Origin: a virus
Taxonomy: Duplodnaviria; Heunggongvirae; Uroviricota; Caudoviricetes
Direction: 5' to 3' (one strand)
Length of the DNA stretch: 64,000 nucleotides
IMG/VR virus record: IMGVR_UViG_2541047680_000004
Under the pieces are notes generated by a model, which had not been told where the DNA came from, made no database searches, and saw only the letters and a list, made by a program, of their open reading frames with translations. A program made the position numbers and the translations under genes. Each line of letters opens with the position of its first letter. Positions within the stretch are counted from its first letter, which is position 1. Positions 1 to 64,000 of this stretch are shown piece by piece.

Positions 1-74
1 TTAACTACGAATAGCTTTCATAGAACGAAATATTTCTAAGGCTGTCCAATGCAGACCAGCCTTAGAGATTTATA

Positions 75-434
75 TCAACCTTTCTTCATTAACTCGCGTT
101 TAATTTCATCGGTACGCATCGTGACATCGGCAGCAGTGATCGCCTCGTTCAGCTTCACGATGTCCTCGATTTCCTGCGGTGTCTTCTCCGCAAGATGGAA
201 AATAGCAGCACGAATCACATCAGAGCGGGTGAATTTCTCGAAGCGAGGGATGAACTTCATCATCTCCAGCAGTTCGAAGTATTCGTCTTCCAGTGACATT
301 GTGCGGCTTTTAATTTTCTCTTTGCCACGAGTCGGGCGTCCCTGTGGTCTGACTGGTTGGCGCAAAGGAGTTGTGTTCTTAGCCGGTGCATCAGGCTCTT
401 TGCGCTTTGCTAGGTCACCCATTTTCATGGACAT
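75..434 (-). CDS. putative partition partner protein (ParG/ParB-like candidate) downstream of ParA
   Basis: 119-aa ORF whose start overlaps the ParA stop by 1 nt; basic N-terminus; called from operon position, not from a recognised motif. Confidence 0.4.
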   Translation of the reverse strand: MSMKMGDLAKRKEPDAPAKNTTPLRQPVRPQGRPTRGKEKIKSRTMSLEDEYFELLEMMKFIPRFEKFTRSDVIRAAIFHLAEKTPQEIEDIVKLNEAITAADVTMRTDEIKRELMKKG

Positions 435-1102
435 TATTCTTCTTCCTCCAGACTCAACAGATAATCTACAAATTCTTCAAACTCGGCTTCCGCCTTTTTG
501 TCGCGCTCGCTACCGGTCATTTCAAAGATAGAACGACCAGACTCTTCCGCATCATCATAGACGTTGCGGTTATATAGATTGACTGGCGCAGACTCGATGC
601 CAAACGTCTCAACAATCTCTTTAGCCGCCAGAATGCGAGACACTTGTGATGGCAAAGCCGGGCACTGGTTCATGACCGCGCGGACCTTCACTTTATCGTT
701 TACATTACGAACATTGTCGATAATAGGATCGATGTCACGCAGAGATTTCAAATCACGACGCTTAGGACGAAGCGGGATAATGATAACGTCGGCCATCAGC
801 ATCGCTTGTCGCTGAATTTCGGAGTCAAAGCCACCAGCATCTACCACTACATACTCAGCTCTACCCTGAAGCGATTTTAGGTGCTTAATGATGTCATCCT
901 GAACGTATGCAAAAGGAATCAGCTCAAGGTCTTCGTTCTGTCGACGGTCTTCACACCAGCTCGTTGTCGTGCGCTGAATATCTATATCGGTGATATAAAC
1001 CTTCTTCTTCTTTTTGACTTTCAGGCAAACGGCAATTTGCTGGGCTACGGTGGATTTGCCTGGCCCGCCCTTTGTGCCGCCAACCACAAAGATCTTGGTC
1101 AT
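434..1102 (-). CDS. parA: ParA/Soj-family partition ATPase (small, type Ib-like)
   Basis: 222 aa; deviant Walker A GGTKGGPGKST near N-terminus; acidic C-terminal tail. Confidence 0.8.
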   Translation of the reverse strand: MTKIFVVGGTKGGPGKSTVAQQIAVCLKVKKKKKVYITDIDIQRTTTSWCEDRRQNEDLELIPFAYVQDDIIKHLKSLQGRAEYVVVDAGGFDSEIQRQAMLMADVIIIPLRPKRRDLKSLRDIDPIIDNVRNVNDKVKVRAVMNQCPALPSQVSRILAAKEIVETFGIESAPVNLYNRNVYDDAEESGRSIFEMTGSERDKKAEAEFEEFVDYLLSLEEEE

Positions 1103-1225
1103 TGGAGAGTTCCCTTTGCGTATATAATTATCGTCTGAAACAACTTGTTTTCTTATATGTGATATAGCCTAAATGCCTACGGCTGTGGTGTAAAGGTTTA
1201 ATGATAGGTACATAGGTGGGCTTAA

Positions 1226-1250
1226 TAACAAAAAACCCGCCGTAGCGGGT
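1226..1250 (-). terminator. rho-independent terminator after gene 1251..2024
   Basis: stem ACCCGC/GCGGGT with loop CGTA, flanked by an A-run on plus strand (U-run on minus-strand RNA) directly after the stop. Confidence 0.55.
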
Positions 1251-2024
1251 TTATTGATTCATAGATCGTTTACTCAGAATGTTCACTATATGAGTACAAG
1301 CACCTGGGGTGAGATTGATTTTATTAGTCCCCCACTCTTCACGTCTTCGCATCTGGCCTCCGTCAGACTTACCGATATCCCACGGAATAAAACCACTTAC
1401 GCCACAGGCATCCTCACCCAATTCCTCTATAAAATTTTCGTTCTTCGTATCGTAAATTTCGACCAGTCCATGTTTGCGCATACTCACAGCCCAAAGAGTT
1501 GCGCCTTTTATCGTCTGTAACGTATCGCAAACCAAGTACTGATACTTATCTACGAGATAAAGGTAAGCAAAACTTGCGATGCCTAATCCCATATAATCAG
1601 CATGAGTAAAAACCCCTCTAATCTGCTTGGCGCTGACTTTTACTCCAGATTTATCCTTGATTGGAAACTCGCAGTAGGCCACGCGGAAGACTGTTTGGAC
1701 TGGCTGCCCCACATGCAACTTGTAGGATTCAATTTCTGCTCCTATCTCAAGAGGTGTGTAACCAGCACGTTTGAGTCGCTTAACTTCCTGCTCTTGGTAA
1801 TCAGGATCACATGACTCAAGACACTCGCCAACAATACAGCGTTCATAGGCCGAATCAACAAGCTCGTATTCGGTAAATCGAATTAGATCGAAACCTCGGG
1901 AGATAAAATAGAACTCACCGAGAGCGATAATTCTCGTCGCTCTCGGCATTTCAGACAAGACCTTGCTGTAGTCTTCTATTTCAGGGATTAATCTGTTCGC
2001 CTGACCAATTAGAGATGGTGCCAT
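1251..2024 (-). CDS. hypothetical protein, possible acetyltransferase-like C-terminal half
   Basis: 257-aa ORF; segment YMGLGIASFAYLYL loosely resembles a GNAT glycine-rich motif; weak. Confidence 0.35.
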   Translation of the reverse strand: MAPSLIGQANRLIPEIEDYSKVLSEMPRATRIIALGEFYFISRGFDLIRFTEYELVDSAYERCIVGECLESCDPDYQEQEVKRLKRAGYTPLEIGAEIESYKLHVGQPVQTVFRVAYCEFPIKDKSGVKVSAKQIRGVFTHADYMGLGIASFAYLYLVDKYQYLVCDTLQTIKGATLWAVSMRKHGLVEIYDTKNENFIEELGEDACGVSGFIPWDIGKSDGGQMRRREEWGTNKINLTPGACTHIVNILSKRSMNQ

Positions 2025-2428
2025 GAAGTATTCTGTGCCGTTGATGGTTCCATATCATCGATTTTACAGAATTTCTTCATAAAAGACTCTACAACTTGTT
2101 TGATTCGTGAAGAAATATCACGATCTAAACACTTCAAGTCAGGATATTGTTCAGCAACATCTAAAACAAAAGAGGTTCGTTTACCGTTAGCGACAACCTC
2201 GGCCAACGGTTTAACCAGTGACGTAGAATTAGAGACCTTTTCGGCACGCGCCACATCGCTCTTAAAAGTGACGATGAAGTGCTGGCGGTTAGCTGATTCA
2301 CGGCACAACATACGTCGCACTTCTACTGCGTCTTCACTGTTGTGAATACGCATAGGAAAGCTGTCGATAACCGCAGTATTGGTGCGGATCGTCTGCATAG
2401 AACGCGTATTGTCATGATAATTTAGCAT
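2009..2428 (-). CDS. hypothetical protein
   Basis: 139-aa ORF overlapping the downstream gene by 16 nt; no motif recognised. Confidence 0.35.
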   Translation of the reverse strand: MLNYHDNTRSMQTIRTNTAVIDSFPMRIHNSEDAVEVRRMLCRESANRQHFIVTFKSDVARAEKVSNSTSLVKPLAEVVANGKRTSFVLDVAEQYPDLKCLDRDISSRIKQVVESFMKKFCKIDDMEPSTAQNTSWHHL

Positions 2429-2637
2429 ATATCCACCTTAGCCGTTAACACAAGTGTCATTGCGGCACCCCTCTCGGGGTTGAAGGCTACGAGAATGCGT
2501 AGCCTGTATGTGCCCACTTACGTGGATGCCTAATAAATCTACATCAAATTACTAAATGATTCAACATGAGCTTGAGTGAACAGGCGTGTATATGAGTGAA
2601 GATGCCATCTTTAGGATAAAAGGTAAACTGAGATCAA

Positions 2638-2874
2638 TCATCGACTCAGTTCAGGTGCCCCCCACTCACACAGCCTTTCACCTATCGTATTGTGGATAAG
2701 CAACTGTCGCTCCGTTTCCTCAGTCATAAAATCCTCTCTACTCACATAGATAGGATTTGCAGCATCGCAGAATAGCACGCCTGGAGCCTGCGTCTTAATC
2801 ACGCACCCATTTATCAAACAGCTCGCGATGAACACCAGAGGCATCTTTTTGCCGCACTTCATTAACCGTTTCAT
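2638..2874 (-). CDS. putative o-spanin (Rz1-like lipoprotein), overlapped architecture
   Basis: alternate frame overlapping the 3' part of the Rz-like ORF; short signal-like segment ending IASC (lipobox-like); start codon uncertain. Confidence 0.3.
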   Translation of the reverse strand: MKRLMKCGKKMPLVFIASCLINGCVIKTQAPGVLFCDAANPIYVSREDFMTEETERQLLIHNTIGERLCEWGAPELSR

Positions 2875-3046
2875 TTTTGACATCCACTGTGCTTTGAAGT
2901 CGTTTTCTGTCTTCCTGTTTTGCCTTCTCTTCCATTGCTCGTCGCGCCGCATTCCCGCCCATCGTGTAAGCGCCGACCAGAACGAAAAGAACGGCAGCCA
3001 GCGTAATCAAAGCAACTTTTAGCTTTGTCATCAGGCTGCCTAGCAT
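2795..3046 (-). CDS. putative i-spanin (Rz-like)
   Basis: 83 aa; N-terminal TM helix LKVALITLAAVLFVLVGAY followed by charged coiled-coil-like region; last gene of lysis cassette. Confidence 0.5.
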   Translation of the reverse strand: MLGSLMTKLKVALITLAAVLFVLVGAYTMGGNAARRAMEEKAKQEDRKRLQSTVDVKNETVNEVRQKDASGVHRELFDKWVRD

Positions 3047-3047
3047 A

Positions 3048-3740
3048 TTAGACCATCCCTTTCTGGTGTTTTCTTACCTGCGACCAGGCAATGAATCCTG
3101 CCACAACAATAGTGGCAATACCGAAGATGATGCGTACTGTATCCCCGCTAGAGATATGACCTTGTGCTTTATCCATAGCAGCGGAAACCTGTGGCATAAC
3201 ATCGGCCAGCTGTGCCAGACCAATACCTGCTGTAACAGTTGCGCCTGCGGTTTCTTTAGTTACAGGAACAGCCTTCACGGTTTTCACCGGCTTAACGACG
3301 CCAGCTCGACGCAGACCTTCCTCAATAACTTCTGCCGCATACCAGGTGTTCAGCGTTTTTAGCGGACCTCGCCCATTCTCATGGCGAATGATTGCCTCAA
3401 CCAAAGGTCGAAGGATGTCGTAATCATGCAGATCGATGATCATGTCTGCGGTTACACCAACGGCTTTAGACACCTCATTAATGTAGGCGTCAGTGTTGTT
3501 TTCATTCGGCGGTGCCCAACGTTCAATAACTTCACGAATGGTATCGATACTTGAGCCGTCTTTTGCGCGACGTTTGTCGTGGTAGGTAATTAGAGTCACC
3601 GCCAGCGCACGAATCCCCCAAACAGGGTCTTTAAACGTGCAAAAGCGCGGTTCGTCTGGATTCGCAACCAGACCTTGCCACGGTGATCCTTTATCAAGAT
3701 TACCGGGGTTATTATTACGAATGCCTCTCGGAGTCTTCAT
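3048..3740 (-). CDS. putative endolysin (peptidoglycan hydrolase) with C-terminal hydrophobic segment
   Basis: start placed at MKTPRG with RBS AGGAGA; motif IRNNNPGNL near N-terminus; C-terminal TM-like IIFGIATIVVAGFIAW; position between holin-like gene and spanins. Confidence 0.5.
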   Translation of the reverse strand: MKTPRGIRNNNPGNLDKGSPWQGLVANPDEPRFCTFKDPVWGIRALAVTLITYHDKRRAKDGSSIDTIREVIERWAPPNENNTDAYINEVSKAVGVTADMIIDLHDYDILRPLVEAIIRHENGRGPLKTLNTWYAAEVIEEGLRRAGVVKPVKTVKAVPVTKETAGATVTAGIGLAQLADVMPQVSAAMDKAQGHISSGDTVRIIFGIATIVVAGFIAWSQVRKHQKGMV

Positions 3741-3753
3741 CCTTGATCTCCTG

Positions 3754-4089
3754 TTATTGCAGTCCATTTTTTACGCCATACGCGGCTAACCCCAAAAGCA
3801 GTGCAGTAATAATGAACGACGTTATTTTAGAAACAATGCCGCCAAAGAACCCACTGGAGATGGAATCTAACCGGTTAAGGAGTTTGTCCAGATTGGAGTG
3901 TTGAATACTATGTTGCGCCGGGGTCATATCACCAAAGTAGGTTTTCAGCTGATCATTGACCTCTTGGCCAATTTCTTCACGTAGCTCTTTACCTAATTTA
4001 CCAACAACCTCCCGAGCAACGATCGCGGCAATACGCTCAACTTGCTCTGTTGTAACGCCCGCCATCTCGTTCGACATATTTTCCTCCAT
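3754..4089 (-). CDS. holin-like small membrane protein
   Basis: 111 aa with C-terminal TM segment ITSFIITALLLGLAAYGV; first gene of lysis cassette. Confidence 0.35.
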   Translation of the reverse strand: MEENMSNEMAGVTTEQVERIAAIVAREVVGKLGKELREEIGQEVNDQLKTYFGDMTPAQHSIQHSNLDKLLNRLDSISSGFFGGIVSKITSFIITALLLGLAAYGVKNGLQ

Positions 4090-4140
4090 GAAAAGTCAAA
4101 TCGGGATGGCGGATTTATATCACATTTCACCCTTTTGTTG

Positions 4141-4160
4141 TAGGTGTGTGCTTACCTATC
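4141..4160. promoter_or_regulatory. family-2 dyad-like motif (TAGGT..CTTACCTATC)
   Basis: shares the TTACCTATC word with sites at 30062, 56083 and 62343; intergenic between lipoprotein and holin genes. Confidence 0.3.
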
Positions 4161-4389
4161 ATTCAGCATTGCAACGGACTGATGAGAAAGCACCTACTCC
4201 AACCCATCGCCAGTTATAGATGCTACCCGCTTTGTATAAGGTATAGTCGTTCACTTTTTTAACAGCATATATGGGTATGACTGTCTCCTGTCCACCAATG
4301 ATAGCCTCACCATAACATATAGGTGTCGGCAATTTCTGGCAGCCAGTAAGAGAGAGAACAACAGCTATTGTTAGAAATAATCTTTTCAT
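4159..4389 (-). CDS. small lipoprotein
   Basis: 76 aa; signal peptide MKRLFLTIAVVLSLTGC with lipobox LTGC. Confidence 0.5.
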   Translation of the reverse strand: MKRLFLTIAVVLSLTGCQKLPTPICYGEAIIGGQETVIPIYAVKKVNDYTLYKAGSIYNWRWVGVGAFSSVRCNAE

Positions 4390-4399
4390 CGTTTACTCA

Positions 4400-5008
4400 T
4401 CAGTTATACAGATTTCTATTTATTACCGGTACTCTGCCATTTACACTAAAACTATGGCCGCCATTAAGTTGGTTTACGAATATAGAGCTAACAGTATTTC
4501 CATATGCCGCATATCCATAAACCATTGTCATGGCCCCGCCCGGTACTGGAACCGCGAACACATTTGCATATGTTGGGATTATCGCTGGCGGGTAATCAAA
4601 AACATGCCCTCCAGAACTGTTCCACTCCGTATTATTAAGAAAGGTAAATGAAAGTGGGATATTTGCCGTATTATAGATCTCCTCTCCTCGCGCATTGAAA
4701 AAACTCATGCCCCAAGTTTCTTTTTTGGCTATACCTTTCGAAAATACGTATATCGTGGCACTAGAGTCGCTACCCTGACCTCCGAAACTGTAAATCACCT
4801 GGTTGTTACGCACTATTCTGTTGGCTATTAATGAAACAGCTTTCGAATAGGCAACAAAAATCATCGGTGAACGATCTGGAGATATTTGGGTGTTAAACTC
4901 TGTCCCGCCGGACAAAGAAACAACCTGCTTTCTCTGAAAAACGATAGGAGACAAAGAAGGAGACATCCAGACCTTCCCGTCAGATCGATATATCTTGCTT
5001 CCGTACAT
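4400..5008 (-). CDS. hypothetical tail-fiber-associated protein
   Basis: 202 aa, Gly/Ser/Asn-rich; start overlaps upstream stop in TAATG arrangement (translational coupling). Confidence 0.35.
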   Translation of the reverse strand: MYGSKIYRSDGKVWMSPSLSPIVFQRKQVVSLSGGTEFNTQISPDRSPMIFVAYSKAVSLIANRIVRNNQVIYSFGGQGSDSSATIYVFSKGIAKKETWGMSFFNARGEEIYNTANIPLSFTFLNNTEWNSSGGHVFDYPPAIIPTYANVFAVPVPGGAMTMVYGYAAYGNTVSSIFVNQLNGGHSFSVNGRVPVINRNLYN

Positions 5009-5262
5009 TATTTTTGAAAAACCAATATGTTTAAATTACCACTAGCTCCAGACCACGAAATGGTATTTCCAGAAACCGTAAGACTTGTGTATTTTCCATT
5101 GGTTACGTCCATTATGTAATAGTCGATTCCCAATCCCGCCTCAACCTCATATGTTCTACTTCCTGAACCAGAGGGAGTAAAATAATCGAGGTAATAAACA
5201 GGGGCCAACGCATCGACCATCTCCTGTCTTGATGGCGACCAAACCTGTGCACCATAGCTCAT
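5008..5262 (-). CDS. hypothetical protein
   Basis: 84-aa ORF directly downstream of the tail fiber gene. Confidence 0.3.
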   Translation of the reverse strand: MSYGAQVWSPSRQEMVDALAPVYYLDYFTPSGSGSRTYEVEAGLGIDYYIMDVTNGKYTSLTVSGNTISWSGASGNLNILVFQK

Positions 5263-5322
5263 AAATATATCCTTATACTTTTAAGCAGGGGCTGGTTTAG
5301 TTCCAGCCCCGATTGAAGTTGT

Positions 5323-8300
5323 TTATTCTTTAGGTGAATTTAACTTCGTTTCAAGCTCCTCAACCCTTTTGGTCAATTGCTGAATATGATGAATGAGTGG
5401 TACAACCAAACGCTCATACATCACTCCTTCAGCGACCATACCATTTGAGGAAATATCTCCTGGAGAATCATTATTTGTTGGTTCACGCCAATGGACATAT
5501 TGCGGGGCAATCTCACCAACCTCTTCAGCAATAAGGCCGTAATACCCCCAATCCTTTCGGTCACCTCGACAAATTGAACGATACCAAACAGGTCTTAATG
5601 ACAAAAGTTCATCAGCATATCGATCTTGTAATGTTTCAATATCCTTTTTATAGCGCCTTGAAGATGTTGAACGCCAAACTGTATTGATACCTGGGTTTGG
5701 ATCAATGTACATATTGGCACCGCTAGTAGTTGTGCCAATATCCCATATAGCAAACCCTCCACTACCGCCTGATTTGACAACCAGTGTTTCAGCAATAATA
5801 TCCAGGTTGCCACTATAGCCTGTCAGTGATGATCTGCTTGCATAGGAACTTAGAAGGTTTGTTACCTCTGTTTTCGTATAAGCATTAAGGTTAGCCGCAG
5901 TCAAAGTAATATCGGCAGAGCCATCAAACGCCACACCAGCAATTTTCCTTGCTGTCTGCAATTTTGTGGCTGTTGCGGCATTACCAGTAGTATTCTGATT
6001 ACCGGTTGTATTCACACCAGGGATTGAATCCTTAGCGGTATATACCTGCGCCCACGCTGACCATGCCGCATCAGTGGTATCTCTTCTGGAGCGAATGAAA
6101 ACCGGCGCATGTGCACCGCTCGTACCACTCCAGCCAATAAGCAACTCGCCCTCACCAGCAGCACTCGCACCTTTCATGTGCAATACGTTGCCATACGTGG
6201 TCGGGTAGCTATTGTTGTACGCCTCGTACATTTGAATGCCAGCAGTACCTTGAGTAGAACCGCTTAAAGCCGTAACTCGACCACGAGAAACCAATGTATT
6301 AATATTGATATCACCTGAACCATCAAACTTAACACCATTGATGTTTCTCGCTGTTTGCAACTTCGTAGCTGTTGAAGCATTGCCATTCAAGCTACCATTT
6401 ACGCCACCAGTAACATTTAGTCCATTACCAATAGACACAACACCGCTGCTATTATTAATTATAATCGGTCGCAAACTGTTCCATGAACCTAACGTATCTC
6501 CTGATGCTGTTAGCATGAAATATGTGCTGCCGCCGTCATTACGGATAAAGAACCCGTAGTTACCGTAAGCAATGCGGAAACCATTTGCATATTTTGAAAC
6601 GATCTCACCAGAAGACGTCAACCCTCCAGATAATGTGCCACCTGAAAGCGGTAATGCTCCTACATCAGAAGCTGTTGGTTTGTTTCTAGTGTTATAAGAA
6701 CGACGCCAGCCTGGCGCATAATCACTCCCATTGTACACATAAATAAATTCCGCATTATTAACACCACCATGACCTGATGTTGTTGCCGTTGTAACACGAA
6801 TAGTGTAGTGGCTTGTTGCCTTATTACTAAACACCTCAATCACGGAACCAGATAGATCGATCCTACCGCAACCAGTGTCGTCTATATAATTATTGTTGGC
6901 GTAAGTCCATGAGCACCGTGCGATCCAATGTTTGTTTGTAAATGCCCCCTGATTGTTTAGCCAAGTTATAAATTGAGCAGTCGTAAATGCCGTTCCGTTA
7001 CCACTATTTAACCATCCAGCGGCAGCGGTTGGTGCGTTTATATCAGCCGGCTGAGGCATAAATCCAGTCGTGTAAACCTGCTCCCAACCACTTTCAAAAC
7101 CATAGCCATCTCTTGAGGAACGGTAGAACAGACCACCATTTTTATAGTGAGCTTTAATTTGAAGCGTACGGCAACTACCTACACCGGTATAAAAGTTGGC
7201 AAGAATATAACTGGCGCCTGTTCTAGTTACATTGTAAGCACCAGATTCAGCATTCCACGGCACGCCACCATCAGCATCCGCATATGACCCTGTTGCCCTT
7301 CTTGCGAAAGCGGCAACATGCGCAGCGGTTAAAGTGATATCAGTAGAACCATCAAATGGAACACCGGATATTTTTCTTGCAGTCTGAAGTTTTGTAGCAG
7401 TTGCAGCATTACCAGTGGTGTTCTGATTACCCGTAGTGTTTACACCTGGAAGGTTGATATTTGCAGAACCGTCGAAACCAACTCCACCGATAGATCTTGC
7501 CGTCTGCAATTTCGTTGCTGTACTTGCATTACCATTTAATGTTCCGGTGATCCCACCAGTAACAGACAACGGACCTGAAACTGTTCCTCCGGTTGTTGGC
7601 AGTGCTCCAATATCTAACGGCGTCGGTTTCTGATGTGTGCTATACATCGTATAAACAACACCATCGGTAACGCTGGAAGGCTTACTCGCTGAATATGTTG
7701 GCGATGTATAAACAGAAACTGACGCATTTGCAGTACAATCCCAATGGATATTTACACTCGTCGCATAATTGCCAATTTCAACGTAAATATCATATGTATC
7801 GCCGGATGTGTTGATCCAGGCGAAATTCGTTAATCCGACAGCTGTACGCTTCCACAAAGCACCTGTAATCCCTTTGGGGTTTCCATTGCCTGCTCGTAGA
7901 ACCAGTTCTGAAATGCCTGCCTGATGTGGGGAGCCGACGTTGTAACCAGCGCCACCAATCAATGCGATGTAAACGATGGAACTCGCTTGTGGCATTGTAA
8001 CAGTAGCCAGTTTGAACCACCCGGCCCCGCCAGAGAAAGACATCGTTATTGAATTTAAAGTACCAATATCTTTCGGCGTTAATGTGATATCCGCAGTCAG
8101 TGCTTTCCCGTTAATTTTTCGGTTAGATGGCACCCTGCTGTTCGCATTGTCATTGACTACTTTAACTGCTTTTGGCGTTGCGGCCAGCGATTCACTGGTG
8201 CTGTCGACAGCACTGCTAAGTTTCACAACACCTTTAGTTGTAAGGCTTGCGTCTTCCATCGCAACTGCACCGGCAATCTCTTCAGCACGATCAGCAGCAG

Positions 8301-9621
8301 CTTCCGCACGGGTCGCAGCGGATTCAGCAGCAGTTTTGCTCTGAGATGCTGCCGTCGCACTGCCTGCCGCCTCTGTTGCTTTCGTGGATGCCGTCGTGGC
8401 GCTGCCCTTCGCTGCTGACGCCTGTCTGGTCGCCTCATCTTTTGAAGCAGACGCAGATGATGCCGATGACGCTGCCGAACTGGCGGACGATGCGGCTGCC
8501 GTTTTTGAGGATTCTGCACGGGTTTCCGACGCTTTCGCGTTCGTTTCGGATGTCTTCGCTGCGGAAGCAGACCTCGCTGCTGCGCTGGCCTGTTCAGTGG
8601 CTTCGCCAGCCTTCGTTGTGGCTGTTGAAGCAGATGATGCGGCACTTTCTGCCGATTTTCCGGCGGCGGTGGCACTGGCTGAGGCCTGCCCGGCACTTGT
8701 TGACGCGGCACTGGCAGACGACGCAGCCGCTGTTTTTGAGCCTGCCGCAGCCGAGGCGCTCTGTCCCGCTGCCGTTTCAGAAGACCTGGCGTTCGTCTCG
8801 GACGTTTTTGCCGCCTTCGCGGAATTTCCTGCCGCCGTTGCCGAGGAAGCGGCATTACTGGCGCTCGAGGCTGCGCTCGTTTCTGATGATTTCGCTGCCT
8901 CTTTTGAGGCCGCCGCATCCCGGGCTGAGGTGGCAGCTTCTGACGCCTTCGTGGTCGCGGTGGATGCAGAAGTGGCTGCAGATTTTTGTGACGCTGCAGC
9001 ATTCGTTTCAGACGTTTTCGCGGCACCGGCACTGGTGGCCGCCGCGCTTTTTGAGGACTCTGCAGCGGATGCACTTTGAGACGCTTGAGAGGCTTTTTCT
9101 CCAGCGGTATTGGCGCTTTCTGCTGCTGCGGCAGCACTGGCCGCCGCCTCACGAGCTTTGTCGCCAGCAGCATCAATCGCGTCAGTGTTATTTTTATACC
9201 ACTCAACGTTTTCGTTGTGCTCGTTGACGATCTGCATTAGCGGCTTAACGGTCACTTCTGTACCGTCTTCACGCTCGATTGTCACCTCATCCAGAGCAGT
9301 CAACCAACTGCGCATGGACTTGGAATCAGCCGACATACGCGACATTAGTGCTGTAAAGCGCGCGCTAAACTGTGTTAAGTCGCCTTCATAGGTCGTAATG
9401 ATTCGGCACGGAACTTCAGACTGAGTTTCGCCGGTATAGGGTTCTGAGAGAACAATGTTCGTATCACTGGTTACGCGCTTGATCTCATACAGCTTATTGT
9501 CGGGGCCAATGACGATCATCCCCGGCAACACACCATTAGCTGTTACGTTCCAGGCTGTCCCTGCCCCAACCAGAGTATTGCTGCCCTGTGTAAATGTGAT
9601 AGTACCTTCCCTGTACCACAT
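5323..9621 (-). CDS. side tail fiber with C-terminal intramolecular-chaperone (S74-type) domain
   Basis: 1432 aa; tail-fiber motifs GVVKLSSAVDSTSESLAATPKAVK and repeated NGNASTATKLQTAR blocks; C-terminal chaperone-like segment (KKDIETLQDRYADELL...YGLIAEEV); long Ala/Ser-rich tract. Confidence 0.85.
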   Translation of the reverse strand: MWYREGTITFTQGSNTLVGAGTAWNVTANGVLPGMIVIGPDNKLYEIKRVTSDTNIVLSEPYTGETQSEVPCRIITTYEGDLTQFSARFTALMSRMSADSKSMRSWLTALDEVTIEREDGTEVTVKPLMQIVNEHNENVEWYKNNTDAIDAAGDKAREAAASAAAAAESANTAGEKASQASQSASAAESSKSAAATSAGAAKTSETNAAASQKSAATSASTATTKASEAATSARDAAASKEAAKSSETSAASSASNAASSATAAGNSAKAAKTSETNARSSETAAGQSASAAAGSKTAAASSASAASTSAGQASASATAAGKSAESAASSASTATTKAGEATEQASAAARSASAAKTSETNAKASETRAESSKTAAASSASSAASSASSASASKDEATRQASAAKGSATTASTKATEAAGSATAASQSKTAAESAATRAEAAADRAEEIAGAVAMEDASLTTKGVVKLSSAVDSTSESLAATPKAVKVVNDNANSRVPSNRKINGKALTADITLTPKDIGTLNSITMSFSGGAGWFKLATVTMPQASSIVYIALIGGAGYNVGSPHQAGISELVLRAGNGNPKGITGALWKRTAVGLTNFAWINTSGDTYDIYVEIGNYATSVNIHWDCTANASVSVYTSPTYSASKPSSVTDGVVYTMYSTHQKPTPLDIGALPTTGGTVSGPLSVTGGITGTLNGNASTATKLQTARSIGGVGFDGSANINLPGVNTTGNQNTTGNAATATKLQTARKISGVPFDGSTDITLTAAHVAAFARRATGSYADADGGVPWNAESGAYNVTRTGASYILANFYTGVGSCRTLQIKAHYKNGGLFYRSSRDGYGFESGWEQVYTTGFMPQPADINAPTAAAGWLNSGNGTAFTTAQFITWLNNQGAFTNKHWIARCSWTYANNNYIDDTGCGRIDLSGSVIEVFSNKATSHYTIRVTTATTSGHGGVNNAEFIYVYNGSDYAPGWRRSYNTRNKPTASDVGALPLSGGTLSGGLTSSGEIVSKYANGFRIAYGNYGFFIRNDGGSTYFMLTASGDTLGSWNSLRPIIINNSSGVVSIGNGLNVTGGVNGSLNGNASTATKLQTARNINGVKFDGSGDININTLVSRGRVTALSGSTQGTAGIQMYEAYNNSYPTTYGNVLHMKGASAAGEGELLIGWSGTSGAHAPVFIRSRRDTTDAAWSAWAQVYTAKDSIPGVNTTGNQNTTGNAATATKLQTARKIAGVAFDGSADITLTAANLNAYTKTEVTNLLSSYASRSSLTGYSGNLDIIAETLVVKSGGSGGFAIWDIGTTTSGANMYIDPNPGINTVWRSTSSRRYKKDIETLQDRYADELLSLRPVWYRSICRGDRKDWGYYGLIAEEVGEIAPQYVHWREPTNNDSPGDISSNGMVAEGVMYERLVVPLIHHIQQLTKRVEELETKLNSPKE
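8290..9175 (-). repeat. low-complexity Ala/Ser/Thr-rich coding repeats inside tail fiber gene
   Basis: recurring KTSETNA / SASAA units in translation; GC-rich repetitive codons create long spurious ORFs in other frames. Confidence 0.7.
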
Positions 9622-9664
9622 GTTGAATATGCTCCTTGATTTGGTGGGCTATCCTTGCCCCCAT

Positions 9665-9683
9665 TAAGTGTGTACCTACTTAT
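9665..9683. promoter_or_regulatory. family-2-like dyad (TAAGT..ACTTA)
   Basis: TAAGTGTGTACCTACTTAT in the J/tail-fiber intergenic gap. Confidence 0.25.
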
Positions 9684-9712
9684 TTTTACCGATATAAATA
9701 TTTTTTTCTACA

Positions 9713-12700
9713 TTACAGAAGGCCAATTCTTACTCGTAGGACGTTGTTATCGTCATAAACGTCAATCCGCTGACCATTTATGACCAGTCGCCCATTACCC
9801 CCGCTATTACCGTTGATCTCAAGCGTTCCATTTTTGCCGAACCGCCATCCAGATCTACCGCTAACAAAATTGGTAGATTGCAGATCGCCTACTTTTGCAT
9901 TGGTGATTGTGCCATCCTTGATATACGCACCATTCATATAGGCGATACTGTTTTCGATAACAAATGGCGTGGTGATCTTCCCGTTAACAGAGTTGACCAA
10001 ACCAAACCTGTCAGCCTGCACCAAAAACTGAGAAAGGCCAGTGGTGTCGATACCAAGCGCAATACCAGCAACATACTTCTGCCCTCCGCTCGTTGAAGTT
10101 TCCATTTTCAACGTCCACGCGGTTGACACTTTTTTGTTGGTATCAGCAATAGCTGTTGCCTGCTGTTGAATTGTCGCGGTATTTCCATCCACCTCTGCTT
10201 TCAGAGTATCGATTCGCCCACTCAGAGCATTATCTGCCTGCGTTCTCGCTGTCGTTTCAGTTGTTACCGCCGCGGAAATGTTGGCTGCCGTTTGAGACTC
10301 TAAGTTTGTGATTTGAGTCGCCAATGCAGCATCTTGCTCTGTACGCGTTTTCGTTTCGGTTGCTACAGCCGCTTTAATATCCTCTTTGTATTGAGAGGTC
10401 AGCTTGGTGATCTGAGACGACAACGCCGAGTCAGCATCAGTTCGAGCCTGCGTTTCAACTGCAACGGCCGCACTAATATCTTTCGCTGTCTGTGCTTTTA
10501 AACTTGAAACCTCTTTTGTTAAAGCGGTATCACCATCAGCACGAGCCGTTGTTTCTCTGGCAAGAGATGCCTCGAGATCATTAGCTTTTGCTGTAAGAGA
10601 CGAAATCTGAGTGGACAATGCACTATCGGCATCAGTCCTTGCCTTTGTCTCTACAGCAACCGCTGCGGCAATATCAGTTCCGGTTTGTGCTCGCAGGCTG
10701 TTAATTTCTCGTGAGAGCGCCTGGTCAGCACTTGCTCTGGCCTCCTGCTCCTGAGTGATGGCAGCGGATATATCACCGTCAACCTTTGACTGAAGCTGGT
10801 TTATTAGTTTGGCTAACGCAGAGTCCCCGCTTGCTCGGGCCTCCTGCTCACTACGTATTGCAGCAGAAATATCATCATCAACCTTTGCCTGAAGTTGGGT
10901 GATCTGGCTTGCCAGAGCCGAATCTTCCGTTGCTCGGGCTTCTTGCTCTTCCTTAATAGCTGCGACGATATCGTTGCTTACTTTCGACTCAAGCTGAGTG
11001 ATCTGTGTCGTCAGAGCTTCATCGGCAGATGTGCGAGCCTCCTGCTCTGTACTAATCGCCGCGCTGATATCTCCTTCAAACTTAGATTGCAGCTGAGTGA
11101 CACGCTTTGCCAACGCTTCATCGCCATCGGCACGAGCGGTGGACTCTTCCAGAATACTGGCCTTAATGTCTTCGCCAATTTCTACGCGAATTTCCTCAAC
11201 CTTCGTGGCCATTGCAGACATATCATCAGCAAAGGTTTTCTGTGTTGTTGCGATCTTCGCGTTATTGACCATCTGCTTGTGCTGGTCTTCATCTTGACGA
11301 AGAGCCAGGTCAATATTTGTTTTGGCTAACGCCTCAATGTTCGTAGTCAGTTCTGCACTGGCACGATCGACCTCTGCAACCGTCTTTTTCATTTCTTCAA
11401 CGGCAGCGGAGCTTTCCTCTACCGTTGACTGCAACACTTCCAGTTGTTTAGCGTTTGCAGCATCGCCTTCAACACGAGCCTCGCTTTCCTTAGCAATAAG
11501 AGCCGCCGCTTCATCTCTTGCAGCCTTTATTGCCTCGACTGTATTAGCGAGAGCTTTATCGTGTTCAGATACGGTGTTTTCGATTTCAACAATTGCAGCA
11601 TCAGTGGCATCAATTTTTTCAAACGCTTCATTGACCTTGTCGATCGTTGCCGAAACCTCACCTTTAAGCTCGGTTTGTGCGTTCTCCAAAGCATCGCTAC
11701 GCTCGTTGAATTTTATTTCAAAACCCGCGAGGTTATCGCTGAACTGCTTATCTAATTCAGCTATATCTTCCTTAACGTCGTTTACCGACCCCTCCAAAGA
11801 TTCGACGCTCTGGTTGATATGCTCATTTAACTCGTCAACTGCTTCTTGAGAGGCTTTGCTGTTGATGTCCTCAAGCAGAGCCTGACCAAGCTCGGAAGAT
11901 GTAATTTTGCCAGCCAGGAACGACAGTACATCGCGAGTTGTCGCCTCTGTACCCAAGTTTGAGTTCGGAGGGCTTAACATACCTCGCTTGTTCGATGCTC
12001 GAACCCAGTAATACCACGTTTCGCTATCCCCAAGACCAGCATGTGTAAAGGTGGTGCTTGCAGACTCTGCGATCAGTTTCGCCGTATCCAGATTGTTGGT
12101 CTGGGATGCGTAAACATTAATGTGATCAAGGTCTACCGAATCTGGATTAACCCAATTCAGTATCACATTACGATAGTCTCCAACGGCCGTTAATGACGTT
12201 GGGGCATCCGGCGGTGTCATTGTGCCCAACACCTGATAAACGGTACTGATAATCTCTGTTTTTTTACCGTTGAATGAAACCGCATACAGTTGGAAGTCGT
12301 AGCGTCCATTCTCCGCGACATTAACGATTTCGTATTGCTCTTCGGTTACACGCGCCGATTGCCAGTTCGATACATTGTTTTCATCAGAACGTCGCCAACT
12401 GATCCAATACTCTGGAGATTTTCCTTCCCATGTTGCAGTCAGTTTTACTGACAGGTTGCCCGGGCTTGAGAGATAAGTCCCTTCAGTGATTTGCAGATTA
12501 GATGGCTTGGAGTAAGTTGGGTCCAATACCGTCGTATTCTGCGGGATCAGCGTTGCACCATTGTCGATTGCCTCATATTTAGACGGATTGTTCTCAACAG
12601 CGGTGATGTCAAAGCTACCCGGCGTTTCCCCCTGCGCGATGTTAACGATGCGAACGCGCATAGGTTCGAGATCTGGTTCTGTAATTGTCCAGACACCGTT

Positions 12701-14443
12701 CAAAACAGGCGTTTCCGCTGACGACAGGGCTTTTGAAAACGTAACCTTTGTTATGTTTTCGCCAGTTTCAAGAACATCGCGTTCAACGATTTTGCCTTCC
12801 TGATTCAATATCCGAATAAAGCTGCCGCTTTTAGCTAACGACACAGGCGCATCGAGAGTGATGCTGTTTTTGGTAAACTCCACAATTCGACCGGAGTTAC
12901 GTTTACCTGCACGATATTTGTTCTGAATCAGAACGGTTTCACCGGGCATCAGAAATGAGGCGTCTAAGCCGGCAGTAAATGTAATTACATCCGACTCCAT
13001 TCTGGCGGTATACAAAAGCCACAAACCAACTCGGTGAGCCTGGCCTCGGCTTGTACATCCAAATGCTACGACTTCTGTTTTACGCTCACCATAACGGCGC
13101 ATTGCGTCCTGATCTTCAACGTACTCGATGTTTTGCTTATAACCGTCCTCCTTGTTGTTGTAGGTTACGAGCGCAACGGATGGGCGATCTTTACGCGCAG
13201 AACCTTTATAGGTAAACAGTCCATCTTTGACGTTGGAGTTGGTAAACATCATTACCGGATCTGATGGGCTATCCTGCATGATGTTAACCATGCCACCAGC
13301 CCAAAACACCATGCCGCGGAATGCACCGGCAATATCCTGAATTAATCGGTATGCGTCTTGTCGACTGGTGATCTGCGTATTGATTGCAAAGCGTTTCTCT
13401 TTACCCCCAAAGCCATCATCGACCTCTTCGTCACAATATCGACCAATCTGGTAGAGCTGGCCGAGGTCAATCATGGATTCCGACACAAATTGCCCAAGAC
13501 CATACCGAGTATTGGTAAGCAAATCGTAGAGAATCCACGCAGGGTTTGAAGAAGACAACAGCTTAAAAGTACCGTCCCATACGCCGACATAAGTATTGGT
13601 GTATTCGTTGTAGTTTGACGGTACTCGGATTTTGATACCGCGCACCAAATACGAACGGGAAGGCATTGTGCTACCAAACTGCTCTGAATTGACCTTCAAG
13701 CCAACAAGAGCAGAGTTAGGGTAGTTCATTGGCGTGTCGACAATCTCACCGATGGAATCAACCCATGTGTCGTTGTAGAGGTACTGGCTACTATTATCAT
13801 CTGTAAGACGAATCACCCTAACCTTGTATGCACGACCAGGCTTAGGCAGTTTCAGCTCATAGCTACGGTAATACACGCCGGTTTTCTTTGCCGTTAGCGT
13901 GATATCAACGCTTTTCTCACCTTCTGCCACTACATCAGAAAATGTTGCGTCTGCGTTGGCGATCTGGAATTTGTACTTCACCGTAGTGCCATTTGTATCG
14001 CCAGAGCTTTTATCAACGCTACGTAAAGAGGGGAATTTCATGATGACACGAACGCGATCAGCTTCATCGTTATCGATTGAAACCGTAACGTCGTGTGTTT
14101 TTTTAAGCTGAATATTTACGGACTTAGGCGTTTCGACAAAATCAAAACCAGCCATTGGCGTCTGATCTTGTGAGCCGTCACGAAAATCCCATGTAATACC
14201 GCTGAAGTTGGAAGAGCCATCTTCATTCAAGATCGGTAAATCGTCGATGAAGATCGACTTTGCGCCATTTACCAGGCCACCGATAACCCCCTCGCCAAGA
14301 AGGTCGAGGATGGCTGCCATAGCACGAGAATTGACAGTATCATCAGCTTCAACCGGGGTACGGCTGGAGCTTTTACTTTTCTTGCCACCAGCACCGGCAA
14401 TAAGAAGCGGTAATTTTTTCTTCTTGAACTGTTCCATGTCCAA
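9713..14443 (-). CDS. tail tip / host specificity protein (lambda J-like) with expanded coiled-coil repeat stalk
   Basis: 1576 aa; blocks matching lambda J (FGCTSRGQAHR, YCDEEVDDGFGG, SALVGLKVNSEQFGS, YVAGI..LSQFLV); about 380 aa of roughly 29-aa tandem repeats before the C-terminal domain. Confidence 0.9.
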   Translation of the reverse strand: MDMEQFKKKKLPLLIAGAGGKKSKSSSRTPVEADDTVNSRAMAAILDLLGEGVIGGLVNGAKSIFIDDLPILNEDGSSNFSGITWDFRDGSQDQTPMAGFDFVETPKSVNIQLKKTHDVTVSIDNDEADRVRVIMKFPSLRSVDKSSGDTNGTTVKYKFQIANADATFSDVVAEGEKSVDITLTAKKTGVYYRSYELKLPKPGRAYKVRVIRLTDDNSSQYLYNDTWVDSIGEIVDTPMNYPNSALVGLKVNSEQFGSTMPSRSYLVRGIKIRVPSNYNEYTNTYVGVWDGTFKLLSSSNPAWILYDLLTNTRYGLGQFVSESMIDLGQLYQIGRYCDEEVDDGFGGKEKRFAINTQITSRQDAYRLIQDIAGAFRGMVFWAGGMVNIMQDSPSDPVMMFTNSNVKDGLFTYKGSARKDRPSVALVTYNNKEDGYKQNIEYVEDQDAMRRYGERKTEVVAFGCTSRGQAHRVGLWLLYTARMESDVITFTAGLDASFLMPGETVLIQNKYRAGKRNSGRIVEFTKNSITLDAPVSLAKSGSFIRILNQEGKIVERDVLETGENITKVTFSKALSSAETPVLNGVWTITEPDLEPMRVRIVNIAQGETPGSFDITAVENNPSKYEAIDNGATLIPQNTTVLDPTYSKPSNLQITEGTYLSSPGNLSVKLTATWEGKSPEYWISWRRSDENNVSNWQSARVTEEQYEIVNVAENGRYDFQLYAVSFNGKKTEIISTVYQVLGTMTPPDAPTSLTAVGDYRNVILNWVNPDSVDLDHINVYASQTNNLDTAKLIAESASTTFTHAGLGDSETWYYWVRASNKRGMLSPPNSNLGTEATTRDVLSFLAGKITSSELGQALLEDINSKASQEAVDELNEHINQSVESLEGSVNDVKEDIAELDKQFSDNLAGFEIKFNERSDALENAQTELKGEVSATIDKVNEAFEKIDATDAAIVEIENTVSEHDKALANTVEAIKAARDEAAALIAKESEARVEGDAANAKQLEVLQSTVEESSAAVEEMKKTVAEVDRASAELTTNIEALAKTNIDLALRQDEDQHKQMVNNAKIATTQKTFADDMSAMATKVEEIRVEIGEDIKASILEESTARADGDEALAKRVTQLQSKFEGDISAAISTEQEARTSADEALTTQITQLESKVSNDIVAAIKEEQEARATEDSALASQITQLQAKVDDDISAAIRSEQEARASGDSALAKLINQLQSKVDGDISAAITQEQEARASADQALSREINSLRAQTGTDIAAAVAVETKARTDADSALSTQISSLTAKANDLEASLARETTARADGDTALTKEVSSLKAQTAKDISAAVAVETQARTDADSALSSQITKLTSQYKEDIKAAVATETKTRTEQDAALATQITNLESQTAANISAAVTTETTARTQADNALSGRIDTLKAEVDGNTATIQQQATAIADTNKKVSTAWTLKMETSTSGGQKYVAGIALGIDTTGLSQFLVQADRFGLVNSVNGKITTPFVIENSIAYMNGAYIKDGTITNAKVGDLQSTNFVSGRSGWRFGKNGTLEINGNSGGNGRLVINGQRIDVYDDNNVLRVRIGLL
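10250..11330 (-). repeat. tandem coding repeats (about 87 bp units) inside J-like gene
   Basis: repeated ISAAI..EQEARA..DSALA..QITQLQSKV units in translation. Confidence 0.65.
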
Positions 14444-14454
14444 AAAATCCTTGA

Positions 14455-15045
14455 TTACATAAGCTGGTCGATGGTGATAGAAGAACTCACGACCTGTGAG
14501 CCAACTAAAATTTCCTCGCCATAGATAAGCTGTACAGGGTTCCCCTGGTTTGTTGTGTTTTGAGGTCCATCAAAGTAATAAGAGTTCGAGTTATCCGCCT
14601 GCCTCACACTTTCGTTAGTGGCTTGCGGAGATATGATTTGCGCTATACCGCCCATCATCAGTGACAAACCGAGAGGCGCAAGAGCGGGCACCCATATCGA
14701 GGCAACCATTAATACTGCTCCAACAACCGTCTGAAACCATCCAAAAGCAGATCCACCACTTCCTCGCGGAACAGGGGTAATGCGGATTTTTGCAATATTG
14801 TCAGACTGCCCCATCATCTGATATTCACTCTCGTCCACAGACCACTTGTGGCCCTGTTTATTGGTGATCTGGATGTGGTATCTGTCATAGGTTTTGATAT
14901 TGCGCTTCATCCATGCTTTAAACCCAGGCTTGTTGGCCTCAATTAAATCCAGAGCCTGTTTTGTATTACGCACCTTTAGATGCCAGTGGCGGCCAAAATG
15001 TTTGGCCATAGGGCCGCCAAGCTGCACATGAACTAACTCAGACAC
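14455..15045 (-). CDS. tail assembly protein (lambda I-like)
   Basis: 196 aa; position between K-like and J-like genes; hydrophobic central segment. Confidence 0.75.
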   Translation of the reverse strand: MSELVHVQLGGPMAKHFGRHWHLKVRNTKQALDLIEANKPGFKAWMKRNIKTYDRYHIQITNKQGHKWSVDESEYQMMGQSDNIAKIRITPVPRGSGGSAFGWFQTVVGAVLMVASIWVPALAPLGLSLMMGGIAQIISPQATNESVRQADNSNSYYFDGPQNTTNQGNPVQLIYGEEILVGSQVVSSSITIDQLM

Positions 15046-15857
15046 GTCTCATCTCCCTTGAGCAAGTCTCTGTGACGCAAGTGATGCGTCGTATGTTTCT
15101 GATACATCCCGCCGTAATAAGCACGACAACTAAGGCGGTCGATCTGGTGATGAAGAATCATTCCATCGCCGATATAAACCGCACAGTGGTCAGGCATTTT
15201 TCCGTATTGGATAAAGAAGACGTCCCCACGTTGAGGTTCTGTTCCGGGCGCAAGCCGTACCAATCCTTCGTTTCGGTAGTTCTGATCGAGAATGTCGTTA
15301 TCGCCGGTGTACCACGATGGAATATGCAGGTGTGCGTTCGGGTTTAGTTCGACGTTAAACTCACGCTTCAAATAGTCCCGACACAACATCCAGCAATCAA
15401 ATACGCCAAATACATACGGTCTGCCCAGGTATGGCATTTCGAAACCATCAGGTGTGATCACATTCATCTCGCTAAAATGGAAAGGGGCATCTCCCTCAAC
15501 ATTCTTGCGAATAGCCAGAATCATCCACGGAACTTCCGTCGCTTCGCAGCCTGCACGATCGGCATAAGATGCTTCTGCTGATTCATCAGTATGTGAATGC
15601 CAGATTGCGATAACATCACCCGCATCCTCTGCCGCCATAATGTCGTCAACGTGCATTACAAAAGTGTTCTGCGGGTTCTCCGAAACATTCCGCGCTTCCA
15701 TAAAGCGATATTTGTCGCCATTAGTTCTAACCAGAAAGCCACACGCTTCATTAGGGTAGCGATTTATGGCGCAGAGATAGATTTGCTGCATAACGTCAGA
15801 GCCAAGCTCAGGGATTGCTTTATTACCCATACCGCGTAGCTCCAATAAATCCGCCAA
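15033..15857 (-). CDS. tail tip assembly protein (lambda K-like; MPN/JAMM plus NlpC/P60-like)
   Basis: HSH..D metal motif (AIWHSHTDES) and Cys..His pattern (FDCWMLC ... H); position between L-like and I-like. Confidence 0.8.
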   Translation of the reverse strand: MADLLELRGMGNKAIPELGSDVMQQIYLCAINRYPNEACGFLVRTNGDKYRFMEARNVSENPQNTFVMHVDDIMAAEDAGDVIAIWHSHTDESAEASYADRAGCEATEVPWMILAIRKNVEGDAPFHFSEMNVITPDGFEMPYLGRPYVFGVFDCWMLCRDYLKREFNVELNPNAHLHIPSWYTGDNDILDQNYRNEGLVRLAPGTEPQRGDVFFIQYGKMPDHCAVYIGDGMILHHQIDRLSCRAYYGGMYQKHTTHHLRHRDLLKGDETCLS

Positions 15858-16521
15858 AATGGATCACACCGTCGGCAAAATAATTCCGACGCGCATTACA
15901 GGCGTCATAACGTTTTGTGCAGTAATCCGCACCAGACATAGACGTCTGCTGGTTATTTTTGTCGAAATATGGACCGGTATAGCCGCATTCTGGCCCTCGG
16001 TATTTCCACGGGCAGGTGTTTTTAATGATCTGACGATACGGCAGTTGCACCCCCATCAAATCGAACACACTGGACAATTCAAACTCGACAACCTGATGAG
16101 TTTCGAGAGTTTTCTGTTCGATAAACCACATTTCATCCGGGAAATGTTGGTTTGGATCTGCTGTTGGGTTGCCGTCTTTAAAATTAACGGCATCGAGGAA
16201 GCGAGCCAGCGTCATCTTGCGAATAATGCGGCAGCCAACAAGATCGTCGTTCGCCTGAACTTCCGCAGAGACGGTTCCGGCAAAGTTCGATACCTGAATT
16301 TTTGGACGTGGCAACGTTCCCTGGCCAGTTTTGTCAAAGCCTGATGCTTTGATTGGCCACGGCTCGTATGTCACTCCTTGCCAGACGACCGGTTGCATCA
16401 GTTCGTTTGTTCCGGCGTGGAAGAATAGCTTCCCCCCTGAAGTTGTGTTCGACATATCCAGTACGAACAACTCAATGAGTGCAGAGGGAGATAAGCTCTG
16501 AATATCAGCTTTAATTCCCAT
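15823..16521 (-). CDS. minor tail protein (lambda L-like)
   Basis: cysteine motif CPWKYRGPECGY comparable to lambda L; start set at MGIKAD with RBS AAGGA. Confidence 0.8.
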   Translation of the reverse strand: MGIKADIQSLSPSALIELFVLDMSNTTSGGKLFFHAGTNELMQPVVWQGVTYEPWPIKASGFDKTGQGTLPRPKIQVSNFAGTVSAEVQANDDLVGCRIIRKMTLARFLDAVNFKDGNPTADPNQHFPDEMWFIEQKTLETHQVVEFELSSVFDLMGVQLPYRQIIKNTCPWKYRGPECGYTGPYFDKNNQQTSMSGADYCTKRYDACNARRNYFADGVIHFGGFIGATRYG

Positions 16522-16571
16522 TGTTTCATCCTTGAAATAAGTAGGCGCTAACATCCTGTCAGCGCCACAAT

Positions 16572-16596
16572 GATAGTAAATTAGTACTTACTTATC
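16572..16596. promoter_or_regulatory. family-2 dyad GATAGTAA-N8-TTACTTATC
   Basis: dyad symmetry in the M/L intergenic region. Confidence 0.3.
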
Positions 16597-16603
16597 CAGA
16601 TAC

Positions 16604-16939
16604 TTAAGCCTCAAATACTTGTCTGAATGTAGCAGTTAAGACACAGTACCCCTGATATCGCTTGACCGTATGACTGTCACATACAACTACAATCTGCTTG
16701 CCTCTTGGATTAACCCAATAGAACGATTCAACACCTGATCGCTCAGTCAGGAAGTCATCGATTGCATTAATTTCGTTGTATGATCTGGTAAAGGTTAACG
16801 ACCATTCTTCTTTAATACGATTAAGACCTTGAGCCTGTCGCTGCTCGTAGTCATCACCAAAATTAAGTACCGTTACATTCGGTTTTACGCTCTTTTCAGA
16901 TTCGTAATCTGGATACCAATTAAACGTTTGTCTTTCCAT
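16604..16939 (-). CDS. minor tail protein (lambda M-like)
   Basis: 111 aa; position between tape measure and L-like gene. Confidence 0.7.
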   Translation of the reverse strand: MERQTFNWYPDYESEKSVKPNVTVLNFGDDYEQRQAQGLNRIKEEWSLTFTRSYNEINAIDDFLTERSGVESFYWVNPRGKQIVVVCDSHTVKRYQGYCVLTATFRQVFEA

Positions 16940-16981
16940 CTCACATCCTTGTGAGACTGCCCCGGTCGGGGCAGTCGATAG

Positions 16982-19900
16982 TTAGTTACGTTGAGTGTTT
17001 GGGTTGAGTGATCCGCCAGGGCGTTTCTCTTGAGCGATAGTCTCAAGCGCGATTGCTTTCATCCGTTGAGCGGCATTGTTCCATATGCTTTCTGTATCGC
17101 CGGATTCTGTCGTGCTACCGTCACTATGGACGTTGATCTCAATTGATACAGGAGAAAGAACATTTCCGCCTCCACTCATACCATCGGTACTGAGCGTTAC
17201 AGGGATTGTTCGGCCATCAGGCAATGGAACATACGCCTCATTCATAGAACCTTCCCCAAACAACGCTAATTGAGGCGAGTTAGCAATACCGCCTTTCTGG
17301 TATGCCCCGAGCGGGATCACGCCGTCTTTTCCGAATATTCCTCCATTTGCAAACTTCGGGATTGCAGGAATGCCTTTAGTTCCGTCAGCCACACTGCTGG
17401 TTGCGGTTTTAGCAGAGCTTGATGTCACGCTGTCGAAACCACCGCCAGCCCAAGCTGAAACAAGACCAGATGCAACCGTTGCTCCAAAACTCAACCACTT
17501 ATTACCAGAGCCGGAAGCATTAGCTCCAAGCATTGCAAACGCGGCAGACAGCGCGCCGGTAACAGAGCTGAGGTTCTGCATCGAGAAGATGGAGTCCTTC
17601 ACGGCTTTTGTCTCGGCATCTTTGGCTTCAGTGCTATCAAATAGCCCTGATACCCAGCTACCAATCGCATTTGTTGCAGTGCCAATTGCGCTGGTGGTCT
17701 GCTGTGTTGTTTGCCCCAATCCAGTTACCGAACTGGACGTCTCCTTCGTGGCTTCTCCTACCGACTTGTCGCCGTTAACAGTGTTGCCCATTCGTACCCC
17801 TTGATTGGCAACGGCGGAAGCAACCCCGGTCAGCAAATTACCACTCTGTGAACTACCAGCTGCGGTGGTTCCCATCCCCAACATGTTCATTAGAGGCAGC
17901 GTGATTTGCGACTTCACGACCATATTGGTGATATCTTTCAAAATGGACTGAGATAGGCTGGAGAAGCTCATCTTCCCGTTAATAACGAAATCAGTCAGGA
18001 CATCAGTTAAGCCACTAAACAAATCAGTCCAGGTGCTTTCGATCTGCTCTGCCAAGTTTTCGTATTCCAGTGCCAACTTCTGCGTCGCAGTCCCCGTCTC
18101 TTTAATAAGCGCGGTATTGCCAGCAGCAATCAGTTGATTGATTTTCTTTGTATAAAGCGCCACAACTTTAGGATCAGACGCCTTATCACGAAGTTCTATC
18201 AACGCTTTGAGATTGCGGTTGTAGGTGTCTTCGAAATCAGCAACTTTCTCTTCGCGAGACGGCGTATAGCCAGCACTAATAATGGAATCCGCCTCCGGTG
18301 CCCAAGTGGAGATCATCTGCTCAACATTGCGGCGATTAAACATCTCGCGATATTCAGGTGTCGCATTTTTGAGGTCTTCAAGACGTTTTTTCGCCTTGTC
18401 GATCATCTCTTGAGTGATGAACTCGTTAGGAACCGCATTAGCCAAATCTGTCAGCGATTTCGTTGTATCGCGAAGAGACTGATCAAACGATACCGTAGCC
18501 TTAGAGCTTTCACCCATTTGCCCCATAAGCTGATCGGCTTTGTCCAGAGCCTTCTGGTATCCGGCTGCCAGTTTCTGTTGCGCTGCCTGTTCCTTCTTGG
18601 CCGCACGCTGCGAGGCGTTAGCTGATCGTTGGGCTGCTTTCTCGGCAGCTGCTGCATCCTGTTCACGAGCTTTAGTTAGTGCAGCAATGGCTGCGGCACG
18701 CTCTTCATCGCTCATTTTCTCCAGAGAGCTGGCGCTGGATGCTTTCTGCAAATTAAGCTGCGTCTTGAGTTGTTTAGGCCCAATAATCGGCTTACCTTCG
18801 AAGTCCATCATCGGAGTGCCGTCAGGCAAAGTACGCTGATAAGTCGCAGAATCCATCTGGTTTCGCATATATTGCGCCAACGCCTTCTGAGCAGCTTTAT
18901 CAGTTGTACCTAACCCAAGAACAGTCCCCTGGTTTGACATTACGCCCTTACCAGTTTTGGCCGCGTTATCTCTCTCGAACTCTGCCTGAGTAAGTTCCTG
19001 AGCAACGGCTTCCAAATGCTCCTGATAACCACGAATACTGCCTTGCAGTTTCTGGATTTGCTCGGTATTGCCATCCTTTTTGGCTTTTTCAAGCTGATCA
19101 TTAAGAGTCGCGATTTGCTTCTCGGTCGCATTCTTACGAGAAGAAAGTGAATCAACCAGTTTTTGCGCAGGCTCCAGATAGCTTTTGTTTACCGTTTCAC
19201 GTAACGGTGCCAATAGCTTGTTCTTTTCGTCATCTGAAAGTGAACCGTCATCATTGATTTTCTGAATCTTATCCAGAGCCTCCTGCCGGGCTTTCACGAA
19301 TGTTGCCGCGAAAATCTGGTTTTCCTCTCGAATTTTCTCAATCTGAGATTCGGCAGCCTCTTTAGCCAAACGCTTTGCTACAGCGCCGTCACCAAGAGCT
19401 ATCGTGCCGGTTATCTTTTGATACTCTTCCTGATTTTTTTTCAGGCGTGCTTCGATGTCAGCCTTCGACTCTTTGTGAGTAATAACACCGGCAGAGTTAG
19501 ATACGTAATTAACGCCCTCACCATTTTTTAATGCTCGTTGATCAGCGAGAATCTGCTTTTCGAGCTTTTCTGCGCGATCGGCCATCTGTGCTCGTTTGGC
19601 CGCTGTCATCGCCTCTGGTATTTTCCTAATCTCGTCAACGACCTTTGAAGTTTCGCTGCGGAGCATGGTCATGTACGTGATTAGGCCAGCAACAGCTACA
19701 GTGGCAACTGTAAATGCTGCCCCTATAGGGTTTGCTGCAATGAACGCCGTTAATCCCGCAAAAGCGCCTTTAAGCCCCGTAATCGCCCCACGGATGGCGA
19801 AAATAAGAGAGGGGATCGGAGCCAGCCCCATACGTGCCGCACGATTGAATCGAGTTACTGCTGTAGCACCGAGATTAAATGGAGTCTGTATGGCGGTCGC

Positions 19901-21556
19901 CATCGTGGCAAAGGTGCTAACCATCTGGCTCCCAGCGCCAACTACCCCCATGATCCCTGCTCGCATCAGTTTGAACGCAACCATCGCGGCCACGACCTTA
20001 CCGAGATTAATTACCAGCTCTTGGTTCTTTGCTAACCATTGAGCAAGCTGACGCAACCCATCGATTGCCGTTGTTAACCCCGAACCTAAAGAATTGGCAA
20101 ACGAAATCCCTTCGGCGCTATTCATGATTGAAGCCAGTTCTTTCATCCCCTTCGATAGAGAATCCAGATATCCGGCCTGACCAACCCGATCAGCAAATAA
20201 CGTGAATGACGTCTGAAGTTGCGCCAGCGCACCTGTGTAGGTTTGCATCATGTCTTTCGCTGCGTTCTCATTCTCCGCACGCAGACCAACAAACATCAGA
20301 GACAACGCCTGTTTTGCCTCAACCGTACCGCTGGCAACGGCTTTAGTCAGTTCCCCCATAGTGATGCCTGCGGCGTCTGCCATTGCCTGCATCGCGTTAG
20401 GAACGGCTTCACCTAATTGCTGACGTAGCTCTTCCATTGACACAACGCCCTTACCGGACATCTGCTGAACGGCCACAGCCGCACGTTTCAACAGCTCACT
20501 ATCACCACCAAAACGAGCAACGGAGTCCACCAGCGCCTTCAGAGAACCATCGGTTGGATCTAAGCCAGCAGAACGAAACTTCACGAAGGAGTCTGTTAAC
20601 GCCTGCATCGCGAACGGCGCATTTTGAGCCATGTCTACGATGTACTTCATATCATCAGCGGCAGCCTGGCCCGGGTTGGACTTCTCCTTATTCAACCCTC
20701 GAAGCATCACCCGCATACGTTCCATTTCGGCCGCAGCTTCAACAATAGGCTTCTGCCACCCAAACATGATGTCAGTAACCGTTCTGGCTGCATCTCCGAT
20801 CTCGCCAAGCAGGAAAATGTTGCCACGAAGGCCAGAGAACATACCTCCTTCGTTACTTTTACCGCTATGGCCAGAAGCGCCGCTACGCCGCCCGCTACCA
20901 CCATCGCCACTTCCAGATGTACGAACGCGTACCGGCTTGCTAATCAGTTGCTGACGTCCGATAACTTCGTCCATCTGCTCACGAACCTTTTTCAGTCCCT
21001 CGGCAGCCTGACTCGTTGTGACACCCCAATTACTGAGTCGCTTCGTCGTGGTATTAAGGCGCGTATTCATGCCACTCACGGACGCAGAGGCTTCTTTGAC
21101 CTCCGTACCAAAGCGGCTTGCGCTTTTGCTTGCATAGGTCGCCCAATCAGAGAAATCATTTAGCTCTGATTGCACTTTACGTAATGACGCGGTGAGTTTA
21201 TCTACTGAAGAAGTTGTCGTATCGACGCGCTCAATCAGGGCTTTAAGACCAGAATTGAGGCTGGTGATGTTGCCACGCATTTTACGCGTAGCATCTGAAG
21301 CAAGCTCAAAACCGGCAGCTACATCCTGTAGTTTATCTGCAGTAGAATCGAGCTTGCTTTCCAGAACGCCAATGATACGGGCGACCGAACCCAAAGAGCG
21401 TTCAAAGGTTTGGATTTTTTGAGCAGGCTTTGTTACCTGCTCACCAAATCGAGTAAGCAGTTTCCCCGCACGATCGATTGACGCTGTAAACTGTTTGTCT
21501 TCCAGCGACAGGATAAACTCTACGTTTTGTGACATTCCCTTGTCATCCTCTGCCAA
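16982..21556 (-). CDS. tail tape measure protein
   Basis: 1524 aa; long coiled-coil and Gly/Ala-rich hydrophobic regions; position upstream of M-like gene. Confidence 0.85.
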   Translation of the reverse strand: MAEDDKGMSQNVEFILSLEDKQFTASIDRAGKLLTRFGEQVTKPAQKIQTFERSLGSVARIIGVLESKLDSTADKLQDVAAGFELASDATRKMRGNITSLNSGLKALIERVDTTTSSVDKLTASLRKVQSELNDFSDWATYASKSASRFGTEVKEASASVSGMNTRLNTTTKRLSNWGVTTSQAAEGLKKVREQMDEVIGRQQLISKPVRVRTSGSGDGGSGRRSGASGHSGKSNEGGMFSGLRGNIFLLGEIGDAARTVTDIMFGWQKPIVEAAAEMERMRVMLRGLNKEKSNPGQAAADDMKYIVDMAQNAPFAMQALTDSFVKFRSAGLDPTDGSLKALVDSVARFGGDSELLKRAAVAVQQMSGKGVVSMEELRQQLGEAVPNAMQAMADAAGITMGELTKAVASGTVEAKQALSLMFVGLRAENENAAKDMMQTYTGALAQLQTSFTLFADRVGQAGYLDSLSKGMKELASIMNSAEGISFANSLGSGLTTAIDGLRQLAQWLAKNQELVINLGKVVAAMVAFKLMRAGIMGVVGAGSQMVSTFATMATAIQTPFNLGATAVTRFNRAARMGLAPIPSLIFAIRGAITGLKGAFAGLTAFIAANPIGAAFTVATVAVAGLITYMTMLRSETSKVVDEIRKIPEAMTAAKRAQMADRAEKLEKQILADQRALKNGEGVNYVSNSAGVITHKESKADIEARLKKNQEEYQKITGTIALGDGAVAKRLAKEAAESQIEKIREENQIFAATFVKARQEALDKIQKINDDGSLSDDEKNKLLAPLRETVNKSYLEPAQKLVDSLSSRKNATEKQIATLNDQLEKAKKDGNTEQIQKLQGSIRGYQEHLEAVAQELTQAEFERDNAAKTGKGVMSNQGTVLGLGTTDKAAQKALAQYMRNQMDSATYQRTLPDGTPMMDFEGKPIIGPKQLKTQLNLQKASSASSLEKMSDEERAAAIAALTKAREQDAAAAEKAAQRSANASQRAAKKEQAAQQKLAAGYQKALDKADQLMGQMGESSKATVSFDQSLRDTTKSLTDLANAVPNEFITQEMIDKAKKRLEDLKNATPEYREMFNRRNVEQMISTWAPEADSIISAGYTPSREEKVADFEDTYNRNLKALIELRDKASDPKVVALYTKKINQLIAAGNTALIKETGTATQKLALEYENLAEQIESTWTDLFSGLTDVLTDFVINGKMSFSSLSQSILKDITNMVVKSQITLPLMNMLGMGTTAAGSSQSGNLLTGVASAVANQGVRMGNTVNGDKSVGEATKETSSSVTGLGQTTQQTTSAIGTATNAIGSWVSGLFDSTEAKDAETKAVKDSIFSMQNLSSVTGALSAAFAMLGANASGSGNKWLSFGATVASGLVSAWAGGGFDSVTSSSAKTATSSVADGTKGIPAIPKFANGGIFGKDGVIPLGAYQKGGIANSPQLALFGEGSMNEAYVPLPDGRTIPVTLSTDGMSGGGNVLSPVSIEINVHSDGSTTESGDTESIWNNAAQRMKAIALETIAQEKRPGGSLNPNTQRN

Positions 21557-21812
21557 ATATTTGCATCAGTTGCTCTTTGGCGTCAGGGTCTGCCTTATCC
21601 TGGCTTGGATCGTAGACTTTATCTGTTACGACTGGTCTTCCAATCCTGAGTTGCAAACCCTCCATGAACGCCTTCACAGCCTCGCCATCCGCCTGGGACG
21701 CACGAGCGACTTGTAAGTTGCGGACATCCTCTTCCGCACGCAGACGGTCTATATTGCGACTGAGCATCCAGAACATCGTGAGAGGAACGTTCAGTAGCTC
21801 TAATGGCGACAC
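21543..21812 (-). CDS. putative tail assembly chaperone extension (T-like, possible G-T frameshift product)
   Basis: small ORF between G-like gene and tape measure, overlapping the tape measure start. Confidence 0.35.
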   Translation of the reverse strand: MSPLELLNVPLTMFWMLSRNIDRLRAEEDVRNLQVARASQADGEAVKAFMEGLQLRIGRPVVTDKVYDPSQDKADPDAKEQLMQIFGRG

Positions 21813-21892
21813 GGCGTAGTGAGCAACTACACGACTGAAATAGAATCCGAGATCTATTGAGACGGTCCTTGTCCCGGATTCATCGCGGGAAA

Positions 21893-22210
21893 TTACTTTG
21901 CCCCTTCGCCAGCCGCTTTTTCGTTTTCTTCATCAATCACTTCCATAGCGAAGGTGAAGATCTGCTGGAGTTGCGGAACAGTCAGTTTTTCAAGAACTTC
22001 GTCAGGTACTGAAGGGATAACCTTACGAACCAGATCTGCATAAGCTGTCACTTGCTCAACAGGAGACATGTTCATGAGATCTTTACCTTCCATCTGCTTG
22101 ATGGAAACGAACAGACCTACCGTCATTTCAACGATGGGATATTCCTGACCGCCAAATTTGATGCTTTTCTTCGGAGGCAGAATGGAATCGAGATCGAGTA
22201 ATTTGGTCAT
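21893..22210 (-). CDS. tail assembly chaperone (lambda G-like)
   Basis: 105 aa, acidic C-terminus; located between major tail and tape measure genes. Confidence 0.5.
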   Translation of the reverse strand: MTKLLDLDSILPPKKSIKFGGQEYPIVEMTVGLFVSIKQMEGKDLMNMSPVEQVTAYADLVRKVIPSVPDEVLEKLTVPQLQQIFTFAMEVIDEENEKAAGEGAK

Positions 22211-22227
22211 TGGTTAAAATCCTTTTA

Positions 22228-22252
22228 AAAGAGAGGCCCATCCTGAGCCTCT
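22228..22252 (-). terminator. attenuator/terminator-like hairpin after major tail gene
   Basis: stem AGAGGC/GCCTCT followed by CUUUUAAAA on the minus-strand transcript. Confidence 0.35.
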
Positions 22253-22265
22253 GCTTAATTACTGA

Positions 22266-23012
22266 TTAATCTGCGGGGTTAATCGTTACTGACTTAGTTG
22301 CCTTCTTACCACCGCTATTGCTGGTGAAGGAGATATTTGTAGAACCCTGCGCCACACCACGTACCAGACCCGTTTGATCTACCGTGGCCTTTTCCTGGTC
22401 TTCGGATTCCCAAACACCGGTTTTGTCTGCGGCATCAGCTGGAGTGATTTCGGCTGTCAGTTGCACAGTTTCTCCAGCTTTTACGGTTGGAGATTCCGGT
22501 GAGATCGACACAGTTTTTACCGGTTTAGGACCGCTCATTTTGCCCAGAACGCCTTCATCATCCGGGTATGCGCTGAACTGAACAGAGAACACACGAACAT
22601 CATCAGACTGGTAGGTCATAGTGAAGTTGCCCGCGGTTGCCGCTTTCGGGATGGTCAACACATAGTCGGTGGTGTCCTGCGGAGTCAGAACCAGCTCCTT
22701 CGCCACATCAATCAGGTTAACGCCCTGTGCAGATGTGATCGTGACAGAGTTGTCATCTTCGCTCAGAGTAGAACCAGGCATCAGGTCAACCATGTTTTGG
22801 AGTACAGACTCAGCCAGAGGCGCGGTGATGGTAATGTTGCGCCCCTGAACTAATTCGGAAATTACGGTCTGCCCCAACTGATCGACGGTGACTTTCAGCG
22901 TTTCAGTGGCTACTTCAACCTGAACACCACCTTTGGTGTAACCCAAATCCACACCACCAAACGACACCTTACAGGCACCAAGTTTGATGTTTTTTACATG
23001 GGTATTAGACAT
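22266..23012 (-). CDS. major tail protein (lambda V-like) with C-terminal Ig-like domain
   Basis: start set at MSNTHVKN; C-terminal Big_2-like segment (VSISPESPTVKAGETVQLTAEITPADAADKTGVWESEDQEKATVDQTGLVRGVAQGS). Confidence 0.8.
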   Translation of the reverse strand: MSNTHVKNIKLGACKVSFGGVDLGYTKGGVQVEVATETLKVTVDQLGQTVISELVQGRNITITAPLAESVLQNMVDLMPGSTLSEDDNSVTITSAQGVNLIDVAKELVLTPQDTTDYVLTIPKAATAGNFTMTYQSDDVRVFSVQFSAYPDDEGVLGKMSGPKPVKTVSISPESPTVKAGETVQLTAEITPADAADKTGVWESEDQEKATVDQTGLVRGVAQGSTNISFTSNSGGKKATKSVTINPAD

Positions 23013-23060
23013 TGATGGAAAACTCCTTTTTCCGTTAATTCTACGCATTCATTGCGCTAA

Positions 23061-23080
23061 TAGTAAGTATATACTTACTA
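23061..23080. promoter_or_regulatory. family-2 perfect dyad TAGTAAGTAT-ATACTTACTA
   Basis: 20-bp perfect palindrome about 50 bp upstream of the major tail gene. Confidence 0.35.
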
Positions 23081-23086
23081 ATTGAG

Positions 23087-23443
23087 TTAATTCAATAAAT
23101 AGCCAGCAAATTCAACAGGAATGCCTGCTTCTATTAATGCCCCATCATTTTTGGGATAAATGATTGGCATCGCCATCGGTCGTACAAGTCGAAAATAAAC
23201 ACCACCAGATTCCGTTTCCTCTACTGGAAACATCTCAATGATTTTATTGGCTTTCTCAACCGTCGTAGTAATTGACGAACCACGCACAATGATTGTGAAT
23301 GATTCGAGATAAAAGCCCTGTAGCTCATGATCGATGCTGATACCGGTATTTGGGTTAATAAGCAGGACGCCAGATTTCACATTGGCAGGCAAGTAGTGAC
23401 AGAAAATGTCAGTCCCGACCGTGCCAATCTTTGCCTTCTGCAT
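23087..23443 (-). CDS. putative tail terminator/completion protein
   Basis: start chosen at internal Met (MQKAKIG) to avoid overlap with upstream gene; position before major tail gene. Confidence 0.4.
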   Translation of the reverse strand: MQKAKIGTVGTDIFCHYLPANVKSGVLLINPNTGISIDHELQGFYLESFTIIVRGSSITTTVEKANKIIEMFPVEETESGGVYFRLVRPMAMPIIYPKNDGALIEAGIPVEFAGYLLN

Positions 23444-23471
23444 CAAACTTGCAAACGCTTCAATAAACACA

Positions 23472-23945
23472 TTAACCTCTCGTAAATCCGGCTTTTCTGG
23501 CAGCCTCAAGAATCGCTTCTGAGAACTGCTTCTCGCTAATTTCCACCGCTCTTTCCAGAAAGTGTGGCCCAACACGGGGTTTAACACCGGCAATTGGTGG
23601 GTTTGTCACGTTCTTCATTCGAGAAAGATAACCGAGTCGGTATTTACCCAGCTCCATGTACTTAGCATAGTCACCTACTTCTACGCCCGGATGCCCCTGA
23701 CGTGGTTTTGCTCCAGACACAGAAAGCTCAATACGCAGCCCTGAATAACCTTCTTTAATCACCCTGGCAAAGATGGCTGTCTCCAGAGATCCGGTTTCCA
23801 GCGGGGCCATTGCACGGCTGAGACGCTCAACCAAACGCGCCAGCTTTTCCATGTCCCGAATAAGATATCGCTTAAATGCTTTCTGGCTGTTGTTGAGTCG
23901 ATTCCCCGCACGTTTGAACTGATGCGCATCGTATTTCAGACCCAT
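23472..23945 (-). CDS. putative head-tail joining / tail completion protein
   Basis: 157-aa ORF within head-tail junction region; no motif recognised. Confidence 0.35.
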   Translation of the reverse strand: MGLKYDAHQFKRAGNRLNNSQKAFKRYLIRDMEKLARLVERLSRAMAPLETGSLETAIFARVIKEGYSGLRIELSVSGAKPRQGHPGVEVGDYAKYMELGKYRLGYLSRMKNVTNPPIAGVKPRVGPHFLERAVEISEKQFSEAILEAARKAGFTRG

Positions 23946-24280
23946 ATATTCGCCCCTACTTCAAGATGCCCAGGTCTTCCTCGTAGCCCCCAGCGGCGAT
24001 GAACACTGGACACCTTTAATTTTTGACCTTCAAGGATCAGTACATCATCAAGTTGTACAGCCGCTTCCAAAGGGACAACTAACACAGCATCAAACAGCTC
24101 CAGACTCGCCTTACCACGACTACCAGAGCTATCAGCACGAACTGACGATTTCTCATTACTCTGTTCGAACTTAACCACGCCGACATTCGTCTTCCTGACG
24201 AATTGTAATTGCGCCTCACCGTAAACGTTCTTTGCGCCAAAGCGGTAGATCGCAATTTCTGTTTGCCATGAAATATTCAT
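23936..24280 (-). CDS. putative head-tail connector protein
   Basis: start set at MNISWQ with RBS GGGAGAG; position. Confidence 0.35.
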   Translation of the reverse strand: MNISWQTEIAIYRFGAKNVYGEAQLQFVRKTNVGVVKFEQSNEKSSVRADSSGSRGKASLELFDAVLVVPLEAAVQLDDVLILEGQKLKVSSVHRRWGLRGRPGHLEVGANIWV

Positions 24281-24359
24281 GCTCTCTCCCTGTTGTTGTC
24301 GGTCGCTCTCATTACTGGCCAAAAACCCTTTAGACCAAAAGTAAATAATGCGACTGGCG

Positions 24360-25193
24360 TTACGCACGGCGAACAATCATACGGTTGTTGATGTAACTGA
24401 CCAGCAAGCGCCAGGTACTACGAGCCACATGCACGTTTGCAGCTTTACCGGTACGGTACATGTTGGTTGTTTCACCGATGGACTCTGACAAAATGCCATC
24501 CTCTCGTGCTGCGGCTACATCATTGCCATTTGCGATCTCACACGCTTCGTTGACAACGGCAAGCATCAACGCTTCTTTGAAGTAGTCAGGGAACTCTTCA
24601 AACTTCTCCTGCGTCATCTTTTCCCAATCGACTAAATCATGCCGGTACGCTCCATCTGCTCCCCACGGAATATCATACACATTCAGCATATTTTGAGGGC
24701 GATCGTATCGGTCAAAGTCGATACGTAGAATTTTGCGGATTGAGAACGGTAAAGTTTTAATTCGTCTGGTAGCCTCAATGAGACGCTTGCGCATTAAGCC
24801 TTCACCATCCGACAGCAAAGTGTCCCCATTCAGCATATCGATCGCCTGCATTTGAGCATCAGCGACAGTTGCAAACGACTGTTCTGGTATCGACAGTTCA
24901 AAACTATTCAGCAGAACATACATTTGCCGCTCTTCATGCGTCAGACCCGATGCAACAGCCTTCACAATGACGTACCGCAGATCTCGCTCTTTCTCAGAGA
25001 GCTGGTTATATTCAGCCGACACGACGACCGGAATCGACATTTGACCGCTGGTAATTTCTAGCGGCTCGCCATCAACGAGAATAGCCCCGGTGCTGTCCTT
25101 TACTGTGTAGGTGGCAGATTCGATATCCAGCACGTTGAAGGCAAATGAAAGAGAAACAGCTTCACCGCTACGATACGAGTCGATCTGCGCCAT
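24360..25193 (-). CDS. hypothetical structural protein
   Basis: 277-aa ORF in head-tail junction region. Confidence 0.4.
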   Translation of the reverse strand: MAQIDSYRSGEAVSLSFAFNVLDIESATYTVKDSTGAILVDGEPLEITSGQMSIPVVVSAEYNQLSEKERDLRYVIVKAVASGLTHEERQMYVLLNSFELSIPEQSFATVADAQMQAIDMLNGDTLLSDGEGLMRKRLIEATRRIKTLPFSIRKILRIDFDRYDRPQNMLNVYDIPWGADGAYRHDLVDWEKMTQEKFEEFPDYFKEALMLAVVNEACEIANGNDVAAAREDGILSESIGETTNMYRTGKAANVHVARSTWRLLVSYINNRMIVRRA

Positions 25194-25627
25194 TACTCAC
25201 CGCCTTGTGCTTTCAGGATGCCGTCAATCATTTCGACAATTCCTTTCGCTTTGACACCAACCTGATTACCAATAACTCGTAGACCGGCAATACCTTCGTT
25301 GTCTGCAATTGACTCCAGCTCTTCTCGTGTGAAAGTCTGGATCTGTTTGGCCGGTTCATCTGGTGTCCCACGTTTCATTGGCACAATGTCAGGCGCTGCT
25401 GGCTCGGTAATCAGGTCTGCTGTCAATTCACCACGATCACTGTATGCGGCAGACGGAGAAACATTTTTGCCCTCTACTGTTGACGCTCGCATTGAAGCAC
25501 AAATCCTCTGCTGATCGATAAAAGGCAACTCCGCTACGGATACCCCGTTCTCGAACTGAACGCCACACAGCATTCCCGAATAACCGGAAAATTGCGGTTC
25601 TAATAAAACAATTTTTGCTGGTTTCAT
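25193..25627 (-). CDS. hypothetical structural protein
   Basis: 144-aa ORF; TGATG-type coupling with downstream gene. Confidence 0.4.
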   Translation of the reverse strand: MKPAKIVLLEPQFSGYSGMLCGVQFENGVSVAELPFIDQQRICASMRASTVEGKNVSPSAAYSDRGELTADLITEPAAPDIVPMKRGTPDEPAKQIQTFTREELESIADNEGIAGLRVIGNQVGVKAKGIVEMIDGILKAQGGE

Positions 25628-25671
25628 AACGCTTTCTCTCTACATGGGCGGCTTTCGCCGCCCAATATTGA

Positions 25672-26592
25672 TTATTCCTGTGCAGCAGTGACTTCTACGG
25701 TCGCTGTCGCTTTGTGGCTACCATCTTGGGTAGTAACCTCGATTGTGGCAGTACCAGCCGCAACGCCAGTTACAACACCGGTTTCGCTATCCACCGTTGC
25801 AAACTCGGTATTTTTGGATTCCCAAGTAACGGTTTTATTTGTTGCTCCTGCCGGCTCGACATTTGCGGACAGCTGAACAGTTTTGTTTGCCTCAACGGTT
25901 GTGCTATTTGGGTCGATTTCGACGCCGGTAACAGCCACAACAGGCGCAGTTACTTCCACCGTTGCAGTTGCCTTTTTGCTGCCATCTTGGGAAACGATCT
26001 CAATCGTCGCAGTGCCAACTTCTACACCAGTAACGTTCCCGCTCTGGTCTACCGTTGCCTTATCTTCATTTTTGGAAGACCAGGTAACAGCCTTATTCGT
26101 CGCATTTGACGGCTGAACATTCGCTTTCAGACTGACTGATTTCCCTTTCTCAACAGACGTTGATTCTGGCGTTACCGTTACGGATTGAACGGCTACCGGA
26201 TTTACGGTGACTTCCACTGAAGCGGAAAGCTGGGTTTCCTGATCAGTTGCAGTAATTTTTACTTTGCCTGGTGCTACGCCAGTTACTAATCCAGTGCCGT
26301 TAACGGTTGCAATTTGGTCATTTGCTGACTTCCAGGTGAATGAACTGGCACTCTTACCCATACTAATACCTGCACTAAGTTGAACAGTTTTCCCAACCAA
26401 AACTGACGGTGAAGCCGGGGTTATGTTTACGGATTGGGAGAGGGGAACCGCCTGCAAACAAGCAGATAGCTGACTTTGTTGCCGCTCGGTTAAAGGTTCA
26501 TCGGAGATAGAATTGGTAAATCCGGCACGGCACATATGCCCCGTAAAATCCGAAAATGCCTCTTCCGTAATCTTCATCTTTTGTTCTGGCAT
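25672..26592 (-). CDS. Ig-like (Big_2 repeat) protein, probable head decoration protein
   Basis: three tandem Big_2-like units (e.g. VTWSSKNEDKATVDQSGNVTGVEVGTATI); directly downstream of capsid gene. Confidence 0.6.
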   Translation of the reverse strand: MPEQKMKITEEAFSDFTGHMCRAGFTNSISDEPLTERQQSQLSACLQAVPLSQSVNITPASPSVLVGKTVQLSAGISMGKSASSFTWKSANDQIATVNGTGLVTGVAPGKVKITATDQETQLSASVEVTVNPVAVQSVTVTPESTSVEKGKSVSLKANVQPSNATNKAVTWSSKNEDKATVDQSGNVTGVEVGTATIEIVSQDGSKKATATVEVTAPVVAVTGVEIDPNSTTVEANKTVQLSANVEPAGATNKTVTWESKNTEFATVDSETGVVTGVAAGTATIEVTTQDGSHKATATVEVTAAQE

Positions 26593-26637
26593 TTCTCGCT
26601 CCTACAAAAAGGGTGGGCGTATAGCCCACCCTTTAAC

Positions 26638-26655
26638 ATAGATAACTACTTATCT
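26638..26655. promoter_or_regulatory. family-2 dyad TAGATAA-CTAC-TTATCTA
   Basis: perfect 7-4-7 palindrome between capsid and Ig-like genes. Confidence 0.3.
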
Positions 26656-26665
26656 ACTACACTGA

Positions 26666-27541
26666 TTAAATTTTTACATTGGTCAGTGCAGCGATAGCCT
26701 TATCATGCTTATTCGCCAGAGAGCAGTACCACTTCACACGGGTACGTACTGCGTCTTTGTTCTGTACAGTACCAATGTTTTCAACAACGATACCTGCGTT
26801 ATCGCCGCCATACAGACCAGTAACGCCGTTCTCTTCTGACAGATGCAGGCAGTAGATGCTTGCTTTGCCAGCATCGGTCGGGATGAAGTCGTTGATGATG
26901 AACGGAACGCCGTTATGACACAGCATCGGACGACCAAAGTTCTCCATCATGATTTCAGACGGACCTACGTTTACTGTACGCAGCAGCGCACGATAAGCAC
27001 GCAGGTGCTCTGAACGCATCATGATGCAGTCAGCACCAAGATCTTTCACCGCATCGACCAGTTCGTCGAACATAGAGAAAGTCATAGATGCACCGGCGAT
27101 ATCGATCTTCTGATCTGCGTGCATCAGGCGTGGAATGCCGTCAAACGCCTTGTTGTTGGAGCTGGAGTCACCCAAAATCAGGTTGCGACGGAACGCACGA
27201 GCCAGACCTTTAACTTTCTGACGAACCTGAATAGCCAACTGGTTGTTGGTGTCGGCCATAGTGGTCGCCAGGAATTTATCAACGTCTACGTCACCAGCCA
27301 GAATACGCAGTTTCGCAACGCATTCTTCGAAGGTTGCTGCACCTTCAGGGATGGTGTCGTTAACGTCGATGAAGGTAGCTTCACTCAGCGTTTTTTCACG
27401 GTTGTACAGATATGCCTTTGAATTAATTTTCATAAAAGGCAGGATGGCAAACAGGTCATCGCGATCGATGATAGTTTCGATCACACCCTGTTCAAGTTCG
27501 TTGTTAGACAGCTTTTCAGCTTCTTCACGCAGTAATGGCAT
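26666..27541 (-). CDS. major capsid protein (candidate)
   Basis: 291 aa between scaffold-like and decoration-like genes; called from position and size. Confidence 0.55.
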   Translation of the reverse strand: MPLLREEAEKLSNNELEQGVIETIIDRDDLFAILPFMKINSKAYLYNREKTLSEATFIDVNDTIPEGAATFEECVAKLRILAGDVDVDKFLATTMADTNNQLAIQVRQKVKGLARAFRRNLILGDSSSNNKAFDGIPRLMHADQKIDIAGASMTFSMFDELVDAVKDLGADCIMMRSEHLRAYRALLRTVNVGPSEIMMENFGRPMLCHNGVPFIINDFIPTDAGKASIYCLHLSEENGVTGLYGGDNAGIVVENIGTVQNKDAVRTRVKWYCSLANKHDKAIAALTNVKI

Positions 27542-27566
27542 CTATCAATTCCCTTTGATTTAGATG

Positions 27567-28454
27567 TTACTTAAGTCCAATTTTCCCCAGACCGGAGGCC
27601 AACTTATCCATAGTCGACTTGTTCTTCGGTTGGGATATTGTGTAGGTCGATTTGGAATGTGAGCCTACACCCTGCTTGGCTTCGCTACGCATCAATGCGT
27701 CAGCTTCCGGATCTGCCCGCACAATGCGTTCAATCGCGGATTCAAACGGCAACGGCTTACCTTCACCGTCAACCAGAACAGCTCGTTCTTTGTGACCTGC
27801 CGGTTTGTCATAACCCACTACGCTACCGTCTTCACCCACTTCAAAATGAGAACCGTAGATCACGCGGGCTTTTGCCGGGGTCATCAGAACTTTGTCACGT
27901 AGGAAGAGAGAGTTACTGAAGGAAGCGCCCACGGTCATCTCGACTAATTGAGATTTCAGTGATGCGTTTTCACTTTCCAGTGCTGCATAACGTTCGTCAC
28001 GCTGTGCCAGCTCTGCCTGGTGTGCTTCGATCATCTGTTTTTTAACAGCATCGAACTCACCACGACGCTCCAGTTCAGCTTGCTCCGCCTCACGACGTGC
28101 GTTTTCTGCGGCCTGTTCAGCTTCTAAAAGCTGGCGAGCACGAGCCGGATCGATATCACCGTACTGAGCAAGCTGATCGGCCAATGTGCGCTCTTTCTCT
28201 TTGCGCTTCATGTTCTCCTTCAGCAGTTCAGCACCAGCTTTCTTGGTTTTACGAAGTTCGGCCAGTAACTCTTCCTGAGTCATGCCAGCGTATTCGTCAT
28301 CGCCCTTCGGCTGCTCTTTTTGTTCACCCTGTTTGTCAGGATCTTGTGTACTCTGCTCATTATCAGCAGCTACACCGCCAGCGCCTCCACGCTCATGCGC
28401 TTCAGCGACATCCATCAGACCACGACGGGCCAAAAGCATTTGCCACAGATTCAT
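27567..28454 (-). CDS. scaffolding protein (candidate)
   Basis: 295 aa, highly charged with coiled-coil stretches; between portal and capsid genes. Confidence 0.55.
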   Translation of the reverse strand: MNLWQMLLARRGLMDVAEAHERGGAGGVAADNEQSTQDPDKQGEQKEQPKGDDEYAGMTQEELLAELRKTKKAGAELLKENMKRKEKERTLADQLAQYGDIDPARARQLLEAEQAAENARREAEQAELERRGEFDAVKKQMIEAHQAELAQRDERYAALESENASLKSQLVEMTVGASFSNSLFLRDKVLMTPAKARVIYGSHFEVGEDGSVVGYDKPAGHKERAVLVDGEGKPLPFESAIERIVRADPEADALMRSEAKQGVGSHSKSTYTISQPKNKSTMDKLASGLGKIGLK

Positions 28455-28475
28455 AAAAATTCCTTTTGTTACTTA

Positions 28476-30050
28476 TCACTCGTTCTCTTGAGTAGATGAG
28501 TCCCCATTCCCTCGGGGTTGATCTTGCCCTCTTTCTTGGGCTGCACCACGATCATAAGTAAGTGCTGACTTATTTTCAAGGGTATTTAGATCATTTTTTG
28601 GAGGAAAATTCAAGAGATCTTTATCAAATTCCTTTTTCATCGCCTCAGTAATGTTCGGGAAAATCTTCTCAATAAGCATTTCCATCTGGTGACGACGTAC
28701 AGAGTCCGGTGCCTGAAGTAATGACAGTTTCTCGGCAACAGAAAATTCATCAGTAAGGCCACGAATATCGAAACTTTCTGGATACGCAATTAAAGAGTGG
28801 TCTTCGTCCAGATCTACCCCCATCCATTTCGCAACCAGTAGCATGATTTGGCGTTCAGCCCTTTCCAGACGCTCTGCTTTTGTGACAAGCAAGCTATTTA
28901 CACGCTGGAAGTCATACATTTTTGCGGCACCAGATGAGTTATCGATTCCCTGTGCGTTGTCCTGCTTCGTTCGCTCACCAGCTACACCAACTGAATGGTA
29001 GATTTCGTTAATCACCGTCTTAATCGTAGTGATGATCATCTGAGCTTGTTTCGGGTCTGGTGACAGATAAAACGGCTGGTTTCCACCTTCAGAATCGTAG
29101 GTGAAGACTCGCTTTGTGCCCATTTCAAGCACTTTAGTGTGGTTTTCATCACCAGGTAAAAGCGACTGTACTGGTATAGCCAACTGGCTAAATGTCTGAT
29201 CCTGAATAATGGCATCAAGGTTTGACAGATAGTTTGCAACCGCACGATCAAGATAAGCGATATCATCGATCAACGATGGGCTGAAATACGGTGATTCACT
29301 TTCTCCAATACAATCAACAGGAAACACAGGAACTACGCTGAGATTATGCTCACCGCTATCCTCTAAAATAACTTTTGCCTGACGGCGACCTGCTCCACCA
29401 GCGCCCTTCTTCACTTCCTCACGGAACAGATACCACTCGTTTTGTGTCCACAGACGATAACGTTGGTATTCCTGACCTGTAGAAGTAAAAGGATCTGCGT
29501 CATCGCGAGCGACTTCCACAATTAACGCCCATAACATATTCCCGTCGTCGTCCCATGCCACATCCAGCATTTGCTGAGGTGAAATCCAGTAGGCGTAGGC
29601 GCGAGCATCTTTCTTTTTCTCGTCAGCTACTGACTCAACATCACCACTCATCGTGCTATCGACAACAACCCATATGCGACCGTAAATAGACGACTGCAAA
29701 TCAATAGCGGCCATAAATGAGTCAATAGAGGCATTCTGGCGAGTCGCACGTTTCCAGAAATTGCGGATCTGCTCTGGTGCCTCTTCGATATTTCTATGAA
29801 TGTCTTCTTTAAAGAGATATTTGTTGATGAGGTTTACCACCTCACGAGTGTGGTTGAAGCGATAAGCACGTTCAACTCGCTCCTTAAACTCCTGATCTCC
29901 CTCTTTAAAGTAACGAAAGATATTGTCTGTAAACCAACCACGCCCGCCAGCGTAAGTGCTGGCGAGGAAGTCCCAATGTTCTTTTTTCTTTTCGTATTCC
30001 GGGTGGCGTCGCGCCACCAGATCCTTAATTTGTTTGTCGTTCAATTCCAT
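28476..30050 (-). CDS. portal protein
   Basis: 524 aa immediately downstream of TerL; size and position. Confidence 0.7.
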   Translation of the reverse strand: MELNDKQIKDLVARRHPEYEKKKEHWDFLASTYAGGRGWFTDNIFRYFKEGDQEFKERVERAYRFNHTREVVNLINKYLFKEDIHRNIEEAPEQIRNFWKRATRQNASIDSFMAAIDLQSSIYGRIWVVVDSTMSGDVESVADEKKKDARAYAYWISPQQMLDVAWDDDGNMLWALIVEVARDDADPFTSTGQEYQRYRLWTQNEWYLFREEVKKGAGGAGRRQAKVILEDSGEHNLSVVPVFPVDCIGESESPYFSPSLIDDIAYLDRAVANYLSNLDAIIQDQTFSQLAIPVQSLLPGDENHTKVLEMGTKRVFTYDSEGGNQPFYLSPDPKQAQMIITTIKTVINEIYHSVGVAGERTKQDNAQGIDNSSGAAKMYDFQRVNSLLVTKAERLERAERQIMLLVAKWMGVDLDEDHSLIAYPESFDIRGLTDEFSVAEKLSLLQAPDSVRRHQMEMLIEKIFPNITEAMKKEFDKDLLNFPPKNDLNTLENKSALTYDRGAAQERGQDQPRGNGDSSTQENE

Positions 30051-30061
30051 TTGAATAACCT

Positions 30062-30081
30062 TAGATAATTACTTACCTATC
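30062..30081. promoter_or_regulatory. family-2 dyad-like motif (GATAATTACTTACCTATC)
   Basis: in the 26-bp gap between terL stop and portal start. Confidence 0.3.
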
Positions 30082-31333
30082 GAGAACCACCAAGAATAAC
30101 ACGGTTTTTGACTGGATACCTACGATGTACTGGATAGCCCAATGCGTCTGCACTATGCTCAATGCCACCTGTCTTATCCATATCTCGTGTTCCAGGCTTG
30201 TAGATGACTTTTTCCAGTGAATCAATCAAATGCTTGCACTTCGGATCGATATACAGCCGGATATCTCCAGATGCGGTCATCAGCATTCGGTTAACAGCAT
30301 TAACACGATCCGCAATTGGCGGGTGCTTTTTCGAATAATCGACACGTAAGAATCCCTTCTCTTTGAATATGTCGACGTCAGACTCCCCGCGAGCATGTTG
30401 GCGATAAGCACCTGCCGGATCTGGAAATATCGTTATCTGTGATTTCCAGCGCCAGAAGCGTCTCTCAAGCTCATCACAAACCTCTGCCGTGTTAGAGGAA
30501 AAGAGCACCAATTCATCAATTGCCCATAGCTCACCATTTGGCTGAGGTTGCAAAATTACGGAAGACATCGGGTCAATGTTGAAGTCCTGCCCTACCCATA
30601 TAGGTAACCGAGGGTTGAACTGAAGCGGTTTTACATGCACGTTACGATCGAACGGGTAGTAAACGCGCCCGGACATGTTCTCAAAGCTGGCCAGGTACTC
30701 CTGAGCGAACGATTTGGGGTCCATATCGTTCTTAGCAGCTTCAATTTCCGCCGTAGGTACAAACGGAGAATCGGCAGTTACAAACTGCCAGCTCTTCCAC
30801 TGTCCCTTTCTTTGCAGCTCTACGTTCTGGCCTATAGTCCACAGTTTGTGAAATTCCGAGAAGCCTTTTGGCGTACCAATGATCAGTGCACCGCCGCGTG
30901 TCGATGAAAGAGTAGGTCGTAACACCTTGTACCAAGTGTCAGCCTTCATATCCTGAAATTCATCAAGCACTACAAAATGCAACGCTACGCCGCGCAGAGT
31001 GTCAGGCTTATCAGCACCTTTGAGGGCGATCTCCGAACCGTTCTTCAACACGATTGTCATCGTGGTGTCGTTCTTTTTCCTAACCCACTTACGAGGCAGA
31101 ACTTCCTGTAGATCGTCCCACAAAATCTGGCGAGCCATCTGGTAAGTAGGAGCGACATACCAGACCCTTTGCTTTTTTTCCTTTGCCGCCGCACGAATAA
31201 TAGTGGAGATCGACAACCGGGATTTTCCCCAGCGTCGACCAGCACAAACAACTTTAAATCGATGCGGAGACTGGAAGACTTTCATCTGTCCAGAATGCAG
31301 TTGCACAAGACTGAGCGAGGACGGGATTGCCAT
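30077..31333 (-). CDS. terL: terminase large subunit
   Basis: Walker A GRRWGKS, Walker B-like VLDEF, C-terminal nuclease-like region; 418 aa. Confidence 0.9.
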   Translation of the reverse strand: MAIPSSLSLVQLHSGQMKVFQSPHRFKVVCAGRRWGKSRLSISTIIRAAAKEKKQRVWYVAPTYQMARQILWDDLQEVLPRKWVRKKNDTTMTIVLKNGSEIALKGADKPDTLRGVALHFVVLDEFQDMKADTWYKVLRPTLSSTRGGALIIGTPKGFSEFHKLWTIGQNVELQRKGQWKSWQFVTADSPFVPTAEIEAAKNDMDPKSFAQEYLASFENMSGRVYYPFDRNVHVKPLQFNPRLPIWVGQDFNIDPMSSVILQPQPNGELWAIDELVLFSSNTAEVCDELERRFWRWKSQITIFPDPAGAYRQHARGESDVDIFKEKGFLRVDYSKKHPPIADRVNAVNRMLMTASGDIRLYIDPKCKHLIDSLEKVIYKPGTRDMDKTGGIEHSADALGYPVHRRYPVKNRVILGGSR

Positions 31334-31965
31334 TATTCGTCCTCCCCTTCACTTCCATCATCTGTCGCATCAAATTCGCTTAGAGCTTCTTCTTCCAACG
31401 TCTCAAGCAATTCGTCATCGATGATTTCAGGCTCGTCGTCTTCCTGACGTAATTTCGCCACCTGGGAAGGCGTAAGCTCACCAAATACCAGATTCGGAAT
31501 TTCTTCCTCGTCATTTTCCGCATGATCCATGCCCAATGCTTTGGACGAAACTTCAAAGCATTTTGCAAGGGTATTACTGGCTCTCTGTAAGCTCTTGAGA
31601 GAATCCTCAATCGCCCCTAAAGGCTTACCCTCACGTTTGGCCGTAGTGACTTCGACCATCACCATCTGCCCCAACGCATACGCCCAGCCGTCATAACGTG
31701 TACGACGTTCTTCTATCTTTTCCGCACGGGCTTTAGCGCGAAGCTCTGCGTCAGATTTAAGAGACTCACGAACCATCTTCCCAACAGAGTCCGCGCCTTT
31801 CTCTAATCCTCGCTTTTTGAAATGTCTGGAGAGTGTTTCACGACGAATGCCGTACTCTTCCTCCAGCTTTGAGAGTGTATATTCGCCTGACGTCCATTTG
31901 GCTTCAGCTTCGGCCCACTCCGCTGGTGTCAGGCGAGTTTTTACCTCGTCTTTTTCGACCGTCAT
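31333..31965 (-). CDS. terS: terminase small subunit (candidate)
   Basis: 210 aa; N-terminal HTH-like region, very acidic C-terminus; ATGA overlap with terL. Confidence 0.55.
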   Translation of the reverse strand: MTVEKDEVKTRLTPAEWAEAEAKWTSGEYTLSKLEEEYGIRRETLSRHFKKRGLEKGADSVGKMVRESLKSDAELRAKARAEKIEERRTRYDGWAYALGQMVMVEVTTAKREGKPLGAIEDSLKSLQRASNTLAKCFEVSSKALGMDHAENDEEEIPNLVFGELTPSQVAKLRQEDDEPEIIDDELLETLEEEALSEFDATDDGSEGEDE

Positions 31966-31984
31966 AGATCCCTCTAAAACACAC

Positions 31985-32004
31985 AGAGCGCGTCCATGCG
32001 CTCT
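31985..32004 (-). other. hairpin immediately upstream of terS RBS
   Basis: perfect 7-bp stem AGAGCGC/GCGCTCT with loop GTCCAT. Confidence 0.4.
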
Positions 32005-32020
32005 AAAACAACTTGTTTAC
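32005..32020. promoter_or_regulatory. family-1 operator-like dyad (AAAACAA-C-TTGTTT)
   Basis: matches dispersed consensus AGAAAACAAnTTGTTTTCT; upstream of terS. Confidence 0.45.
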
Positions 32021-32030
32021 TGCATCTGCT

Positions 32031-32049
32031 AACCAACTTGTTTTCTGGG
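32031..32049. promoter_or_regulatory. family-1 operator-like dyad
   Basis: AACCAACTTGTTTTCTGGG; second copy upstream of terS. Confidence 0.4.
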
Positions 32050-32080
32050 GTGTTTAATTAGGTCTGGCATGTCTTACGAA

Positions 32081-32136
32081 GCCTGCTTCCGTATATATTT
32101 AATAAGTTACTTATTATTTATATATACAGATGCAGG
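32081..32136. repeat. large AT-centred palindromic element, copy 1
   Basis: arms GCCTGCTTCCGTATAT / ATATACAGATGCAGG around a palindromic AT-rich centre; GGTCTGG 13 nt upstream; related copy at 61660-61716. Confidence 0.6.
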
Positions 32137-32160
32137 TCTTTAAATAAGCTCCCAGACCGA

Positions 32161-32427
32161 TTACATCACCAGTAACTTCGCTTTGGCTCGACCTAAAGTG
32201 GTTAACCCAAGAGTTCGGCGGTGATAGCGATTGTCACTGCGTTGGCGCGTATGCCCTTTCTCCACCAGCCCCTTTTTTATCAGAGCGCGAATTGAGAACT
32301 GGATACTTTGCTTGGTTGTCTTGTACGGCAAAACTTCAAGCAATTCGTCCAGGTCAAGTAGATGACCTCGCTCATAACCGAGATTGAGCGTTTTGATGAT
32401 GTCCTTTTGTTTATCGGTTAACGTCAT
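32161..32427 (-). CDS. small winged-helix-like DNA-binding protein (candidate)
   Basis: 88 aa; helix-turn-wing-like pattern TKQSIQFSIRALIKKGLVEK and basic C-terminus. Confidence 0.4.
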   Translation of the reverse strand: MTLTDKQKDIIKTLNLGYERGHLLDLDELLEVLPYKTTKQSIQFSIRALIKKGLVEKGHTRQRSDNRYHRRTLGLTTLGRAKAKLLVM

Positions 32428-32436
32428 GGCAAATCC

Positions 32437-33327
32437 TTATGCCGGTAAAGCAATTTCTAACGGTTTATCCAAAGGTTGTTTGTCGAATGCCAGCAGTGGC
32501 AGCGTGTCAGGCAGTCGACGGCCAAAGTCAGGGTTTCGGTACACACCATACAACGGAGACGTAAAGCTCAGGTTGTGAATGTCCTTGAGCAGCTTCACAA
32601 TGCTGGCCTCGTCCACCAGACTGTCGGCAATGTCCTGAATCGTCGTGCCACGATTCCGCCCAGCTTTTGCCAGGGAACTGTTCTTGTGGTAGTCCGCCAC
32701 CAGATCACGCAGTGCACGGCGACGACGAGACTCGCTCATTGCGAACAATTCTTTGACGATCGCCTCGTTATCACCCGGGTCGGAACGGAAATGGCGCTGG
32801 AATACACGCAGTGCACTTTCATAGCTCTTCGGTCGCTCAGGGCGGATGAACTTAAACCCTGCTTTCATGGCGAAGGGATTGTATTTGCTCATCGAGGACT
32901 GGATCTCAATGATTGGCCGGTCATGCATCCTGCTAACCAGGTTAATCATTCGATAAGAGACGCCTACGCCACGATACTGAGTATCCACAACTGAGCGACT
33001 GATCACCGCAAAGTTGTTATTCACGTACCGACCCCAGTACTGGTTAGCCACGGTGGTATTAGTGGTTGGTTTCAACTTAGGAAACATGCGGTGGCGAGGT
33101 GCCAGCAGTAGTTTCGGGTAAGCCATAACCACGACGCCCACCAGACGGTCATCAAGTTCGCAGCGATAGTAAGTTGGCGCGAAAGGTTTGCCGTCTGTTT
33201 TGTAGTGAAGCGACTTAAGAGCGTGCCAGTCCTCTACAGTTCCCTTTGTGACAGTCATTCGCTCCAGAAAGTCCAGATGACGCGGAAACTCTTCAGGGCG
33301 GTAGCGTTTAATGATGATGTCCGTCAT
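32437..33327 (-). CDS. GNAT-like acetyltransferase domain protein with C-terminal extension
   Basis: VVDTQYRGVGVSYRMI (R-x-x-G-x-G-like) and NPFAMKAGFKFI resemble GNAT motifs A and B; 296 aa. Confidence 0.45.
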   Translation of the reverse strand: MTDIIIKRYRPEEFPRHLDFLERMTVTKGTVEDWHALKSLHYKTDGKPFAPTYYRCELDDRLVGVVVMAYPKLLLAPRHRMFPKLKPTTNTTVANQYWGRYVNNNFAVISRSVVDTQYRGVGVSYRMINLVSRMHDRPIIEIQSSMSKYNPFAMKAGFKFIRPERPKSYESALRVFQRHFRSDPGDNEAIVKELFAMSESRRRRALRDLVADYHKNSSLAKAGRNRGTTIQDIADSLVDEASIVKLLKDIHNLSFTSPLYGVYRNPDFGRRLPDTLPLLAFDKQPLDKPLEIALPA

Positions 33328-33989
33328 AAATGAACCTCATCATGACTACCATTGTGATATTCCACCTTCACGCGTTCTTTGTAGTGCTTGGTGATCTGCA
33401 TATCCGGGCGCAGCGCGTTCTTCAGGTCTTCGTGAGTCGTCGCCACCATTACCGTCGCACCAACCTTTCGAGCGGCACGCTGGAGGTTAGATGCCACAAC
33501 CTGAGCGGTTACACGGTCTAGAACAGCACCGAACTCGTCAGCAGCCCACACTTTAGCGCCTGACTCAATCAGTTTGGCAATCTTGAGACGATATTTCTGA
33601 CCGTCTGACATTTCAGAAGGCTTGCGAACAAACAGATATGCATCGTTCAGACCAGCCATAGATAACAACCCAAGCGCATCGCTGGTCGTTTTGCCCAACT
33701 GATCGATGACGTTAACCTCATTATCGAAGGTAAAATCATCGATGGAGGCTACAGACAGCCCTTCATCCTTCATCTGTCGTTGCAACTCGCGCAGCACAAC
33801 GGATTTGCCGGAACCGGATTGGCCGGTGATGTACACCACATCGCCCTGCTTCACTTCCAGCTCCAGATTGTCGTAAAGCGTCCACTCTTTTTCGTCCAGG
33901 CCAAGCCCGAACGACTCAGCGATTTCCAACGTGCGCGTGGTTTTATTTACGCGTGTCTGAAACGATACGTTGATGATGTATTTGCTCAT
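33324..33989 (-). CDS. small ABC-type ATPase
   Basis: Walker A GQSGSGKS, signature-like MSDGQKYRL, Walker B VWAADEF, H-loop TTHE; 221 aa, no transmembrane partner adjacent. Confidence 0.8.
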   Translation of the reverse strand: MSKYIINVSFQTRVNKTTRTLEIAESFGLGLDEKEWTLYDNLELEVKQGDVVYITGQSGSGKSVVLRELQRQMKDEGLSVASIDDFTFDNEVNVIDQLGKTTSDALGLLSMAGLNDAYLFVRKPSEMSDGQKYRLKIAKLIESGAKVWAADEFGAVLDRVTAQVVASNLQRAARKVGATVMVATTHEDLKNALRPDMQITKHYKERVKVEYHNGSHDEVHL

Positions 33990-34654
33990 ACAGCCATCTC
34001 CCCGGAAGAGATCTTCTCCGCATATGCCACAAATGCGTCTACCCCGCTTTCTCCCGTCATTTCTTCCATGTGGGCAAGCAAATCACCAACAACAATGGCA
34101 GAGCCAGCAGGAAGCGTTTTAAAGCCCAATACGTCGACAACACGTACTTCTTCCGCTGCAACTTCACGACTGATCTCGGTGTGTTCATCCTTCTGTCGTT
34201 TAGTTTCTTCGCCAAGATCGATAACTAGCGAGTCGGTGTCCATTTCTTCTGTCATGCTGCCAACGAGAACATTCAACTCACGCTCTTCAAAGCCGAAAAC
34301 CTCGATATCGTCCAGAACAAGCGACTCAAGCTCTTTCTGTAGCTTAATTGCATCGTAATCAATGCTGGCAAGTCGGTTATCTTCAAGGCGCTTCGCACGA
34401 ACCTCGTCATCACTGAGATCATCGCGAACAATAACCGGTACGCGCTCAAGTCCAGCAAAAATTGCAGCCTCACGGCGGCCGTGGCCAGTAATAATTACGT
34501 CGTTCTTATCGACCGTAATTGGCTGGTCAAATCCGCGCTTTTTAATGGCTGCGGCTAGATCTCGGATCTGCTGTTCATCATGCTTTTTGGCATTCATCTC
34601 ATAGGGAATAAGATCTGCCGGGTCGCGATATACGATTTCAAACTTTTTGGTCAT
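33986..34654 (-). CDS. ParB/Srx-like N-terminal domain protein
   Basis: motif ITGHGRREAA (GxxRxxA-type ParB box); start set at internal Met overlapping upstream stop. Confidence 0.7.
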   Translation of the reverse strand: MTKKFEIVYRDPADLIPYEMNAKKHDEQQIRDLAAAIKKRGFDQPITVDKNDVIITGHGRREAAIFAGLERVPVIVRDDLSDDEVRAKRLEDNRLASIDYDAIKLQKELESLVLDDIEVFGFEERELNVLVGSMTEEMDTDSLVIDLGEETKRQKDEHTEISREVAAEEVRVVDVLGFKTLPAGSAIVVGDLLAHMEEMTGESGVDAFVAYAEKISSGEMAV

Positions 34655-35334
34655 TACATACGCTCCTTGTAGTAGTCGACCAGCCACACCAGAGCCTCAC
34701 CAGCGTTCTCCATTTCATTACCGGTGTTAATAGCCTGCTCTTTGATGATGTTTTTTATGGTTTCTGCAACACGATCTGACGCATCGAAAGTTACTTTGAA
34801 GCGCATGGTCTGATGTTCCGCCCCCACACGTTCGGTTTTCTCTCGTTTGTCGGTATCGACAGGCTCATCACTACCACGAGACAACGCCTCCAGTGCTTCA
34901 AGGTCGATTGCCGCCTCTTTTGCTAAAACCATCGAGATTTCGTCGTCATACGGGGCGATTTCAGACAGTTGATAGTCAAGTTCTGACTGAATTTCTTCAA
35001 TGAAGCGTTGCAATGCGATTTGGTCGTCTTCACCGTATCGCTCGTTGTCCACCAGTGACATCTGTTTAGCTACGACATCGCTAATTTTGCCCACAGAAAG
35101 CACTGGAACCGTTGAAATTCCTTGCTCAATAGCGGCACGCCAGCGATGTTCGCCGCCGAGGATTTCAAAAAATCCATCTTCAAGTTCACGAGCCAAAATT
35201 GGCTTAAAAAAGCCCAATTTTTCGATAGAACCTTTCAGTTTTTCAAAATTCTGCGCACCAACCGAATTGGTGTTCCAGGTATTCGGGCGAAGGTTGGCAA
35301 CATCAACCTGCAAAATCGTGATTTTTACATCCAT
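34654..35334 (-). CDS. ParB/Srx-like N-terminal domain protein
   Basis: motif ILGGEHRWRAA; first gene of the minus-strand operon; start codon uncertain (ATG at 35334 or GTG at 35352). Confidence 0.7.
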   Translation of the reverse strand: MDVKITILQVDVANLRPNTWNTNSVGAQNFEKLKGSIEKLGFFKPILARELEDGFFEILGGEHRWRAAIEQGISTVPVLSVGKISDVVAKQMSLVDNERYGEDDQIALQRFIEEIQSELDYQLSEIAPYDDEISMVLAKEAAIDLEALEALSRGSDEPVDTDKREKTERVGAEHQTMRFKVTFDASDRVAETIKNIIKEQAINTGNEMENAGEALVWLVDYYKERM

Positions 35335-35352
35335 TTTATTGCTACAATCCAC

Positions 35353-35370
35353 TAAGTAATCACTTACTTA
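35353..35370. promoter_or_regulatory. family-2 dyad TAAGTAA-TCAC-TTACTTA in divergent promoter region
   Basis: perfect 7-4-7 dyad between the ParB-like operon and the helicase operon. Confidence 0.35.
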
Positions 35371-35416
35371 TTATAATAGCCAAATAACATACAAAAGGCA
35401 CTAAGGAAAGAGGTTT

Positions 35417-36976
35417 ATGACTGTTCGGATTGTATCTAACGCAGTTAATGCGCTTATTTCTGGCGCAGATGACAAGGTAAAGCAACTGGTGCAACAGATG
35501 TTGAGCTACGAAGTCGAGACTGGCGACTGGAAGGGCACAAGCACAATGTTCAACTGGAGTAAAAACTCGTTCCCTGCAGGCTTTGCCAAGCCTGTAGCGG
35601 CGAACTTGAACAAGGCGGGCATCAAATGTGTTCATATCCGCAAAGACAAAGCCCCGGCGCTTGGAAAACCAAATCCGGCGGTTAACCCATTCCCATACAA
35701 TCCTGATTATGCGTATCAGGATCAGACTGTGGAAACACTGGTTCGAGAGGGAATGATGATTGCGCAGATCGCTACTGGTGGCGGGAAATCTAACGTTGCC
35801 TGCAAAGCAGCTGCACGTATCGGTCGAATGACATTATTTTTAACAACCCGCTCTGTTCTGATGTTTCAAATGGCCGAAAACTTCCAGAGATCCATCGACT
35901 ACCGCGCCGAAAATGGCGAACCGTGGTTAAAAGACCAAAAGGTTGGAGTCATTGGCTCGGGTGAGTTCCAGGTATCACGACATATCAACGTCGCTACAGT
36001 TCAAACTCTTGCAAGTTTCCTCGAAGAACCACCACGCGATGCAACACCAGATAAGAAAAGCTACCACCTCAAACGTCGGGAGTTGGTGAAACGCTTCCTT
36101 TCAAGTGTCTCTCTTCTTATTCTGGAAGAGGCGCATGAGTCTTCAGGCTCAAATTTCTATGACATCGCCAGATTATGTGTGAACGCAGACTATCGTCTGG
36201 CGCTTACAGCCACGCCGTTCATGAAGGATTCGACGGAAGCCAACATGCGCCTGATGGCGGTGGCCGGGCGAATTGAAATTAAAGTCACAGAAAAGTACCT
36301 GATTGATCGAGGCATTCTGGCAAAGCCGTACTTCCTTTATCATAAAGTTGCCTACAAGCCAGACGAGGCCAGAATCAAGGCCGAACTTGCCAACAAACAC
36401 CTCAATTTTAGAGTTGGTATGAGCACCGCCTACCAAAAGGCTTATCAGTTGGGGATCGTGTATAATTTGGGACGTAACGAGGCCATTGTTCGCGAAGCAT
36501 TGCTCTATAAGCAACATTCTCTCAATTGTATGACTCTGGTTCGTCTTAAACGCCACGGGCAAATCCTGATGGAAATGATGAAAGAGTCCGGCCTTAGAGT
36601 TGACTTCATCTATGGGGAATCTAACCAGGCGACAAGGCAAGCAAAGCTGAACAGTTTAGCGTCTGGAGAAATAGATGTTTTAATAGGCTCGACTATTCTG
36701 GATGTCGGTGTTGATGTGCCAAGCGTTGGTGCGGTCATTCTTGCTGGTGGTGGGAAAGCAGAAGTTGAAATGAGGCAGCGTGTCGGTCGTGGCTTACGAG
36801 CAAAAAAAAATCAGGCAAACGTGTGTTTTATCACTGATTTCATTGACATTAGCAACAAATACCTGTTGTCTCACTCTTATGAGCGAAAACACATCATCGA
36901 CACCACACCTGGCTTTGCAGAAGGTGTATTGCCTATTGATGGAGCATTCGATTTTGGAGTTCTGAAACGAGATTAG
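35417..36976 (+). CDS. superfamily-2 DEAD/DEAH-type helicase
   Basis: motif I ATGGGKS, motif II ILEEAHE, motif III TATP, motif VI QRVGRGLR; about 100-aa N-terminal extension. Confidence 0.85.
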   Translation: MTVRIVSNAVNALISGADDKVKQLVQQMLSYEVETGDWKGTSTMFNWSKNSFPAGFAKPVAANLNKAGIKCVHIRKDKAPALGKPNPAVNPFPYNPDYAYQDQTVETLVREGMMIAQIATGGGKSNVACKAAARIGRMTLFLTTRSVLMFQMAENFQRSIDYRAENGEPWLKDQKVGVIGSGEFQVSRHINVATVQTLASFLEEPPRDATPDKKSYHLKRRELVKRFLSSVSLLILEEAHESSGSNFYDIARLCVNADYRLALTATPFMKDSTEANMRLMAVAGRIEIKVTEKYLIDRGILAKPYFLYHKVAYKPDEARIKAELANKHLNFRVGMSTAYQKAYQLGIVYNLGRNEAIVREALLYKQHSLNCMTLVRLKRHGQILMEMMKESGLRVDFIYGESNQATRQAKLNSLASGEIDVLIGSTILDVGVDVPSVGAVILAGGGKAEVEMRQRVGRGLRAKKNQANVCFITDFIDISNKYLLSHSYERKHIIDTTPGFAEGVLPIDGAFDFGVLKRD

Positions 36977-36978
36977 TT

Positions 36979-37257
36979 ATGAGTGAAAAGAAAACAACTT
37001 ACTGTCAGGTAGCATTGTCTGATAAGGCCAATGACAAACTTGGAAAGTTTCAAGTGAAACTAAAAGAAAAAAATATCAAAATGTCTAAGGCTGAAGTCAT
37101 AAATACCATTCTGGAACAATTGACAATGGCCGACTTTGACAAGGTTATATCTTCTGTCGGGGCTTCCGCTAAGACTCGTGAGAAAATCATGCGTATCTAT
37201 GAGAACTCTAATATGACAAAGGAAGATCTCGAAACGCTATTAAGCAGATTAAAATAA
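36979..37257 (+). CDS. hypothetical small protein
   Basis: 92-aa ORF tightly following the helicase gene. Confidence 0.35.
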   Translation: MSEKKTTYCQVALSDKANDKLGKFQVKLKEKNIKMSKAEVINTILEQLTMADFDKVISSVGASAKTREKIMRIYENSNMTKEDLETLLSRLK

Positions 37258-37325
37258 TCACGCTATCAATTAGGGAGACAAAGATGAAGTCTCCCATACT
37301 GTTCACTTTCTGTTCTAAAACTATC

Positions 37326-37748
37326 ATGAAATACTCGCTTCTCCCTCTACTAACGTTACCAGTGTTGATGCTTACCGCGTGCCAATCACGCCCAATATCA
37401 ATCCATGACGCCAAACCAGCACCGCAGGCCAAAGTGTTCAAGTATCAAAGCGCAGCGCCAGCTACGTTGGTGGTAATGAGAGACACAGGTTTTGTAGGAG
37501 CTGGATGTGATGCTTCCATTTTCATCAACGGCGAAACTGTCGCAAAACTGGCTACAGGCGAAAAAGCGACTTTCCATTTAAATGCCGGAGAATTAATTGT
37601 GGGTGCATCTCTTGAAGGTGCAGGTTTATGTGCTCTAAACCCCGCTCGTCAAGAGCGAGAAACGACTCTGAAGAATGGAGACACAAAAGCGTTCAGGGTG
37701 TTCACCAGCAATTCTGGTGACATCGACATTCTGCCAACAACTCTGTGA
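37326..37748 (+). CDS. lipoprotein
   Basis: signal peptide MKYSLLPLLTLPVLMLTAC with lipobox LTAC; start set at MKYSL. Confidence 0.5.
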   Translation: MKYSLLPLLTLPVLMLTACQSRPISIHDAKPAPQAKVFKYQSAAPATLVVMRDTGFVGAGCDASIFINGETVAKLATGEKATFHLNAGELIVGASLEGAGLCALNPARQERETTLKNGDTKAFRVFTSNSGDIDILPTTL

Positions 37749-37752
37749 TGAC

Positions 37753-38277
37753 ATGACAACCAAAGATATTACCTACGGTATCCAAGCTGAACTCTGGCCG
37801 CGAGATTACACTAACGTTGAAAAACTACTGATGTTCTGGCGCAGAGAACAAATTCCTGTAAGGGTCACTCTCGAAGATGGCCAGGCGTTTTGCATGTACG
37901 TTTATGGCCTCATGCCATCTCGTAACAAAGTTGACCTTTGCCCAGCCCCTTTTGACAAAGAAAATCGTATAAGGCTCCCACTTGAACGCATTAGTACAAT
38001 TGAATCAGGTGTGGTTGACAGTATCGCTCACGATTTCAAAGGTCGACTAACAGTTCACCCTGATTATGTCGATAATCGGCCATCACGCCGCGATTTTTTT
38101 GCAATTTGCAACCAAGCCTACAAAGCAAACAAATCTATAAGGGTGTACATGGCGGATGGCCGTGAAATTGAGGGGGTGTCAGCAGGCGCAGATGCTTGTC
38201 AGGTTACACTACGTGTCGAGAACGGTAGAAAAATAGTTGTTTTGTTCGATTGGGTTGAACGAATTTTGCCTTTTTGA
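37753..38277 (+). CDS. hypothetical protein
   Basis: 174 aa from MTTKDITYG; no motif recognised. Confidence 0.45.
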   Translation: MTTKDITYGIQAELWPRDYTNVEKLLMFWRREQIPVRVTLEDGQAFCMYVYGLMPSRNKVDLCPAPFDKENRIRLPLERISTIESGVVDSIAHDFKGRLTVHPDYVDNRPSRRDFFAICNQAYKANKSIRVYMADGREIEGVSAGADACQVTLRVENGRKIVVLFDWVERILPF

Positions 38278-38280
38278 GTT

Positions 38281-38589
38281 ATGAAATCGATATTGTTACC
38301 ACCATTATTTTTACTTTGCTCAGTTGCGGCAAATGCAATGGACTATAAGCCTGTCATTCAGTCGCTGATGAATGACGTGTGCTCAACGTCTCAGAATGTA
38401 TCAGTTTGCATGTATCAATTTTCGGCAGCCGTAAAAGCAGGAAAAGCGATAGGTGAGAATGTGGAACTGTGTAAGAAAGTGGCAAATGAAGAACGGGCAA
38501 TGTTGGATTGCGAATCTAGCGAGTCATCGGCACAGTTCGTTGATGCGCTATTTGACACCAATCGTAAGGCTGTAGAGTCTGTTCAATAA
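38281..38589 (+). CDS. small secreted protein
   Basis: signal peptide MKSILLPPLFLLCSVAANA; several Cys in mature part. Confidence 0.45.
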   Translation: MKSILLPPLFLLCSVAANAMDYKPVIQSLMNDVCSTSQNVSVCMYQFSAAVKAGKAIGENVELCKKVANEERAMLDCESSESSAQFVDALFDTNRKAVESVQ

Positions 38590-38604
38590 ATCTATAAGGT
38601 TAAT

Positions 38605-38631
38605 AACCGGCTAAGTCCGGTTATTATTTTT
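38605..38631 (+). terminator. rho-independent terminator
   Basis: stem AACCGG/CCGGTT with loop CTAAGT followed by TTATTATTTTT. Confidence 0.6.
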
Positions 38632-38778
38632 CACATCACTTCTTTATATCTATAAATCAAATAATCTAAATATATAAGGTCGAAAGCCGGAATCGATTAT
38701 TTATTTAGGGAACACCTTCGACGATCTCGCTTTTATTTCTAGGACTTTCATCCCTGCAAAAAAAACTTAAAAAAACAC

Positions 38779-38806
38779 TTGCAATCTTTTTTCGCGTATC
38801 GATAAT
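38779..38806 (+). promoter_or_regulatory. sigma70-like promoter of low-GC moron
   Basis: TTGCAA, 16-nt spacer, GATAAT; about 65 nt upstream of the 38872 start. Confidence 0.45.
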
Positions 38807-38871
38807 TGAACTCGTCGAAAGCGAAGACGCTAACGACAATAAATTTTAAATTTACATAAGGAAAAATTATC

Positions 38872-39522
38872 ATGGCTAACATTATCATTTCTAAAAAGTC
38901 CATCATTGAAGCTGCATCTATTGTATCCGACGAGCTGCGCGAAAAAGCAGATCTGGCAACTCAAACATATAACGAACATTATAAAAATGGTACGCACACT
39001 AAAGCAGACAAAGCAAATATGCAAGCTGCGACCACTAAACTTGCTTACTTCATCAACAACGTCGTAAACGCAGTAGAAGACGAAAAATTATGCTCTGTTT
39101 TCTACTATGCGATTAAAGCAAGCAAACAAGCGCCAGAAGTATTTTTCCGTGATGCAATGACTAATAGTTATTCTCTGGAAAAACTGGTTTATCTGGTTAA
39201 ATCAATTAAATCTGGTAAATGCGTTTATTCCGTCGCTGATATGTCTGGATCTCGTGTATTCGCTTTAATCGATATGATTAACGACGAGATCGACACGTTC
39301 ACTAATGGCGCTGTTTTCGATTTAATGAATGAAGCTAAAAAAGCGTGTGAAATTAAATTGGACGCTGGCTATACTCAAGCCAACCAGTTGATCAATCTTT
39401 GCGAACGTCTTGGACTTGTTGAAAAAGTCAAAGGAGCTGGGAGTGCGAAAGCTGGTACTCAGCAATATCGCTTTATTAAAAATGATTTCTACAATTATTT
39501 AGCTGATGCTTTCAAAGCGTAA
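38872..39522 (+). CDS. hypothetical protein (low-GC moron gene 1)
   Basis: 216-aa ORF in AT-rich segment with own promoter and terminators. Confidence 0.5.
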   Translation: MANIIISKKSIIEAASIVSDELREKADLATQTYNEHYKNGTHTKADKANMQAATTKLAYFINNVVNAVEDEKLCSVFYYAIKASKQAPEVFFRDAMTNSYSLEKLVYLVKSIKSGKCVYSVADMSGSRVFALIDMINDEIDTFTNGAVFDLMNEAKKACEIKLDAGYTQANQLINLCERLGLVEKVKGAGSAKAGTQQYRFIKNDFYNYLADAFKA

Positions 39523-39533
39523 TTAATGGAATC

Positions 39534-39554
39534 AAGCGCCCACTATGGGCGCTT
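39534..39554 (+). other. hairpin (copy 1 of GCGCCC-ACTAT-GGGCGC) between moron genes
   Basis: identical stem-loop recurs at 40030-40054 where it carries a T-run; here only TTT follows. Confidence 0.45.
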
Positions 39555-39570
39555 TAAAGGAGCTTTAAAG

Positions 39571-39774
39571 ATGGTCAGCTATGACAAGATCCGCGCGGAA
39601 TATCGCGCAAAGTATCGCGCTTATAAACTGGAATTAATCGATGATTTGATCGCGCAACGCGACCAATTAAATTTTACGTTTTCTGATTTGCTTAACAACA
39701 AGCGAGATTGCAAGCGTAAACGTGAATACTTACGTTTAAGCGCATTAATCGGAAAACTTCAAAATTCTATTTAA
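39571..39774 (+). CDS. hypothetical small basic protein (moron gene 2)
   Basis: start at MVSYDK with RBS AAGGAG; Arg/Lys-rich. Confidence 0.35.
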   Translation: MVSYDKIRAEYRAKYRAYKLELIDDLIAQRDQLNFTFSDLLNNKRDCKRKREYLRLSALIGKLQNSI

Positions 39775-39793
39775 TTTTTTAAGGAGCTTAATC

Positions 39794-40024
39794 ATGTTTG
39801 TTCTTATCGCTGGCGTTAACGTCCATAATGAATATTATGTTAATCGCATCGCTGGGATCGCTGGTTACGCTGGGCGCGCAGTCGAGCTTATAGATGAAAC
39901 GACGCGCAAAATTGACTTATTGAGCGACCAGGAGCGAAAAAAAGCAGACGTGAACGACGCTGATATATTTTTAATGTTAAAAGCGTTTGTAGAAATGGGA
40001 TTTGAAATCAGTCTACATAAATAA
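39794..40024 (+). CDS. hypothetical small protein (moron gene 3)
   Basis: 76-aa ORF with RBS-like AAGGAG upstream. Confidence 0.4.
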   Translation: MFVLIAGVNVHNEYYVNRIAGIAGYAGRAVELIDETTRKIDLLSDQERKKADVNDADIFLMLKAFVEMGFEISLHK

Positions 40025-40029
40025 AATCG

Positions 40030-40054
40030 AGCGCCCACTATGGGCGCTTTTTTC
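40030..40054 (+). terminator. rho-independent terminator
   Basis: stem GCGCCC/GGGCGC, loop ACTAT, then TTTTTT. Confidence 0.65.
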
Positions 40055-40075
40055 GTTTCCAATACTCCCACCAAA

Positions 40076-40101
40076 ACGCGCCAATGATGGCGCGTTTTTT
40101 A
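40076..40101 (+). terminator. second tandem terminator (bidirectional shape)
   Basis: stem ACGCGCCA/TGGCGCGT, loop ATGA, T-run after and A-run before. Confidence 0.6.
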
Positions 40102-40472
40102 TTGTCTTTAACTCACTCCAACAACATAAAAATAAGCGCCAAAATAACGCCATAGACGCGCTTTTATATCCTTACCAGTACATACCCATTACTTAACACA
40201 TTAACGCGCTTAAAACGCGTTATATTGCGCTATAGAGTATGGTTAATCATTGGCTTTTAGTCTTGCTTTATGATCCGCGTTTATTTGTCGGCGCGGATCG
40301 GCATTTTGTTTTGTTCCGTATCCGCTCGCGTATTATGTGCGCGTGATTTTTCACATAATCACACCACTTAATCACGTATGTGATTATGCTACGAAAGAAA
40401 TCTGGATGTCTCAGGCGACGAAAGTCATCATAATTTTCCCCGCTCACCTGTCCGACAACCGCTGGTTGGATT

Positions 40473-40480
40473 CCACCAGC
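40473..40480 (-). other. Chi sequence (GCTGGTGG on minus strand)
   Basis: CCACCAGC on plus strand; forms 9-bp inverted repeat with the Chi at 40597-40604 bracketing iteron cluster 1. Confidence 0.5.
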
Positions 40481-40594
40481 TTCCCGATGTTTTTTCTACA
40501 CAAAGGCGAATGCAGCCGTTTCCCGAAAAAATCCTGGCCGTTCCCCGTCGGCTCATGAATACGTTCCTCGCCGTTTCTGAAAATTTCCCTGCGG
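40481..40594. repeat. iteron cluster 1 (direct repeats of GCCGTTTCCCGAAAA-like units)
   Basis: units at about 40514, 40536, 40570 with partial copies at 40488, 40561, 40584; 22-33 bp phasing; ORF-free convergent intergenic region. Confidence 0.6.
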
Positions 40595-40596
40595 CA

Positions 40597-40604
40597 GCTG
40601 GTGG
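40597..40604 (+). other. Chi sequence GCTGGTGG
   Basis: exact octamer. Confidence 0.5.
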
Positions 40605-40640
40605 CTATAGAGAAAGGGCCGTTTCTGGCCCTCTTCTCAG

Positions 40641-41123
40641 TTACACGCCATCAAGGATGTGGATGCGGTTGCTTGCGTATACATTCAGCATAAAGTTAGC
40701 GCAAAACAGTTTCCATGTATCAACGCCAGCGGTATACGTAATGTTTTTGCATTTAATCGCATTGTTGGCGATCCGCATCCCCTGCGATACTGCTTCATCG
40801 TCGGAAAATTTGAACGACGATTGAGTTTTAATCCAGACAGAAATCTGCGTAGCAAACTCAATCAGCTTAGACTGGCAGAATCGCCCGGAGCGTACCGGGA
40901 AGACGAACGTTCCGAATCCAGAATTAACCACATATGCTTTCTCAAATACCCTCGAGTAACGACGATTGCCAATGATGTCGCGTGCAATAATGCATTTTTC
41001 TTGTGCTGACAGTTCTACCGTCTCATTGTCGCGCCATGCACCAAGTACTCGTTTTTCAATGTCAGAGAACGTTACAGCGATATTGCCATGTGCGGGTGCG
41101 TTTACAGTAGCGATAAAATTCAT
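40641..41123 (-). CDS. hypothetical protein
   Basis: 160-aa ORF preceded by family-1 operator and GATAAT-like element. Confidence 0.45.
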   Translation of the reverse strand: MNFIATVNAPAHGNIAVTFSDIEKRVLGAWRDNETVELSAQEKCIIARDIIGNRRYSRVFEKAYVVNSGFGTFVFPVRSGRFCQSKLIEFATQISVWIKTQSSFKFSDDEAVSQGMRIANNAIKCKNITYTAGVDTWKLFCANFMLNVYASNRIHILDGV

Positions 41124-41142
41124 GATTAATTCCTTATCGTAA

Positions 41143-41177
41143 ATAACAAATTGTTTTCTTGTTGGTGTTAATTATCG
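41143..41177. promoter_or_regulatory. family-1 operator/promoter element
   Basis: AACAAATTGTTTTCTTGTTGGTGTTAATTATCG; GATAAT-like -10 on gene strand. Confidence 0.5.
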
Positions 41178-41207
41178 TTGTACGAATAAGGCGTCAAAGT
41201 GGAAAGT

Positions 41208-41280
41208 TGCGGTAGCCGGACGGGAACAGGTGGGTTTGTCGGTTGCCTGGAGGTAAGAGGTTGGTGTTTTTAGCCTGCGG
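41208..41280. repeat. about 70-bp G/T-rich repeat, copy A
   Basis: roughly 75 percent identical to 44385-44455 (shared GGTAGCC..AGGTGGGT..TCGGT.GCCTG..AAGAGGTTGGT). Confidence 0.5.
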
Positions 41281-41473
41281 GAAACAGGATGGTCATTTAA
41301 GGCCACCAATGCTGATGGCCTTAATAATTATCGACCGATTACGCTAAGGATCTTTTCCTCAACTGATTTGTTGTTGCGACTAAACTGCCTTGCGTATCTG
41401 ATGACAGAAGAGGCGTTTTGCTTTCTGACCATCTCGGCTCTTTCCTTCAGGCGTTTCTTGAAATCGCCCATAT

Positions 41474-41848
41474 TTACCACCAGGCGCAGAAGGTCAGTCT
41501 GTTATTGTGAAAGTCGTGGTTCCTGATCAGGTCTTCCACAAGTTTTTTCAGCTTATCCACGTCATGCCAGTAACCTTCGTCGTACTCCTGACTGCCGAAG
41601 AAAAAACCTTCCCGAGTAGGCAAGTACTCTTCGCAATTGCTTTCGTTTATGTGCATCAAATGAGCTTTCAGAAGACAAATGTCATTCATCGTTAATTCTA
41701 AAAGCTCACAATTTTCGACTTCACCTACGTTGCGCTCCATCCACCCAACGAGCGCATTGAACTTACGGAAGTAAGCAACCTGCTTTCTGGATGCCTCGTT
41801 ATTCAGATCGTTTTTAGGCTGTGTCTCGATATAGATATCAAGTCCCAT
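41474..41848 (-). CDS. hypothetical protein
   Basis: start set at MGLDIY with RBS AAGGAAA; Trp/Cys-containing C-terminus. Confidence 0.45.
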   Translation of the reverse strand: MGLDIYIETQPKNDLNNEASRKQVAYFRKFNALVGWMERNVGEVENCELLELTMNDICLLKAHLMHINESNCEEYLPTREGFFFGSQEYDEGYWHDVDKLKKLVEDLIRNHDFHNNRLTFCAWW

Positions 41849-41882
41849 GATGGTTTCCTTATTAAGTTGCTTCAGTGAAATC

Positions 41883-41922
41883 ATTTTCACAAATCAGATA
41901 AGGCAGAAAACAAATTGTTATC
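41883..41922. promoter_or_regulatory. family-1 operator element (B-form)
   Basis: ATTTTCACAAATCAGATAAGGCAGAAAACAAATTGTTATC. Confidence 0.5.
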
Positions 41923-41930
41923 GGGCATAA

Positions 41931-41958
41931 TAAAATGGCGCGGTTTACGCGCCATTTA
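41931..41958 (-). terminator. terminator hairpin after gene 41966..42361
   Basis: perfect inverted repeat AAATGGCGCG / CGCGCCATTT with loop GTTTA. Confidence 0.5.
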
Positions 41959-41965
41959 AAGAGGA

Positions 41966-42361
41966 TTAAGCGAATACGCTTTCAGGGATTAAGGTGTCGG
42001 CAGGAATGCCAGAGGTAATGCGCAGACCGTACTGGCCAATCCAGGTGGTGCTGGTGTTCAGGCTGGAGGCGAATACGGTGTTAACCATATTCATCATGGT
42101 TTCAAACACCTCTTCATCAACCTGGCGGAAGTAGTTCTCGATTTTCAGCAGCAGCGGGTCAGTTGCATCGAGAATGGACTGGTATTGAGTCGCGTACTCG
42201 CCGTCGGAGGCATCACCTTTACGCACGATCGTACTGGCCTGTACTTCGGCACCAGTTTCGGTGTTGTACGTAACAACGGTGATTTTTGCCACATTCTTAC
42301 CTTCGGCGGTTTCAGAGGCATAGTAAACATCAACTGTCAGTTTTTCGCGTTTAACGGTCAT
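41966..42361 (-). CDS. hypothetical protein
   Basis: start set at MTVKREKL with RBS GGAGAG. Confidence 0.45.
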   Translation of the reverse strand: MTVKREKLTVDVYYASETAEGKNVAKITVVTYNTETGAEVQASTIVRKGDASDGEYATQYQSILDATDPLLLKIENYFRQVDEEVFETMMNMVNTVFASSLNTSTTWIGQYGLRITSGIPADTLIPESVFA

Positions 42362-42487
42362 TTCACTCTCCGTAGTGTATTGGTTATTTTTATATTCTAT
42401 GATCGTAAGTATGTACTTACAATACAAAAAAGCCCCGTAAGGATGGCGGGGCTGTCGTACTGTCGACTAATTACCACTTGCACATTA

Positions 42488-42799
42488 TCAGGCTATTGCC
42501 ATCACTGATGCTCTCTGAATTTCTTGCTGGGCCACGCGGTTAACTTCCATCAAGGCCAGTTCGAGCTGATGTTCCGGCCACATTCTTTGAAACGCCATCC
42601 AGCCTTTTCCACGCTGGCGACGAACATTCATTACATAACGAGTAAAGGTGTTTTTATCGAAAGACACCGCTGTTTCACGGAACAGACGAATAGAGGTTCC
42701 ATTGGCAACGATGTCCAGCAAAGTTAATTGAGCAACCAGCGCAGGCTTCTCTTTTCTCTTCTGGTCTTTGTCCAGACCAAGAACCAATGATTTTTTCAT
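42488..42799 (-). CDS. hypothetical protein
   Basis: start set at MKKSLVLGL; basic. Confidence 0.45.
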   Translation of the reverse strand: MKKSLVLGLDKDQKRKEKPALVAQLTLLDIVANGTSIRLFRETAVSFDKNTFTRYVMNVRRQRGKGWMAFQRMWPEHQLELALMEVNRVAQQEIQRASVMAIA

Positions 42800-42810
42800 C
42801 ACAACTCCGT

Positions 42811-42834
42811 AAACAACTTGTTTTCTCAATGGCG
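42811..42834. promoter_or_regulatory. family-1 operator element
   Basis: AAACAACTTGTTTTCTCAATGGCG about 12 nt upstream of the start codon. Confidence 0.5.
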
Positions 42835-42953
42835 TAAATAATACCAGTAAGAAAACGGCTACAAAGCATAATGATCAGGTGTATGAGCGATATGCAGGTT
42901 CTTCCCTGCGGCTACAGATGAAGTTAAGCCAGCATTGCTGGCTTTGGTTGGGT

Positions 42954-43283
42954 TTACTCGAATACTTCAAGAAACTCCTGAACGTCCCAATGCTGGACGA
43001 GGTGAAGATAGACCTTAGAAATCACGTCATTTTCGCTATCGCATGTGAAGTAGTACTTCTGGCTGCGGTTGTATGTGTCCACACAAAATTCGCTCATATC
43101 CATAAAGTCAGCATCTTCACCCATGTCGCAAATCATCAAAGCAGGTGCATCATCACGAGTCATCAGCTCCAGCACCCATCTTGAATTAATCAGAGTGGAA
43201 GACCAACCTTCCAGCTCATAGAACTGGTCAAACTCTTTTTGAGTTAATTTCTTGATTTGGTTGATGTCGATATTTGCAAACAT
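42954..43283 (-). CDS. hypothetical small acidic protein
   Basis: start set at MFANIDIN; Asp/Glu-rich. Confidence 0.45.
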   Translation of the reverse strand: MFANIDINQIKKLTQKEFDQFYELEGWSSTLINSRWVLELMTRDDAPALMICDMGEDADFMDMSEFCVDTYNRSQKYYFTCDSENDVISKVYLHLVQHWDVQEFLEVFE

Positions 43284-43294
43284 AAAGCAATCCT

Positions 43295-43329
43295 TAAACA
43301 ACATGTTTTCTTGATGGTGTTATTATCGC
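43295..43329. promoter_or_regulatory. family-1 operator/promoter element
   Basis: TAAACAACATGTTTTCTTGATGGTGTTATTATCGC. Confidence 0.5.
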
Positions 43330-43444
43330 AATAACGCACAGGCGAAAAAGGATTTTATTCCGGTGAATATGGTTTTGGCAGTGAGTTTTCAGGTTCAGTA
43401 CCGAGTATACTTTTTACATTATTCTGATTTAGTGGCCGAAGGTG

Positions 43445-43452
43445 GCTGGTGG
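43445..43452 (+). other. Chi sequence GCTGGTGG
   Basis: exact octamer about 200 bp from iteron cluster 2. Confidence 0.45.
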
Positions 43453-43644
43453 GCAGAATAATCCTCTCCCCGAAAACCTACTGAAATCGATTGTGACCCG
43501 TTGGCTGTCTGGCACAATTACGCTGTAGCTGGGCATTCAGAGGGAATCCAGCGGTAAGCAAGTCCGCCTACGTGAGCGCCTCTCTTCTTCCCGCACATTA
43601 CAGGTGGGTAGCCGCAACTCTCCCTCTCGCTATACCGGTACGCC

Positions 43645-43777
43645 GCCGTTCCTGAACCGGCATCGAGCCTTTTCCCGAAATCCACACAGGCAACTCGACC
43701 GTTTCCCTGAAAACCTCCAGCCGTTCCCCGAAGGCAACCCAGCCTTTTCTGTAGCGGGATGCAACCTTTTCCCTGTA
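43645..43777. repeat. iteron cluster 2 (six direct repeats, about 22-bp phasing)
   Basis: units at 43645, 43666, 43697, 43719, 43741, 43763 (e.g. GACCGTTTCCCTGAAAA); extra copy near 43470; same family as cluster 1. Confidence 0.65.
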
Positions 43778-44100
43778 TGGACCGAAGGCTGACCGTAGGG
43801 GTTTTACGGGGGATAAAATCAGGAGTTGAATAAATACGAAAAAGGAGGCGACACCCCTCCTTCCCTCCCCACTTATACATACCTGGCTTCTTCGCTATAC
43901 ATGTTGTGTTTTCTTCGTGTTTTATCTGTCTCAACCTCTCTATAGGCGTTAATGCTCACTCCTTCCAGAACCTTCTATACGGCGACTATTTCTGTTGGTG
44001 AATTGGGTGTGTTGTTCTCTCTGTCGGTGTATGTGGTTTCGTTCGTTTTGCGGTGGTTCTTCTATGGGGTGTTCTCGTCGTTTTGGTGATTGTTCTTCTC

Positions 44101-44460
44101 CGTGTATGGAGTAATGGCAGGTGGGCGATTCCTTTCGTTATTGTGTTTGAGTTGTTTGTCTGGAGTGTGTGAAAGGCTTTTGTAGTTATTCGTGTATTGG
44201 GTAATGGCGTTTCCCGTGATTGTTATGTTTCGTGTCTTTTGGGATTGAGAGAAACCTTGCGGTTACAGGCTTCGTTGGGGTTTCAGTGATTCTGGTGTTT
44301 CTTCGCTGTTTGGGTAATGGCGTGTCGTGGGTATCGCGCGTATGAATGTTTTCGGATTGCCTGTGAAAGTTAGGTTGGTTGTCCGGTAGCCTGGGGAGAA
44401 GAGGTGGGTCTTTTCGGTAGCCTGCCATAAAGAGGTTGGTTGTTTTGGGTAATGGTATAT
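44101..44460. repeat. direct repeats in GT-rich ORF-free region
   Basis: CGTGTAT(T)GG(A/G)GTAATGGC at 44101, 44191, 44304 and degenerate copy at 44437; strong G+T excess on plus strand across 43960-44700. Confidence 0.55.
44385..44455. repeat. about 70-bp G/T-rich repeat, copy B
   Basis: pairs with 41208-41280. Confidence 0.5.
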
Positions 44461-44701
44461 GTGTTATTTAGTTGTTTTGTTATGCCTGAAAATAAGTTGT
44501 TTATATGGTTGTGTAACGCAACGGGAGCGATTTTGAGCGTGTGTTTTTGTTGGTAGTGTGTTGAGTCGTCTGTGGTGAAAATTGGACGCTGTGGCGCTAT
44601 CTGCTGCGTAGAATTACGGGTATAAGAAGTGATGTGTGATAACGTCAATTTTTTAGACCAAATCGGGAGAAAGCGTTGATGTTTCGTTGATCTGTTATTT
44701 A

Positions 44702-44728
44702 GTTGTTTTCTTATTGGTATAAACAACC
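44702..44728. promoter_or_regulatory. family-1 half-site element
   Basis: GTTGTTTTCTTATTGGTATAAACAACC; would drive minus-strand transcription into the GT-rich region. Confidence 0.35.
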
Positions 44729-44845
44729 ATAACCTATTGATATTTAATGATGTGATTGCTGGTATGGGAGGGGAGTAGTGGCGATCAACGGGTTCTTATA
44801 GAAAAGAATCAAATTGTGACCGCCATTATCAATAAGTTGCAACCG

Positions 44846-45451
44846 TTAGTTGTTCAGATAAACATTTGGAACACGGACGTAGAACTTACTGTTACCGGTA
44901 AGTTCCAGAGTAATGTTAATGTCATTACCATTGTCTAGTGTAGCCGTCGCTCTATAGAACTTATCAGTTACCTTTTCGTCAATATTAACCTTGATGCATT
45001 TCGCCGCAGTAGAACCATTATGCTCTTTCAGAATAGTTGTCACGACAGGACATGCGGCTTCCTCAATGACGCCATCTTCCTGTTTCGGTATTACAATGAA
45101 GAATACGTAAGCCAGCAAGGTAACGACTATAATAAATGGCAGTCTACTGCTCTTTGTTATAGTCGCACGCTTCCATAGGTAGATTGGCATGAAAACTATT
45201 CCCCATAAAATAGCAGGTGGCTCATAGCCGGATTCCGAAATCGCCATTCTGTCAGCCACTAATAATCCGATGGCAGCTAAACTTCCAATTAATACAGCAT
45301 AATTTGCATACTCTTCGTTCGGAATGCCGAAGCAAATTGGAATAAAAGCTAAAATCCACGCATAAGTGTTATTCAAAGGTTTTTTTTGTTGGTTATTGGT
45401 TTCCATCACATCCATCTCATCACTTAAATTACTTGTATATATTATCAACAT
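44846..45451 (-). CDS. membrane protein (three or four N-terminal TM helices plus soluble C-terminal domain)
   Basis: hydrophobic segments WILAFIPICF, VLIGSLAAIGLLV, AILWGIVFMPIYL, FIIVVTLLAYVFFIV; AT-rich segment. Confidence 0.5.
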   Translation of the reverse strand: MLIIYTSNLSDEMDVMETNNQQKKPLNNTYAWILAFIPICFGIPNEEYANYAVLIGSLAAIGLLVADRMAISESGYEPPAILWGIVFMPIYLWKRATITKSSRLPFIIVVTLLAYVFFIVIPKQEDGVIEEAACPVVTTILKEHNGSTAAKCIKVNIDEKVTDKFYRATATLDNGNDINITLELTGNSKFYVRVPNVYLNN

Positions 45452-45527
45452 TTAACAAACATAACCTAAACACACAGCAGATATAGCATTACAAACTCAT
45501 TGTGAAAACCATTATCATAGGAAACGA

Positions 45528-45713
45528 TTAGATGAGATGGTCTAATTCATCATCTATCATGGCTTTGACGCTGGAGTCATTCACTCCATATTTATTTATG
45601 AGCTGTTTCAGCTCTGGCGAAAACTGAAGGTAGATATCGTGAGCGTTTTTCACTGTAGGTTCAACGCCACGCATTTCAAGCGCCTTTAGTAGATATGAGT
45701 CTTCTTTAAGCAT
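45528..45713 (-). CDS. hypothetical small protein
   Basis: 61-aa ORF. Confidence 0.3.
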   Translation of the reverse strand: MLKEDSYLLKALEMRGVEPTVKNAHDIYLQFSPELKQLINKYGVNDSSVKAMIDDELDHLI

Positions 45714-45749
45714 AAATTCTCCGTTATCTAGTATGAAGCGATTGCCGGA

Positions 45750-46049
45750 TTACCATTGCCAGCACTCAAGCCCTTCAACGACCGGTGCGCCACAATCAAA
45801 ATGTACAGAGTCAAAGCCTACATCAAGTACTTTCTGAATGTTCGCAATCGCGCCCTCGGATATACCATATCGACGCAACTCATCTATCCAGTCATCGTCC
45901 TGTAACCCGGCGTGGACAATGCAACCGTACTCAATTTGTGAAACCCAATCCAGCTCATTGCTTGCGATCATGAATCGGCGAGCATCTTCCTCTGATGTAT
46001 GAGATGAGCTGATCAATGCCACCTGGTAGGCTTGGGTAATGTTCAACAT
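45750..46049 (-). CDS. hypothetical protein
   Basis: ATG start at 46049 with RBS GGAGTGG; family-1 operator pair immediately upstream. Confidence 0.4.
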   Translation of the reverse strand: MLNITQAYQVALISSSHTSEEDARRFMIASNELDWVSQIEYGCIVHAGLQDDDWIDELRRYGISEGAIANIQKVLDVGFDSVHFDCGAPVVEGLECWQW

Positions 46050-46062
46050 TTCAACCACTCCA

Positions 46063-46095
46063 AAACAAGTTGTTTTCTTATGTGGTTTATTATCT
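46063..46095. promoter_or_regulatory. family-1 operator/promoter element
   Basis: AAAACAAGTTGTTTTCTTATGTGGTTTATTATC. Confidence 0.5.
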
Positions 46096-46107
46096 CCATC
46101 AACAAAA

Positions 46108-46130
46108 GGCAGAAAACATATTGTTTTAGG
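46108..46130. promoter_or_regulatory. family-1 operator element (B-form)
   Basis: GGCAGAAAACATATTGTTTTAGG about 40 bp from metG terminator. Confidence 0.5.
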
Positions 46131-46162
46131 TACTGTGTAAATCAGAAGGGATTGTGTCTATA

Positions 46163-46190
46163 TGAAAATGCCCGGCGTGTTGCCGGGCAT
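46163..46190 (-). terminator. metG rho-independent terminator
   Basis: stem ATGCCCGGC/GCCGGGCAT, loop GTGTT, U-run on minus-strand transcript. Confidence 0.7.
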
Positions 46191-46210
46191 TGCGAAGAGA
46201 GGTTGTTTAA

Positions 46211-48244
46211 TTACTTAACCTGGTGGCCAGGTTTAGCACCAGCATCCGGGCTTAACAGGAAGATATCTTTCCCGCCGGGGCCAGCAGCCATCACCATGCC
46301 TTCAGAGATACCGAAGCGCATTTTACGCGGAGCCAGGTTAGCCACCATAATTGTGTGACGACCAATCAGTGCCTGTGGGTCTGGATAAGCAGAACGGATG
46401 CCTGAGAAGACATTACGCTTTTCACCACCGAGATCCAGCGTCAGGCGCAGCAGCTTGTCAGAACCTTCAACAAACTCTGCGTTTTCAATCAGCGCCACGC
46501 GCAGGTCAACTTTAGCGAAGTCGTCAAAGGTGATGGTTTCCTGAATCGGGTCGTCTGCCAGTGGGCCAGTTACCGGTGCGGCTGTGGCTTTCACTTCTTC
46601 TTTGGATGCTTCCACCAGTGCTTCCACCTGTTTCATATCGATACGGTTATACAATGCCTTGAACGGATTCACTTTATGGCCCAGCAGCGGTTGCTGGATA
46701 CCATCCCAGGTCAGTTCTGTATTCAGGAATGCTTCTGCACGTTCAGTCAGTTTCGGCAGTACCGGTTTCAAGTAAGTCATCAGCACGCGGAACAGGTTAA
46801 TGCCCATAGAGCAAATCGCCTGCAGATCGGCATCGCGTCCTTCCTGCTTCGCCACCACCCACGGAGCCTGTTCATCAACATAGCGGTTAGCCAGGTCAGC
46901 CAGTGCCATGATTTCACGGATAGCTTTACCAAATTCGCGGCTTTCCCATGCTTCGCCAATCACTTCAGCGGCATCAGTAAAGGTTTTGTACAGTTGCGGG
47001 TCAGCCAGTTCGCTTGCCAGCACGCCGTCAAAACGCTTGTTGATAAAGCCTGCATTACGGGAGGCCAGGTTAACCACTTTGTTCACGATATCGGCATTCA
47101 CGCGCTGAACGAAATCCTCCAGGTTGAGATCGATATCATCAATGCGCGAAGAGAGTTTCGCAGTGTAGTAGTAACGCAGGCTGTCGGCGTCAAAATGATT
47201 CAGCCAGGTGCTGGCTTTAATAAAGGTACCGCGAGACTTAGACATCTTCGCGCCGTTCACCGTCACATAGCCATGAACAAACAGGTTGGTCGGCTTGCGG
47301 AAGTTGCTGCCTTCCAGCATTGCTGGCCAGAACAGACTGTGGAAGTAAACAATATCTTTACCGATGAAGTGGTACAGCTCGGCGGTGGAGTCTTTCTTCC
47401 AGTATTCATCGAAGCTTACGCTGTCGCCGCGCTTGTCGCACAGATTCTTGAAAGAACCCATATAGCCAATCGGCGCATCTAGCCAGACGTAGAAATATTT
47501 ACCCGGCGCGTTCGGAATTTCAAAACCGAAATACGGCGCGTCGCGGGAGATATCCCACTGTTGCAGGCCAGATTCAAACCACTCCTGCATTTTATTTGCC
47601 ACCTGCTCCTGCAACGCACCGCTGCGGGTCCATGCCTGCAACATTTCGCTGAAAGAGGGCAGATCAAAGAAGAAGTGTTCAGAATCACGCATTACCGGCG
47701 TAGCGCCAGAAACCACCGATTTCGGCTCGATCAATTCAGTCGGGCTGTAGGTCGCGCCGCAGACTTCGCAGTTATCGCCGTATTGATCCGGGGATTTACA
47801 TTTCGGGCAGGTGCCTTTCACAAAACGATCCGGCAGGAACATGCCTTTTTCCGGGTCGTACAACTGAGAGATAGTGCGATTTTTAATAAAACCGTTCTCT
47901 TTCAGGCGAGTATAGATAAGCTCAGACAACTGACGGTTCTCTTCGCTGTGCGTCGAGTGATAGTTGTCATAGCTGATGTTAAAGCCTGCGAAATCAGTCT
48001 GGTGTTCCTGACTCATTTCGCCAATCATCTGCTCCGGTGTGATACCAAGTTGCTGTGCTTTCAGCATGATCGGCGTACCGTGGGCATCGTCGGCACAGAT
48101 GAAATTAACCTCGTGGCCGCGCATTCGCTGGTAACGAACCCAGACATCAGCCTGGATGTGCTCCAGCATATGGCCGAGGTGGATTGAGCCGTTAGCGTAC
48201 GGCAGCGCGCACGTCACCAGAATTTTCTTCGCGACTTGGGTCAT
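46211..48244 (-). CDS. metG: methionine--tRNA ligase
   Basis: 677 aa from [25 protein letters not shown] (HIGH-type) with KMSKS; C-terminal tRNA-binding domain; near-identical to enterobacterial MetG as I recall it. Confidence 0.97.
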
Positions 48245-48401
48245 AGTAGGCATTACTTCTTTGTAGTGAAAAGGGGCTTGATAGTAACAAAATGGCCTTA
48301 TGTCTGCCATGTGATAACAGCATTTCTCATAAATGATTAAATGTCGCAGCTGGAGTACACTACAAGGCGACAATTGCGCAAATTAAAATAAAGGAGACGG
48401 G

Positions 48402-49502
48402 ATGAGCGAGTCCAAATCGCCGGATGCCCTGAGAGCAATGGTAGCCGGTACGCTGGCTAATTTTCAGCACCCAACCCTGAAACACAACCTGACTACGCTT
48501 AAAGCGTTACACCATGTTGCGTTGATGGATGACACACTGCATGTCGAACTAATCATGCCTTTCGTGTGGAATAAGCCTTTTGAAGACCTGAAAGAGCAAT
48601 GTAGTGGTGATCTGCTCCGTATCACTGGCGCAAAGGCTATTGACTGGAAGCTGTCGTACAACATTGCCACGCTTAAGCGCGTCAAAAACCAACCAGGCAT
48701 TAATGGTGTTAAGAATATTATCGCCGTAAGCTCAGGCAAGGGCGGTGTAGGCAAATCGTCCACAGCAGTAAACTTGGCACTGGCTTTGGCTGCTGAAGGT
48801 GCGAAAGTTGGTATTTTGGATGCCGATATCTATGGTCCATCAATTCCAACCATGCTGGGCGCGGAAAACCAACGTCCAACCTCACCGGACGGTACTCACA
48901 TGGCACCTATCATGTCTCATGGCCTGGCAACCAACTCTATTGGTTATCTGGTCACCGACGACAATGCAATGGTGTGGCGTGGACCGATGGCCAGCAAGGC
49001 GCTGATGCAGATGTTGCAGGAAACACTGTGGCCTGATCTGGACTATCTCGTTCTCGATATGCCGCCGGGCACTGGTGATATTCAATTGACGCTGGCGCAG
49101 AACATTCCTGTAACTGGTGCGGTTGTGGTAACTACGCCGCAAGACATCGCGCTGATCGATGCGAAGAAAGGCATTGTGATGTTCGAAAAAGTCGAAGTGC
49201 CGGTACTAGGTATCGTCGAAAACATGAGTGTGCATATTTGCAGTAACTGCGGTCATCACGAGCCAATTTTTGGCACCGGTGGCGCACAGAAACTGGCCGA
49301 GAAATACAACACGCAGTTGTTAGGCCAAATGCCACTTCATATCTCTCTTCGTGAAGATCTGGATAACGGAACACCAACCGTTATTAGTCGTCCAGATAGC
49401 GAATTTACGGCTATTTATCGTGACCTCGCAGATCGCGTTGCTGCCCAAATGTATTGGCAAGGTGAAGTAATACCTGGCGAAATCGCATTCCGCGCAGTGT
49501 GA
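48402..49502 (+). CDS. apbC: Fe-S cluster carrier ATPase Mrp/ApbC
   Basis: P-loop SSGKGGVGKS, CxxC motif (CSNCGH); divergent from metG as in E. coli. Confidence 0.95.
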   Translation: MSESKSPDALRAMVAGTLANFQHPTLKHNLTTLKALHHVALMDDTLHVELIMPFVWNKPFEDLKEQCSGDLLRITGAKAIDWKLSYNIATLKRVKNQPGINGVKNIIAVSSGKGGVGKSSTAVNLALALAAEGAKVGILDADIYGPSIPTMLGAENQRPTSPDGTHMAPIMSHGLATNSIGYLVTDDNAMVWRGPMASKALMQMLQETLWPDLDYLVLDMPPGTGDIQLTLAQNIPVTGAVVVTTPQDIALIDAKKGIVMFEKVEVPVLGIVENMSVHICSNCGHHEPIFGTGGAQKLAEKYNTQLLGQMPLHISLREDLDNGTPTVISRPDSEFTAIYRDLADRVAAQMYWQGEVIPGEIAFRAV

Positions 49503-49503
49503 T

Positions 49504-49530
49504 AAAAAGGTGGTGCAATGCACCACCTAA
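49504..49530 (-). terminator. terminator hairpin between convergent mrp and UmuD'-like gene
   Basis: inverted repeat GGTGGTG / CACCACC with U-run on minus-strand RNA. Confidence 0.5.
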
Positions 49531-49539
49531 ACAGTTCTC

Positions 49540-49929
49540 CTACATCACAGGACAATCATCAAACTCGCCACTTCTTGCGTCGTTGATAATGTGAGTGATC
49601 ACACCAAACACGGCATTGCTGCCCGTGCATCCATCATCATCCTTTGGCAATGCTTCCTTCTTACCAGTTCTTAAATCCTCCAGATGCTGACGTGGATACT
49701 TCCGGTATCTTTTTACGCGATATTCCCCATCCAGAGCACATACAAGAAGAGATCCATCAACAGGAGTCAGTGAGGAATCGACCACCAGCAATGCACCCTG
49801 CAATATTCCCTCACGATGATGACTATCAGCCGCCCTCATGAAGTAGGTCGCTGAAGGATGTCTAATTATCTGCTGATCAAGAGAAATACGGCTCTCAGCA
49901 TAATCCGCCGCAGGAGAAGGGAAGCCCAT
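49540..49929 (-). CDS. UmuD'-like S24 peptidase-fold protein (HumD-like)
   Basis: begins MGFPSPAADY, aligning with UmuD from the RecA cleavage site onward; Ser (ADSH) and Lys (RVKR) positions conserved; in-frame TAA 15 nt upstream of ATG; RBS AAGAGG. Confidence 0.85.
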   Translation of the reverse strand: MGFPSPAADYAESRISLDQQIIRHPSATYFMRAADSHHREGILQGALLVVDSSLTPVDGSLLVCALDGEYRVKRYRKYPRQHLEDLRTGKKEALPKDDDGCTGSNAVFGVITHIINDARSGEFDDCPVM

Positions 49930-49945
49930 AATACTCGCCTCTTAA

Positions 49946-49965
49946 TGCTGTATATGCATACAGTA
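49946..49965. promoter_or_regulatory. LexA (SOS) box
   Basis: TGCTGTATATGCATACAGTA = CTGT-N8-ACAG, 16 nt upstream of the UmuD'-like start. Confidence 0.8.
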
Positions 49966-50260
49966 TATGTTGAAGCTATATATTTTTGAACTCTATCTCT
50001 TAAAAAAGATGTTAATAAGATGCTAACTATTGAAAGGCATAAATATATACAATTCCAACAAACGTTATTTTTAACAAATTTTTACTTCCCATTGACTTTC
50101 CCAGACTCCTTGTCTGAACTAATGTCCGCGGAAACCACTTTTTCCTTTACGAGTTATCCACAAAGTTATGCACTTGCACATAGTCTCTATAAATCCTATC
50201 TTAATTCGCAAGACACTGATGTTGCGGTATTGTGGGTACATTTGGTTAAAAACGGACATT

Positions 50261-50293
50261 AAAAAAGCCCAGTTGACTAGGCTGGGCTTTTTA
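50261..50293. terminator. bidirectional rho-independent terminator
   Basis: AAAAAAGCCCAG..CTGGGCTTTTT. Confidence 0.65.
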
Positions 50294-50299
50294 AAAGGA

Positions 50300-50716
50300 A
50301 ACAGAGTTTGCGCCTCTGTTCCTGAGCCATAAGTATCTGGCGACTGAGCTAAGATTAACCGAATGTACTGGATTCATCAAGAAACGTTGAGCCGTCATGC
50401 TAGGTAATAATGACCATTTACCAAACATCGTTGTTCTCAAAGAAGATTTAAGTCCAGGTTTTTGGTGACTCTAAAACCTTACCTTAACTCGAAATCGTGC
50501 CGTAAGTATCTGGCGACTACAGATATTGCAACTGCAAAGGCAAGCTCAAAGGTATTTGCAGCTAGGTGCGATAAAACTAAGTGAGGCCTATAGTGCTTAA
50601 CTTACTTTTCAAAATCGTGCCGCCTATGTTCGCAATCATCGAAGCGATCATTGAGTACGTCAACCAGCGCCCATAATGCTAGTTGTTACCGGCCCCATCC
50701 AAATGGGGCCATTTTA
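50300..50716 (+). ncRNA. candidate structured noncoding region / small RNA locus
   Basis: ORF-free; direct repeats TAAGTATCTGGCGACT (50330, 50503) and AAATCGTGCCG (50492, 50612); hairpins; plus-strand terminator GGCCCCAT..ATGGGGCC then ATTTTATTG at 50690-50716. Confidence 0.25.
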
Positions 50717-50725
50717 TTGTATTGA

Positions 50726-51358
50726 CTACATACTTTCTGATCTAATTGAGTTGTTCACTGCTCTGGCAATTTTCTCCCGCAATTGCTGCGTTCCGTGGTA
50801 CTGAACCGCAATATCCCGCAACTCATTCACCAGTTCTCTAATCTGGTGATCTTTAAGCTCATTATTTGGGTGATGGGCAACAACTCTGGTTAATTCACCC
50901 TTGTCTTTTGCTCTTACGTATGCAGCTCTTGTGCATTCGACCCATGTATTACCGCCTACATTAACTTCGTAGATTAGGCTGGACTTATCTGTCAATTCGG
51001 AACAAATACGGGCCGTGGTCTGGCAACTAGAGCATTCGCAGTTATCGCGGAAACCGTGATCTACCGGTCGAGAAAGAGGTTTAACTTTTTCATCCAACTT
51101 CATCACAGCATCGTGATAAGCGTTCCAGCCGTCATCTTTACCAAGTTGATAAATCTCTGAAGGCTCCATGTAGTCTATATCGCAACCTTCTTCATCTGAT
51201 CTATCTGGTCGTTTCCCTGGTAATCGTTCATAAAAACGATTTCTGTCTCGACGTTCGGCTCTCAGTGCTAACGCAAGAAGTTGCTCAAGCGAGGTATTTG
51301 CACCAGCAATAATTTCATTGAGAATATCTTCTGTGAGATCTTTCGCTACCGTGCTCAT
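50726..51358 (-). CDS. hypothetical protein
   Basis: 210-aa ORF with Cys cluster CECSSCQ. Confidence 0.4.
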   Translation of the reverse strand: MSTVAKDLTEDILNEIIAGANTSLEQLLALALRAERRDRNRFYERLPGKRPDRSDEEGCDIDYMEPSEIYQLGKDDGWNAYHDAVMKLDEKVKPLSRPVDHGFRDNCECSSCQTTARICSELTDKSSLIYEVNVGGNTWVECTRAAYVRAKDKGELTRVVAHHPNNELKDHQIRELVNELRDIAVQYHGTQQLREKIARAVNNSIRSESM

Positions 51359-51942
51359 TTATCTCTCTCAGTATGTTGCGATGGCGTAAATTTGACGACA
51401 TCAAATATTTTGGATGGCATCAACTTTATCCGCGAGCTTAGTTCGGCTCTTCTCTGTAATGCGGTTAATAATGTTTTCGTTCTGACGCCTTCGTGTATCC
51501 TCATCCCTGGCACAAGGACTACATCGCAGGGGAGATGCTCAGGTGACAAATCATTTTGGGCATCACCAATAAGTTGTGTAATCTCTCTTTCAAGCCGACC
51601 GCCTAACTCCGTTTTAGTGCAATGTTCTGACCAATCGCCAGCCTCAAGAAGCGCGAGAATGTTTAAAATATCGTCCACAAGAGCAGTAGTGTCGCCGATG
51701 ACAGGAAAGGGATCGGCATAAAGCGCGACAATATCCCCAATCGTTTTTTGTTCCGCATCCTCAATATCTAAATATGCCGGAGTCGAAACAATTGCCGGAT
51801 CGGCCAAATCATCTTTCATTACAAACGCAGATGGCTTTTGTTCAGACAAGGCCAGTAACACATTCGCCATACGATGTGCGATGTGCTTTTTTCCGTAATC
51901 CTTTGTTGCCTGTGTTAGTTCTTCTTTTGTCATTTCAATCAT
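51355..51942 (-). CDS. hypothetical protein
   Basis: 195-aa ORF, ATGA overlap with neighbour. Confidence 0.4.
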   Translation of the reverse strand: MIEMTKEELTQATKDYGKKHIAHRMANVLLALSEQKPSAFVMKDDLADPAIVSTPAYLDIEDAEQKTIGDIVALYADPFPVIGDTTALVDDILNILALLEAGDWSEHCTKTELGGRLEREITQLIGDAQNDLSPEHLPCDVVLVPGMRIHEGVRTKTLLTALQRRAELSSRIKLMPSKIFDVVKFTPSQHTERDK

Positions 51943-52475
51943 CGTAAGGCATCCTCCACACTTAGCAGTCCGTTCCGCAAAAGATAATCCATCGCCCTAT
52001 CCGGTAATTTGCAATCAGGTTTTGCTTTTTTCAGTTGGCTGACCAATTGTTTAACCAGCATTGTTAATTCGATAACCTGGTAGCGCGGCAATGGTGAATT
52101 ATCGGCTTTACCCTGGATGACTGAACGTCCTTTCTCCTCCTTCGACGGTTCTGGCTGCGCCATGTAAAGCGGGGCAACATGTGCGACAGAACCGAGTGAC
52201 TCATGTATCCGAACCCATGTATCTTTCTCTGCACAGTCACGGTAAATAATAGAGACTGATTCCTGATCGTTTTTTGTGAGTGTTACCAGCCACGCCACTG
52301 GCTCTGCCTCCAGTGAGGTCAGTGCAATTCGAGCCAGTTTTAGATCTCGTTCAACCATCTCATGAACAACTTTGCAGTCCGCTCCTTCTTTACTAACACG
52401 TCCTTTCAAGTCTTCCAGATAACTAACGCTTTCGCGTGCATGGGAGATTAACTGTTCTTTGGTAAAGGTGGTCAT
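51939..52475 (-). CDS. hypothetical protein
   Basis: 178-aa ORF in coupled gene string. Confidence 0.4.
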   Translation of the reverse strand: MTTFTKEQLISHARESVSYLEDLKGRVSKEGADCKVVHEMVERDLKLARIALTSLEAEPVAWLVTLTKNDQESVSIIYRDCAEKDTWVRIHESLGSVAHVAPLYMAQPEPSKEEKGRSVIQGKADNSPLPRYQVIELTMLVKQLVSQLKKAKPDCKLPDRAMDYLLRNGLLSVEDALR

Positions 52476-52663
52476 TAGGTAGCTCTCTCAACAACAAGCA
52501 ATTCGTCGTAGTCATAATCAGTTTCGGAACCATCCGTACCGAACAGAGTCACTTTTTCACCGTTCATCCAGAAAGATTTAACCGCACATCGTTTGCCTTT
52601 AGATGTTATGACCACATCACCTGGGGTTACATCTTCAGCGCGAACTTCTACTGTTCTCATCAT
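52475..52663 (-). CDS. hypothetical small protein
   Basis: short ORF from MMRTVEV; start uncertain. Confidence 0.3.
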   Translation of the reverse strand: MMRTVEVRAEDVTPGDVVITSKGKRCAVKSFWMNGEKVTLFGTDGSETDYDYDELLVVERAT

Positions 52664-53201
52664 GCTGACCCTCTTTGGTGAAAACGCCTGATGCAATACT
52701 GTTTATGATGCTGTCAGTACAGGGAGTAGAAAGCTGGGCATCTCCAGCTATTTTCATGACTTCGACATCCGCATATCGAATACCGAGGTGTATCAGACCT
52801 GCTATACCTGACTTAAGTCGAACATTTTCCATAAACAGATCCTTTTCCCGCTGTTTAACGGTCTCCAGCTCAACACGCAGTTTCTCAAGCGTTAGGGCCA
52901 TCTCTACGTTCTCCTGCTCAAGACGTCGGATGTGTTGCTGTCTTTTATCCAGTTCGTCCAGCAGTGCAATCACATCGGGATCACTATCATCAACTACTGT
53001 TACGCGTGATTTTTCATAATGTTCGTCTGCAAAAGTACGCCCTATCTTAAAATATCCGTCATCACCCTCACCGGAACAGGCATAAACAACATGTGCTCCA
53101 GATATGCGCTGTATTGACATTTCCTCGCCACAAACAGAGCATTTAGGCGCTGGTTTTGGTGAATAACGTTCACGTAACGTCAGGTAGTAAATCTCATTCA
53201 C
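52635..53201 (-). CDS. zinc-ribbon plus coiled-coil protein
   Basis: CSVCGEE..YACSGEG Cys pairs; central coiled-coil-like segment. Confidence 0.4.
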   Translation of the reverse strand: MNEIYYLTLRERYSPKPAPKCSVCGEEMSIQRISGAHVVYACSGEGDDGYFKIGRTFADEHYEKSRVTVVDDSDPDVIALLDELDKRQQHIRRLEQENVEMALTLEKLRVELETVKQREKDLFMENVRLKSGIAGLIHLGIRYADVEVMKIAGDAQLSTPCTDSIINSIASGVFTKEGQHDENSRSSR

Positions 53202-53653
53202 TGTTTAGCTCCTGTACGAAGCTCAGCGGCAAAAGCTACTGCGTGATCATGATGTTCAAGTGTGTATGCGCACTCAGCAAACATCTCCACGCCCTGCGCA
53301 CGTACTTCAGCCAGAAAAGCATCGGTTGCTGGAGTCTCCGTTAATTCGCTAACCCAATTATCTCCGTGTTCCTCGGCACACATCGCATCGAATGCTCGCT
53401 CAGATTCTTTCAGGGCTGCATTCTCCGCCGCTAATGCGTCTCTCTGCGCCCGCAACTTCTCAATTTCGGCAGCCATGTAGTAACCAACCATAGCGAAAGT
53501 GGCGAAAGGGTAGTCCGAATCATCAGGAGATACGGAGGCCATTAGCAGACCATCGTGCATGTTCTGGCTTCCATCAGTGATGGATACCGCATAAGAATCG
53601 CTGGTTTCCCGTTTATACAATACGACGACCGGGTTCTTGATTTTCTCTCTCAT
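53198..53653 (-). CDS. hypothetical protein
   Basis: 151-aa ORF. Confidence 0.4.
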   Translation of the reverse strand: MREKIKNPVVVLYKRETSDSYAVSITDGSQNMHDGLLMASVSPDDSDYPFATFAMVGYYMAAEIEKLRAQRDALAAENAALKESERAFDAMCAEEHGDNWVSELTETPATDAFLAEVRAQGVEMFAECAYTLEHHDHAVAFAAELRTGAKQ

Positions 53654-54207
53654 TACGATGCCTCTAACTTGTCTAACTCTTTCAGCCCTTCACGTACCGC
53701 GTTCACAATGCGTTCCAGATACTGGTATTTCGGGTTTGGTATCGTTGGCCAGTCGGCATACCACGGATCATCACCAAATAGATTCAGCAGTTTGTTACCG
53801 ATGCCGAGACAACAGCAGCTTTCTTTGACATCATCTGCGTTTTCCGCCTCGACCCACATTTCGCGAGCCTGTACAGCATCGATTTCTCTCTCTCTTCGTA
53901 ACTTTATGATTTCTGACTTCACGAAAAGCAGATTTGCATCGTTGTCATCGTCGACCGTGCTTAGCAGTTGAGGGTCGAAATTGTCGATTAGATAGTCGTT
54001 GCTAACTCGCTTGATGAACGTCTGCACATCATCACCGCCCATAGCAAACCAAGCCGCAGTCCACGCTTTTCCGTAGCAGGTGATGGTGATTCTTCCCTTA
54101 CCAGGTTCGTAGTTTTCAATCATCACTCGAACCGGATCGAGGCGTTCCAGATCCGTCAGCACAAAGGAAAGAACATCTATTTTTTCGACCTTCATGCAGC
54201 CTCCCAC
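53653..54207 (-). CDS. hypothetical protein
   Basis: 184-aa ORF. Confidence 0.4.
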   Translation of the reverse strand: MGGCMKVEKIDVLSFVLTDLERLDPVRVMIENYEPGKGRITITCYGKAWTAAWFAMGGDDVQTFIKRVSNDYLIDNFDPQLLSTVDDDNDANLLFVKSEIIKLRREREIDAVQAREMWVEAENADDVKESCCCLGIGNKLLNLFGDDPWYADWPTIPNPKYQYLERIVNAVREGLKELDKLEAS

Positions 54208-54833
54208 GCGCTCCAGATCAGCGATTTGTGTTTTTCATAACGTTTGATGTGTACCGGTTTCAGAAGCGCAATACCTTCTGTCACTTTCGCCATTGCGCTT
54301 AATAGCAACGGGTGTTCTATACCTACCCTCTCCATGTACTCGACAACATCAGCATTGGCACCAATCTCTTTGCCGTTAAAGAGTACGTCCAGCATCAGTT
54401 CTTTCTCTGCAAGGTAGATAGCTGAAAACTCAGGATCGCGACTCACGATAGAAGAGGTATTGTCCAGCAGGTCAGCCAGCTTGATCATGCGCGTCTGCAT
54501 GTTGAGATTTTGCTCCAGCTCCCGGACATTGATGATGAAACGCTGTATTCGATTGCCGTCTTCTGGCCTTGCAATGTTGGTCAGAGCCAGAACCATTTCA
54601 GCTACGCGCTCACCGAAGTGATCACGAACCATCTCTATGGTTACATTTGTGTCTTCGACCACATCATGCAGAAGCGCCGCGATCTGCATCTCCACGGTTC
54701 CGTCATGCAATGCAACGATCTCTCGGACAGCAACCGGATGATTTATATAATCTTCACCTGTATATTTTCTTTTCTGACCAACGCCACCATGAGCGCCAGC
54801 GGCGAACATATGTGCTTCGGAAATACTAGACAT
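54192..54833 (-). CDS. SpoT/RelA-like HD-domain hydrolase (small alarmone hydrolase candidate)
   Basis: YINHPVAV and AALLHDVVEDT match the (p)ppGpp-hydrolase HD signature; 213 aa, no synthetase domain. Confidence 0.75.
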   Translation of the reverse strand: MSSISEAHMFAAGAHGGVGQKRKYTGEDYINHPVAVREIVALHDGTVEMQIAALLHDVVEDTNVTIEMVRDHFGERVAEMVLALTNIARPEDGNRIQRFIINVRELEQNLNMQTRMIKLADLLDNTSSIVSRDPEFSAIYLAEKELMLDVLFNGKEIGANADVVEYMERVGIEHPLLLSAMAKVTEGIALLKPVHIKRYEKHKSLIWSAWEAA

Positions 54834-54842
54834 TCTTAACTC

Positions 54843-54905
54843 CGTTGTTTTCTAGTTGTGGTTATTTTCACAAATAAGAAAAGGCAGAAAACAATTTATT
54901 TAAGG
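54843..54905. promoter_or_regulatory. composite family-1 operator pair upstream of HD-hydrolase gene
   Basis: TTGTTTTCT half-site plus AAGGCAGAAAACAATTTATTT. Confidence 0.5.
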
Positions 54906-54952
54906 CCATAAGTTATGGCCTTTATTTATTCATGCAGAAGGATTTGTAGCGC

Positions 54953-55333
54953 CTAATTGCCGGATAAAATGGGTTGAGGTGCTTGCCAGTAAGCTCCACC
55001 GTCCCATGTGAACCCCATGCGAATAAGAGTGTTTATTGCGGCTTTGGTAGACTCCGATTCGACACTGGCTTTTCGAAACTCTTGAACCTCTTTCGCCAAC
55101 TTGTATGTAATTGTGCAGGGGACGATTGCAGCCCAGCCTTTCTCATGACTGTTAATGACCATCTGGATGTGACCATCCAGAATAGGTTGATCAGGCATGT
55201 TATTGAAAACGTCTGCCTGTTTTTGAATATGAAGAAAAAGCCTTGCCAGCTCCATTTGCTCACTACGAGACAAGGGATTATCAAGAGGGTTTTTTGCAAA
55301 AGCGGCTATACGCTGTGCGTCAATGCCAAACAT
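54953..55333 (-). CDS. hypothetical protein
   Basis: 126-aa ORF. Confidence 0.35.
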   Translation of the reverse strand: MFGIDAQRIAAFAKNPLDNPLSRSEQMELARLFLHIQKQADVFNNMPDQPILDGHIQMVINSHEKGWAAIVPCTITYKLAKEVQEFRKASVESESTKAAINTLIRMGFTWDGGAYWQAPQPILSGN

Positions 55334-56037
55334 CAGCGCACCTCACCATCTTTATGGCTGGAGTTAACTTCCGCCATTAAATGTCTGACGTAATCGACAA
55401 GAGAGCCACCTGGTGGAATCTGGCATTCCTCAACTAACTGGAAGTAGATATCCGCAGCATTACGTGTATTGCTACCCGCGCATATTCTTTCTTCCCGAAG
55501 TGCATGAAGCTCGTTGATCAAACGGTCACACTCTCCGTTACGCTGATCCACAACAGCCTCAAGCTCTGCGACGCGTTCACCTGGCGTCTTACCTTCTTTG
55601 CGTTGGATGGTAACGACGAAATCGCCAATTGCAGGGACGTTGTAATCCAGCTCAAGGTAGTTTTTGGCACCGCTGCGGACGAACTCACCCGCGAACATGG
55701 TGGCGAACATCGCAGAGGCCACTTCGCCGTTGAAAAGTGACTCCAGATCTAACGGAGTCCCGGCAGCAAGAGCCTCTTTTGCTGTATCCATTGCATCCAT
55801 GAACCGATCAAACTCATTAGCGCGCTTTTCCAGGTCTTTCCATTGCTCGCTCCAACGTTTGGCAACGAAGTCTATGAATGTTTTCGCGGATTCATCAAAA
55901 TCCCCCTCAAACTTAACGATGCCTTTATCAATAATGATCTGGCCTACCGCATCCTCTGCATAACCTTTCAATGTAAACTTGAAAGAAAAATCAGAACGGC
56001 CTGTGACGTTAAAATGCTCTAACTGGAGGTTGCTCAT
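55333..56037 (-). CDS. hypothetical protein
   Basis: 234-aa ORF. Confidence 0.4.
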   Translation of the reverse strand: MSNLQLEHFNVTGRSDFSFKFTLKGYAEDAVGQIIIDKGIVKFEGDFDESAKTFIDFVAKRWSEQWKDLEKRANEFDRFMDAMDTAKEALAAGTPLDLESLFNGEVASAMFATMFAGEFVRSGAKNYLELDYNVPAIGDFVVTIQRKEGKTPGERVAELEAVVDQRNGECDRLINELHALREERICAGSNTRNAADIYFQLVEECQIPPGGSLVDYVRHLMAEVNSSHKDGEVR

Positions 56038-56082
56038 GTGTTTTTCTCTTCTCGTTTAGTTACTACATTCTTACACAAATTA

Positions 56083-56100
56083 AGTAAGTATTTACCTATC
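56083..56100. promoter_or_regulatory. family-2 dyad-like motif
   Basis: AGTAAGTATTTACCTATC. Confidence 0.3.
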
Positions 56101-57784
56101 ATTTAACGCGTTTGAAAACGTATACGCTGACTGTGATCCCGGTATCTTCAAACTCGTTGGTAAACGACTTCCCTCTGGCATAAACGTAATTATCCATCGT
56201 CATCCAGTCCAGTATTGGCGCAGTGCCCGGCAATACTGCTACAAGACGCCCGCCGACTTTCAGATGCCCCAGCGCAGCCATCGTGTGCTCTCTATGACGA
56301 CCAAGCGAGTACGGCGGGTTCATAACGATTTTGTCGAACTGATAACCTGCGTTGTTCTCAGACCACTTTATGAAGTCGCAGCAAATCGTGTTCGTATACC
56401 CTTTTCCACGCAGGATATCAGCGAAGAGAGGTGCGATTTCTATGCAGGTAACATCTTCCAGATCGGCGTTAATATAGGCCAGAAGATCCCCACGTCCGGC
56501 TTGAGGCTCCAGCAGCTTCTCACCAGGCTTCAATTCAGTGGCTCTGGCAACGTACTCAGCAATCAAGCGTGGGGTAGGGTAGAACTGGTGTGATTTTGTA
56601 TCCGGTATTAATCCGGTAGCCACAATCGTATTTAGCGTATGGCCGATCTCATACGGGAACTGCCAGTGCTTTTTCTCCTGCACGCCGCCAATGAAGCTCA
56701 GTGTGCGCTCAAGCTCTTCCACCTGCGACTTCTGGAGAGCTGAATCAGAGAAGTACCATACGCCTTTGTCTTTGCTCAATCGCCCGTCACGAAGCGCAGT
56801 GCGAACCGGCACGGAGATCGTCTTCTGGATTAAACCGAACTGCTTTGGTGCCCGTGTTTTTGGCGCAGTTCGGCATGGCGCGGGGATTGCAGCAGGCATA
56901 CTGTAAGCCAGCACCTCATTCAACTTCCAGGCCACGTCAGGATGTATTTCAAAGTGAACGTTGCCGTTCTTGAACATCTTCACGCGCATCAGATTTCCAT
57001 CGACGTTCATCCAGTCACCGGTCTGGCAGTCGTTTGCCCTATACGCAGCTGATAGCACCTCAGCAGTGCGGTTGATGGTAATAAATTCTTTGTGCGCGAA
57101 GAAATGAAGCAAGACACGCAGATCGTCGATGTAGTCCTCTTTGCGATAGTTCACGCTAACGCTGTCCCGCCAGAAATCAGAAATGCAGTCAGCGATTATC
57201 AGACGCTCGCTGAAACCGTTTGTCTTATTTGTCTTGTGCGCAGGACTCAGCGCCTTAAACAAGCCATACACGCGCTCAGAGAGATATTTGTGCCTGTCAT
57301 TCAGCAAATTAAGCATCGTGGGTATGACCGTTTCTGCTTTGAACTCCGGTACACCAACGAACTCTTTAACCTTCATCTGGTAGCCTGTTCTGTCAGTTTT
57401 GATGACTTCCTGTTTGCCCTCTATAAACTGCTCGCGCCACTCATCTCGACGGGAAGCTGGCATGATCAGCAAAACGTTAGTCATGTCCGTGACCTTCCTC
57501 CAGTACTCGGCCCAAATATTCTGTTTCACCCATTCCAGATCGACTTTATCCAACCAACCTCGATTTAAACGCGAGCGATCTTCATCTGGTCGATGGTTTA
57601 GTCTCAGCAGGCGATTAATCATGTTGTGGCGTTCGTCGCCATAAACGAAGTCGTGTACCTGATACATGAAGGCGATCTCTTTCTCGCACTCGGCCACGAT
57701 TTCGTGGATGACATTCATTTCCTGACGATAGTCGATAGCCGTGTTTGAGCTGGCATCGTCGATGATAGAAAGGGCTGTATTCAT
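56099..57784 (-). CDS. N6-adenine DNA methyltransferase with large N-terminal domain of unknown function
   Basis: C-terminal motifs FYPTP, LEPQAGRGDLL (SAM-binding-like) and NPPY; about 370-aa N-terminal region without recognised motif. Confidence 0.75.
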   Translation of the reverse strand: MNTALSIIDDASSNTAIDYRQEMNVIHEIVAECEKEIAFMYQVHDFVYGDERHNMINRLLRLNHRPDEDRSRLNRGWLDKVDLEWVKQNIWAEYWRKVTDMTNVLLIMPASRRDEWREQFIEGKQEVIKTDRTGYQMKVKEFVGVPEFKAETVIPTMLNLLNDRHKYLSERVYGLFKALSPAHKTNKTNGFSERLIIADCISDFWRDSVSVNYRKEDYIDDLRVLLHFFAHKEFITINRTAEVLSAAYRANDCQTGDWMNVDGNLMRVKMFKNGNVHFEIHPDVAWKLNEVLAYSMPAAIPAPCRTAPKTRAPKQFGLIQKTISVPVRTALRDGRLSKDKGVWYFSDSALQKSQVEELERTLSFIGGVQEKKHWQFPYEIGHTLNTIVATGLIPDTKSHQFYPTPRLIAEYVARATELKPGEKLLEPQAGRGDLLAYINADLEDVTCIEIAPLFADILRGKGYTNTICCDFIKWSENNAGYQFDKIVMNPPYSLGRHREHTMAALGHLKVGGRLVAVLPGTAPILDWMTMDNYVYARGKSFTNEFEDTGITVSVYVFKRVK

Positions 57785-57796
57785 AATTACACCATT

Positions 57797-57830
57797 AAAT
57801 AATTTGTTTTCTGATTGGTGTAATTATCGC
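57797..57830. promoter_or_regulatory. family-1 operator/promoter element
   Basis: AAATAATTTGTTTTCTGATTGGTGTAATTATCGC. Confidence 0.5.
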
Positions 57831-57925
57831 AAACTTGAAAAGGCATAAAAGCTGCATTCATAGGCGTTACAGCAGATTTAAGGCGTAAAAATGGGGGCTT
57901 TCGCCCCCTGTCGACTGGTGCAGTA

Positions 57926-58492
57926 TTAGAGTGCGTATTGCGTTTTGTGCGGCTGCTTATTCAAGTCATGGCGATGCGTGAGCTCCCGCATCATGTCTTC
58001 AAGGCGACTCTTTGTGTCGTCGAGCTGGTCGGCCATTGCACCTAAAAGCTGGCGAACGGCCATCGGATCGTCGCTGTTTAGTGATGGCATTTTATAACCT
58101 GCTTTAGAAGATATAAGGTTAATTGCAGACATCAACATCGTTAGAGAGGATTTAAGCCCGGCAATTTCACGATCTTTGCTGGCAATAATCGTCTCACTTT
58201 TATTACCGTCATGAGATCCTTGAGTCTCGCTCACCATATCCAAAGTCGCTTGCAACTTATCAGCTCTCTCTTTTTCAGCAAGATAATGAACACCGAAATG
58301 ATGTGCTAAAGCTACAATCTGAGTTGGCTCTTCAAAGGTGGACTCAAAATTAAGTGCTGTAACCACTCTCTCAAATATGGAAACGTCTTCTATTCCTCGA
58401 AGAATGGCTAACATTTTGACCAGTTCATTAGCATCCATTTCTTCGAATAAGGCGTTTTGTTCATCAGCTATCGCTTTGCATTTCTTGCACAT
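57926..58492 (-). CDS. hypothetical protein
   Basis: 188-aa ORF. Confidence 0.4.
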   Translation of the reverse strand: MCKKCKAIADEQNALFEEMDANELVKMLAILRGIEDVSIFERVVTALNFESTFEEPTQIVALAHHFGVHYLAEKERADKLQATLDMVSETQGSHDGNKSETIIASKDREIAGLKSSLTMLMSAINLISSKAGYKMPSLNSDDPMAVRQLLGAMADQLDDTKSRLEDMMRELTHRHDLNKQPHKTQYAL

Positions 58493-58510
58493 GTGTTTTT
58501 CCTAATGCTT

Positions 58511-58549
58511 AAACAAGTTGTTTTCTTATTGGCTTTATTGTGATGTGGC
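58511..58549. promoter_or_regulatory. family-1 operator/promoter element
   Basis: AAACAAGTTGTTTTCTTATTGGCTTTATTGTGATGTGGC. Confidence 0.5.
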
Positions 58550-58789
58550 ATAAAAGGGGAGCAAGCTAAACGTAAAGGTGCAAACTCTCTATTTCGGTCA
58601 ACGAAACACAAGGGCCATTTGGCCCTTGTCATTAGCACTTTGCTTTACGAACTAACGGATAAGCGAAGTAGATCGCCAAACCAATGAGGACGCCATCAGA
58701 AATGACAGACATCATCTTTCCCGTAAAATCCACCAACACCGCCATCACCAGAAGAGCAATGACGATCACAAGCCGGAATCTCTCAAGCA

Positions 58790-59215
58790 TTAGAGATAAG
58801 CATCCAGTGACAACTGAAGCGCCTGGGCGATCTTTTTCAGTGCCTGCTCTTCTTGTTCACCAATGCCGTCCTGATCGGCAATATCAAGGCACAGACACAG
58901 AACATCGACCGCCTCTGGAGTACCCGCAATATCAGACAGCTCACGAATAGCCTGTGCATTAGCAGAACGAGGGGACGCTTCGTAACGAGCACGGATATTG
59001 GCGCTCATTTGGGCAATTTCACCAGCAAACGGAGAAAACGCAGGCAGAGCTGCAATTGTCTTCTCAAGAATGGCAATTTCTTTTGCGTCACATGTGCCGT
59101 CGGCATAGGAGATCATGTACGCGCCCCACACGGTGGCCTCAACCGCATCACGGTTCTCCATTTTTTTGACTTCGATAACAGCTTTACGAGTTTTCTTTTT
59201 GAAGAAACCTAACAT
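58790..59215 (-). CDS. hypothetical protein (possible TerB-like fold)
   Basis: 141 aa; loose resemblance to TerB-type pattern (YADG..E..L); weak. Confidence 0.35.
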   Translation of the reverse strand: MLGFFKKKTRKAVIEVKKMENRDAVEATVWGAYMISYADGTCDAKEIAILEKTIAALPAFSPFAGEIAQMSANIRARYEASPRSANAQAIRELSDIAGTPEAVDVLCLCLDIADQDGIGEQEEQALKKIAQALQLSLDAYL

Positions 59216-59238
59216 GTGTTTTCCTTTTATTATTTGTC

Positions 59239-59270
59239 AAAACAAGTTGTTTTCTAATTACATAAATTGC
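59239..59270. promoter_or_regulatory. family-1 operator/promoter element
   Basis: AAAACAAGTTGTTTTCTAATTACATAAATTGC. Confidence 0.5.
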
Positions 59271-59308
59271 TTACGCAGAGATGGTCAATGCATATGCACT
59301 AACAGCCG

Positions 59309-59497
59309 TCAGAAATAACCAAGTACCGAACCAACTGGAAAAACAAAAATCCCAACTACACGAGCCAAGGTCATGCCAGCCTGAAACTGGAGATCGCCAG
59401 AGCAAACAAGTTTTATAATGTTCGATACCCAACCGGCGGCCATGAGGGCAAGAATTGCCAGCCAAATTTTTCCAAAGTGATTTGAAAACCAGTTCAT
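59309..59497 (-). CDS. small membrane protein
   Basis: 62 aa with two hydrophobic helices. Confidence 0.35.
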   Translation of the reverse strand: MNWFSNHFGKIWLAILALMAAGWVSNIIKLVCSGDLQFQAGMTLARVVGIFVFPVGSVLGYF

Positions 59498-59506
59498 ACA
59501 ACCGCC

Positions 59507-60001
59507 TTAGTCACAGCATGATCCTGAGTAACTGGATGAACTTGAGGTATCGCATCCACCGCCATCCCATCCAGAGTGACAGGACGCTCCACTGGAGTGG
59601 TGGTAATTGTCGTCGACGAAGGTGTGGTGATGGATGAATCCGGCATCAAAAGGCTCTGACCGGCTGGAACGGCTACCGTCGCCAGTGAAACTATAATGAG
59701 AACGTAGGCCATTGGTTTCAGCCTCTTTCTTTGAAAATTTTCCATTCGAACTGTCCTTGTTGTTTTTCTCCTTCACTAAAGGCCGTGCATTTTTCGCTTC
59801 GCGTGAAGAACCAGAGGCAACAATCGCCCCCACGTTCGCAACAACTGACGCTTGATTATCTAAACGTTCATTCAGCAACCGAACGGTAGTCTCTAGTTCA
59901 TCAAGACGTGACATAACACGACCGCTAAATAATTCGGCCAAAATTTGACGTAAAGAACGAGGACGTTTAGTTACAGAAGTGAAATAGGTTTGACGTGCCA
60001 T
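59507..60001 (-). CDS. hypothetical protein (N-terminal coiled coil, low-complexity C-terminus)
   Basis: first about 75 aa protein-like; remainder Ser/Gly/His-rich and overlapped by another ORF with a signal-peptide-like start (59494..59745). Confidence 0.3.
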   Translation of the reverse strand: MARQTYFTSVTKRPRSLRQILAELFSGRVMSRLDELETTVRLLNERLDNQASVVANVGAIVASGSSREAKNARPLVKEKNNKDSSNGKFSKKEAETNGLRSHYSFTGDGSRSSRSEPFDAGFIHHHTFVDDNYHHSSGASCHSGWDGGGCDTSSSSSYSGSCCD

Positions 60002-60130
60002 GTGGACTCCATCCAGTGTCAGAAAGAGTTGCGGCTGGCGATTGCCAGCCGCCTTTCTCGTTCCATCCTGGAACTGTGTCTTACCGACACATTGTCATCC
60101 TGACGCCGATAAGATACATGATTTAAAATG

Positions 60131-60153
60131 ATAGGTAAACACTTACTTACTAT
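60131..60153. promoter_or_regulatory. family-2 dyad-like motif
   Basis: ATAGGTAAACACTTACTTACTAT. Confidence 0.3.
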
Positions 60154-60740
60154 TTGTTATAAACAAAACCAATATCTTTCTTGTGAGGCATATCTGCTGC
60201 TGAAAAAGCTGCGATCTTCGCGAGTCGATCACATATTTCATTTTCACGATGCCCGGCGTGACCTTTAACCCACTTCCAGCGAACATTATGTCGACTTGCG
60301 GCCTCATCCAGACGCTTCCACAGATCAACATTCTTTACCGGTTTTTTGTCAGAAGTCATCCATCCATTGCGTTTCCACCATTTCATCCACTGTGTCATGC
60401 CGTTTTTCAGATACTGGCTATCAGAGTGCAAAATAACGTTGCATGGATATTTCAAACGCTCCAGCCCGATAAGTGCCCCCATCATCTCCATGCGGTTATT
60501 GGTGGTGCTATGAAAACCATCTGAGAACTCGCGTTCCTCACCACGATACTGGAGAACGATACCGTAACCGCCCGGGCCACCCGGATTTTTAAGGCAAGAG
60601 CCATCACTAAAGATTTTCACGGTTTTAAGCTGGGGATTGAACTCTACGACAGGCGTTGTGGGATTGGTGCGGGGAGAATTTTTGTTTTTGTCTTTTTTGC
60701 GAGTTTTTGCTTGCGATCGGGCTGGTGTCTTCGTCGTCAT
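60150..60740 (-). CDS. ribonuclease H (RNase HI family) with basic N-terminal extension
   Basis: SDGSC, NNRME, HSDSQY, VKGHAGH, NE..D motifs; start set at MTTKT with RBS AGGAG. Confidence 0.8.
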
Positions 60741-60839
60741 ATAAACTCCTGAATCAAGCGCCGCGCCGATTTTTCCTCGCGCGTGCGCACACGCGTGCGT
60801 GTTAATAATTATTAAAATAAACAAATTACTTCCCAGAAC

Positions 60840-61205
60840 AGGTTTTTATAAACCTGAACTGAACGAACGAAGTGAGTGACGTTCACCTCGAACGAAGTGA
60901 GAGGTTGTCTTTTCAGGTAATACTCTCCCAGGGAGGTGAGTATAAAATTCCTCACCAACCTGGTCGTTTCATAACCTGAAAAGCTATGGTCTAAGTCTAC
61001 TGCCAGCTTAGACTTGGGAAGTTATGGATGACAGCACCCCAGAACCGAGATCTTCCCACACTTTATGAAGGGGAGTACTGGATTCAACCTCTCGAAACAC
61101 CCCAGACTCGACAATCATAAAGTGACCCTTGTCTCTGCTCACTTTGGTTCCCCCTTCCCCGACACCTATACGGCACCGGTTCTACGCTGGTAGTGAGCTT
61201 TTTTA
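60840..61205 (+). ncRNA. candidate structured noncoding RNA (antisense to flanking genes)
   Basis: ORF-free 480-bp gap; nested inverted repeats CTTTTCAGGT/ACCTGAAAAG and GGTGAG/CTCACC; duplicated GAACGAAGTGAG; plus-strand hairpin GCTCACT..AGTGAGC followed by TTTTTT at 61137-61205. Confidence 0.3.
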
Positions 61206-61321
61206 AACCTGACGCCAGTGACGCTTACCCCCACCCATCAGGTCGAGCCTCCAGTCTACGACTGGAAACTATCAGATCTTAGCACTTACAATTCACTTTA
61301 TGAATAGTTTGTACTTATCTA

Positions 61322-61576
61322 TCATTGTGATTGATTATTTTCTCGACCATGTAGTTGAACATTCAAGGCAAACACCTCATTGATCAACTCACCTAAAAGC
61401 TGTTCAACAAGTTCGCGATGCTCGCCAAGATGCAAGCACTTAATTGCCCACTCGTACAAGTTGAAAGCCTGCTCACGATCTTTCATCATTTCACGAGCCT
61501 GGGCCAGAAAATCGCTCTCTACGAGCGCAACGACATTAGTCGGGTATGACATGTTGGTTTCCTTAAAGTGGTTCAT
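61322..61576 (-). CDS. hypothetical protein
   Basis: 84-aa ORF. Confidence 0.35.
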   Translation of the reverse strand: MNHFKETNMSYPTNVVALVESDFLAQAREMMKDREQAFNLYEWAIKCLHLGEHRELVEQLLGELINEVFALNVQLHGRENNQSQ

Positions 61577-61659
61577 AAAATCGATTTTAAAGCGTCTGGG
61601 AAGGGGGTCTAGTGGATTCTGTAGTGATGTTCAGGTCTGGGAGTCTCTGATACAAAACA

Positions 61660-61716
61660 GCCTGCTTCCGTATATTAATAATTAATATGTAGTTATTTAT
61701 ATATACAGAAGCAGGC
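61660..61716. repeat. large AT-centred palindromic element, copy 2
   Basis: arms GCCTGCTTCCGTATAT / ATATACAGAAGCAGGC; GGTCTGG 19 nt upstream. Confidence 0.6.
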
Positions 61717-61738
61717 TAATTACAGACGCCAGAGCAAA

Positions 61739-62332
61739 CTAAGCAGCCTTCTTTGATGGTCTTTTTTTCCTGATCACATTCGCAGGATCATACCCTCCCA
61801 GACTTTTCATGACGTCCAAAGGGATCTTGCTTATAGAGTGCCCAGCGTCCTGACAAAACCCTCGAAAAACAACGAGCATACTGCCACCGGGGTTGATGTT
61901 TACTTCTACCTGACCCAAATTGACGTCAGGCTCGACAAACGCAACGCGGCCACCAGACAGAATAATCGTCTCATTCGCATACTCTGTTGCACGCTCATAC
62001 CACTTTGTATCGAGGGATTGAGGAATTAGCATCACTGTTGTAACTCCGCGAGCCTGCTCACGTATAGCCGCATCAATCCAGGGGGAGATTTTGGAGTAGG
62101 GTGGATTGAGGAAGGCAATTGTACCTGGCTGCCCCCATTCAGATTTCAAAGCATCGCGCTCAACGCCTATGAAAATAGGCAGCTTTGCATTGTCCTTGTT
62201 GCAGGCAACGTCAACATCAAATGTCACTCCAAGATAACGTTGAATGGCAGAAAACAGCCAATCAGGTGTTCTCCAGAGGTCACGAAGAGAGTTGTCGCGC
62301 TTTCGCTGTTTGATTTTTTCGGCTGCAATCAT
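61739..62332 (-). CDS. phage-type DNA N6-adenine methyltransferase (Dam-like)
   Basis: motifs RTPDWLF, FDVDVAC and FLNPPYS; 197 aa; no adjacent restriction partner. Confidence 0.8.
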   Translation of the reverse strand: MIAAEKIKQRKRDNSLRDLWRTPDWLFSAIQRYLGVTFDVDVACNKDNAKLPIFIGVERDALKSEWGQPGTIAFLNPPYSKISPWIDAAIREQARGVTTVMLIPQSLDTKWYERATEYANETIILSGGRVAFVEPDVNLGQVEVNINPGGSMLVVFRGFCQDAGHSISKIPLDVMKSLGGYDPANVIRKKRPSKKAA

Positions 62333-62342
62333 CTTCTTCCTC

Positions 62343-62364
62343 GATAGGTAAGTGATTACCTATT
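62343..62364. promoter_or_regulatory. family-2 perfect dyad ATAGGTAA-GTGA-TTACCTAT
   Basis: 8-4-8 palindrome about 10 bp upstream of the methyltransferase start. Confidence 0.35.
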
Positions 62365-62514
62365 TTTGCATTTGATTTTATGTATGGCAATCAAATAAAA
62401 CGCGCCAGAAATGCGAACAAGAAGCTCTCTGGCGCGTTTTTGTGGTGCTGGGTATGGGTTAGCTTACCCAGCACTATAAAGCTCTCTATGGGCTTTATTT
62501 TCAGTAGGGGAACG

Positions 62515-63324
62515 TCATCCAATAGTGTACTCCGCGACAAACTTCTTAACGATCGGTGATTCTTCGTTCAATGTTAGATTTCCACCGTCTCTAACAGCAA
62601 TTCCTGTAGCTGGAAATACAGCCATCATTTGCCCAGCCTGAGTTGACGCAGTGTTAAGCGGATACGGTTTTTCTGGATTGCTCATTAAAGCAATCTTAAT
62701 ACTATTACTTGTAGCCTTCTTTTCTGTGAGAAGGTGTCTCATGGAAATTACCGTGTAAACACTAATATCTGGACCTCCGCTAAACCAATTAAGAAGGTTT
62801 AATATCTTATCCTTTGCTTTGACAGGCGCGTTTTCGTAAGCGTCTAAGAAAATATCTTTTTCTAAGCCTGCTTTATTGAAAAACAAATCATCTTTATCAC
62901 TTAAAGTAAAACGAGGACCTCTTGCAGTACGAGCTTTTTTATTTGTATTGCTATCATTTGACTGTTGAACTTTTAATTCATCATTAACCTCAACACACTC
63001 TTCAACCTCAATAAACCCCAATTGTTCTGGCTCGTTTTCGGCAGATTCAACACTTTCAGCCTTAATTACGTTTATAGGCTCATGAGCTAACTCCAACTCA
63101 TTTAAAGCGGAGCTGAAATCACCTGCTTTTTCTTCATTGAACAGTTCTTCGGCAACATCATCAGAACTCATGGCTACGCCAGCATCGAGGCCGAGAAGCA
63201 GATCGTCAATATCATCAGTATTTTCAACCTGTGCAGCTTTTTTTACTGGTTCATCAAGTGATTGCAACATGGCTGTCAGCTCATCCAGATCATCATTTGT
63301 CATTACATTTTCAACCGAACTCAT
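62515..63324 (-). CDS. hypothetical protein with highly acidic N-terminal half
   Basis: 269 aa; Asp/Glu-rich first 120 aa. Confidence 0.4.
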   Translation of the reverse strand: MSSVENVMTNDDLDELTAMLQSLDEPVKKAAQVENTDDIDDLLLGLDAGVAMSSDDVAEELFNEEKAGDFSSALNELELAHEPINVIKAESVESAENEPEQLGFIEVEECVEVNDELKVQQSNDSNTNKKARTARGPRFTLSDKDDLFFNKAGLEKDIFLDAYENAPVKAKDKILNLLNWFSGGPDISVYTVISMRHLLTEKKATSNSIKIALMSNPEKPYPLNTASTQAGQMMAVFPATGIAVRDGGNLTLNEESPIVKKFVAEYTIG

Positions 63325-63447
63325 GTAAGTCTCCTTCTGTTTAGTTGCATTTGCGTTTCGATGGCTACATTTTGACTAAACCTATCAGGCGGAAAAGTAT
63401 TAAATACAGGCAGGAAATGATTGAAAGGCGACTGTTCTTTAAAAGAA

Positions 63448-63486
63448 AGCCTGCTTCAAACTCTCTTTAAAGCAGGCTTTTGTTTT
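63448..63486. terminator. terminator hairpin related to the palindromic elements
   Basis: AGCCTGCTT..AAGCAGGCT stem followed by TTTTGTTTT. Confidence 0.5.
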
Positions 63487-63784
63487 ACACAATTTCAGAG
63501 GGTAATTTAAAAAATCCGTATTTATTACGTGCCTTAAAGAAGCATTGCATCATTAAGTTTGTGTCATATAAGGCACTATGTGCTTTGGCATGATCGTATA
63601 TAAAGCCAAGAGAGAAGGCCAATTCTTCAAGGCGAGGACGTTTACCGTCTTCTGTGGCCCACAATCCCGATAACATAGTATCTATAACGGGAACGTCTGG
63701 CAGTCTTACTCCATACCCTGAAAACTCGTGTCGAATAAATGGTATATCAAACGCTTCGCCGTTATGAGCAATCCACGCACTACA
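63485..63784 (-). pseudogene. DnaQ-like (DEDDh) 3'-5' exonuclease gene, 5'-truncated by IS10
   Basis: C-terminal reading frame contains HNGEAFDIPF (Exo II-like) and HSALYD (Exo III-like); reading frame runs into the IS10 end at 63785 with no Exo I region. Confidence 0.65.
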
Positions 63785-64000
63785 CTGATGAATCCCCTAA
63801 TGATTTTGGTAAAAATCATTAAGTTAAGGTAGATACACATCTTGTCATATGATCAAATGGTTTCGCGAAAAATCAATAATCAGACAACAAGATGTGCGAA
63901 CTCGATATTTTACACGACTCTCTTTACCAATTCTGCCCCGAATTACACTTAAAACGACTCAACAGCTTAACGTTGGCTTGCCACGCCTTACTTGACTGTA
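63785..64000 (+). mobile_element. IS10 (IS4 family) end, partial, continues beyond window
   Basis: sequence from CTGATGAATCCCCTAATGATTTTGGTAAAAATCATTAAG matches the IS10 terminal sequence as I recall it. Confidence 0.85.
63892..64000 (+). CDS. IS10 transposase, N-terminal fragment (partial at window edge)
   Basis: translation MCELDILHDSLYQFCPELHLKRLNSLTLACHALLD. Confidence 0.85.
   Translation, partial: MCELDILHDSLYQFCPELHLKRLNSLTLACHALLDC

Follow-up and report, generated by a model that had tools for sequence, protein, structure and literature searches.

A PaSpo-type small alarmone hydrolase of an SSU5-type phage-plasmid and the conserved 9-mer pair at its predicted promoter

We analysed a 64,000-nucleotide stretch of DNA (hereafter the window) and find that it represents an SSU5-type phage-plasmid, one of whose accessory genes very likely codes for a stand-alone small alarmone hydrolase (SAH) of the PaSpo type, for which we propose a mechanism, a biological role and a mode of expression. 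By sequence comparison this protein is orthologous to an enzyme that has a name and is in experimental use, and it is already known rather than new, because it is 87% identical to the SSU5 enzyme that has been shown to neutralise toxSAS. Upstream of the gene lies a pair of inverted 9-mers that is, as judged from its statistics and conservation, a genuine and conserved regulatory feature.

The original prediction had placed an SpoT-like HD hydrolase under a "double operator" in the span 54192-54905, which consists of one minus-strand ORF and 72 nt of upstream sequence. The ORF is present, reading from an ATG at 54833-54831 to a TGA at 54194-54192, and the predicted 213-residue protein is recovered with its HPVAV (residues 32-36) and LLHDVVEDT (residues 54-62) signatures and without a synthetase domain; the upstream end of the span, at 54905, falls inside a separate palindrome (54902-54922). 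RefSeq gives the same coordinates, under the name "HD domain-containing protein", on a near-identical plasmid. The features of the locus are as follows:

53653..54195, minus strand: downstream 180-aa gene, function unassigned, whose ATG overlaps the hydrolase stop (ATGA); matches PHROG 3451
54192..54833, minus strand: SAH gene, PaSpo-type, 213 aa, a single HD domain plus C-terminal helices; recognised from ORF, profiles, orthology and fold
54840..54843, minus strand: Shine-Dalgarno sequence GGAG, 6 nt 5' of the hydrolase ATG, read from the sequence
54845..54853, minus strand: promoter-proximal 9-mer, AGAAAACAA in the sense of transcription; exact match, at about +4 to +12 of the predicted transcript
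54864..54872, minus strand: predicted extended -10, TGTGAAAAT (TG-T-GAAAAT), with the hexamer GAAAAT at 54869-54864; a repeated architecture, kept in SSU5 and Cyrano
54879..54885, minus strand: GCCTTTT element, 9 nt upstream of the -10 hexamer
54886..54894, minus strand: upstream inverted 9-mer, TTGTTTTCT on the transcribed strand; exact match, overlapping the -35 position
54902..54922, minus strand: perfect palindrome AAGGCCATAA-n-TTATGGCCTT (10/10), a terminator-like hairpin between the upstream 126-aa gene and the promoter

Read 5' to 3' on the minus strand, the order is thus the hairpin (54922-54902), TTGTTTTCT (54894-54886), GCCTTTT (54885-54879), a 9-nt spacer, the -10 (54872-54864), a 10-nt spacer, AGAAAACAA (54853-54845), a C, GGAG (54843-54840) and the ATG (54833).

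Profile searches consistently recovered the alarmone hydrolase domain in this protein. Pfam HD_4 (PF13328) matches residues 8-133 with 61.4 bits (E=1.1e-16), above its curated threshold of 27.2 bits, and HD_4 and HD are the only Pfam domains recovered; PHROG 990, described as "metal-dependent phosphohydrolase", spans residues 4-209 (7e-54). The match to the NCBIfam model TIGR00691 (spoT_relA) is confined to the first 123 of 687 model positions, indicating that the synthetase part is absent; together with the Pfam result this yields a single-domain architecture of 213 residues that lacks the synthetase, TGS and ACT domains. The best sequence matches in the PDB, obtained with phmmer, are SpoT, Lmo0812, human MESH1, the hydrolase domains of Rel, the P. 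aeruginosa SAH and a (p)ppApp hydrolase. Alignment with MESH1 and SpoT, which had been proposed as a check on the prediction, and with Rel found no active-site residue missing: H32, H56-D57, E60-D61, D121 and N125 correspond to the known catalytic residues of MESH1, SpoT and Lmo0812, such that the HP, HD, ED and D..N motifs are all in place and the metal-binding and catalytic set is complete. All of these residues are invariant in an alignment of 57 family members, as are R22, K23, Y24, P33, T62, R95, R98 and K118.

An AlphaFold2 model built from the family alignment is all-helical (pLDDT 96.9, pTM 0.92), and a Foldseek search of the PDB with this predicted model returned MESH1, T. thermophilus Rel, PaSAH, RelH and full-length SpoT as its top matches (probability 1.0, TM 0.70-0.77 normalised on the target). 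The protein thus shares with MESH1 (human HDDC3 and its Drosophila counterpart) and with the SpoT/Rel hydrolase domain both a common fold (TM ~0.75 on the target) and the HP, HD, ED and D..N residues, whereas the sequence identity to them is only 25-28%; further, the synthetase, TGS and ACT domains of SpoT/Rel have no counterpart here, and approximately 35 C-terminal residues, forming helices 175-212, reach past the region covered by MESH1. Shorter relatives of 165-190 residues lack these C-terminal helices. Sequence, profile, fold and orthology hence agree in supporting the earlier reading of a (p)ppGpp hydrolase domain, and define it as a single-domain RelA/SpoT-homologue hydrolase of the PaSpo subgroup.

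The orthology is with gp099 of Salmonella phage SSU5 (SSU5_099, AFL47026, PaSpo-SSU5), to which the protein is 87% identical over 213 of 213 aligned residues without gaps; none of the 27 differing positions is catalytic. Both proteins are 213 residues long, both are carried by SSU5-like phage-plasmids, and both genes are followed by the same overlapping gene and preceded by the same promoter with its hairpin and 9-mer pair. The loci differ in the upstream neighbour, which is SSU5_098 in SSU5 and a 126-aa Eaa-like gene in the window, and in the host genus, Salmonella in the one case and Escherichia in the other. We place the protein in PaSpo through this orthology to the named reference and the conserved synteny and promoter, the subgroup phylogeny being that of Jimmy et al. 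2020. The paSpo subgroup of SAHs was defined by Atkinson et al. 2011 (PMC3153485), and Jimmy et al. assigned the SSU5 enzyme to it, termed it stand-alone, and found that it neutralised five of the five toxSAS tested, namely CapRel, PhRel2, FaRel2, PhRel and FaRel (PMC7229694), a result also cited by Potrykus et al. Later work states that SSU5 PaSpo removes the pyrophosphate that FaRel2 puts on the tRNA 3'-CCA end, and that leaky expression is sufficient to protect (bioRxiv 2024.07.05.602228); the same enzyme has been employed for producing CapRelSJ46 (PMC9712102) and PhRel2. Consequently, the toxSAS rescue suggested as a check on the prediction already exists in the literature for this orthologue, with rescue of all five toxins, and the proposed role against alarmone-type toxins is borne out by co-expression of the 87%-identical protein (PMC7229694; bioRxiv 2024.07.05.602228). 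The neutralisation refers to co-expression in E. coli rather than to phage-plasmid infection or induction (PMC7229694), and in the accessible parts of the orthologue papers cited here we found no test of the SSU5 hydrolase during real SSU5 infection or induction. Two further single-domain RSH hydrolases, PbcSpo SAH from Salmonella phage PVP-SE1 and ATfaRel SAH from Cellulomonas marina, likewise neutralise all toxSAS tested; they belong to SAH subgroups other than PaSpo, and ATfaRel is part of a toxin-antitoxin operon, whereas the phage-plasmid hydrolase stands alone.

The best match of the window is the 110.8-kb E. fergusonii plasmid pRHB19-C05_2, with which it is colinear at ~98-99% identity and, over the 1.8-kb hydrolase locus, 99.9% identical; the corresponding locus of SSU5 shows 86% nucleotide identity. 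The element codes for tail, capsid, portal, terminase and ParB-like proteins and for many small early genes, and also carries nrdAB, thyA, a dihydrofolate reductase gene and dnaE; the immediate neighbourhood of the hydrolase contains orphan DNA methyltransferases along with TerB/TciA-like and Ead/Ea22-like early genes. At least 143 enterobacterial plasmids in PLSDB carry the hydrolase gene (Escherichia 48, Enterobacter 41, Salmonella 39, Citrobacter 14 and Shigella 1), nearly all of them non-mobilizable and including Salmonella plasmids of ~107 kb. Given that its flanks occur on 292 plasmids and the gene itself on 143, we regard it as an accessory cassette. It is dispensable in this family of elements, being absent from many relatives, among them phage Cyrano (pLF82), a proven inducible SSU5-like phage-plasmid (PMC9928086) that shares the flank. 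SSU5-like elements of Klebsiella encode a 52% identical hydrolase in a different small operon, upstream of a DUF4942 methyltransferase. More widely, the protein database holds 1,557 relatives (E<=1e-5), and SAH homologues occur in 243 phage records, many of them from jumbo phages. Degraded and variant forms were also encountered: 1) P0010, in which a Walker-A fragment replaces the N-terminal catalytic half; 2) P0012, in which the N-terminus of the gene lying two positions upstream takes the place of that half; 3) the lineage of P0009, which has HG in place of HD.

As to the substrate range of this exact protein and its part during infection, we infer the following from its homologues. It would be a Mn2+-dependent HD-domain 3'-pyrophosphohydrolase, with the metal held by H32, H56, D57 and D121, and with R22/K23, E60-D61 and N125 placing substrate and water. 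Its substrates would be (p)ppGpp and (p)ppApp, each losing the 3'-diphosphate, and, by analogy with the SSU5 orthologue, it would also clear tRNA 3'-CCA ends pyrophosphorylated by toxSAS. The element probably uses this activity to disarm toxSAS defences of the CapRel/FaRel/PhRel type during establishment or replication, while host alarmone levels are possibly lowered as well.

The latter effect could instead be the principal one: the hydrolase might mainly degrade host (p)ppGpp, thereby switching off the stringent response and keeping replication, rRNA/tRNA synthesis and translation high in lytic growth or plasmid maintenance, with neutralisation of toxSAS as a side effect. We consider this possible, if somewhat doubtful, and the two readings are not mutually exclusive. 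The fold and catalytic residues are those of MESH1 and the SpoT/Rel domains, which do hydrolyse (p)ppGpp; homologues occur widely among large lytic and jumbo phages (the 243 records above), many with genes for nucleotide metabolism, and the element itself has nrdAB, thyA, dnaE and the dihydrofolate reductase gene. However, the hydrolase is missing from many otherwise similar elements, and such a patchy distribution fits an accessory gene in an arms race better than a core aid to replication. A narrower preference, be it for (p)ppApp only, as in Aph1/PaSAH, with the host then shielded against secreted toxins of the Tas1 type, or for NADPH/PAPS, as reported for human MESH1, is improbable. The Foldseek and phmmer matches do include the B. 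caccae (p)ppApp hydrolase, PaSAH and MESH1-NADPH/PAPS complexes, and FaRel, from which the SSU5 orthologue rescues cells, produces (pp)pApp; yet the rescue extends to several kinds of toxSAS, including tRNA-modifying ones, which argues for a broad rather than narrow 3'-pyrophosphate specificity. SAH-type antitoxins do exist (PMC7229694), and the hydrolase could in principle be the antitoxin of a toxSAS pair on the same element, as ATfaRel is in C. marina. This is most improbable: the annotation of the complete near-identical 110.8-kb plasmid lists no RelA/SpoT synthetase and the neighbouring proteins have no synthetase domain, so that, on this evidence, the element lacks the adjacent or element-borne synthetase toxin of a toxSAS-SAH module, and a toxSAS partner was rejected. 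The preferred reading is thus that of a hydrolase standing alone, in line with the description of the tested SSU5 orthologue.

The region 5' of the hydrolase contains two exact inverted 9-mers, on the window strand TTGTTTTCT at 54845-54853 and AGAAAACAA at 54886-54894, which are 41 bp apart from start to start, with 32 bp between them, and which flank a -10-like hexamer. Their occurrence departs strongly from chance. The 9-mer is present 13 times in the window against 1.23 expected (none of 100 shuffles reached 13), its palindromic form AAACAA-N-TTGTTT, 13-15 bp long in many copies, 21 times against 6.3 expected, and pairs with a 32-nt gap twice against 0.07 expected, the second pair having the same 41-bp offset (46070/46111). 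The copies sit nearly always just upstream of minus-strand gene starts, and 11 of those in the window share one architecture, all facing such a start 10-45 nt away; at most of the aligned sites a GATAAT/GAAAAT-like hexamer stands 10-11 nt upstream of AGAAAACAA. About seven promoters of the window (including that at 41864) have GCCTTTT with the same spacing, as do the SSU5 and Klebsiella loci. Among the genes behind the 9-mer promoters are the small-terminase operon, the DUF4942 methyltransferase and a TerB-like gene. At the hydrolase itself the second half of the palindrome of the proximal copy is replaced by the Shine-Dalgarno sequence, with a C and then GGAG adjoining the 9-mer.

The pattern extends beyond the window. 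The near-identical plasmid has 19 exact copies of the 9-mer, ~16 of them at promoter-like sites; SSU5 has eight in 13 kb, with 41-bp pairs before its hydrolase and before SSU5_104 (4450/4491 and 7167/7208); and AGAAAACAA is the commonest 9-mer of a 12.6-kb Klebsiella locus, with 10 copies and 41-bp pairs at 5491/5532, 9588/9629 and 8941/8982. A scan with the sigma-70 consensus recovered no minus-strand promoter at the hydrolase, and the proposed promoter rests on the repeated architecture, which gives a predicted transcription start near 54857. An nhmmer search with a model of the promoter module recovered only the 11 sites on which it was trained, and is hence a count rather than an independent confirmation. 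A candidate CRP site, TGTGG-N6-TCACA at 54857-54872, overlaps the -10, but with one match against 2.9 expected it is not significant; Rfam contained no known RNA family matching the hydrolase leader.

Of the "double operator" in the original prediction, the repeat pair stands as real, non-random and conserved, while its operator function and the protein that binds it are matters that we infer. As in an operator pair, two copies of one sequence lie over the promoter and the sequence recurs at other promoters of the element. The hydrolase would be transcribed from its own promoter, bracketed by the two inverted 9-mers, and the recurrence suggests that one DNA-binding factor co-regulates the 9-mer promoters, in the simplest case a repressor that would block both the -35 region and the transcription start. 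A DNA-binding protein that clamps the promoter is favoured by the fixed distance at which the inverted upstream copy lies, by the many palindromic copies and by the placement over the -35 and ~+4 to +12; a core promoter or leader element would account equally well for the orientation, which is strictly kept, the constant spacing to the -10 and the identity across genera. Pfam detected no HTH in the proteins behind the other motif-bearing promoters (two of which have paired sites), and an XRE-like regulator, WP_001282576, encoded on the plasmid outside the window, has no 9-mer near its own gene; neither source yielded a binding protein for the motif.

There is accordingly a substantial chance, if one just short of even, that the 9-mers are not operators but family-specific parts of the promoter, the upstream copy serving as a weak -35 (TTGTTT) and the downstream copy as a conserved sequence of the leader or initially transcribed region that would assist initiation or translation. 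The 9-mer is strongly asymmetric, keeps a fixed distance from the -10 and is identical in the Klebsiella relatives; AGAAAACAA lies 10-11 nt downstream of the -10-like hexamer with one and the same orientation towards the gene, and in many cases the Shine-Dalgarno sequence follows it immediately, without the second half of the palindrome; the motif is the same across genera, whereas immunity operators usually diverge. On the other hand, an inverted copy recurs at the fixed 41-bp offset upstream of the -10, outside the transcript of that promoter, and the excess of the 13-15-bp palindrome is typical of a dimeric DNA-binding protein.

With comparable reserve, as a proposal that falls a little below an even chance, we read the 9-mer pair as one case of an undescribed cis-element kept across genera in SSU5-type phage-plasmids (consensus AGAAAACAA, often palindromic as AAACAA-N-TTGTTT, with an inverted copy at 41 bp in some promoters). 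It would define a dispersed regulon under a single element-encoded DNA-binding protein, and the hydrolase would belong to a co-regulated early/anti-defence set, kept silent while the element is a plasmid and released once it is induced or enters a cell. The operators of P1 C1, the "stoperators" of mycobacteriophage L5 and the OB sites of RK2 KorB are dispersed repressor-site systems of this general kind. The likeness concerns the 9-mer motif only: a short site is repeated genome-wide at promoters and in intergenic gaps, with pairs among the copies and many of them oriented alike with respect to transcription. The sequences are unrelated, and the 9-mers are putative sites. In the literature that we searched there was no description of a AGAAAACAA promoter/operator element, nor anything usable on promoters or transcriptomes of SSU5/pHCM2. 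The Cyrano gene behind the homologous promoter is not among the genes expressed above background in the lysogen, which is a weak and indirect hint (PMC9928086).

The boundaries of the locus bear signs of exchange. The stem of the palindrome upstream of the promoter contains a pair that is T-A in the window, C-G in SSU5 and U.G on the minus-strand RNA of Cyrano, and this change on both sides of the stem points to a hairpin formed in the RNA, where the message of the upstream gene ends. No canonical U-run follows it on the minus strand, and a simple terminator scan called it on the plus strand only; folding of the intergenic RNA gave this terminator-like hairpin and no other structure, with a modest z-score of -2.4. 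The homology with Cyrano takes in the upstream gene, the hairpin, the upstream 9-mer and the -10 and ends near 54859, past which Cyrano has another gene; hence, the hydrolase cassette appears to have been swapped at the promoter. As the homology breaks inside the hydrolase promoter, accessory cassettes may be exchanged with the conserved promoter modules as recombination joints. On the other side, the 180-aa gene is probably translationally coupled to the hydrolase, given that its ATG overlaps the hydrolase stop, an ATGA overlap also seen in SSU5. Its product has no Pfam match. PHROG 3451 is split between two genes: its C-terminal two-thirds align with this product and its N-terminal third with the gene two positions upstream, which is another sign of mosaic assembly. 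The 180-aa gene was rejected as an obligate partner of the hydrolase, since the two are unlinked in the Klebsiella relatives, where the hydrolase is part of another operon.

For the enzyme, the present copy adds one more allele to a known gene, whose SSU5 orthologue is a routine laboratory reagent for taming toxSAS toxins, and phage-borne alarmone hydrolases are a plausible general counter to toxSAS defences such as CapRel. What is freshest in these observations is the AGAAAACAA promoter/operator element found across the family; transcription of the entire accessory region seems to be organised by it.

The nine-nucleotide motif AGAAAACAA, often palindromic as AAACAA-N-TTGTTT, is an element common to the window, the Salmonella phage SSU5 and the Klebsiella SSU5-like plasmids. 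As an inverted pair offset by 41 bp it brackets the predicted promoter of the small alarmone hydrolase, and further copies are found in the window at the following positions:

Further copies of AGAAAACAA / AAACAA-N-TTGTTT in the window
1138-1153
32006-32046
41144-41159
41905-41920
42811-42826
43296-43311
44703-44711
46063-46126
57797-57812
58511-58526
59240-59255

Each of these copies is followed 10-45 nt downstream by the start of a minus-strand gene, a GATAAT-like hexamer precedes most of them by 10-11 nt, and the small-terminase/late operon is preceded by two of them in tandem. We found no description of the element in the searched literature.

The motif-bearing promoter at 44703 is directed into a stretch of about 1.5 kb (43300-44830) in which the closest plasmid, Escherichia fergusonii pRHB19-C05_2, has no annotated genes, and the start of the transcript predicted from it is kept in SSU5 and the Klebsiella loci. 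Strand skew is strong over 44000-44999 (GC skew +0.37, AT skew -0.31), and the stretch contains degenerate direct repeats, e.g. three occurrences of TGTATTGGGTAATGG. It may encode a long non-coding RNA or serve as a site for replication or partition.

The segment immediately beyond it (44832-45759) is without alignment to the closest plasmid, which is otherwise colinear with the window up to 63398; this segment, which also encodes a 61-aa ORF, is a variable accessory hotspot adjoining a paired-motif promoter.

Features of the non-aligning segment and of the window's end
44846-45451, minus strand: 201-aa ORF in the non-aligning segment
63830-63899, minus strand: RNA-OUT, the IS10 antisense RNA (Rfam, 98.8 bits)

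Given the RNA-OUT match and the end of colinearity at 63398, the window's end therefore carries an IS10-type insertion.

At 46211-49502 the window contains a full-length metG (methionine-tRNA ligase) on the minus strand, with apbC/mrp divergent to it. It shares about 90% identity with the chromosomal metG-apbC locus of E. coli and has matches at 223 plasmid positions among complete E. coli genomes, so it is a captured host locus. The phage-plasmid thus bears a second MetRS alongside a hydrolase that, by analogy with its SSU5 orthologue, may repair tRNA; a connection between the two is speculation.

The predicted -10 hexamer in front of the hydrolase gene is overlapped by a CRP-like site (TGTGG-N6-TCACA, 54857-54872), which SSU5 also has; with one such site in the window against 2.9 expected by chance, it is not significant alone.

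Two genes around the hydrolase, at 55336-56037 and 53656-54195, share the PHROG 3451 profile: positions 13-101 correspond to the N-terminal part of the 234-aa product encoded two places upstream, and positions 105-282 to the entire 180-aa product of the downstream gene. Such a split points to a once-single gene that has recombined and now encloses the hydrolase together with the gene next upstream of it. Among the circulating variants of the hydrolase, P0010 has a Walker-A fragment joined at the EDT motif and P0012 joins the N-terminal part of that 234-aa product to the C-terminal two-thirds of the hydrolase, both being without H32 and the HD dyad, while the relative P0009 reads LLHGVIEDT, an HD-to-HG change. 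Judging from such sequences, some lineages are evidently losing or inactivating the gene. The Klebsiella SSU5-like plasmids (L007/L008, 6001-6639) encode a hydrolase with 52% identity in third place within a small operon that precedes the DUF4942 methyltransferase gene, whereas in the window it lies downstream of that methyltransferase; the cassette thus changes position inside the early accessory region.

Follow-up and report, generated by a model that had tools for sequence, protein, structure and literature searches.

A putative large structured non-coding RNA gene upstream of the RNase HI gene in SSU5-like phage-plasmids

The window analysed here, i.e., the whole stretch of 64,000 nucleotides of one virus record, is, by the plasmid and phage matches of the region, a piece of an SSU5-like phage-plasmid of the pECOH89/Cyrano type. 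Megablast matched the region to about 685 plasmid records from Escherichia, Klebsiella, Enterobacter, Salmonella and Citrobacter, almost all of them non-mobilizable and about 105–120 kb in length. The top plasmid match is pECOH89 (99.8%), which is said to have been published as a carrier of CTX-M-15. Among phages, blastn matched Salmonella phage SSU5, Escherichia phage Cyrano and Klebsiella phage-plasmids. The element described below was found in 232 of the 5,426 complete E. coli genomes and in about 690 PLSDB plasmids, of which most come from Klebsiella, Escherichia, Enterobacter and Salmonella.

The element lies between the gene of a phage RNase HI (rnhA) and a gene for an 84-aa protein, termed here ORF84 (Table 1). 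All neighbouring genes are encoded on the minus strand, with those of a dam methylase, a 3′–5′ exonuclease, DHFR and ThyA upstream of the element and a TerB-like gene and others downstream. ORF84 has no Pfam match, and the flanking proteins yield no functional hint. At the dam end a terminator-like hairpin can be read by eye (61722–61655, minus strand), which the terminator scan did not call. Bounded by the annotated start of rnhA and the stop of ORF84, the gap covers 581 bp (60741–61321); the initial annotation had rightly taken it for non-coding, but its size, given as 480 bp, was set too small.

Table 1. Features of the rnhA–ORF84 region of the window, in order of position
Feature	Position	Strand	Remarks
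rnhA, phage RNase HI with basic N-terminal extension	60150–60740	-	PF00075 (E = 1e-44); phrog_531; pECOH89 annotation
Spacer before rnhA, about 75 nt	60741–60813	-	AT-rich stretch, GC-rich hairpin, rnhA ribosome-binding site CAGGAG
3′ module, presumed terminator/3′ end	60814–60863	-	Outer stem 60863–60859/60836–60832 around hairpin 60856–60839
Duplicated CUCACUUCGUUCG flanking CGAGGUGA	60901–60889 and 60876–60864; CGAGGUGA at 60890–60883	-	Repeat search
Central multi-branch domain (predicted)	60899–61135	-	RNAalifold consensus; closing helix 61135–61125 with 60905–60899, invariant
Helix 3 with inner helices 4 and 5	61137–61199	-	Preceded on the RNA by a run of A5–A8
Helix 2, G-rich hairpin GACCUGAUGGGUGGGGG...CGUCAGGUU	61206–61244	-	15 pairs, 100% paired
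5′-terminal stem-loop GUUUCCAGUC-GUA-GACUGGAGGC	61247–61269	-	Hairpin in every clade, sequence differs
Predicted sigma-70 promoter	61276–61304	-	−35 TTCATA (61304–61299), 17-nt spacer, −10 TAAGAT (61281–61276) preceded by TGc
ORF84, 84-aa protein	61322–61576	-	phrog_5343; upstream neighbour of the RNA element
Promoter-like site ahead of ORF84	61611–61584	-	Sequence

Homologues of the region were collected from IMG/VR and metagenome contigs, at first 54 and later 83 distinct sequences. The core of the element (about 60860–61240) is 97–100% conserved per column, and both edges of the gap are variable. In the most distant clades the core retains 88.5–95% identity to the window vs. 74–80% for the coding sequences of rnhA, ORF84 and dam, so the element evolves two to four times slower than the surrounding genes and is under tighter selection than the proteins encoded next to it. 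The element is present in a single copy per contig and its position is constant. None of the open reading frames across the 83 sequences has a conserved fixed start, none is hydrophobic, and indels of 1–3 nt in the loops break the frame of the small ones. Strong conservation combined with frame-breaking indels and the lack of a conserved ORF points to a non-coding element under strong selection.

The same data bear on the idea that the locus encodes a protein or a type I toxin-antitoxin system with a hok-like structured toxin mRNA. The Cyrano record does annotate a 44-aa ORF here (CYRAN_81), and the stable hokD mRNA was likewise listed as a highly expressed "moron" (PMC9928086). As the hok/sok mRNAs, the SSU5-type RNA is plasmid-borne, highly structured, stable, of a comparable size (about 400 nt in the hok/sok case) and found as a moron in lysogen transcriptomes, and its possible 5′–3′ long-range pairing also recalls them. 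However, the CYRAN_81 frame starts with GTG, is hydrophilic and is shifted by indels of 1–2 nt in the Klebsiella, L118 and L151 clades, and unlike hok/sok the locus has neither a conserved hydrophobic ORF nor an antisense RNA gene, with no match to Sok or another antitoxin RNA. The coding or toxin idea was rejected on the ORF evidence from the 83 sequences and is the least probable of all the readings weighed here.

The element was then compared with known RNAs. Rfam 15 gave no match at the gathering score, and at E ≤ 10, over 60600–61800 and on both strands, only chance-level matches of miRNA/snoRNA type were returned, none of which covers the element; families without a match include SRP, group I/II introns, riboswitches, GOLLD, ROOL, OLE, HEARO, raiA, C4, RNAI and Sok. 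The sole window match at the Rfam gathering score is RNA-OUT at 63830–63899. ARAGORN found no tRNA or tmRNA, which together with the Rfam covariance models bears out what had been judged by eye, i.e., that the region resembles neither tRNA, tmRNA, RNase P nor 6S RNA. In the E. coli RefSeq records among the matches listed, PGAP annotates nothing at the element. Pattern scans of viral and metagenome contigs returned SSU5-like matches only (mostly of about 105–120 kb, 89–99% identity), and a blastn search of phages, plasmids and E. coli genomes at "distant" sensitivity detected neither a relative from beyond this group nor any host gene of similar sequence. A scan of viral contigs by rnhA likewise yielded the element in SSU5-like loci only, and more distant rnhA-carrying phages have no gap at rnhA and no nhmmer match to the element. 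No description of this RNA was found in a literature search, in which a preprint on the copy number of phage-plasmids dealt with another family. The element is a new RNA family restricted to SSU5-like elements; the phage-encoded non-coding RNA is a broadly known kind, and this family is unusual in its size, its conservation and its expression during lysogeny. The only prior trace of the RNA is CYRAN_81, mis-annotated as a moron.

The repeats that first drew attention to the locus are real. Inverted repeats CTTTTCAGGTAAT/ATAACCTGAAAAG (60909–60921 and 60971–60983, 13 nt, 92%) enclose a second pair, CCAGGGAGGTGAG/CTCACCAACCTGG (60928–60940 and 60951–60963), the motif CGAACGAAGTGAG occurs twice (60864–60876 and 60889–60901), and a stem GCTCACT...AGTGAGC (61137–61143 and 61193–61199) is followed by TTTTTT at 61200–61205. 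From these features the initial annotation had derived a structured RNA of about 350 nt, made from the plus strand, antisense to its neighbours and terminated by the last-named hairpin. A long structured non-coding RNA is what the present analysis finds as well, but with a length of about 455 nt and on the other strand.

Folding energies alone favour the minus strand. For 60840–61210 the z-score is −3.68 on the minus strand and −2.55 on the plus strand, with 0 of 100 shuffles as good in either case, and the full minus-strand RNA (61270–60815) reaches −168.6 kcal/mol with z = −4.79 (again 0 of 100 shuffles). The RNAalifold consensus has −141.7 kcal/mol on the minus strand vs. −115.2 kcal/mol on the plus strand. 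Base pairs were counted in an alignment of the 54 distinct homologues in minus orientation (A1), and later in the set of 83. On the minus strand the 128 predicted pairs, which form 17 helices, show 99.6% pairing, and none of 500 shuffles reached this value or the observed covariation score; when the identical helices are read on the plus strand, pairing drops to about 88%, and controls in which the partner was slid by 1–3 columns are 35–48% paired. In A1, changes on both sides were found at 8 pairs (3 of 500 shuffles reach 8) and in 72 cells (0 of 500 shuffles reach 72), counts that are inflated by shared ancestry, as all homologues belong to one phage-plasmid group with at least 88% identity and are less independent than the shuffle statistics make them look.

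The one-sided wobble pattern is unaffected by this caveat. A G-U pair on the minus strand reads as an A-C mismatch on the plus strand, and at 30 pair positions 798 cells favour the minus strand vs. 3 cells for the plus strand (n = 54); with 83 sequences the counts are 1108 and 2. Examples are the pairs 61013/60989 (GC 19, GU 31, AU 4), 61012/60990 (CG 36, UA 15, UG 3) and 61037/61028, a near-invariant internal G-U (GU 51, AU 3). The RNA element folds on the minus strand. Covariation across homologues, the check that had been asked for with the plus-strand proposal, has spoken against it, and with the strand call the antisense reading and the plus-strand terminator lose their support; the wobble pattern, the promoter and the 5′ hairpin all place the RNA in the same orientation as its neighbours.

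An antisense RNA of about 350 nt from the plus strand, ending at the hairpin and T run of 61137–61205, has on its side that this hairpin with T6 exists, that the plus strand also folds better than its shuffles, and that the published expression table does not itself give the strand. Yet even in the supposed terminator stem the compensatory intermediates are mismatches on the plus strand: the pair 61196/61139 is UA in 32, UG in 7 and CG in 15 sequences on the minus strand, so that in 7 sequences it would be C-A on the plus strand. The homopolymer beside helix 3, which provides the T run, varies from 5 to 8 nt among homologues, and the simple terminator scan did not call the hairpin, whose loop, at about 49 nt, exceeds what a terminator of this kind allows. 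Neither the promoter scan nor the clade alignment revealed a conserved plus-strand promoter upstream of 60840. A plus-strand RNA is thus barely credible.

On the minus strand, the RNA would be made from a sigma-70 promoter that is retained in all clades in surroundings otherwise just 71–77% conserved. The −10 element is TAAGAT, TAAAAT, TACAAT, TAGAAT or TAGGAT (pattern TAnnAT) at a fixed position, the −35 element is TTCATA, TTTAAA, TTCAAA, TTTACG or TTTACT (pattern TTYAnn), and the 17-nt spacing is kept in all. Transcription would start at A61270 or G61269, and the predicted start is the first base of the 5′ stem-loop, which takes a different form from clade to clade (CCGGA/UCCGG, GCUGGCAGA/UCUGCCAGC, AUUUCGA/UCGAAAU and GCUUUC/GAAAGC). 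In helix 2 three pairs are changed on both sides (AU to GC twice, CG to UA), and internal G-U pairs are invariant on the minus strand. Inner pairs of the helix 3 region vary as GC/GU/AU (61177/61161) and GU/GC/AU (61176/61162).

The central domain comprises four hairpin arms (61124–61059, 61058–61015, 61013–60989 and 60983–60909). Double compensations were found in the first (CG to UA) and in the third (CG to UA twice, with UG intermediates), while the second and fourth arms and the closing helix never vary and are neither supported nor contradicted by covariation. About two thirds of all helices behave in this way, and because of this invariance the central junction with its closing helix is a prediction from thermodynamics alone. 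Downstream of it, the consensus fold pairs CGAGGUGA with the downstream CUCACUUCGUUCG copy; helix 16 is invariant, and its internal G-U 60887/60871 would be A-C on the plus strand. By its sequence, CGAGGUGA could pair with the upstream CUCACUUCGUUCG copy instead. In addition, CUUCCCA (61021–61015) is complementary to two copies of UGGGAAG, at 61057–61052 and 60834–60829; the predicted pairing partner switches between folding runs, and the isolated 3′ part folds differently. Both features suggest, at the level of folding models, that alternative conformations may exist, and all bases involved are invariant.

The hairpin of the 3′ module is compensated, with UA replaced by GC in 8 sequences and with GGGA/UCCU in another clade (UU/AA to GG/CC to GA/UC). 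It is followed by the invariant UGGGAAGUAA and then by the U-rich tract AAUUUGUUUAUUUU (60827–60814). As a terminator this 3′ end is non-canonical, since stem and U tract are 6–7 nt apart, and sequences of the Klebsiella clade have only a poor U tract.

Expression of the element can be followed in published data. Misson et al. analysed stranded RNA-seq of E. coli LF82 carrying the SSU5-like phage-plasmid Cyrano, and CYRAN_81 is one of a small number of Cyrano genes that they list as expressed in lysogens, with a level 12-fold above the median of the prophage (PMC9928086). This "hypothetical protein" of 44 aa (78657–78791) maps to window positions 61008–61142 on the minus strand, wholly inside the element. 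In ten samples, which cover LB, DMEM and macrophage conditions, log2(fpkm+5) was 6.8–10.35 for CYRAN_81, 3.1–5.8 for CYRAN_80 (the ORF84 homologue), 2.6–5.0 for CYRAN_82 (rnhA) and 6.4–10.35 for CYRAN_45, a putative repressor (PMC9928086 S1 Table). The signal of the element in Cyrano lysogens, counted over the 135 nt of the mis-annotated ORF from a stranded library in a table that itself gives no strand, exceeds that of either flanking gene by a factor of several to about 40 in 10 of 10 samples and is close to the level of the prophage repressor. A signal so far above both flanks argues that the element has its own promoter. Moreover, either most transcripts end before rnhA or just the structured part survives.

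It is concluded, with a probability of roughly 0.8, that the minus strand carries, from 61270 to about 60815, an independently transcribed gene for a stable, highly structured non-coding RNA of about 455 nt, specific to SSU5-like phage-plasmids of Enterobacteriaceae. The general attributes of such a gene are all found, i.e., a promoter, compensated helices, the absence of coding capacity and a transcript signal above that of the flanks, and both ends of the RNA are predicted. The conserved promoter and the 5′ hairpin, which coincides with the predicted start of the transcript, together with transcription well above the neighbours, also weigh against a function at the level of DNA, be it in packaging, in protein binding or as single-strand initiation hairpins. 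It is true that proteins could bind to the inverted repeats and duplicated motifs, or that these could form hairpins in ssDNA, which tolerates G-T pairs; however, the region is not AT-rich, and a strong wobble bias toward one strand is a hallmark of RNA. A DNA-level element is very improbable.

A more serious rival is that the RNA serves the rnhA operon as a cis-regulatory leader that resembles an attenuator or a riboswitch, with the junction domain as a sensor. According to this idea, the closing helix would compete with the first CUCACUUCG copy, the 3′ module would either terminate or allow reading into rnhA in response to a ligand, a protein or an RNA, and the abundant RNA of lysogens would be the terminated leader, which is compatible with the main explanation. 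The RNA is located directly upstream of rnhA and co-oriented with it, no convincing separate rnhA promoter was seen in the 75-nt spacer, and the signal drops sharply ahead of rnhA. Alternative pairings, of CGAGGUGA with either CUCACUUCG copy and of CUUCCCA with either UGGGAAG copy, and the fold changes between runs described above would fit a switch. Nevertheless, every nucleotide of the proposed switch elements is invariant, and for this reason there is no covariation test of either conformation. Besides, 455 nt far exceeds the known enterobacterial leaders, no riboswitch or leader family of Rfam is matched, and the rnhA homologues of more distant phages are without such a leader. On balance, the leader reading is unlikely, though it keeps an appreciable share of the probability.

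The neighbouring rnhA gene and the G runs of the transcript (GGGUGGGGG, GGGGAAGGGGG and two GGGG) make another idea attractive on paper, namely that the RNA is an R-loop primer of a replication origin, similar to ColE1 RNA II, in which a folded, G-rich RNA from a constitutive promoter would remain paired with its DNA template and the adjacent RNase HI would cut it to give a 3′-OH for DNA synthesis. As in the case of ColE1 RNA II, a sigma-70 promoter would direct a folded RNA of about 450–550 nt with G runs, the link to RNase HI being one of adjacency only; downstream of the promoter, at a distance of about 455 nt, comes an AT-rich stretch and then a GC-rich hairpin, and the element lies within a DNA-metabolism module (dam, exonuclease, DHFR and ThyA upstream). 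Unlike ColE1, though, it has no antisense RNA I and no origin signature. Neither the Rfam search (no RNAI match) nor the search for a conserved plus-strand promoter in the 5′ part nor the GC skew, which does not change here, gave any sign of a ColE1-type RNA II/RNA I origin, and no AT-rich unwinding region is present inside the element. The replicon is typed as RepA and is located elsewhere (repA primers are given in PMC9928086), and rnhA is barely expressed in the lysogens in which the RNA is abundant. The primer reading is improbable.

Within the preferred explanation of an independent RNA gene, transcription would stop at the 3′ hairpin and U-rich tract. In that case the RNA has the further effect of shielding rnhA, and the lytic DNA-metabolism genes behind it, from a promoter at work in lysogeny. 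The duplicated CUCACUUCGUUCG and UGGGAAG allow mutually exclusive pairings, through which the 3′ module could alternate between a terminating and a read-through state. The mature RNA would act in trans in the plasmid (lysogenic) state through an invariant partner, since loops and junctions are near-invariant across clades whose proteins are 15–25% diverged; most likely this partner is a host or phage protein, or the tertiary structure of the RNA itself, rather than a phage-specific antisense target. Elsewhere in the 64-kb window, complementarity to potential antisense targets was found at chance level only, which weakens an antisense role and says nothing positive about function. That the RNA is expressed at repressor-like levels in the plasmid state suggests a role in lysogeny. 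The favoured, if still putative, description is therefore a stable RNA that acts in trans and, in addition, terminates transcription in cis.

Comparison with known systems leads in two directions. P4 CI RNA, the c4 RNAs of P1 and P7 and the small processed RNA of N15 derive from a constitutive leader that heads a lytic operon and are abundant in lysogens; transcription halts before the downstream genes, and a short sequence and its complementary copies are combined in one transcript. The SSU5-type RNA likewise has a repeated motif and its complement, here CUCACUUCGUUCG twice around CGAGGUGA. However, RNAs of the P4 CI/c4 type have about 77–80 nt and a specificity that differs in hetero-immune relatives, whereas the SSU5-type RNA has about 455 nt and is near-invariant. 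Its motifs do not change between clades, the Rfam C4 model does not match, and no other target sites were found in the window.

The large structured RNAs of phages and prophages, GOLLD and ROOL and also OLE, raiA and HEARO, which are not known from phage-plasmids of Enterobacteriaceae, provide the second comparison. Similar to them, the SSU5-type RNA is several hundred nucleotides long and has many helices and a multi-branch core, but none of their Rfam 15 models matches it at either threshold. It also shares with them a strongly conserved sequence, loops included, a location on a mobile element and the lack of an obvious antisense target, and it differs from them in that it is not beside tRNA genes and is expressed in lysogeny. 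By this analogy it may be suggested, tentatively and as somewhat less than an even chance, that the RNA represents a new class of large folded RNA, made by enterobacterial phage-plasmids in lysogeny, that would act as is suspected for RNAs of the ROOL/GOLLD type, either by its three-dimensional structure or in a ribonucleoprotein whose conserved protein partner comes from the host or the phage, and not like a usual antisense sRNA or leader. It would thereby influence maintenance of the plasmid state, the choice between lysis and lysogeny or the physiology of the host.

Clinical Enterobacteriaceae commonly carry SSU5-like phage-plasmids, and little appears to be known about the expression of these elements in the plasmid state. 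One of their few lysogeny-expressed loci, which has stood in the literature as a "hypothetical protein" moron, would accordingly be a large structured RNA. Such an RNA offers a testable handle on regulation in the plasmid state, on how the RNase H and DNA-metabolism genes next to it are controlled and on possible host effects. Few large RNAs of bacteria and phages have been listed so far, and this would be a further candidate, with the advantage of a host that is amenable to genetics.

The spacer that follows the RNA has features of its own. Its GC-rich hairpin (60757–60800) has a loop with a run of A residues that varies in length and folds about equally well on both strands, and the hairpin region includes a perfectly alternating pyrimidine-purine tract of 24 nt at 60778–60801.

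Two further loci of Cyrano, an SSU5-like phage-plasmid, are strongly expressed in its lysogen, with log2(fpkm+5) values of 11.5–14.9 for CYRAN_43, that is ~700-fold over the prophage background, and up to 7–11 for CYRAN_40 (S1 Table of PMC9928086). Judged by collinearity, both positions fall outside the window. In SSU5-like elements these loci may be further RNAs that have escaped notice, or else lysogeny genes with very high expression. Among complete E. coli genomes, the structured RNA gene lies on the chromosome rather than on a plasmid in 2 of 234 places, which suggests that the SSU5-like element occasionally integrates.

Features of the window and of Cyrano (OV696614.1)
Feature	Position	Strand	Remarks
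CYRAN_43	OV696614.1 40268-40822		annotated 'hypothetical protein'; neighbours: integrase and repressor genes
CYRAN_40	OV696614.1 39144-39356
Alternating tract	60778-60801		24 nt, perfectly alternating pyrimidine-purine, cgcgcgtgcgcacacgcgtgcgtg
Palindrome	61655-61722		long, AT-rich with GC-rich ends, GCCTGCTTC...GAAGCAGGC, then UGUUUUGU on minus strand
63-aa ORF	63485-63676		sole remnant of 3′–5′ exonuclease gene
IS10 outside end	63785-63807		CTGATGAATCCCCTAATGATTTT; within 63785-64000
RNA-OUT (RF00240)	63830-63899	minus	Rfam, 98.8 bits

The 3′–5′ exonuclease gene, which is whole in pECOH89, appears to be interrupted by an IS10 insertion. At window 63785-64000 the IS10 outside end is followed by RNA-OUT.

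The phage RNase HI (rnhA, 60150-60740) carries a basic N-terminal extension of ~40 aa that is absent from chromosomal RNase HI, the latter aligning only to residues ~38–192 of the phage enzyme with ~60% identity. The alternating tract, which could potentially adopt the Z-DNA form, sits inside a GC-rich hairpin that immediately precedes the ribosome-binding site of rnhA. One relative has an additional ACACGC unit in the tract, and the adjoining A/T homopolymer differs among relatives, from 4 to 9 nt. The palindrome behind dam has the look of an intrinsic terminator for that gene's transcription unit and was also the source of the chance-level miRNA-type matches in the Rfam search at E ≤ 10 (60600-61800, both strands).

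Follow-up and report, generated by a model that had tools for sequence, protein, structure and literature searches.

The interrupted exonuclease gene and its surroundings

The window analysed here, a stretch of 64,000 nucleotides, is the last 64 kb of the draft scaffold KE698814.1 (109,855 nt) from the clinical Escherichia coli strain HVH 3 (4-7276001), assembly GCA_000456045.1; the last 16,075 nt of this scaffold are identical to window positions 47926-64000, and position 64000 is the scaffold end. The scaffold was identified by an exact match to a rare allele of the 188-aa gene at 57926-58492. Two features occupy the end of the window. At 63485-63784, on the minus strand, there is the 3′ fragment of a gene for a DEDDh (DnaQ/RNase T-type) 3′-5′ exonuclease, which comprises codons 87-185 and the stop codon and has neither a start codon nor the Exo I motif. 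It is directly followed, at 63785-64000 on the plus strand, by the outside end of an IS10-Right-type element (IS nucleotides 1-216), truncated by the end of the source scaffold.

Over its 99 codons and the stop, the open exonuclease frame shows 100% identity to codons 87-185 of the intact 185-aa pECOH89 gene (L001 4986-5285), its translation reading CSAWIAHNGEAFDIPF...HSALYDTNLMMQCFF...SEIV*. Within this fragment, Exo II is present as HNGEAFD, with D99 at 63746-63748, and Exo III as HSALYD, with H155 at 63578-63580 and D160 at 63563-63565; Exo I (DIESTG, with D9 and E11) is absent from the 64-kb window. The fragment matches the Pfam profile PF00929 (RNase_T) over profile positions 87-162 of 164 (E 8e-7, 30.2 bits), and the intact 185-aa protein reaches 75.3 bits against a cutoff of 24. 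In its uninterrupted form, the pECOH89 gene encodes a 185-aa ‘3'-5' exonuclease’ (WP_021520508.1) that carries Exo I, II and III and is assigned to PHROG 192, ‘DNA polymerase exonuclease subunit’. This protein resembles the epsilon subunit of E. coli Pol III (DnaQ, 1j53), as it aligns with epsilon residues 11-176 (E 1.5e-10) and its D9/E11, D99 and H155/D160 match D12/E14, D103 and H162/D167 of epsilon. Unlike epsilon, however, it consists of the catalytic domain only, without the C-terminal alpha-binding segment, and it is encoded by a phage-plasmid that, in HVH 3, holds it in a split and presumably inactive form. In HVH 3, the exonuclease frame reaches a TAG five codons inside IS10, and the first in-frame start of the 3′ fragment is Met123 at 63676, from which a 63-aa product without Exo II would be made. 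Exact matches to this residual reading frame were solely contig-edge fragments and one nonsense allele (L005).

Near-identity, synteny and the combination of phage structural genes with genes for plasmid functions and replication place the whole window in the pECOH89/p09EL50/pHCM2/SSU5 group of roughly 110-kb phage-plasmids, a family of the SSU5/pECOH89 type that has been described previously (PMC3999498, PMC7969092). Positions 73-25000 are 99.8% identical to pECOH89 and positions 62500-63784 are 100% identical to it. The segment from 39001 to 63784 aligns collinearly with many family members, and the region between 39 and 58 kb is mosaic, being nearer to other members, such as pRHB19-C05_2, than to pECOH89. 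A small mosaic boundary is also seen at the beginning of the window, where positions 1-72 have no match in pECOH89 and match other members such as NZ_LR882992.

The exonuclease gene is part of a conserved block of minus-strand genes for nucleotide metabolism and replication, composed of the large and small subunits of RNR, a MazG-like gene, ThyA, DHFR, an AAA ATPase, a 139-aa gene, the exonuclease, a 269-aa gene, Dam and RNase H; the order RNR, ThyA, DHFR, AAA ATPase, exonuclease, 269-aa gene, Dam and RNase H is that of the pECOH89 group. The next gene downstream, coding for the 269-aa hypothetical protein (62515-63324, minus strand), is intact, and its product is 100% identical in pECOH89 and 10 other relatives. 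Homologues of the exonuclease are encoded by contigs about 100-118 kb long that come from Salmonella, Klebsiella, Enterobacter, Cronobacter, Morganella, Xenorhabdus and Acinetobacter, and the gene was intact in all ten of the related contigs sampled (10/10). Unlike the other members of the pECOH89 group, the HVH 3 copy has an exonuclease disrupted by IS10, a state that is unique among the records searched.

Some relatives vary elsewhere in this region. For instance, in GCA_040537825.1 the 269-aa gene and dam are separated by an inserted IS5-like transposase gene (DUF772 and DDE_Tnp_1; L014 10935-11915), about 1 kb away from where IS10 struck in HVH 3. In three relatives (L010, L014 and L017, at about 17000-20800), type I restriction-modification genes (HsdR, HsdS) replace the DUF4942 gene found in the window at 56099-57784, which suggests that this position is a swappable slot for defence or accessory genes. 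Finally, in GCA_943733285.1 the same gene block is found on a contig of 394,858 nt (CALSDF010000002.1, L017), as against the usual ~110 kb; this contig could be a cointegrate, the result of an integration or a misassembly.

The two junctions with IS10

At the first junction, the homology to pECOH89 stops at 63784 and IS10 begins at 63785. The sequence from 63785 to 64000 matches nucleotides 1-216 of the IS10-Right of plasmid R100 in 215 of 216 positions (one mismatch; E about 1e-108). It starts CTGATGAATCCCCTAATGATTTTGGTAAAAATCATTAAG and opens with the canonical IS10 terminus CTGATGAATCCCCT, of which this is the single occurrence within the 64-kb window, so that the outside-end terminal sequence CTGATGAATCCCCTAATGATTTT... 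directly borders the target DNA at 63785. The bases specific to IS10-Right at nucleotides 24, 25, 27, 83 and 107 are all present. The transposase ATG lies at 63892 (IS nucleotide 108), and the first 36 codons of the gene (63892-64000, plus strand) translate to MCELDILHDSLYQFCPELHLKRLNSLTLACHALLDC, as at the N-terminus of the R100 IS10R transposase (402 aa), before the frame runs off the scaffold, at whose end a 36-aa partial gene has been called. A sequence scan for IS10 detected no further IS10 sequence elsewhere in the 64-kb window. Neither the IS10 boundary nor the exonuclease frame is a chance match.

The only mismatch with IS10-Right in this end is at window position 63831 (IS10 nucleotide 47), where there is an A instead of a G, as in IS10-Left. 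This base could be a private mutation, the product of gene conversion between IS10L and IS10R or a sequencing error; in PLSDB, no IS10 copy was 100% identical over the 216 nt.

The sequence stops 216 nt into IS10 because the draft assembly of KE698814.1 stops there. The junction is also present in a second, independent assembly: a Logan contig of run SRR800501, presumably built from reads of the same strain, agrees fully with window positions 56334-63812 and passes the junction by 28 nt.

The far junction was approached through its expected products. These were predicted for the inside end and for variants of the outside end, giving ten candidates that were looked up as exact sequences among about 15 billion proteins. 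The sole candidate found consists of exonuclease residues 1-89 followed by LRDPLIISPKRNHV, that is, by read-through into the inside end. It corresponds to EQM97886.1, encoded on one contig of 109,855 nt and deposited as ‘hypothetical protein G683_05079 [Escherichia coli HVH 3 (4-7276001)]’. By contrast, none of the candidates that would result if the far junction were an outside end, as with Tn10 or an inverted IS, was present among the about 15 billion proteins. A homology search with the intact exonuclease did not reveal the truncated product, which sits inside a cluster of 551 members.

Inspection of the scaffold start shows the first 89 codons of the exonuclease, including Exo I, followed by the inside end of IS10. 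The DNA reads GGGGCA-TGTAGTGCG-CTGAGAGATCCCCTCATAATTTCC... down to scaffold position 1, the junction falling between ...GCTTATATGGGGGCA TGTAGTGCG and CTGAGAGATCCCCTCATAATTTCCCCAAAGCGTAACC..., with an IS part 220 nt long. The inside-end terminus, CTGAGAGATCCCCTCATAATTTCC..., opens this part (L021 10268-10487), which is identical in all 220 nt to nucleotides 1110-1329 of IS10-Right and differs from IS10-Left at six positions. The scaffold thus holds IS nucleotides 1-216 and 1110-1329 only, and the middle 893 nt (217-1109) are unassembled. By arithmetic on the 402-codon reading frame, the assembled parts cover the first 36 and about the last 68 codons of the transposase, both of them identical to IS10R.

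The two junctions share a short target sequence. In the window, the 9 bp directly before the outside end (63776-63784) read CGCACTACA and correspond to codons C87-S88-A89 on the minus strand; the second copy, TGTAGTGCG in the sense of the gene, is the reverse complement of CGCACTACA and abuts the inside end at L021 10259-10267. The duplication is therefore perfect, and a 9-bp target duplication is a hallmark of IS10 (PMC4574204). When IS10 and one 9-bp copy are removed, a gene of 558 nt is obtained that has 0 mismatches with that of pECOH89 and whose uninterrupted target site reads ...CGCACTACATGCCCCC.... The 4 kb upstream of the 5′ fragment are 99.95% identical to pECOH89 and keep the gene order of the family. 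With respect to target preference, the site matches NGCTNAGCN in three of the six specified bases on either strand and, reading by eye, the relaxed consensus NPuCNN-NGPyN (taken from PMC4574204) in three of its four specified positions; sites that deviate from the consensus have been documented for IS10 (PMC4574204), so that this weak match speaks neither for nor against the assignment to IS10.

These results bear out most of the initial annotation, which was made from the letters of the window. It had placed the start of an IS10 terminal sequence at 63785, and this proved exact to the base. It had also described a DnaQ-like frame with Exo II and Exo III that runs into IS10, now backed by the profile match and by the positions of the motifs, and had expected the 5′ part of the gene, with Exo I, across the insertion, where codons 1-89 were indeed located. 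The other IS10 end, the 9-bp duplication and the 5′ fragment, for which it had proposed to look beyond the window, where the record has no further sequence, all came to light at the start of the same scaffold, and the comparison that it had suggested with an uninterrupted homologue led to the exact restoration of the pECOH89 gene.

A probable single insertion and its alternatives

With very high confidence, we consider that one IS10-Right-type element inserted by cut-and-paste into the exonuclease gene of the SSU5/pECOH89-type phage-plasmid of HVH 3. A simple insertion is favoured because both junctions lie at exact IS termini and are of the expected end types, and because of the 9-bp duplication and the exact restoration of the gene. 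In this model, the element would have transposed into codons 87-89, 4-10 codons upstream of Exo II, duplicating the 9 bp CGCACTACA. The gene is split into two pieces: one codes for a product of 103 aa, in which residues 1-89 (with Exo I) are followed by 14 residues encoded by the IS, and the other is a start-less fragment of 99 codons. The draft assembly would then have linearised the circular element within IS10, leaving 216 nt of the outside end at the 3′ end of the scaffold and 220 nt of the inside end at its 5′ start. The missing nucleotides 217-1109 would be the rest of a single IS10 of 1,329 bp, and IS10 would be repeated elsewhere in the HVH 3 genome, which would account for the break in the assembly.

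The element resembles the IS10-Right of Tn10 (IS4 family; labelled ‘IS4-like element ISVsa5 family’ by PGAP) in the identity of its ends (215/216 and 220/220), in the start of its transposase at IS nucleotide 108 and in its 9-bp duplication. Unlike the IS10-Right of Tn10, it is solo, has an A at IS nucleotide 47 and occupies a target that matches only 3/6 bases of the hotspot consensus.

An alternative that we regard as unlikely is that the two ends belong to two different copies of IS10, either because the phage-plasmid recombined with an IS10 on the chromosome or on another plasmid (and is thus integrated or part of a cointegrate) or because it carries a composite with two direct IS10 copies. 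The scaffold does end within the IS on both sides with 893 nt missing, and the short-read assembly of a cointegrate would look alike; moreover, fusions with larger replicons may occur, given the relative mentioned above that has these genes on a contig of 394,858 nt. However, the 109,419 nt of non-IS DNA in the scaffold fit a complete free element (108-113 kb in this family) broken at the IS only, and a single IS is the simplest source of an outside end, an inside end and a perfect duplication, with no second copy required.

An artefact of assembly or scaffolding, in which the tail of a read from IS10 was misjoined and the exonuclease is intact in the cell, is very improbable. Such an error might be suspected when an IS stretch lies at the extreme end of a draft scaffold, but the junction is present in two assemblies, and chimeric joins do not leave two boundaries that coincide exactly with the IS termini, share a 9-bp duplication and carry gene fragments that complement each other.

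Just as improbable is that the truncation of the exonuclease is one edge of a larger rearrangement made by IS10, such as a deletion, an inversion or the arrangement of metG and mrp, for which the initial annotation had suggested that IS10 could be responsible. IS10 can promote adjacent deletions and inversions, and a 0.9-kb segment near metG (44833-45758) does differ from one relative. Nevertheless, the 5′ fragment and the genes for the 139-aa protein, the AAA ATPase, DHFR, ThyA and RNR are found directly across the IS, in the order of the family and at 99.95% identity, and the target duplication is intact, which excludes an adjacent deletion or inversion at this locus. As for the metG-mrp pair, metG (46211-48373, minus strand) and apbC/mrp (48402-49502, plus strand) are divergent, and the same arrangement is observed in the same place in IS10-free relatives, such as pRHB19-C05_2. 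The segment 46211-49502 is also collinear, in one piece and at about 88-89% identity, with the chromosomal metG-apbC of all 5,426 of 5,426 complete E. coli genomes, and it matches 223 places in plasmids, nearly all of them at 95-99% identity. Together with the lack of other IS10 traces in the window, this removes the suspicion of a rearrangement made by IS10 at metG-mrp. The plasmid metG/apbC is an old captured chromosome-like segment of the lineage, and not a product of IS10. The segment 44833-45758, just downstream of metG, is occupied by an unrelated 1.4 kb in the otherwise collinear E. fergusonii pRHB19-C05_2 (L018 8830-10222), and looks like a variable cassette.

Least probable of all is a complete Tn10, with its tetracycline resistance, inserted in the phage-plasmid, the IS10 end being its edge: an outside end beside target DNA is what either edge of Tn10 would look like (according to the map of R100), but both extremities of Tn10 are outside ends and the far junction here is an inside end, which excludes Tn10, in agreement with the absence from the protein collection of the products predicted for an outside end at that place.

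The single cut-and-paste insertion is recent and private to HVH 3 among the public records searched, as the initial annotation had proposed in speaking of recent IS10 activity. It is considered recent because there are 0/558 mismatches with the pECOH89 gene, the duplication is perfect and the junction is found in no other record searched. In fact, the exact junction was absent from PLSDB, the complete RefSeq E. coli genomes, the INPHARED phages, IMG/VR, the GTDB species representatives and the JGI metagenomes, and the search of about 15 billion proteins located the chimeric exonuclease-IS10 product on one contig only. A 108-kb plasmid with IS10 (H78) was also considered; it proved to be conjugative, with a MOBP relaxase, an IncFIA/IncFII-type replicon and a Tn10 remnant, and is irrelevant to the insertion in HVH 3.

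Probable consequences of the disruption

The active site of DEDDh exonucleases is formed by four acidic residues and a histidine, contributed by Exo I, II and III, which must sit in one chain. All three motifs (DxE, NxxxFD and Hx4D) are found in one polypeptide in the reconstructed gene, but not in the split allele of HVH 3, where Exo I is on the 103-aa product and Exo II and Exo III are on the start-less fragment of 99 codons. Because these residues must lie in one chain, the split allele is expected to be null, that is, a pseudogene. EQM97886.1 (G683_05079, ‘hypothetical protein’) can consequently be re-annotated as an IS10-truncated exonuclease.

Effects on the expression of neighbouring genes may also be considered. 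What is stated here about pIN and pOUT of IS10 reportedly holds according to the literature (including Martinez-Garcia et al. 2003) and does not derive from a promoter scan. IS10 is oriented with its outside end towards the 3′ fragment of the exonuclease, so that transcription from pOUT would enter this dead fragment and run in the direction of the genes further downstream. A terminator-like hairpin with a 15-bp stem and a U-run (-21.3 kcal/mol; z = -2.97 vs shuffles) immediately follows the stop codon of the exonuclease, at 63446-63480 on the minus strand. This hairpin suggests that the transcription unit ends with the exonuclease; any polar or activating influence on the 269-aa gene and dam is therefore probably small, the hairpin probably limiting the effects of pOUT on downstream genes. 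A consensus promoter scan of positions 63200-64000 found no promoter; the hairpin at 63446-63480 was also missed by a simple consensus scan.

Other, independent dead alleles of the exonuclease exist among the relatives: frameshifts are found in P0068 (E. coli BIDMC 62), P0100, P0101 and P0103, and there is a nonsense codon in L005, an ENA metagenome scaffold. Because dead alleles also occur in relatives, the exonuclease appears to be dispensable for carriage of the plasmid. The HVH 3 allele would thus be another case of a plasmid that persists although its epsilon-like exonuclease has been lost, which is consistent with these frameshift and nonsense alleles.

As dnaE and dnaG have been reported from the SSU5/pECOH89-type family (PMC3999498) and the exonuclease belongs to PHROG 192, it could be speculated that the disrupted protein provides proofreading for the DnaE-type polymerase of the phage-plasmid itself and that the IS10 allele is a natural proofreading-null; we give this idea only a small chance of being correct. 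If the exonuclease had such a role, the phage-plasmid would mutate faster whenever it replicates with its own machinery. The flanks of the IS10 allele are still identical to pECOH89, however, and nothing observed points to a proofreading-null mutator; together with the dead alleles in relatives, this suggests that the gene is simply dispensable.

The event is ordinary: IS10 has knocked out an accessory gene for an epsilon-like exonuclease in a known phage-plasmid family, and the insertion is of an already known kind. Its sequence was already in GenBank, although it had not been annotated as an IS10 insertion. Its significance is small: it documents the activity of IS10 in E. coli HVH 3, where the SSU5-type phage-plasmid has been struck, and it explains the end of the scaffold, as a circular replicon is broken at the repeat.

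The phage-type Dam methyltransferase (PF05869) of the block is encoded at 61739-62332, 1.5 kb from IS10, and a GATC is present in the IS10 end at 63851; the expression of the IS10 transposase is Dam-sensitive.
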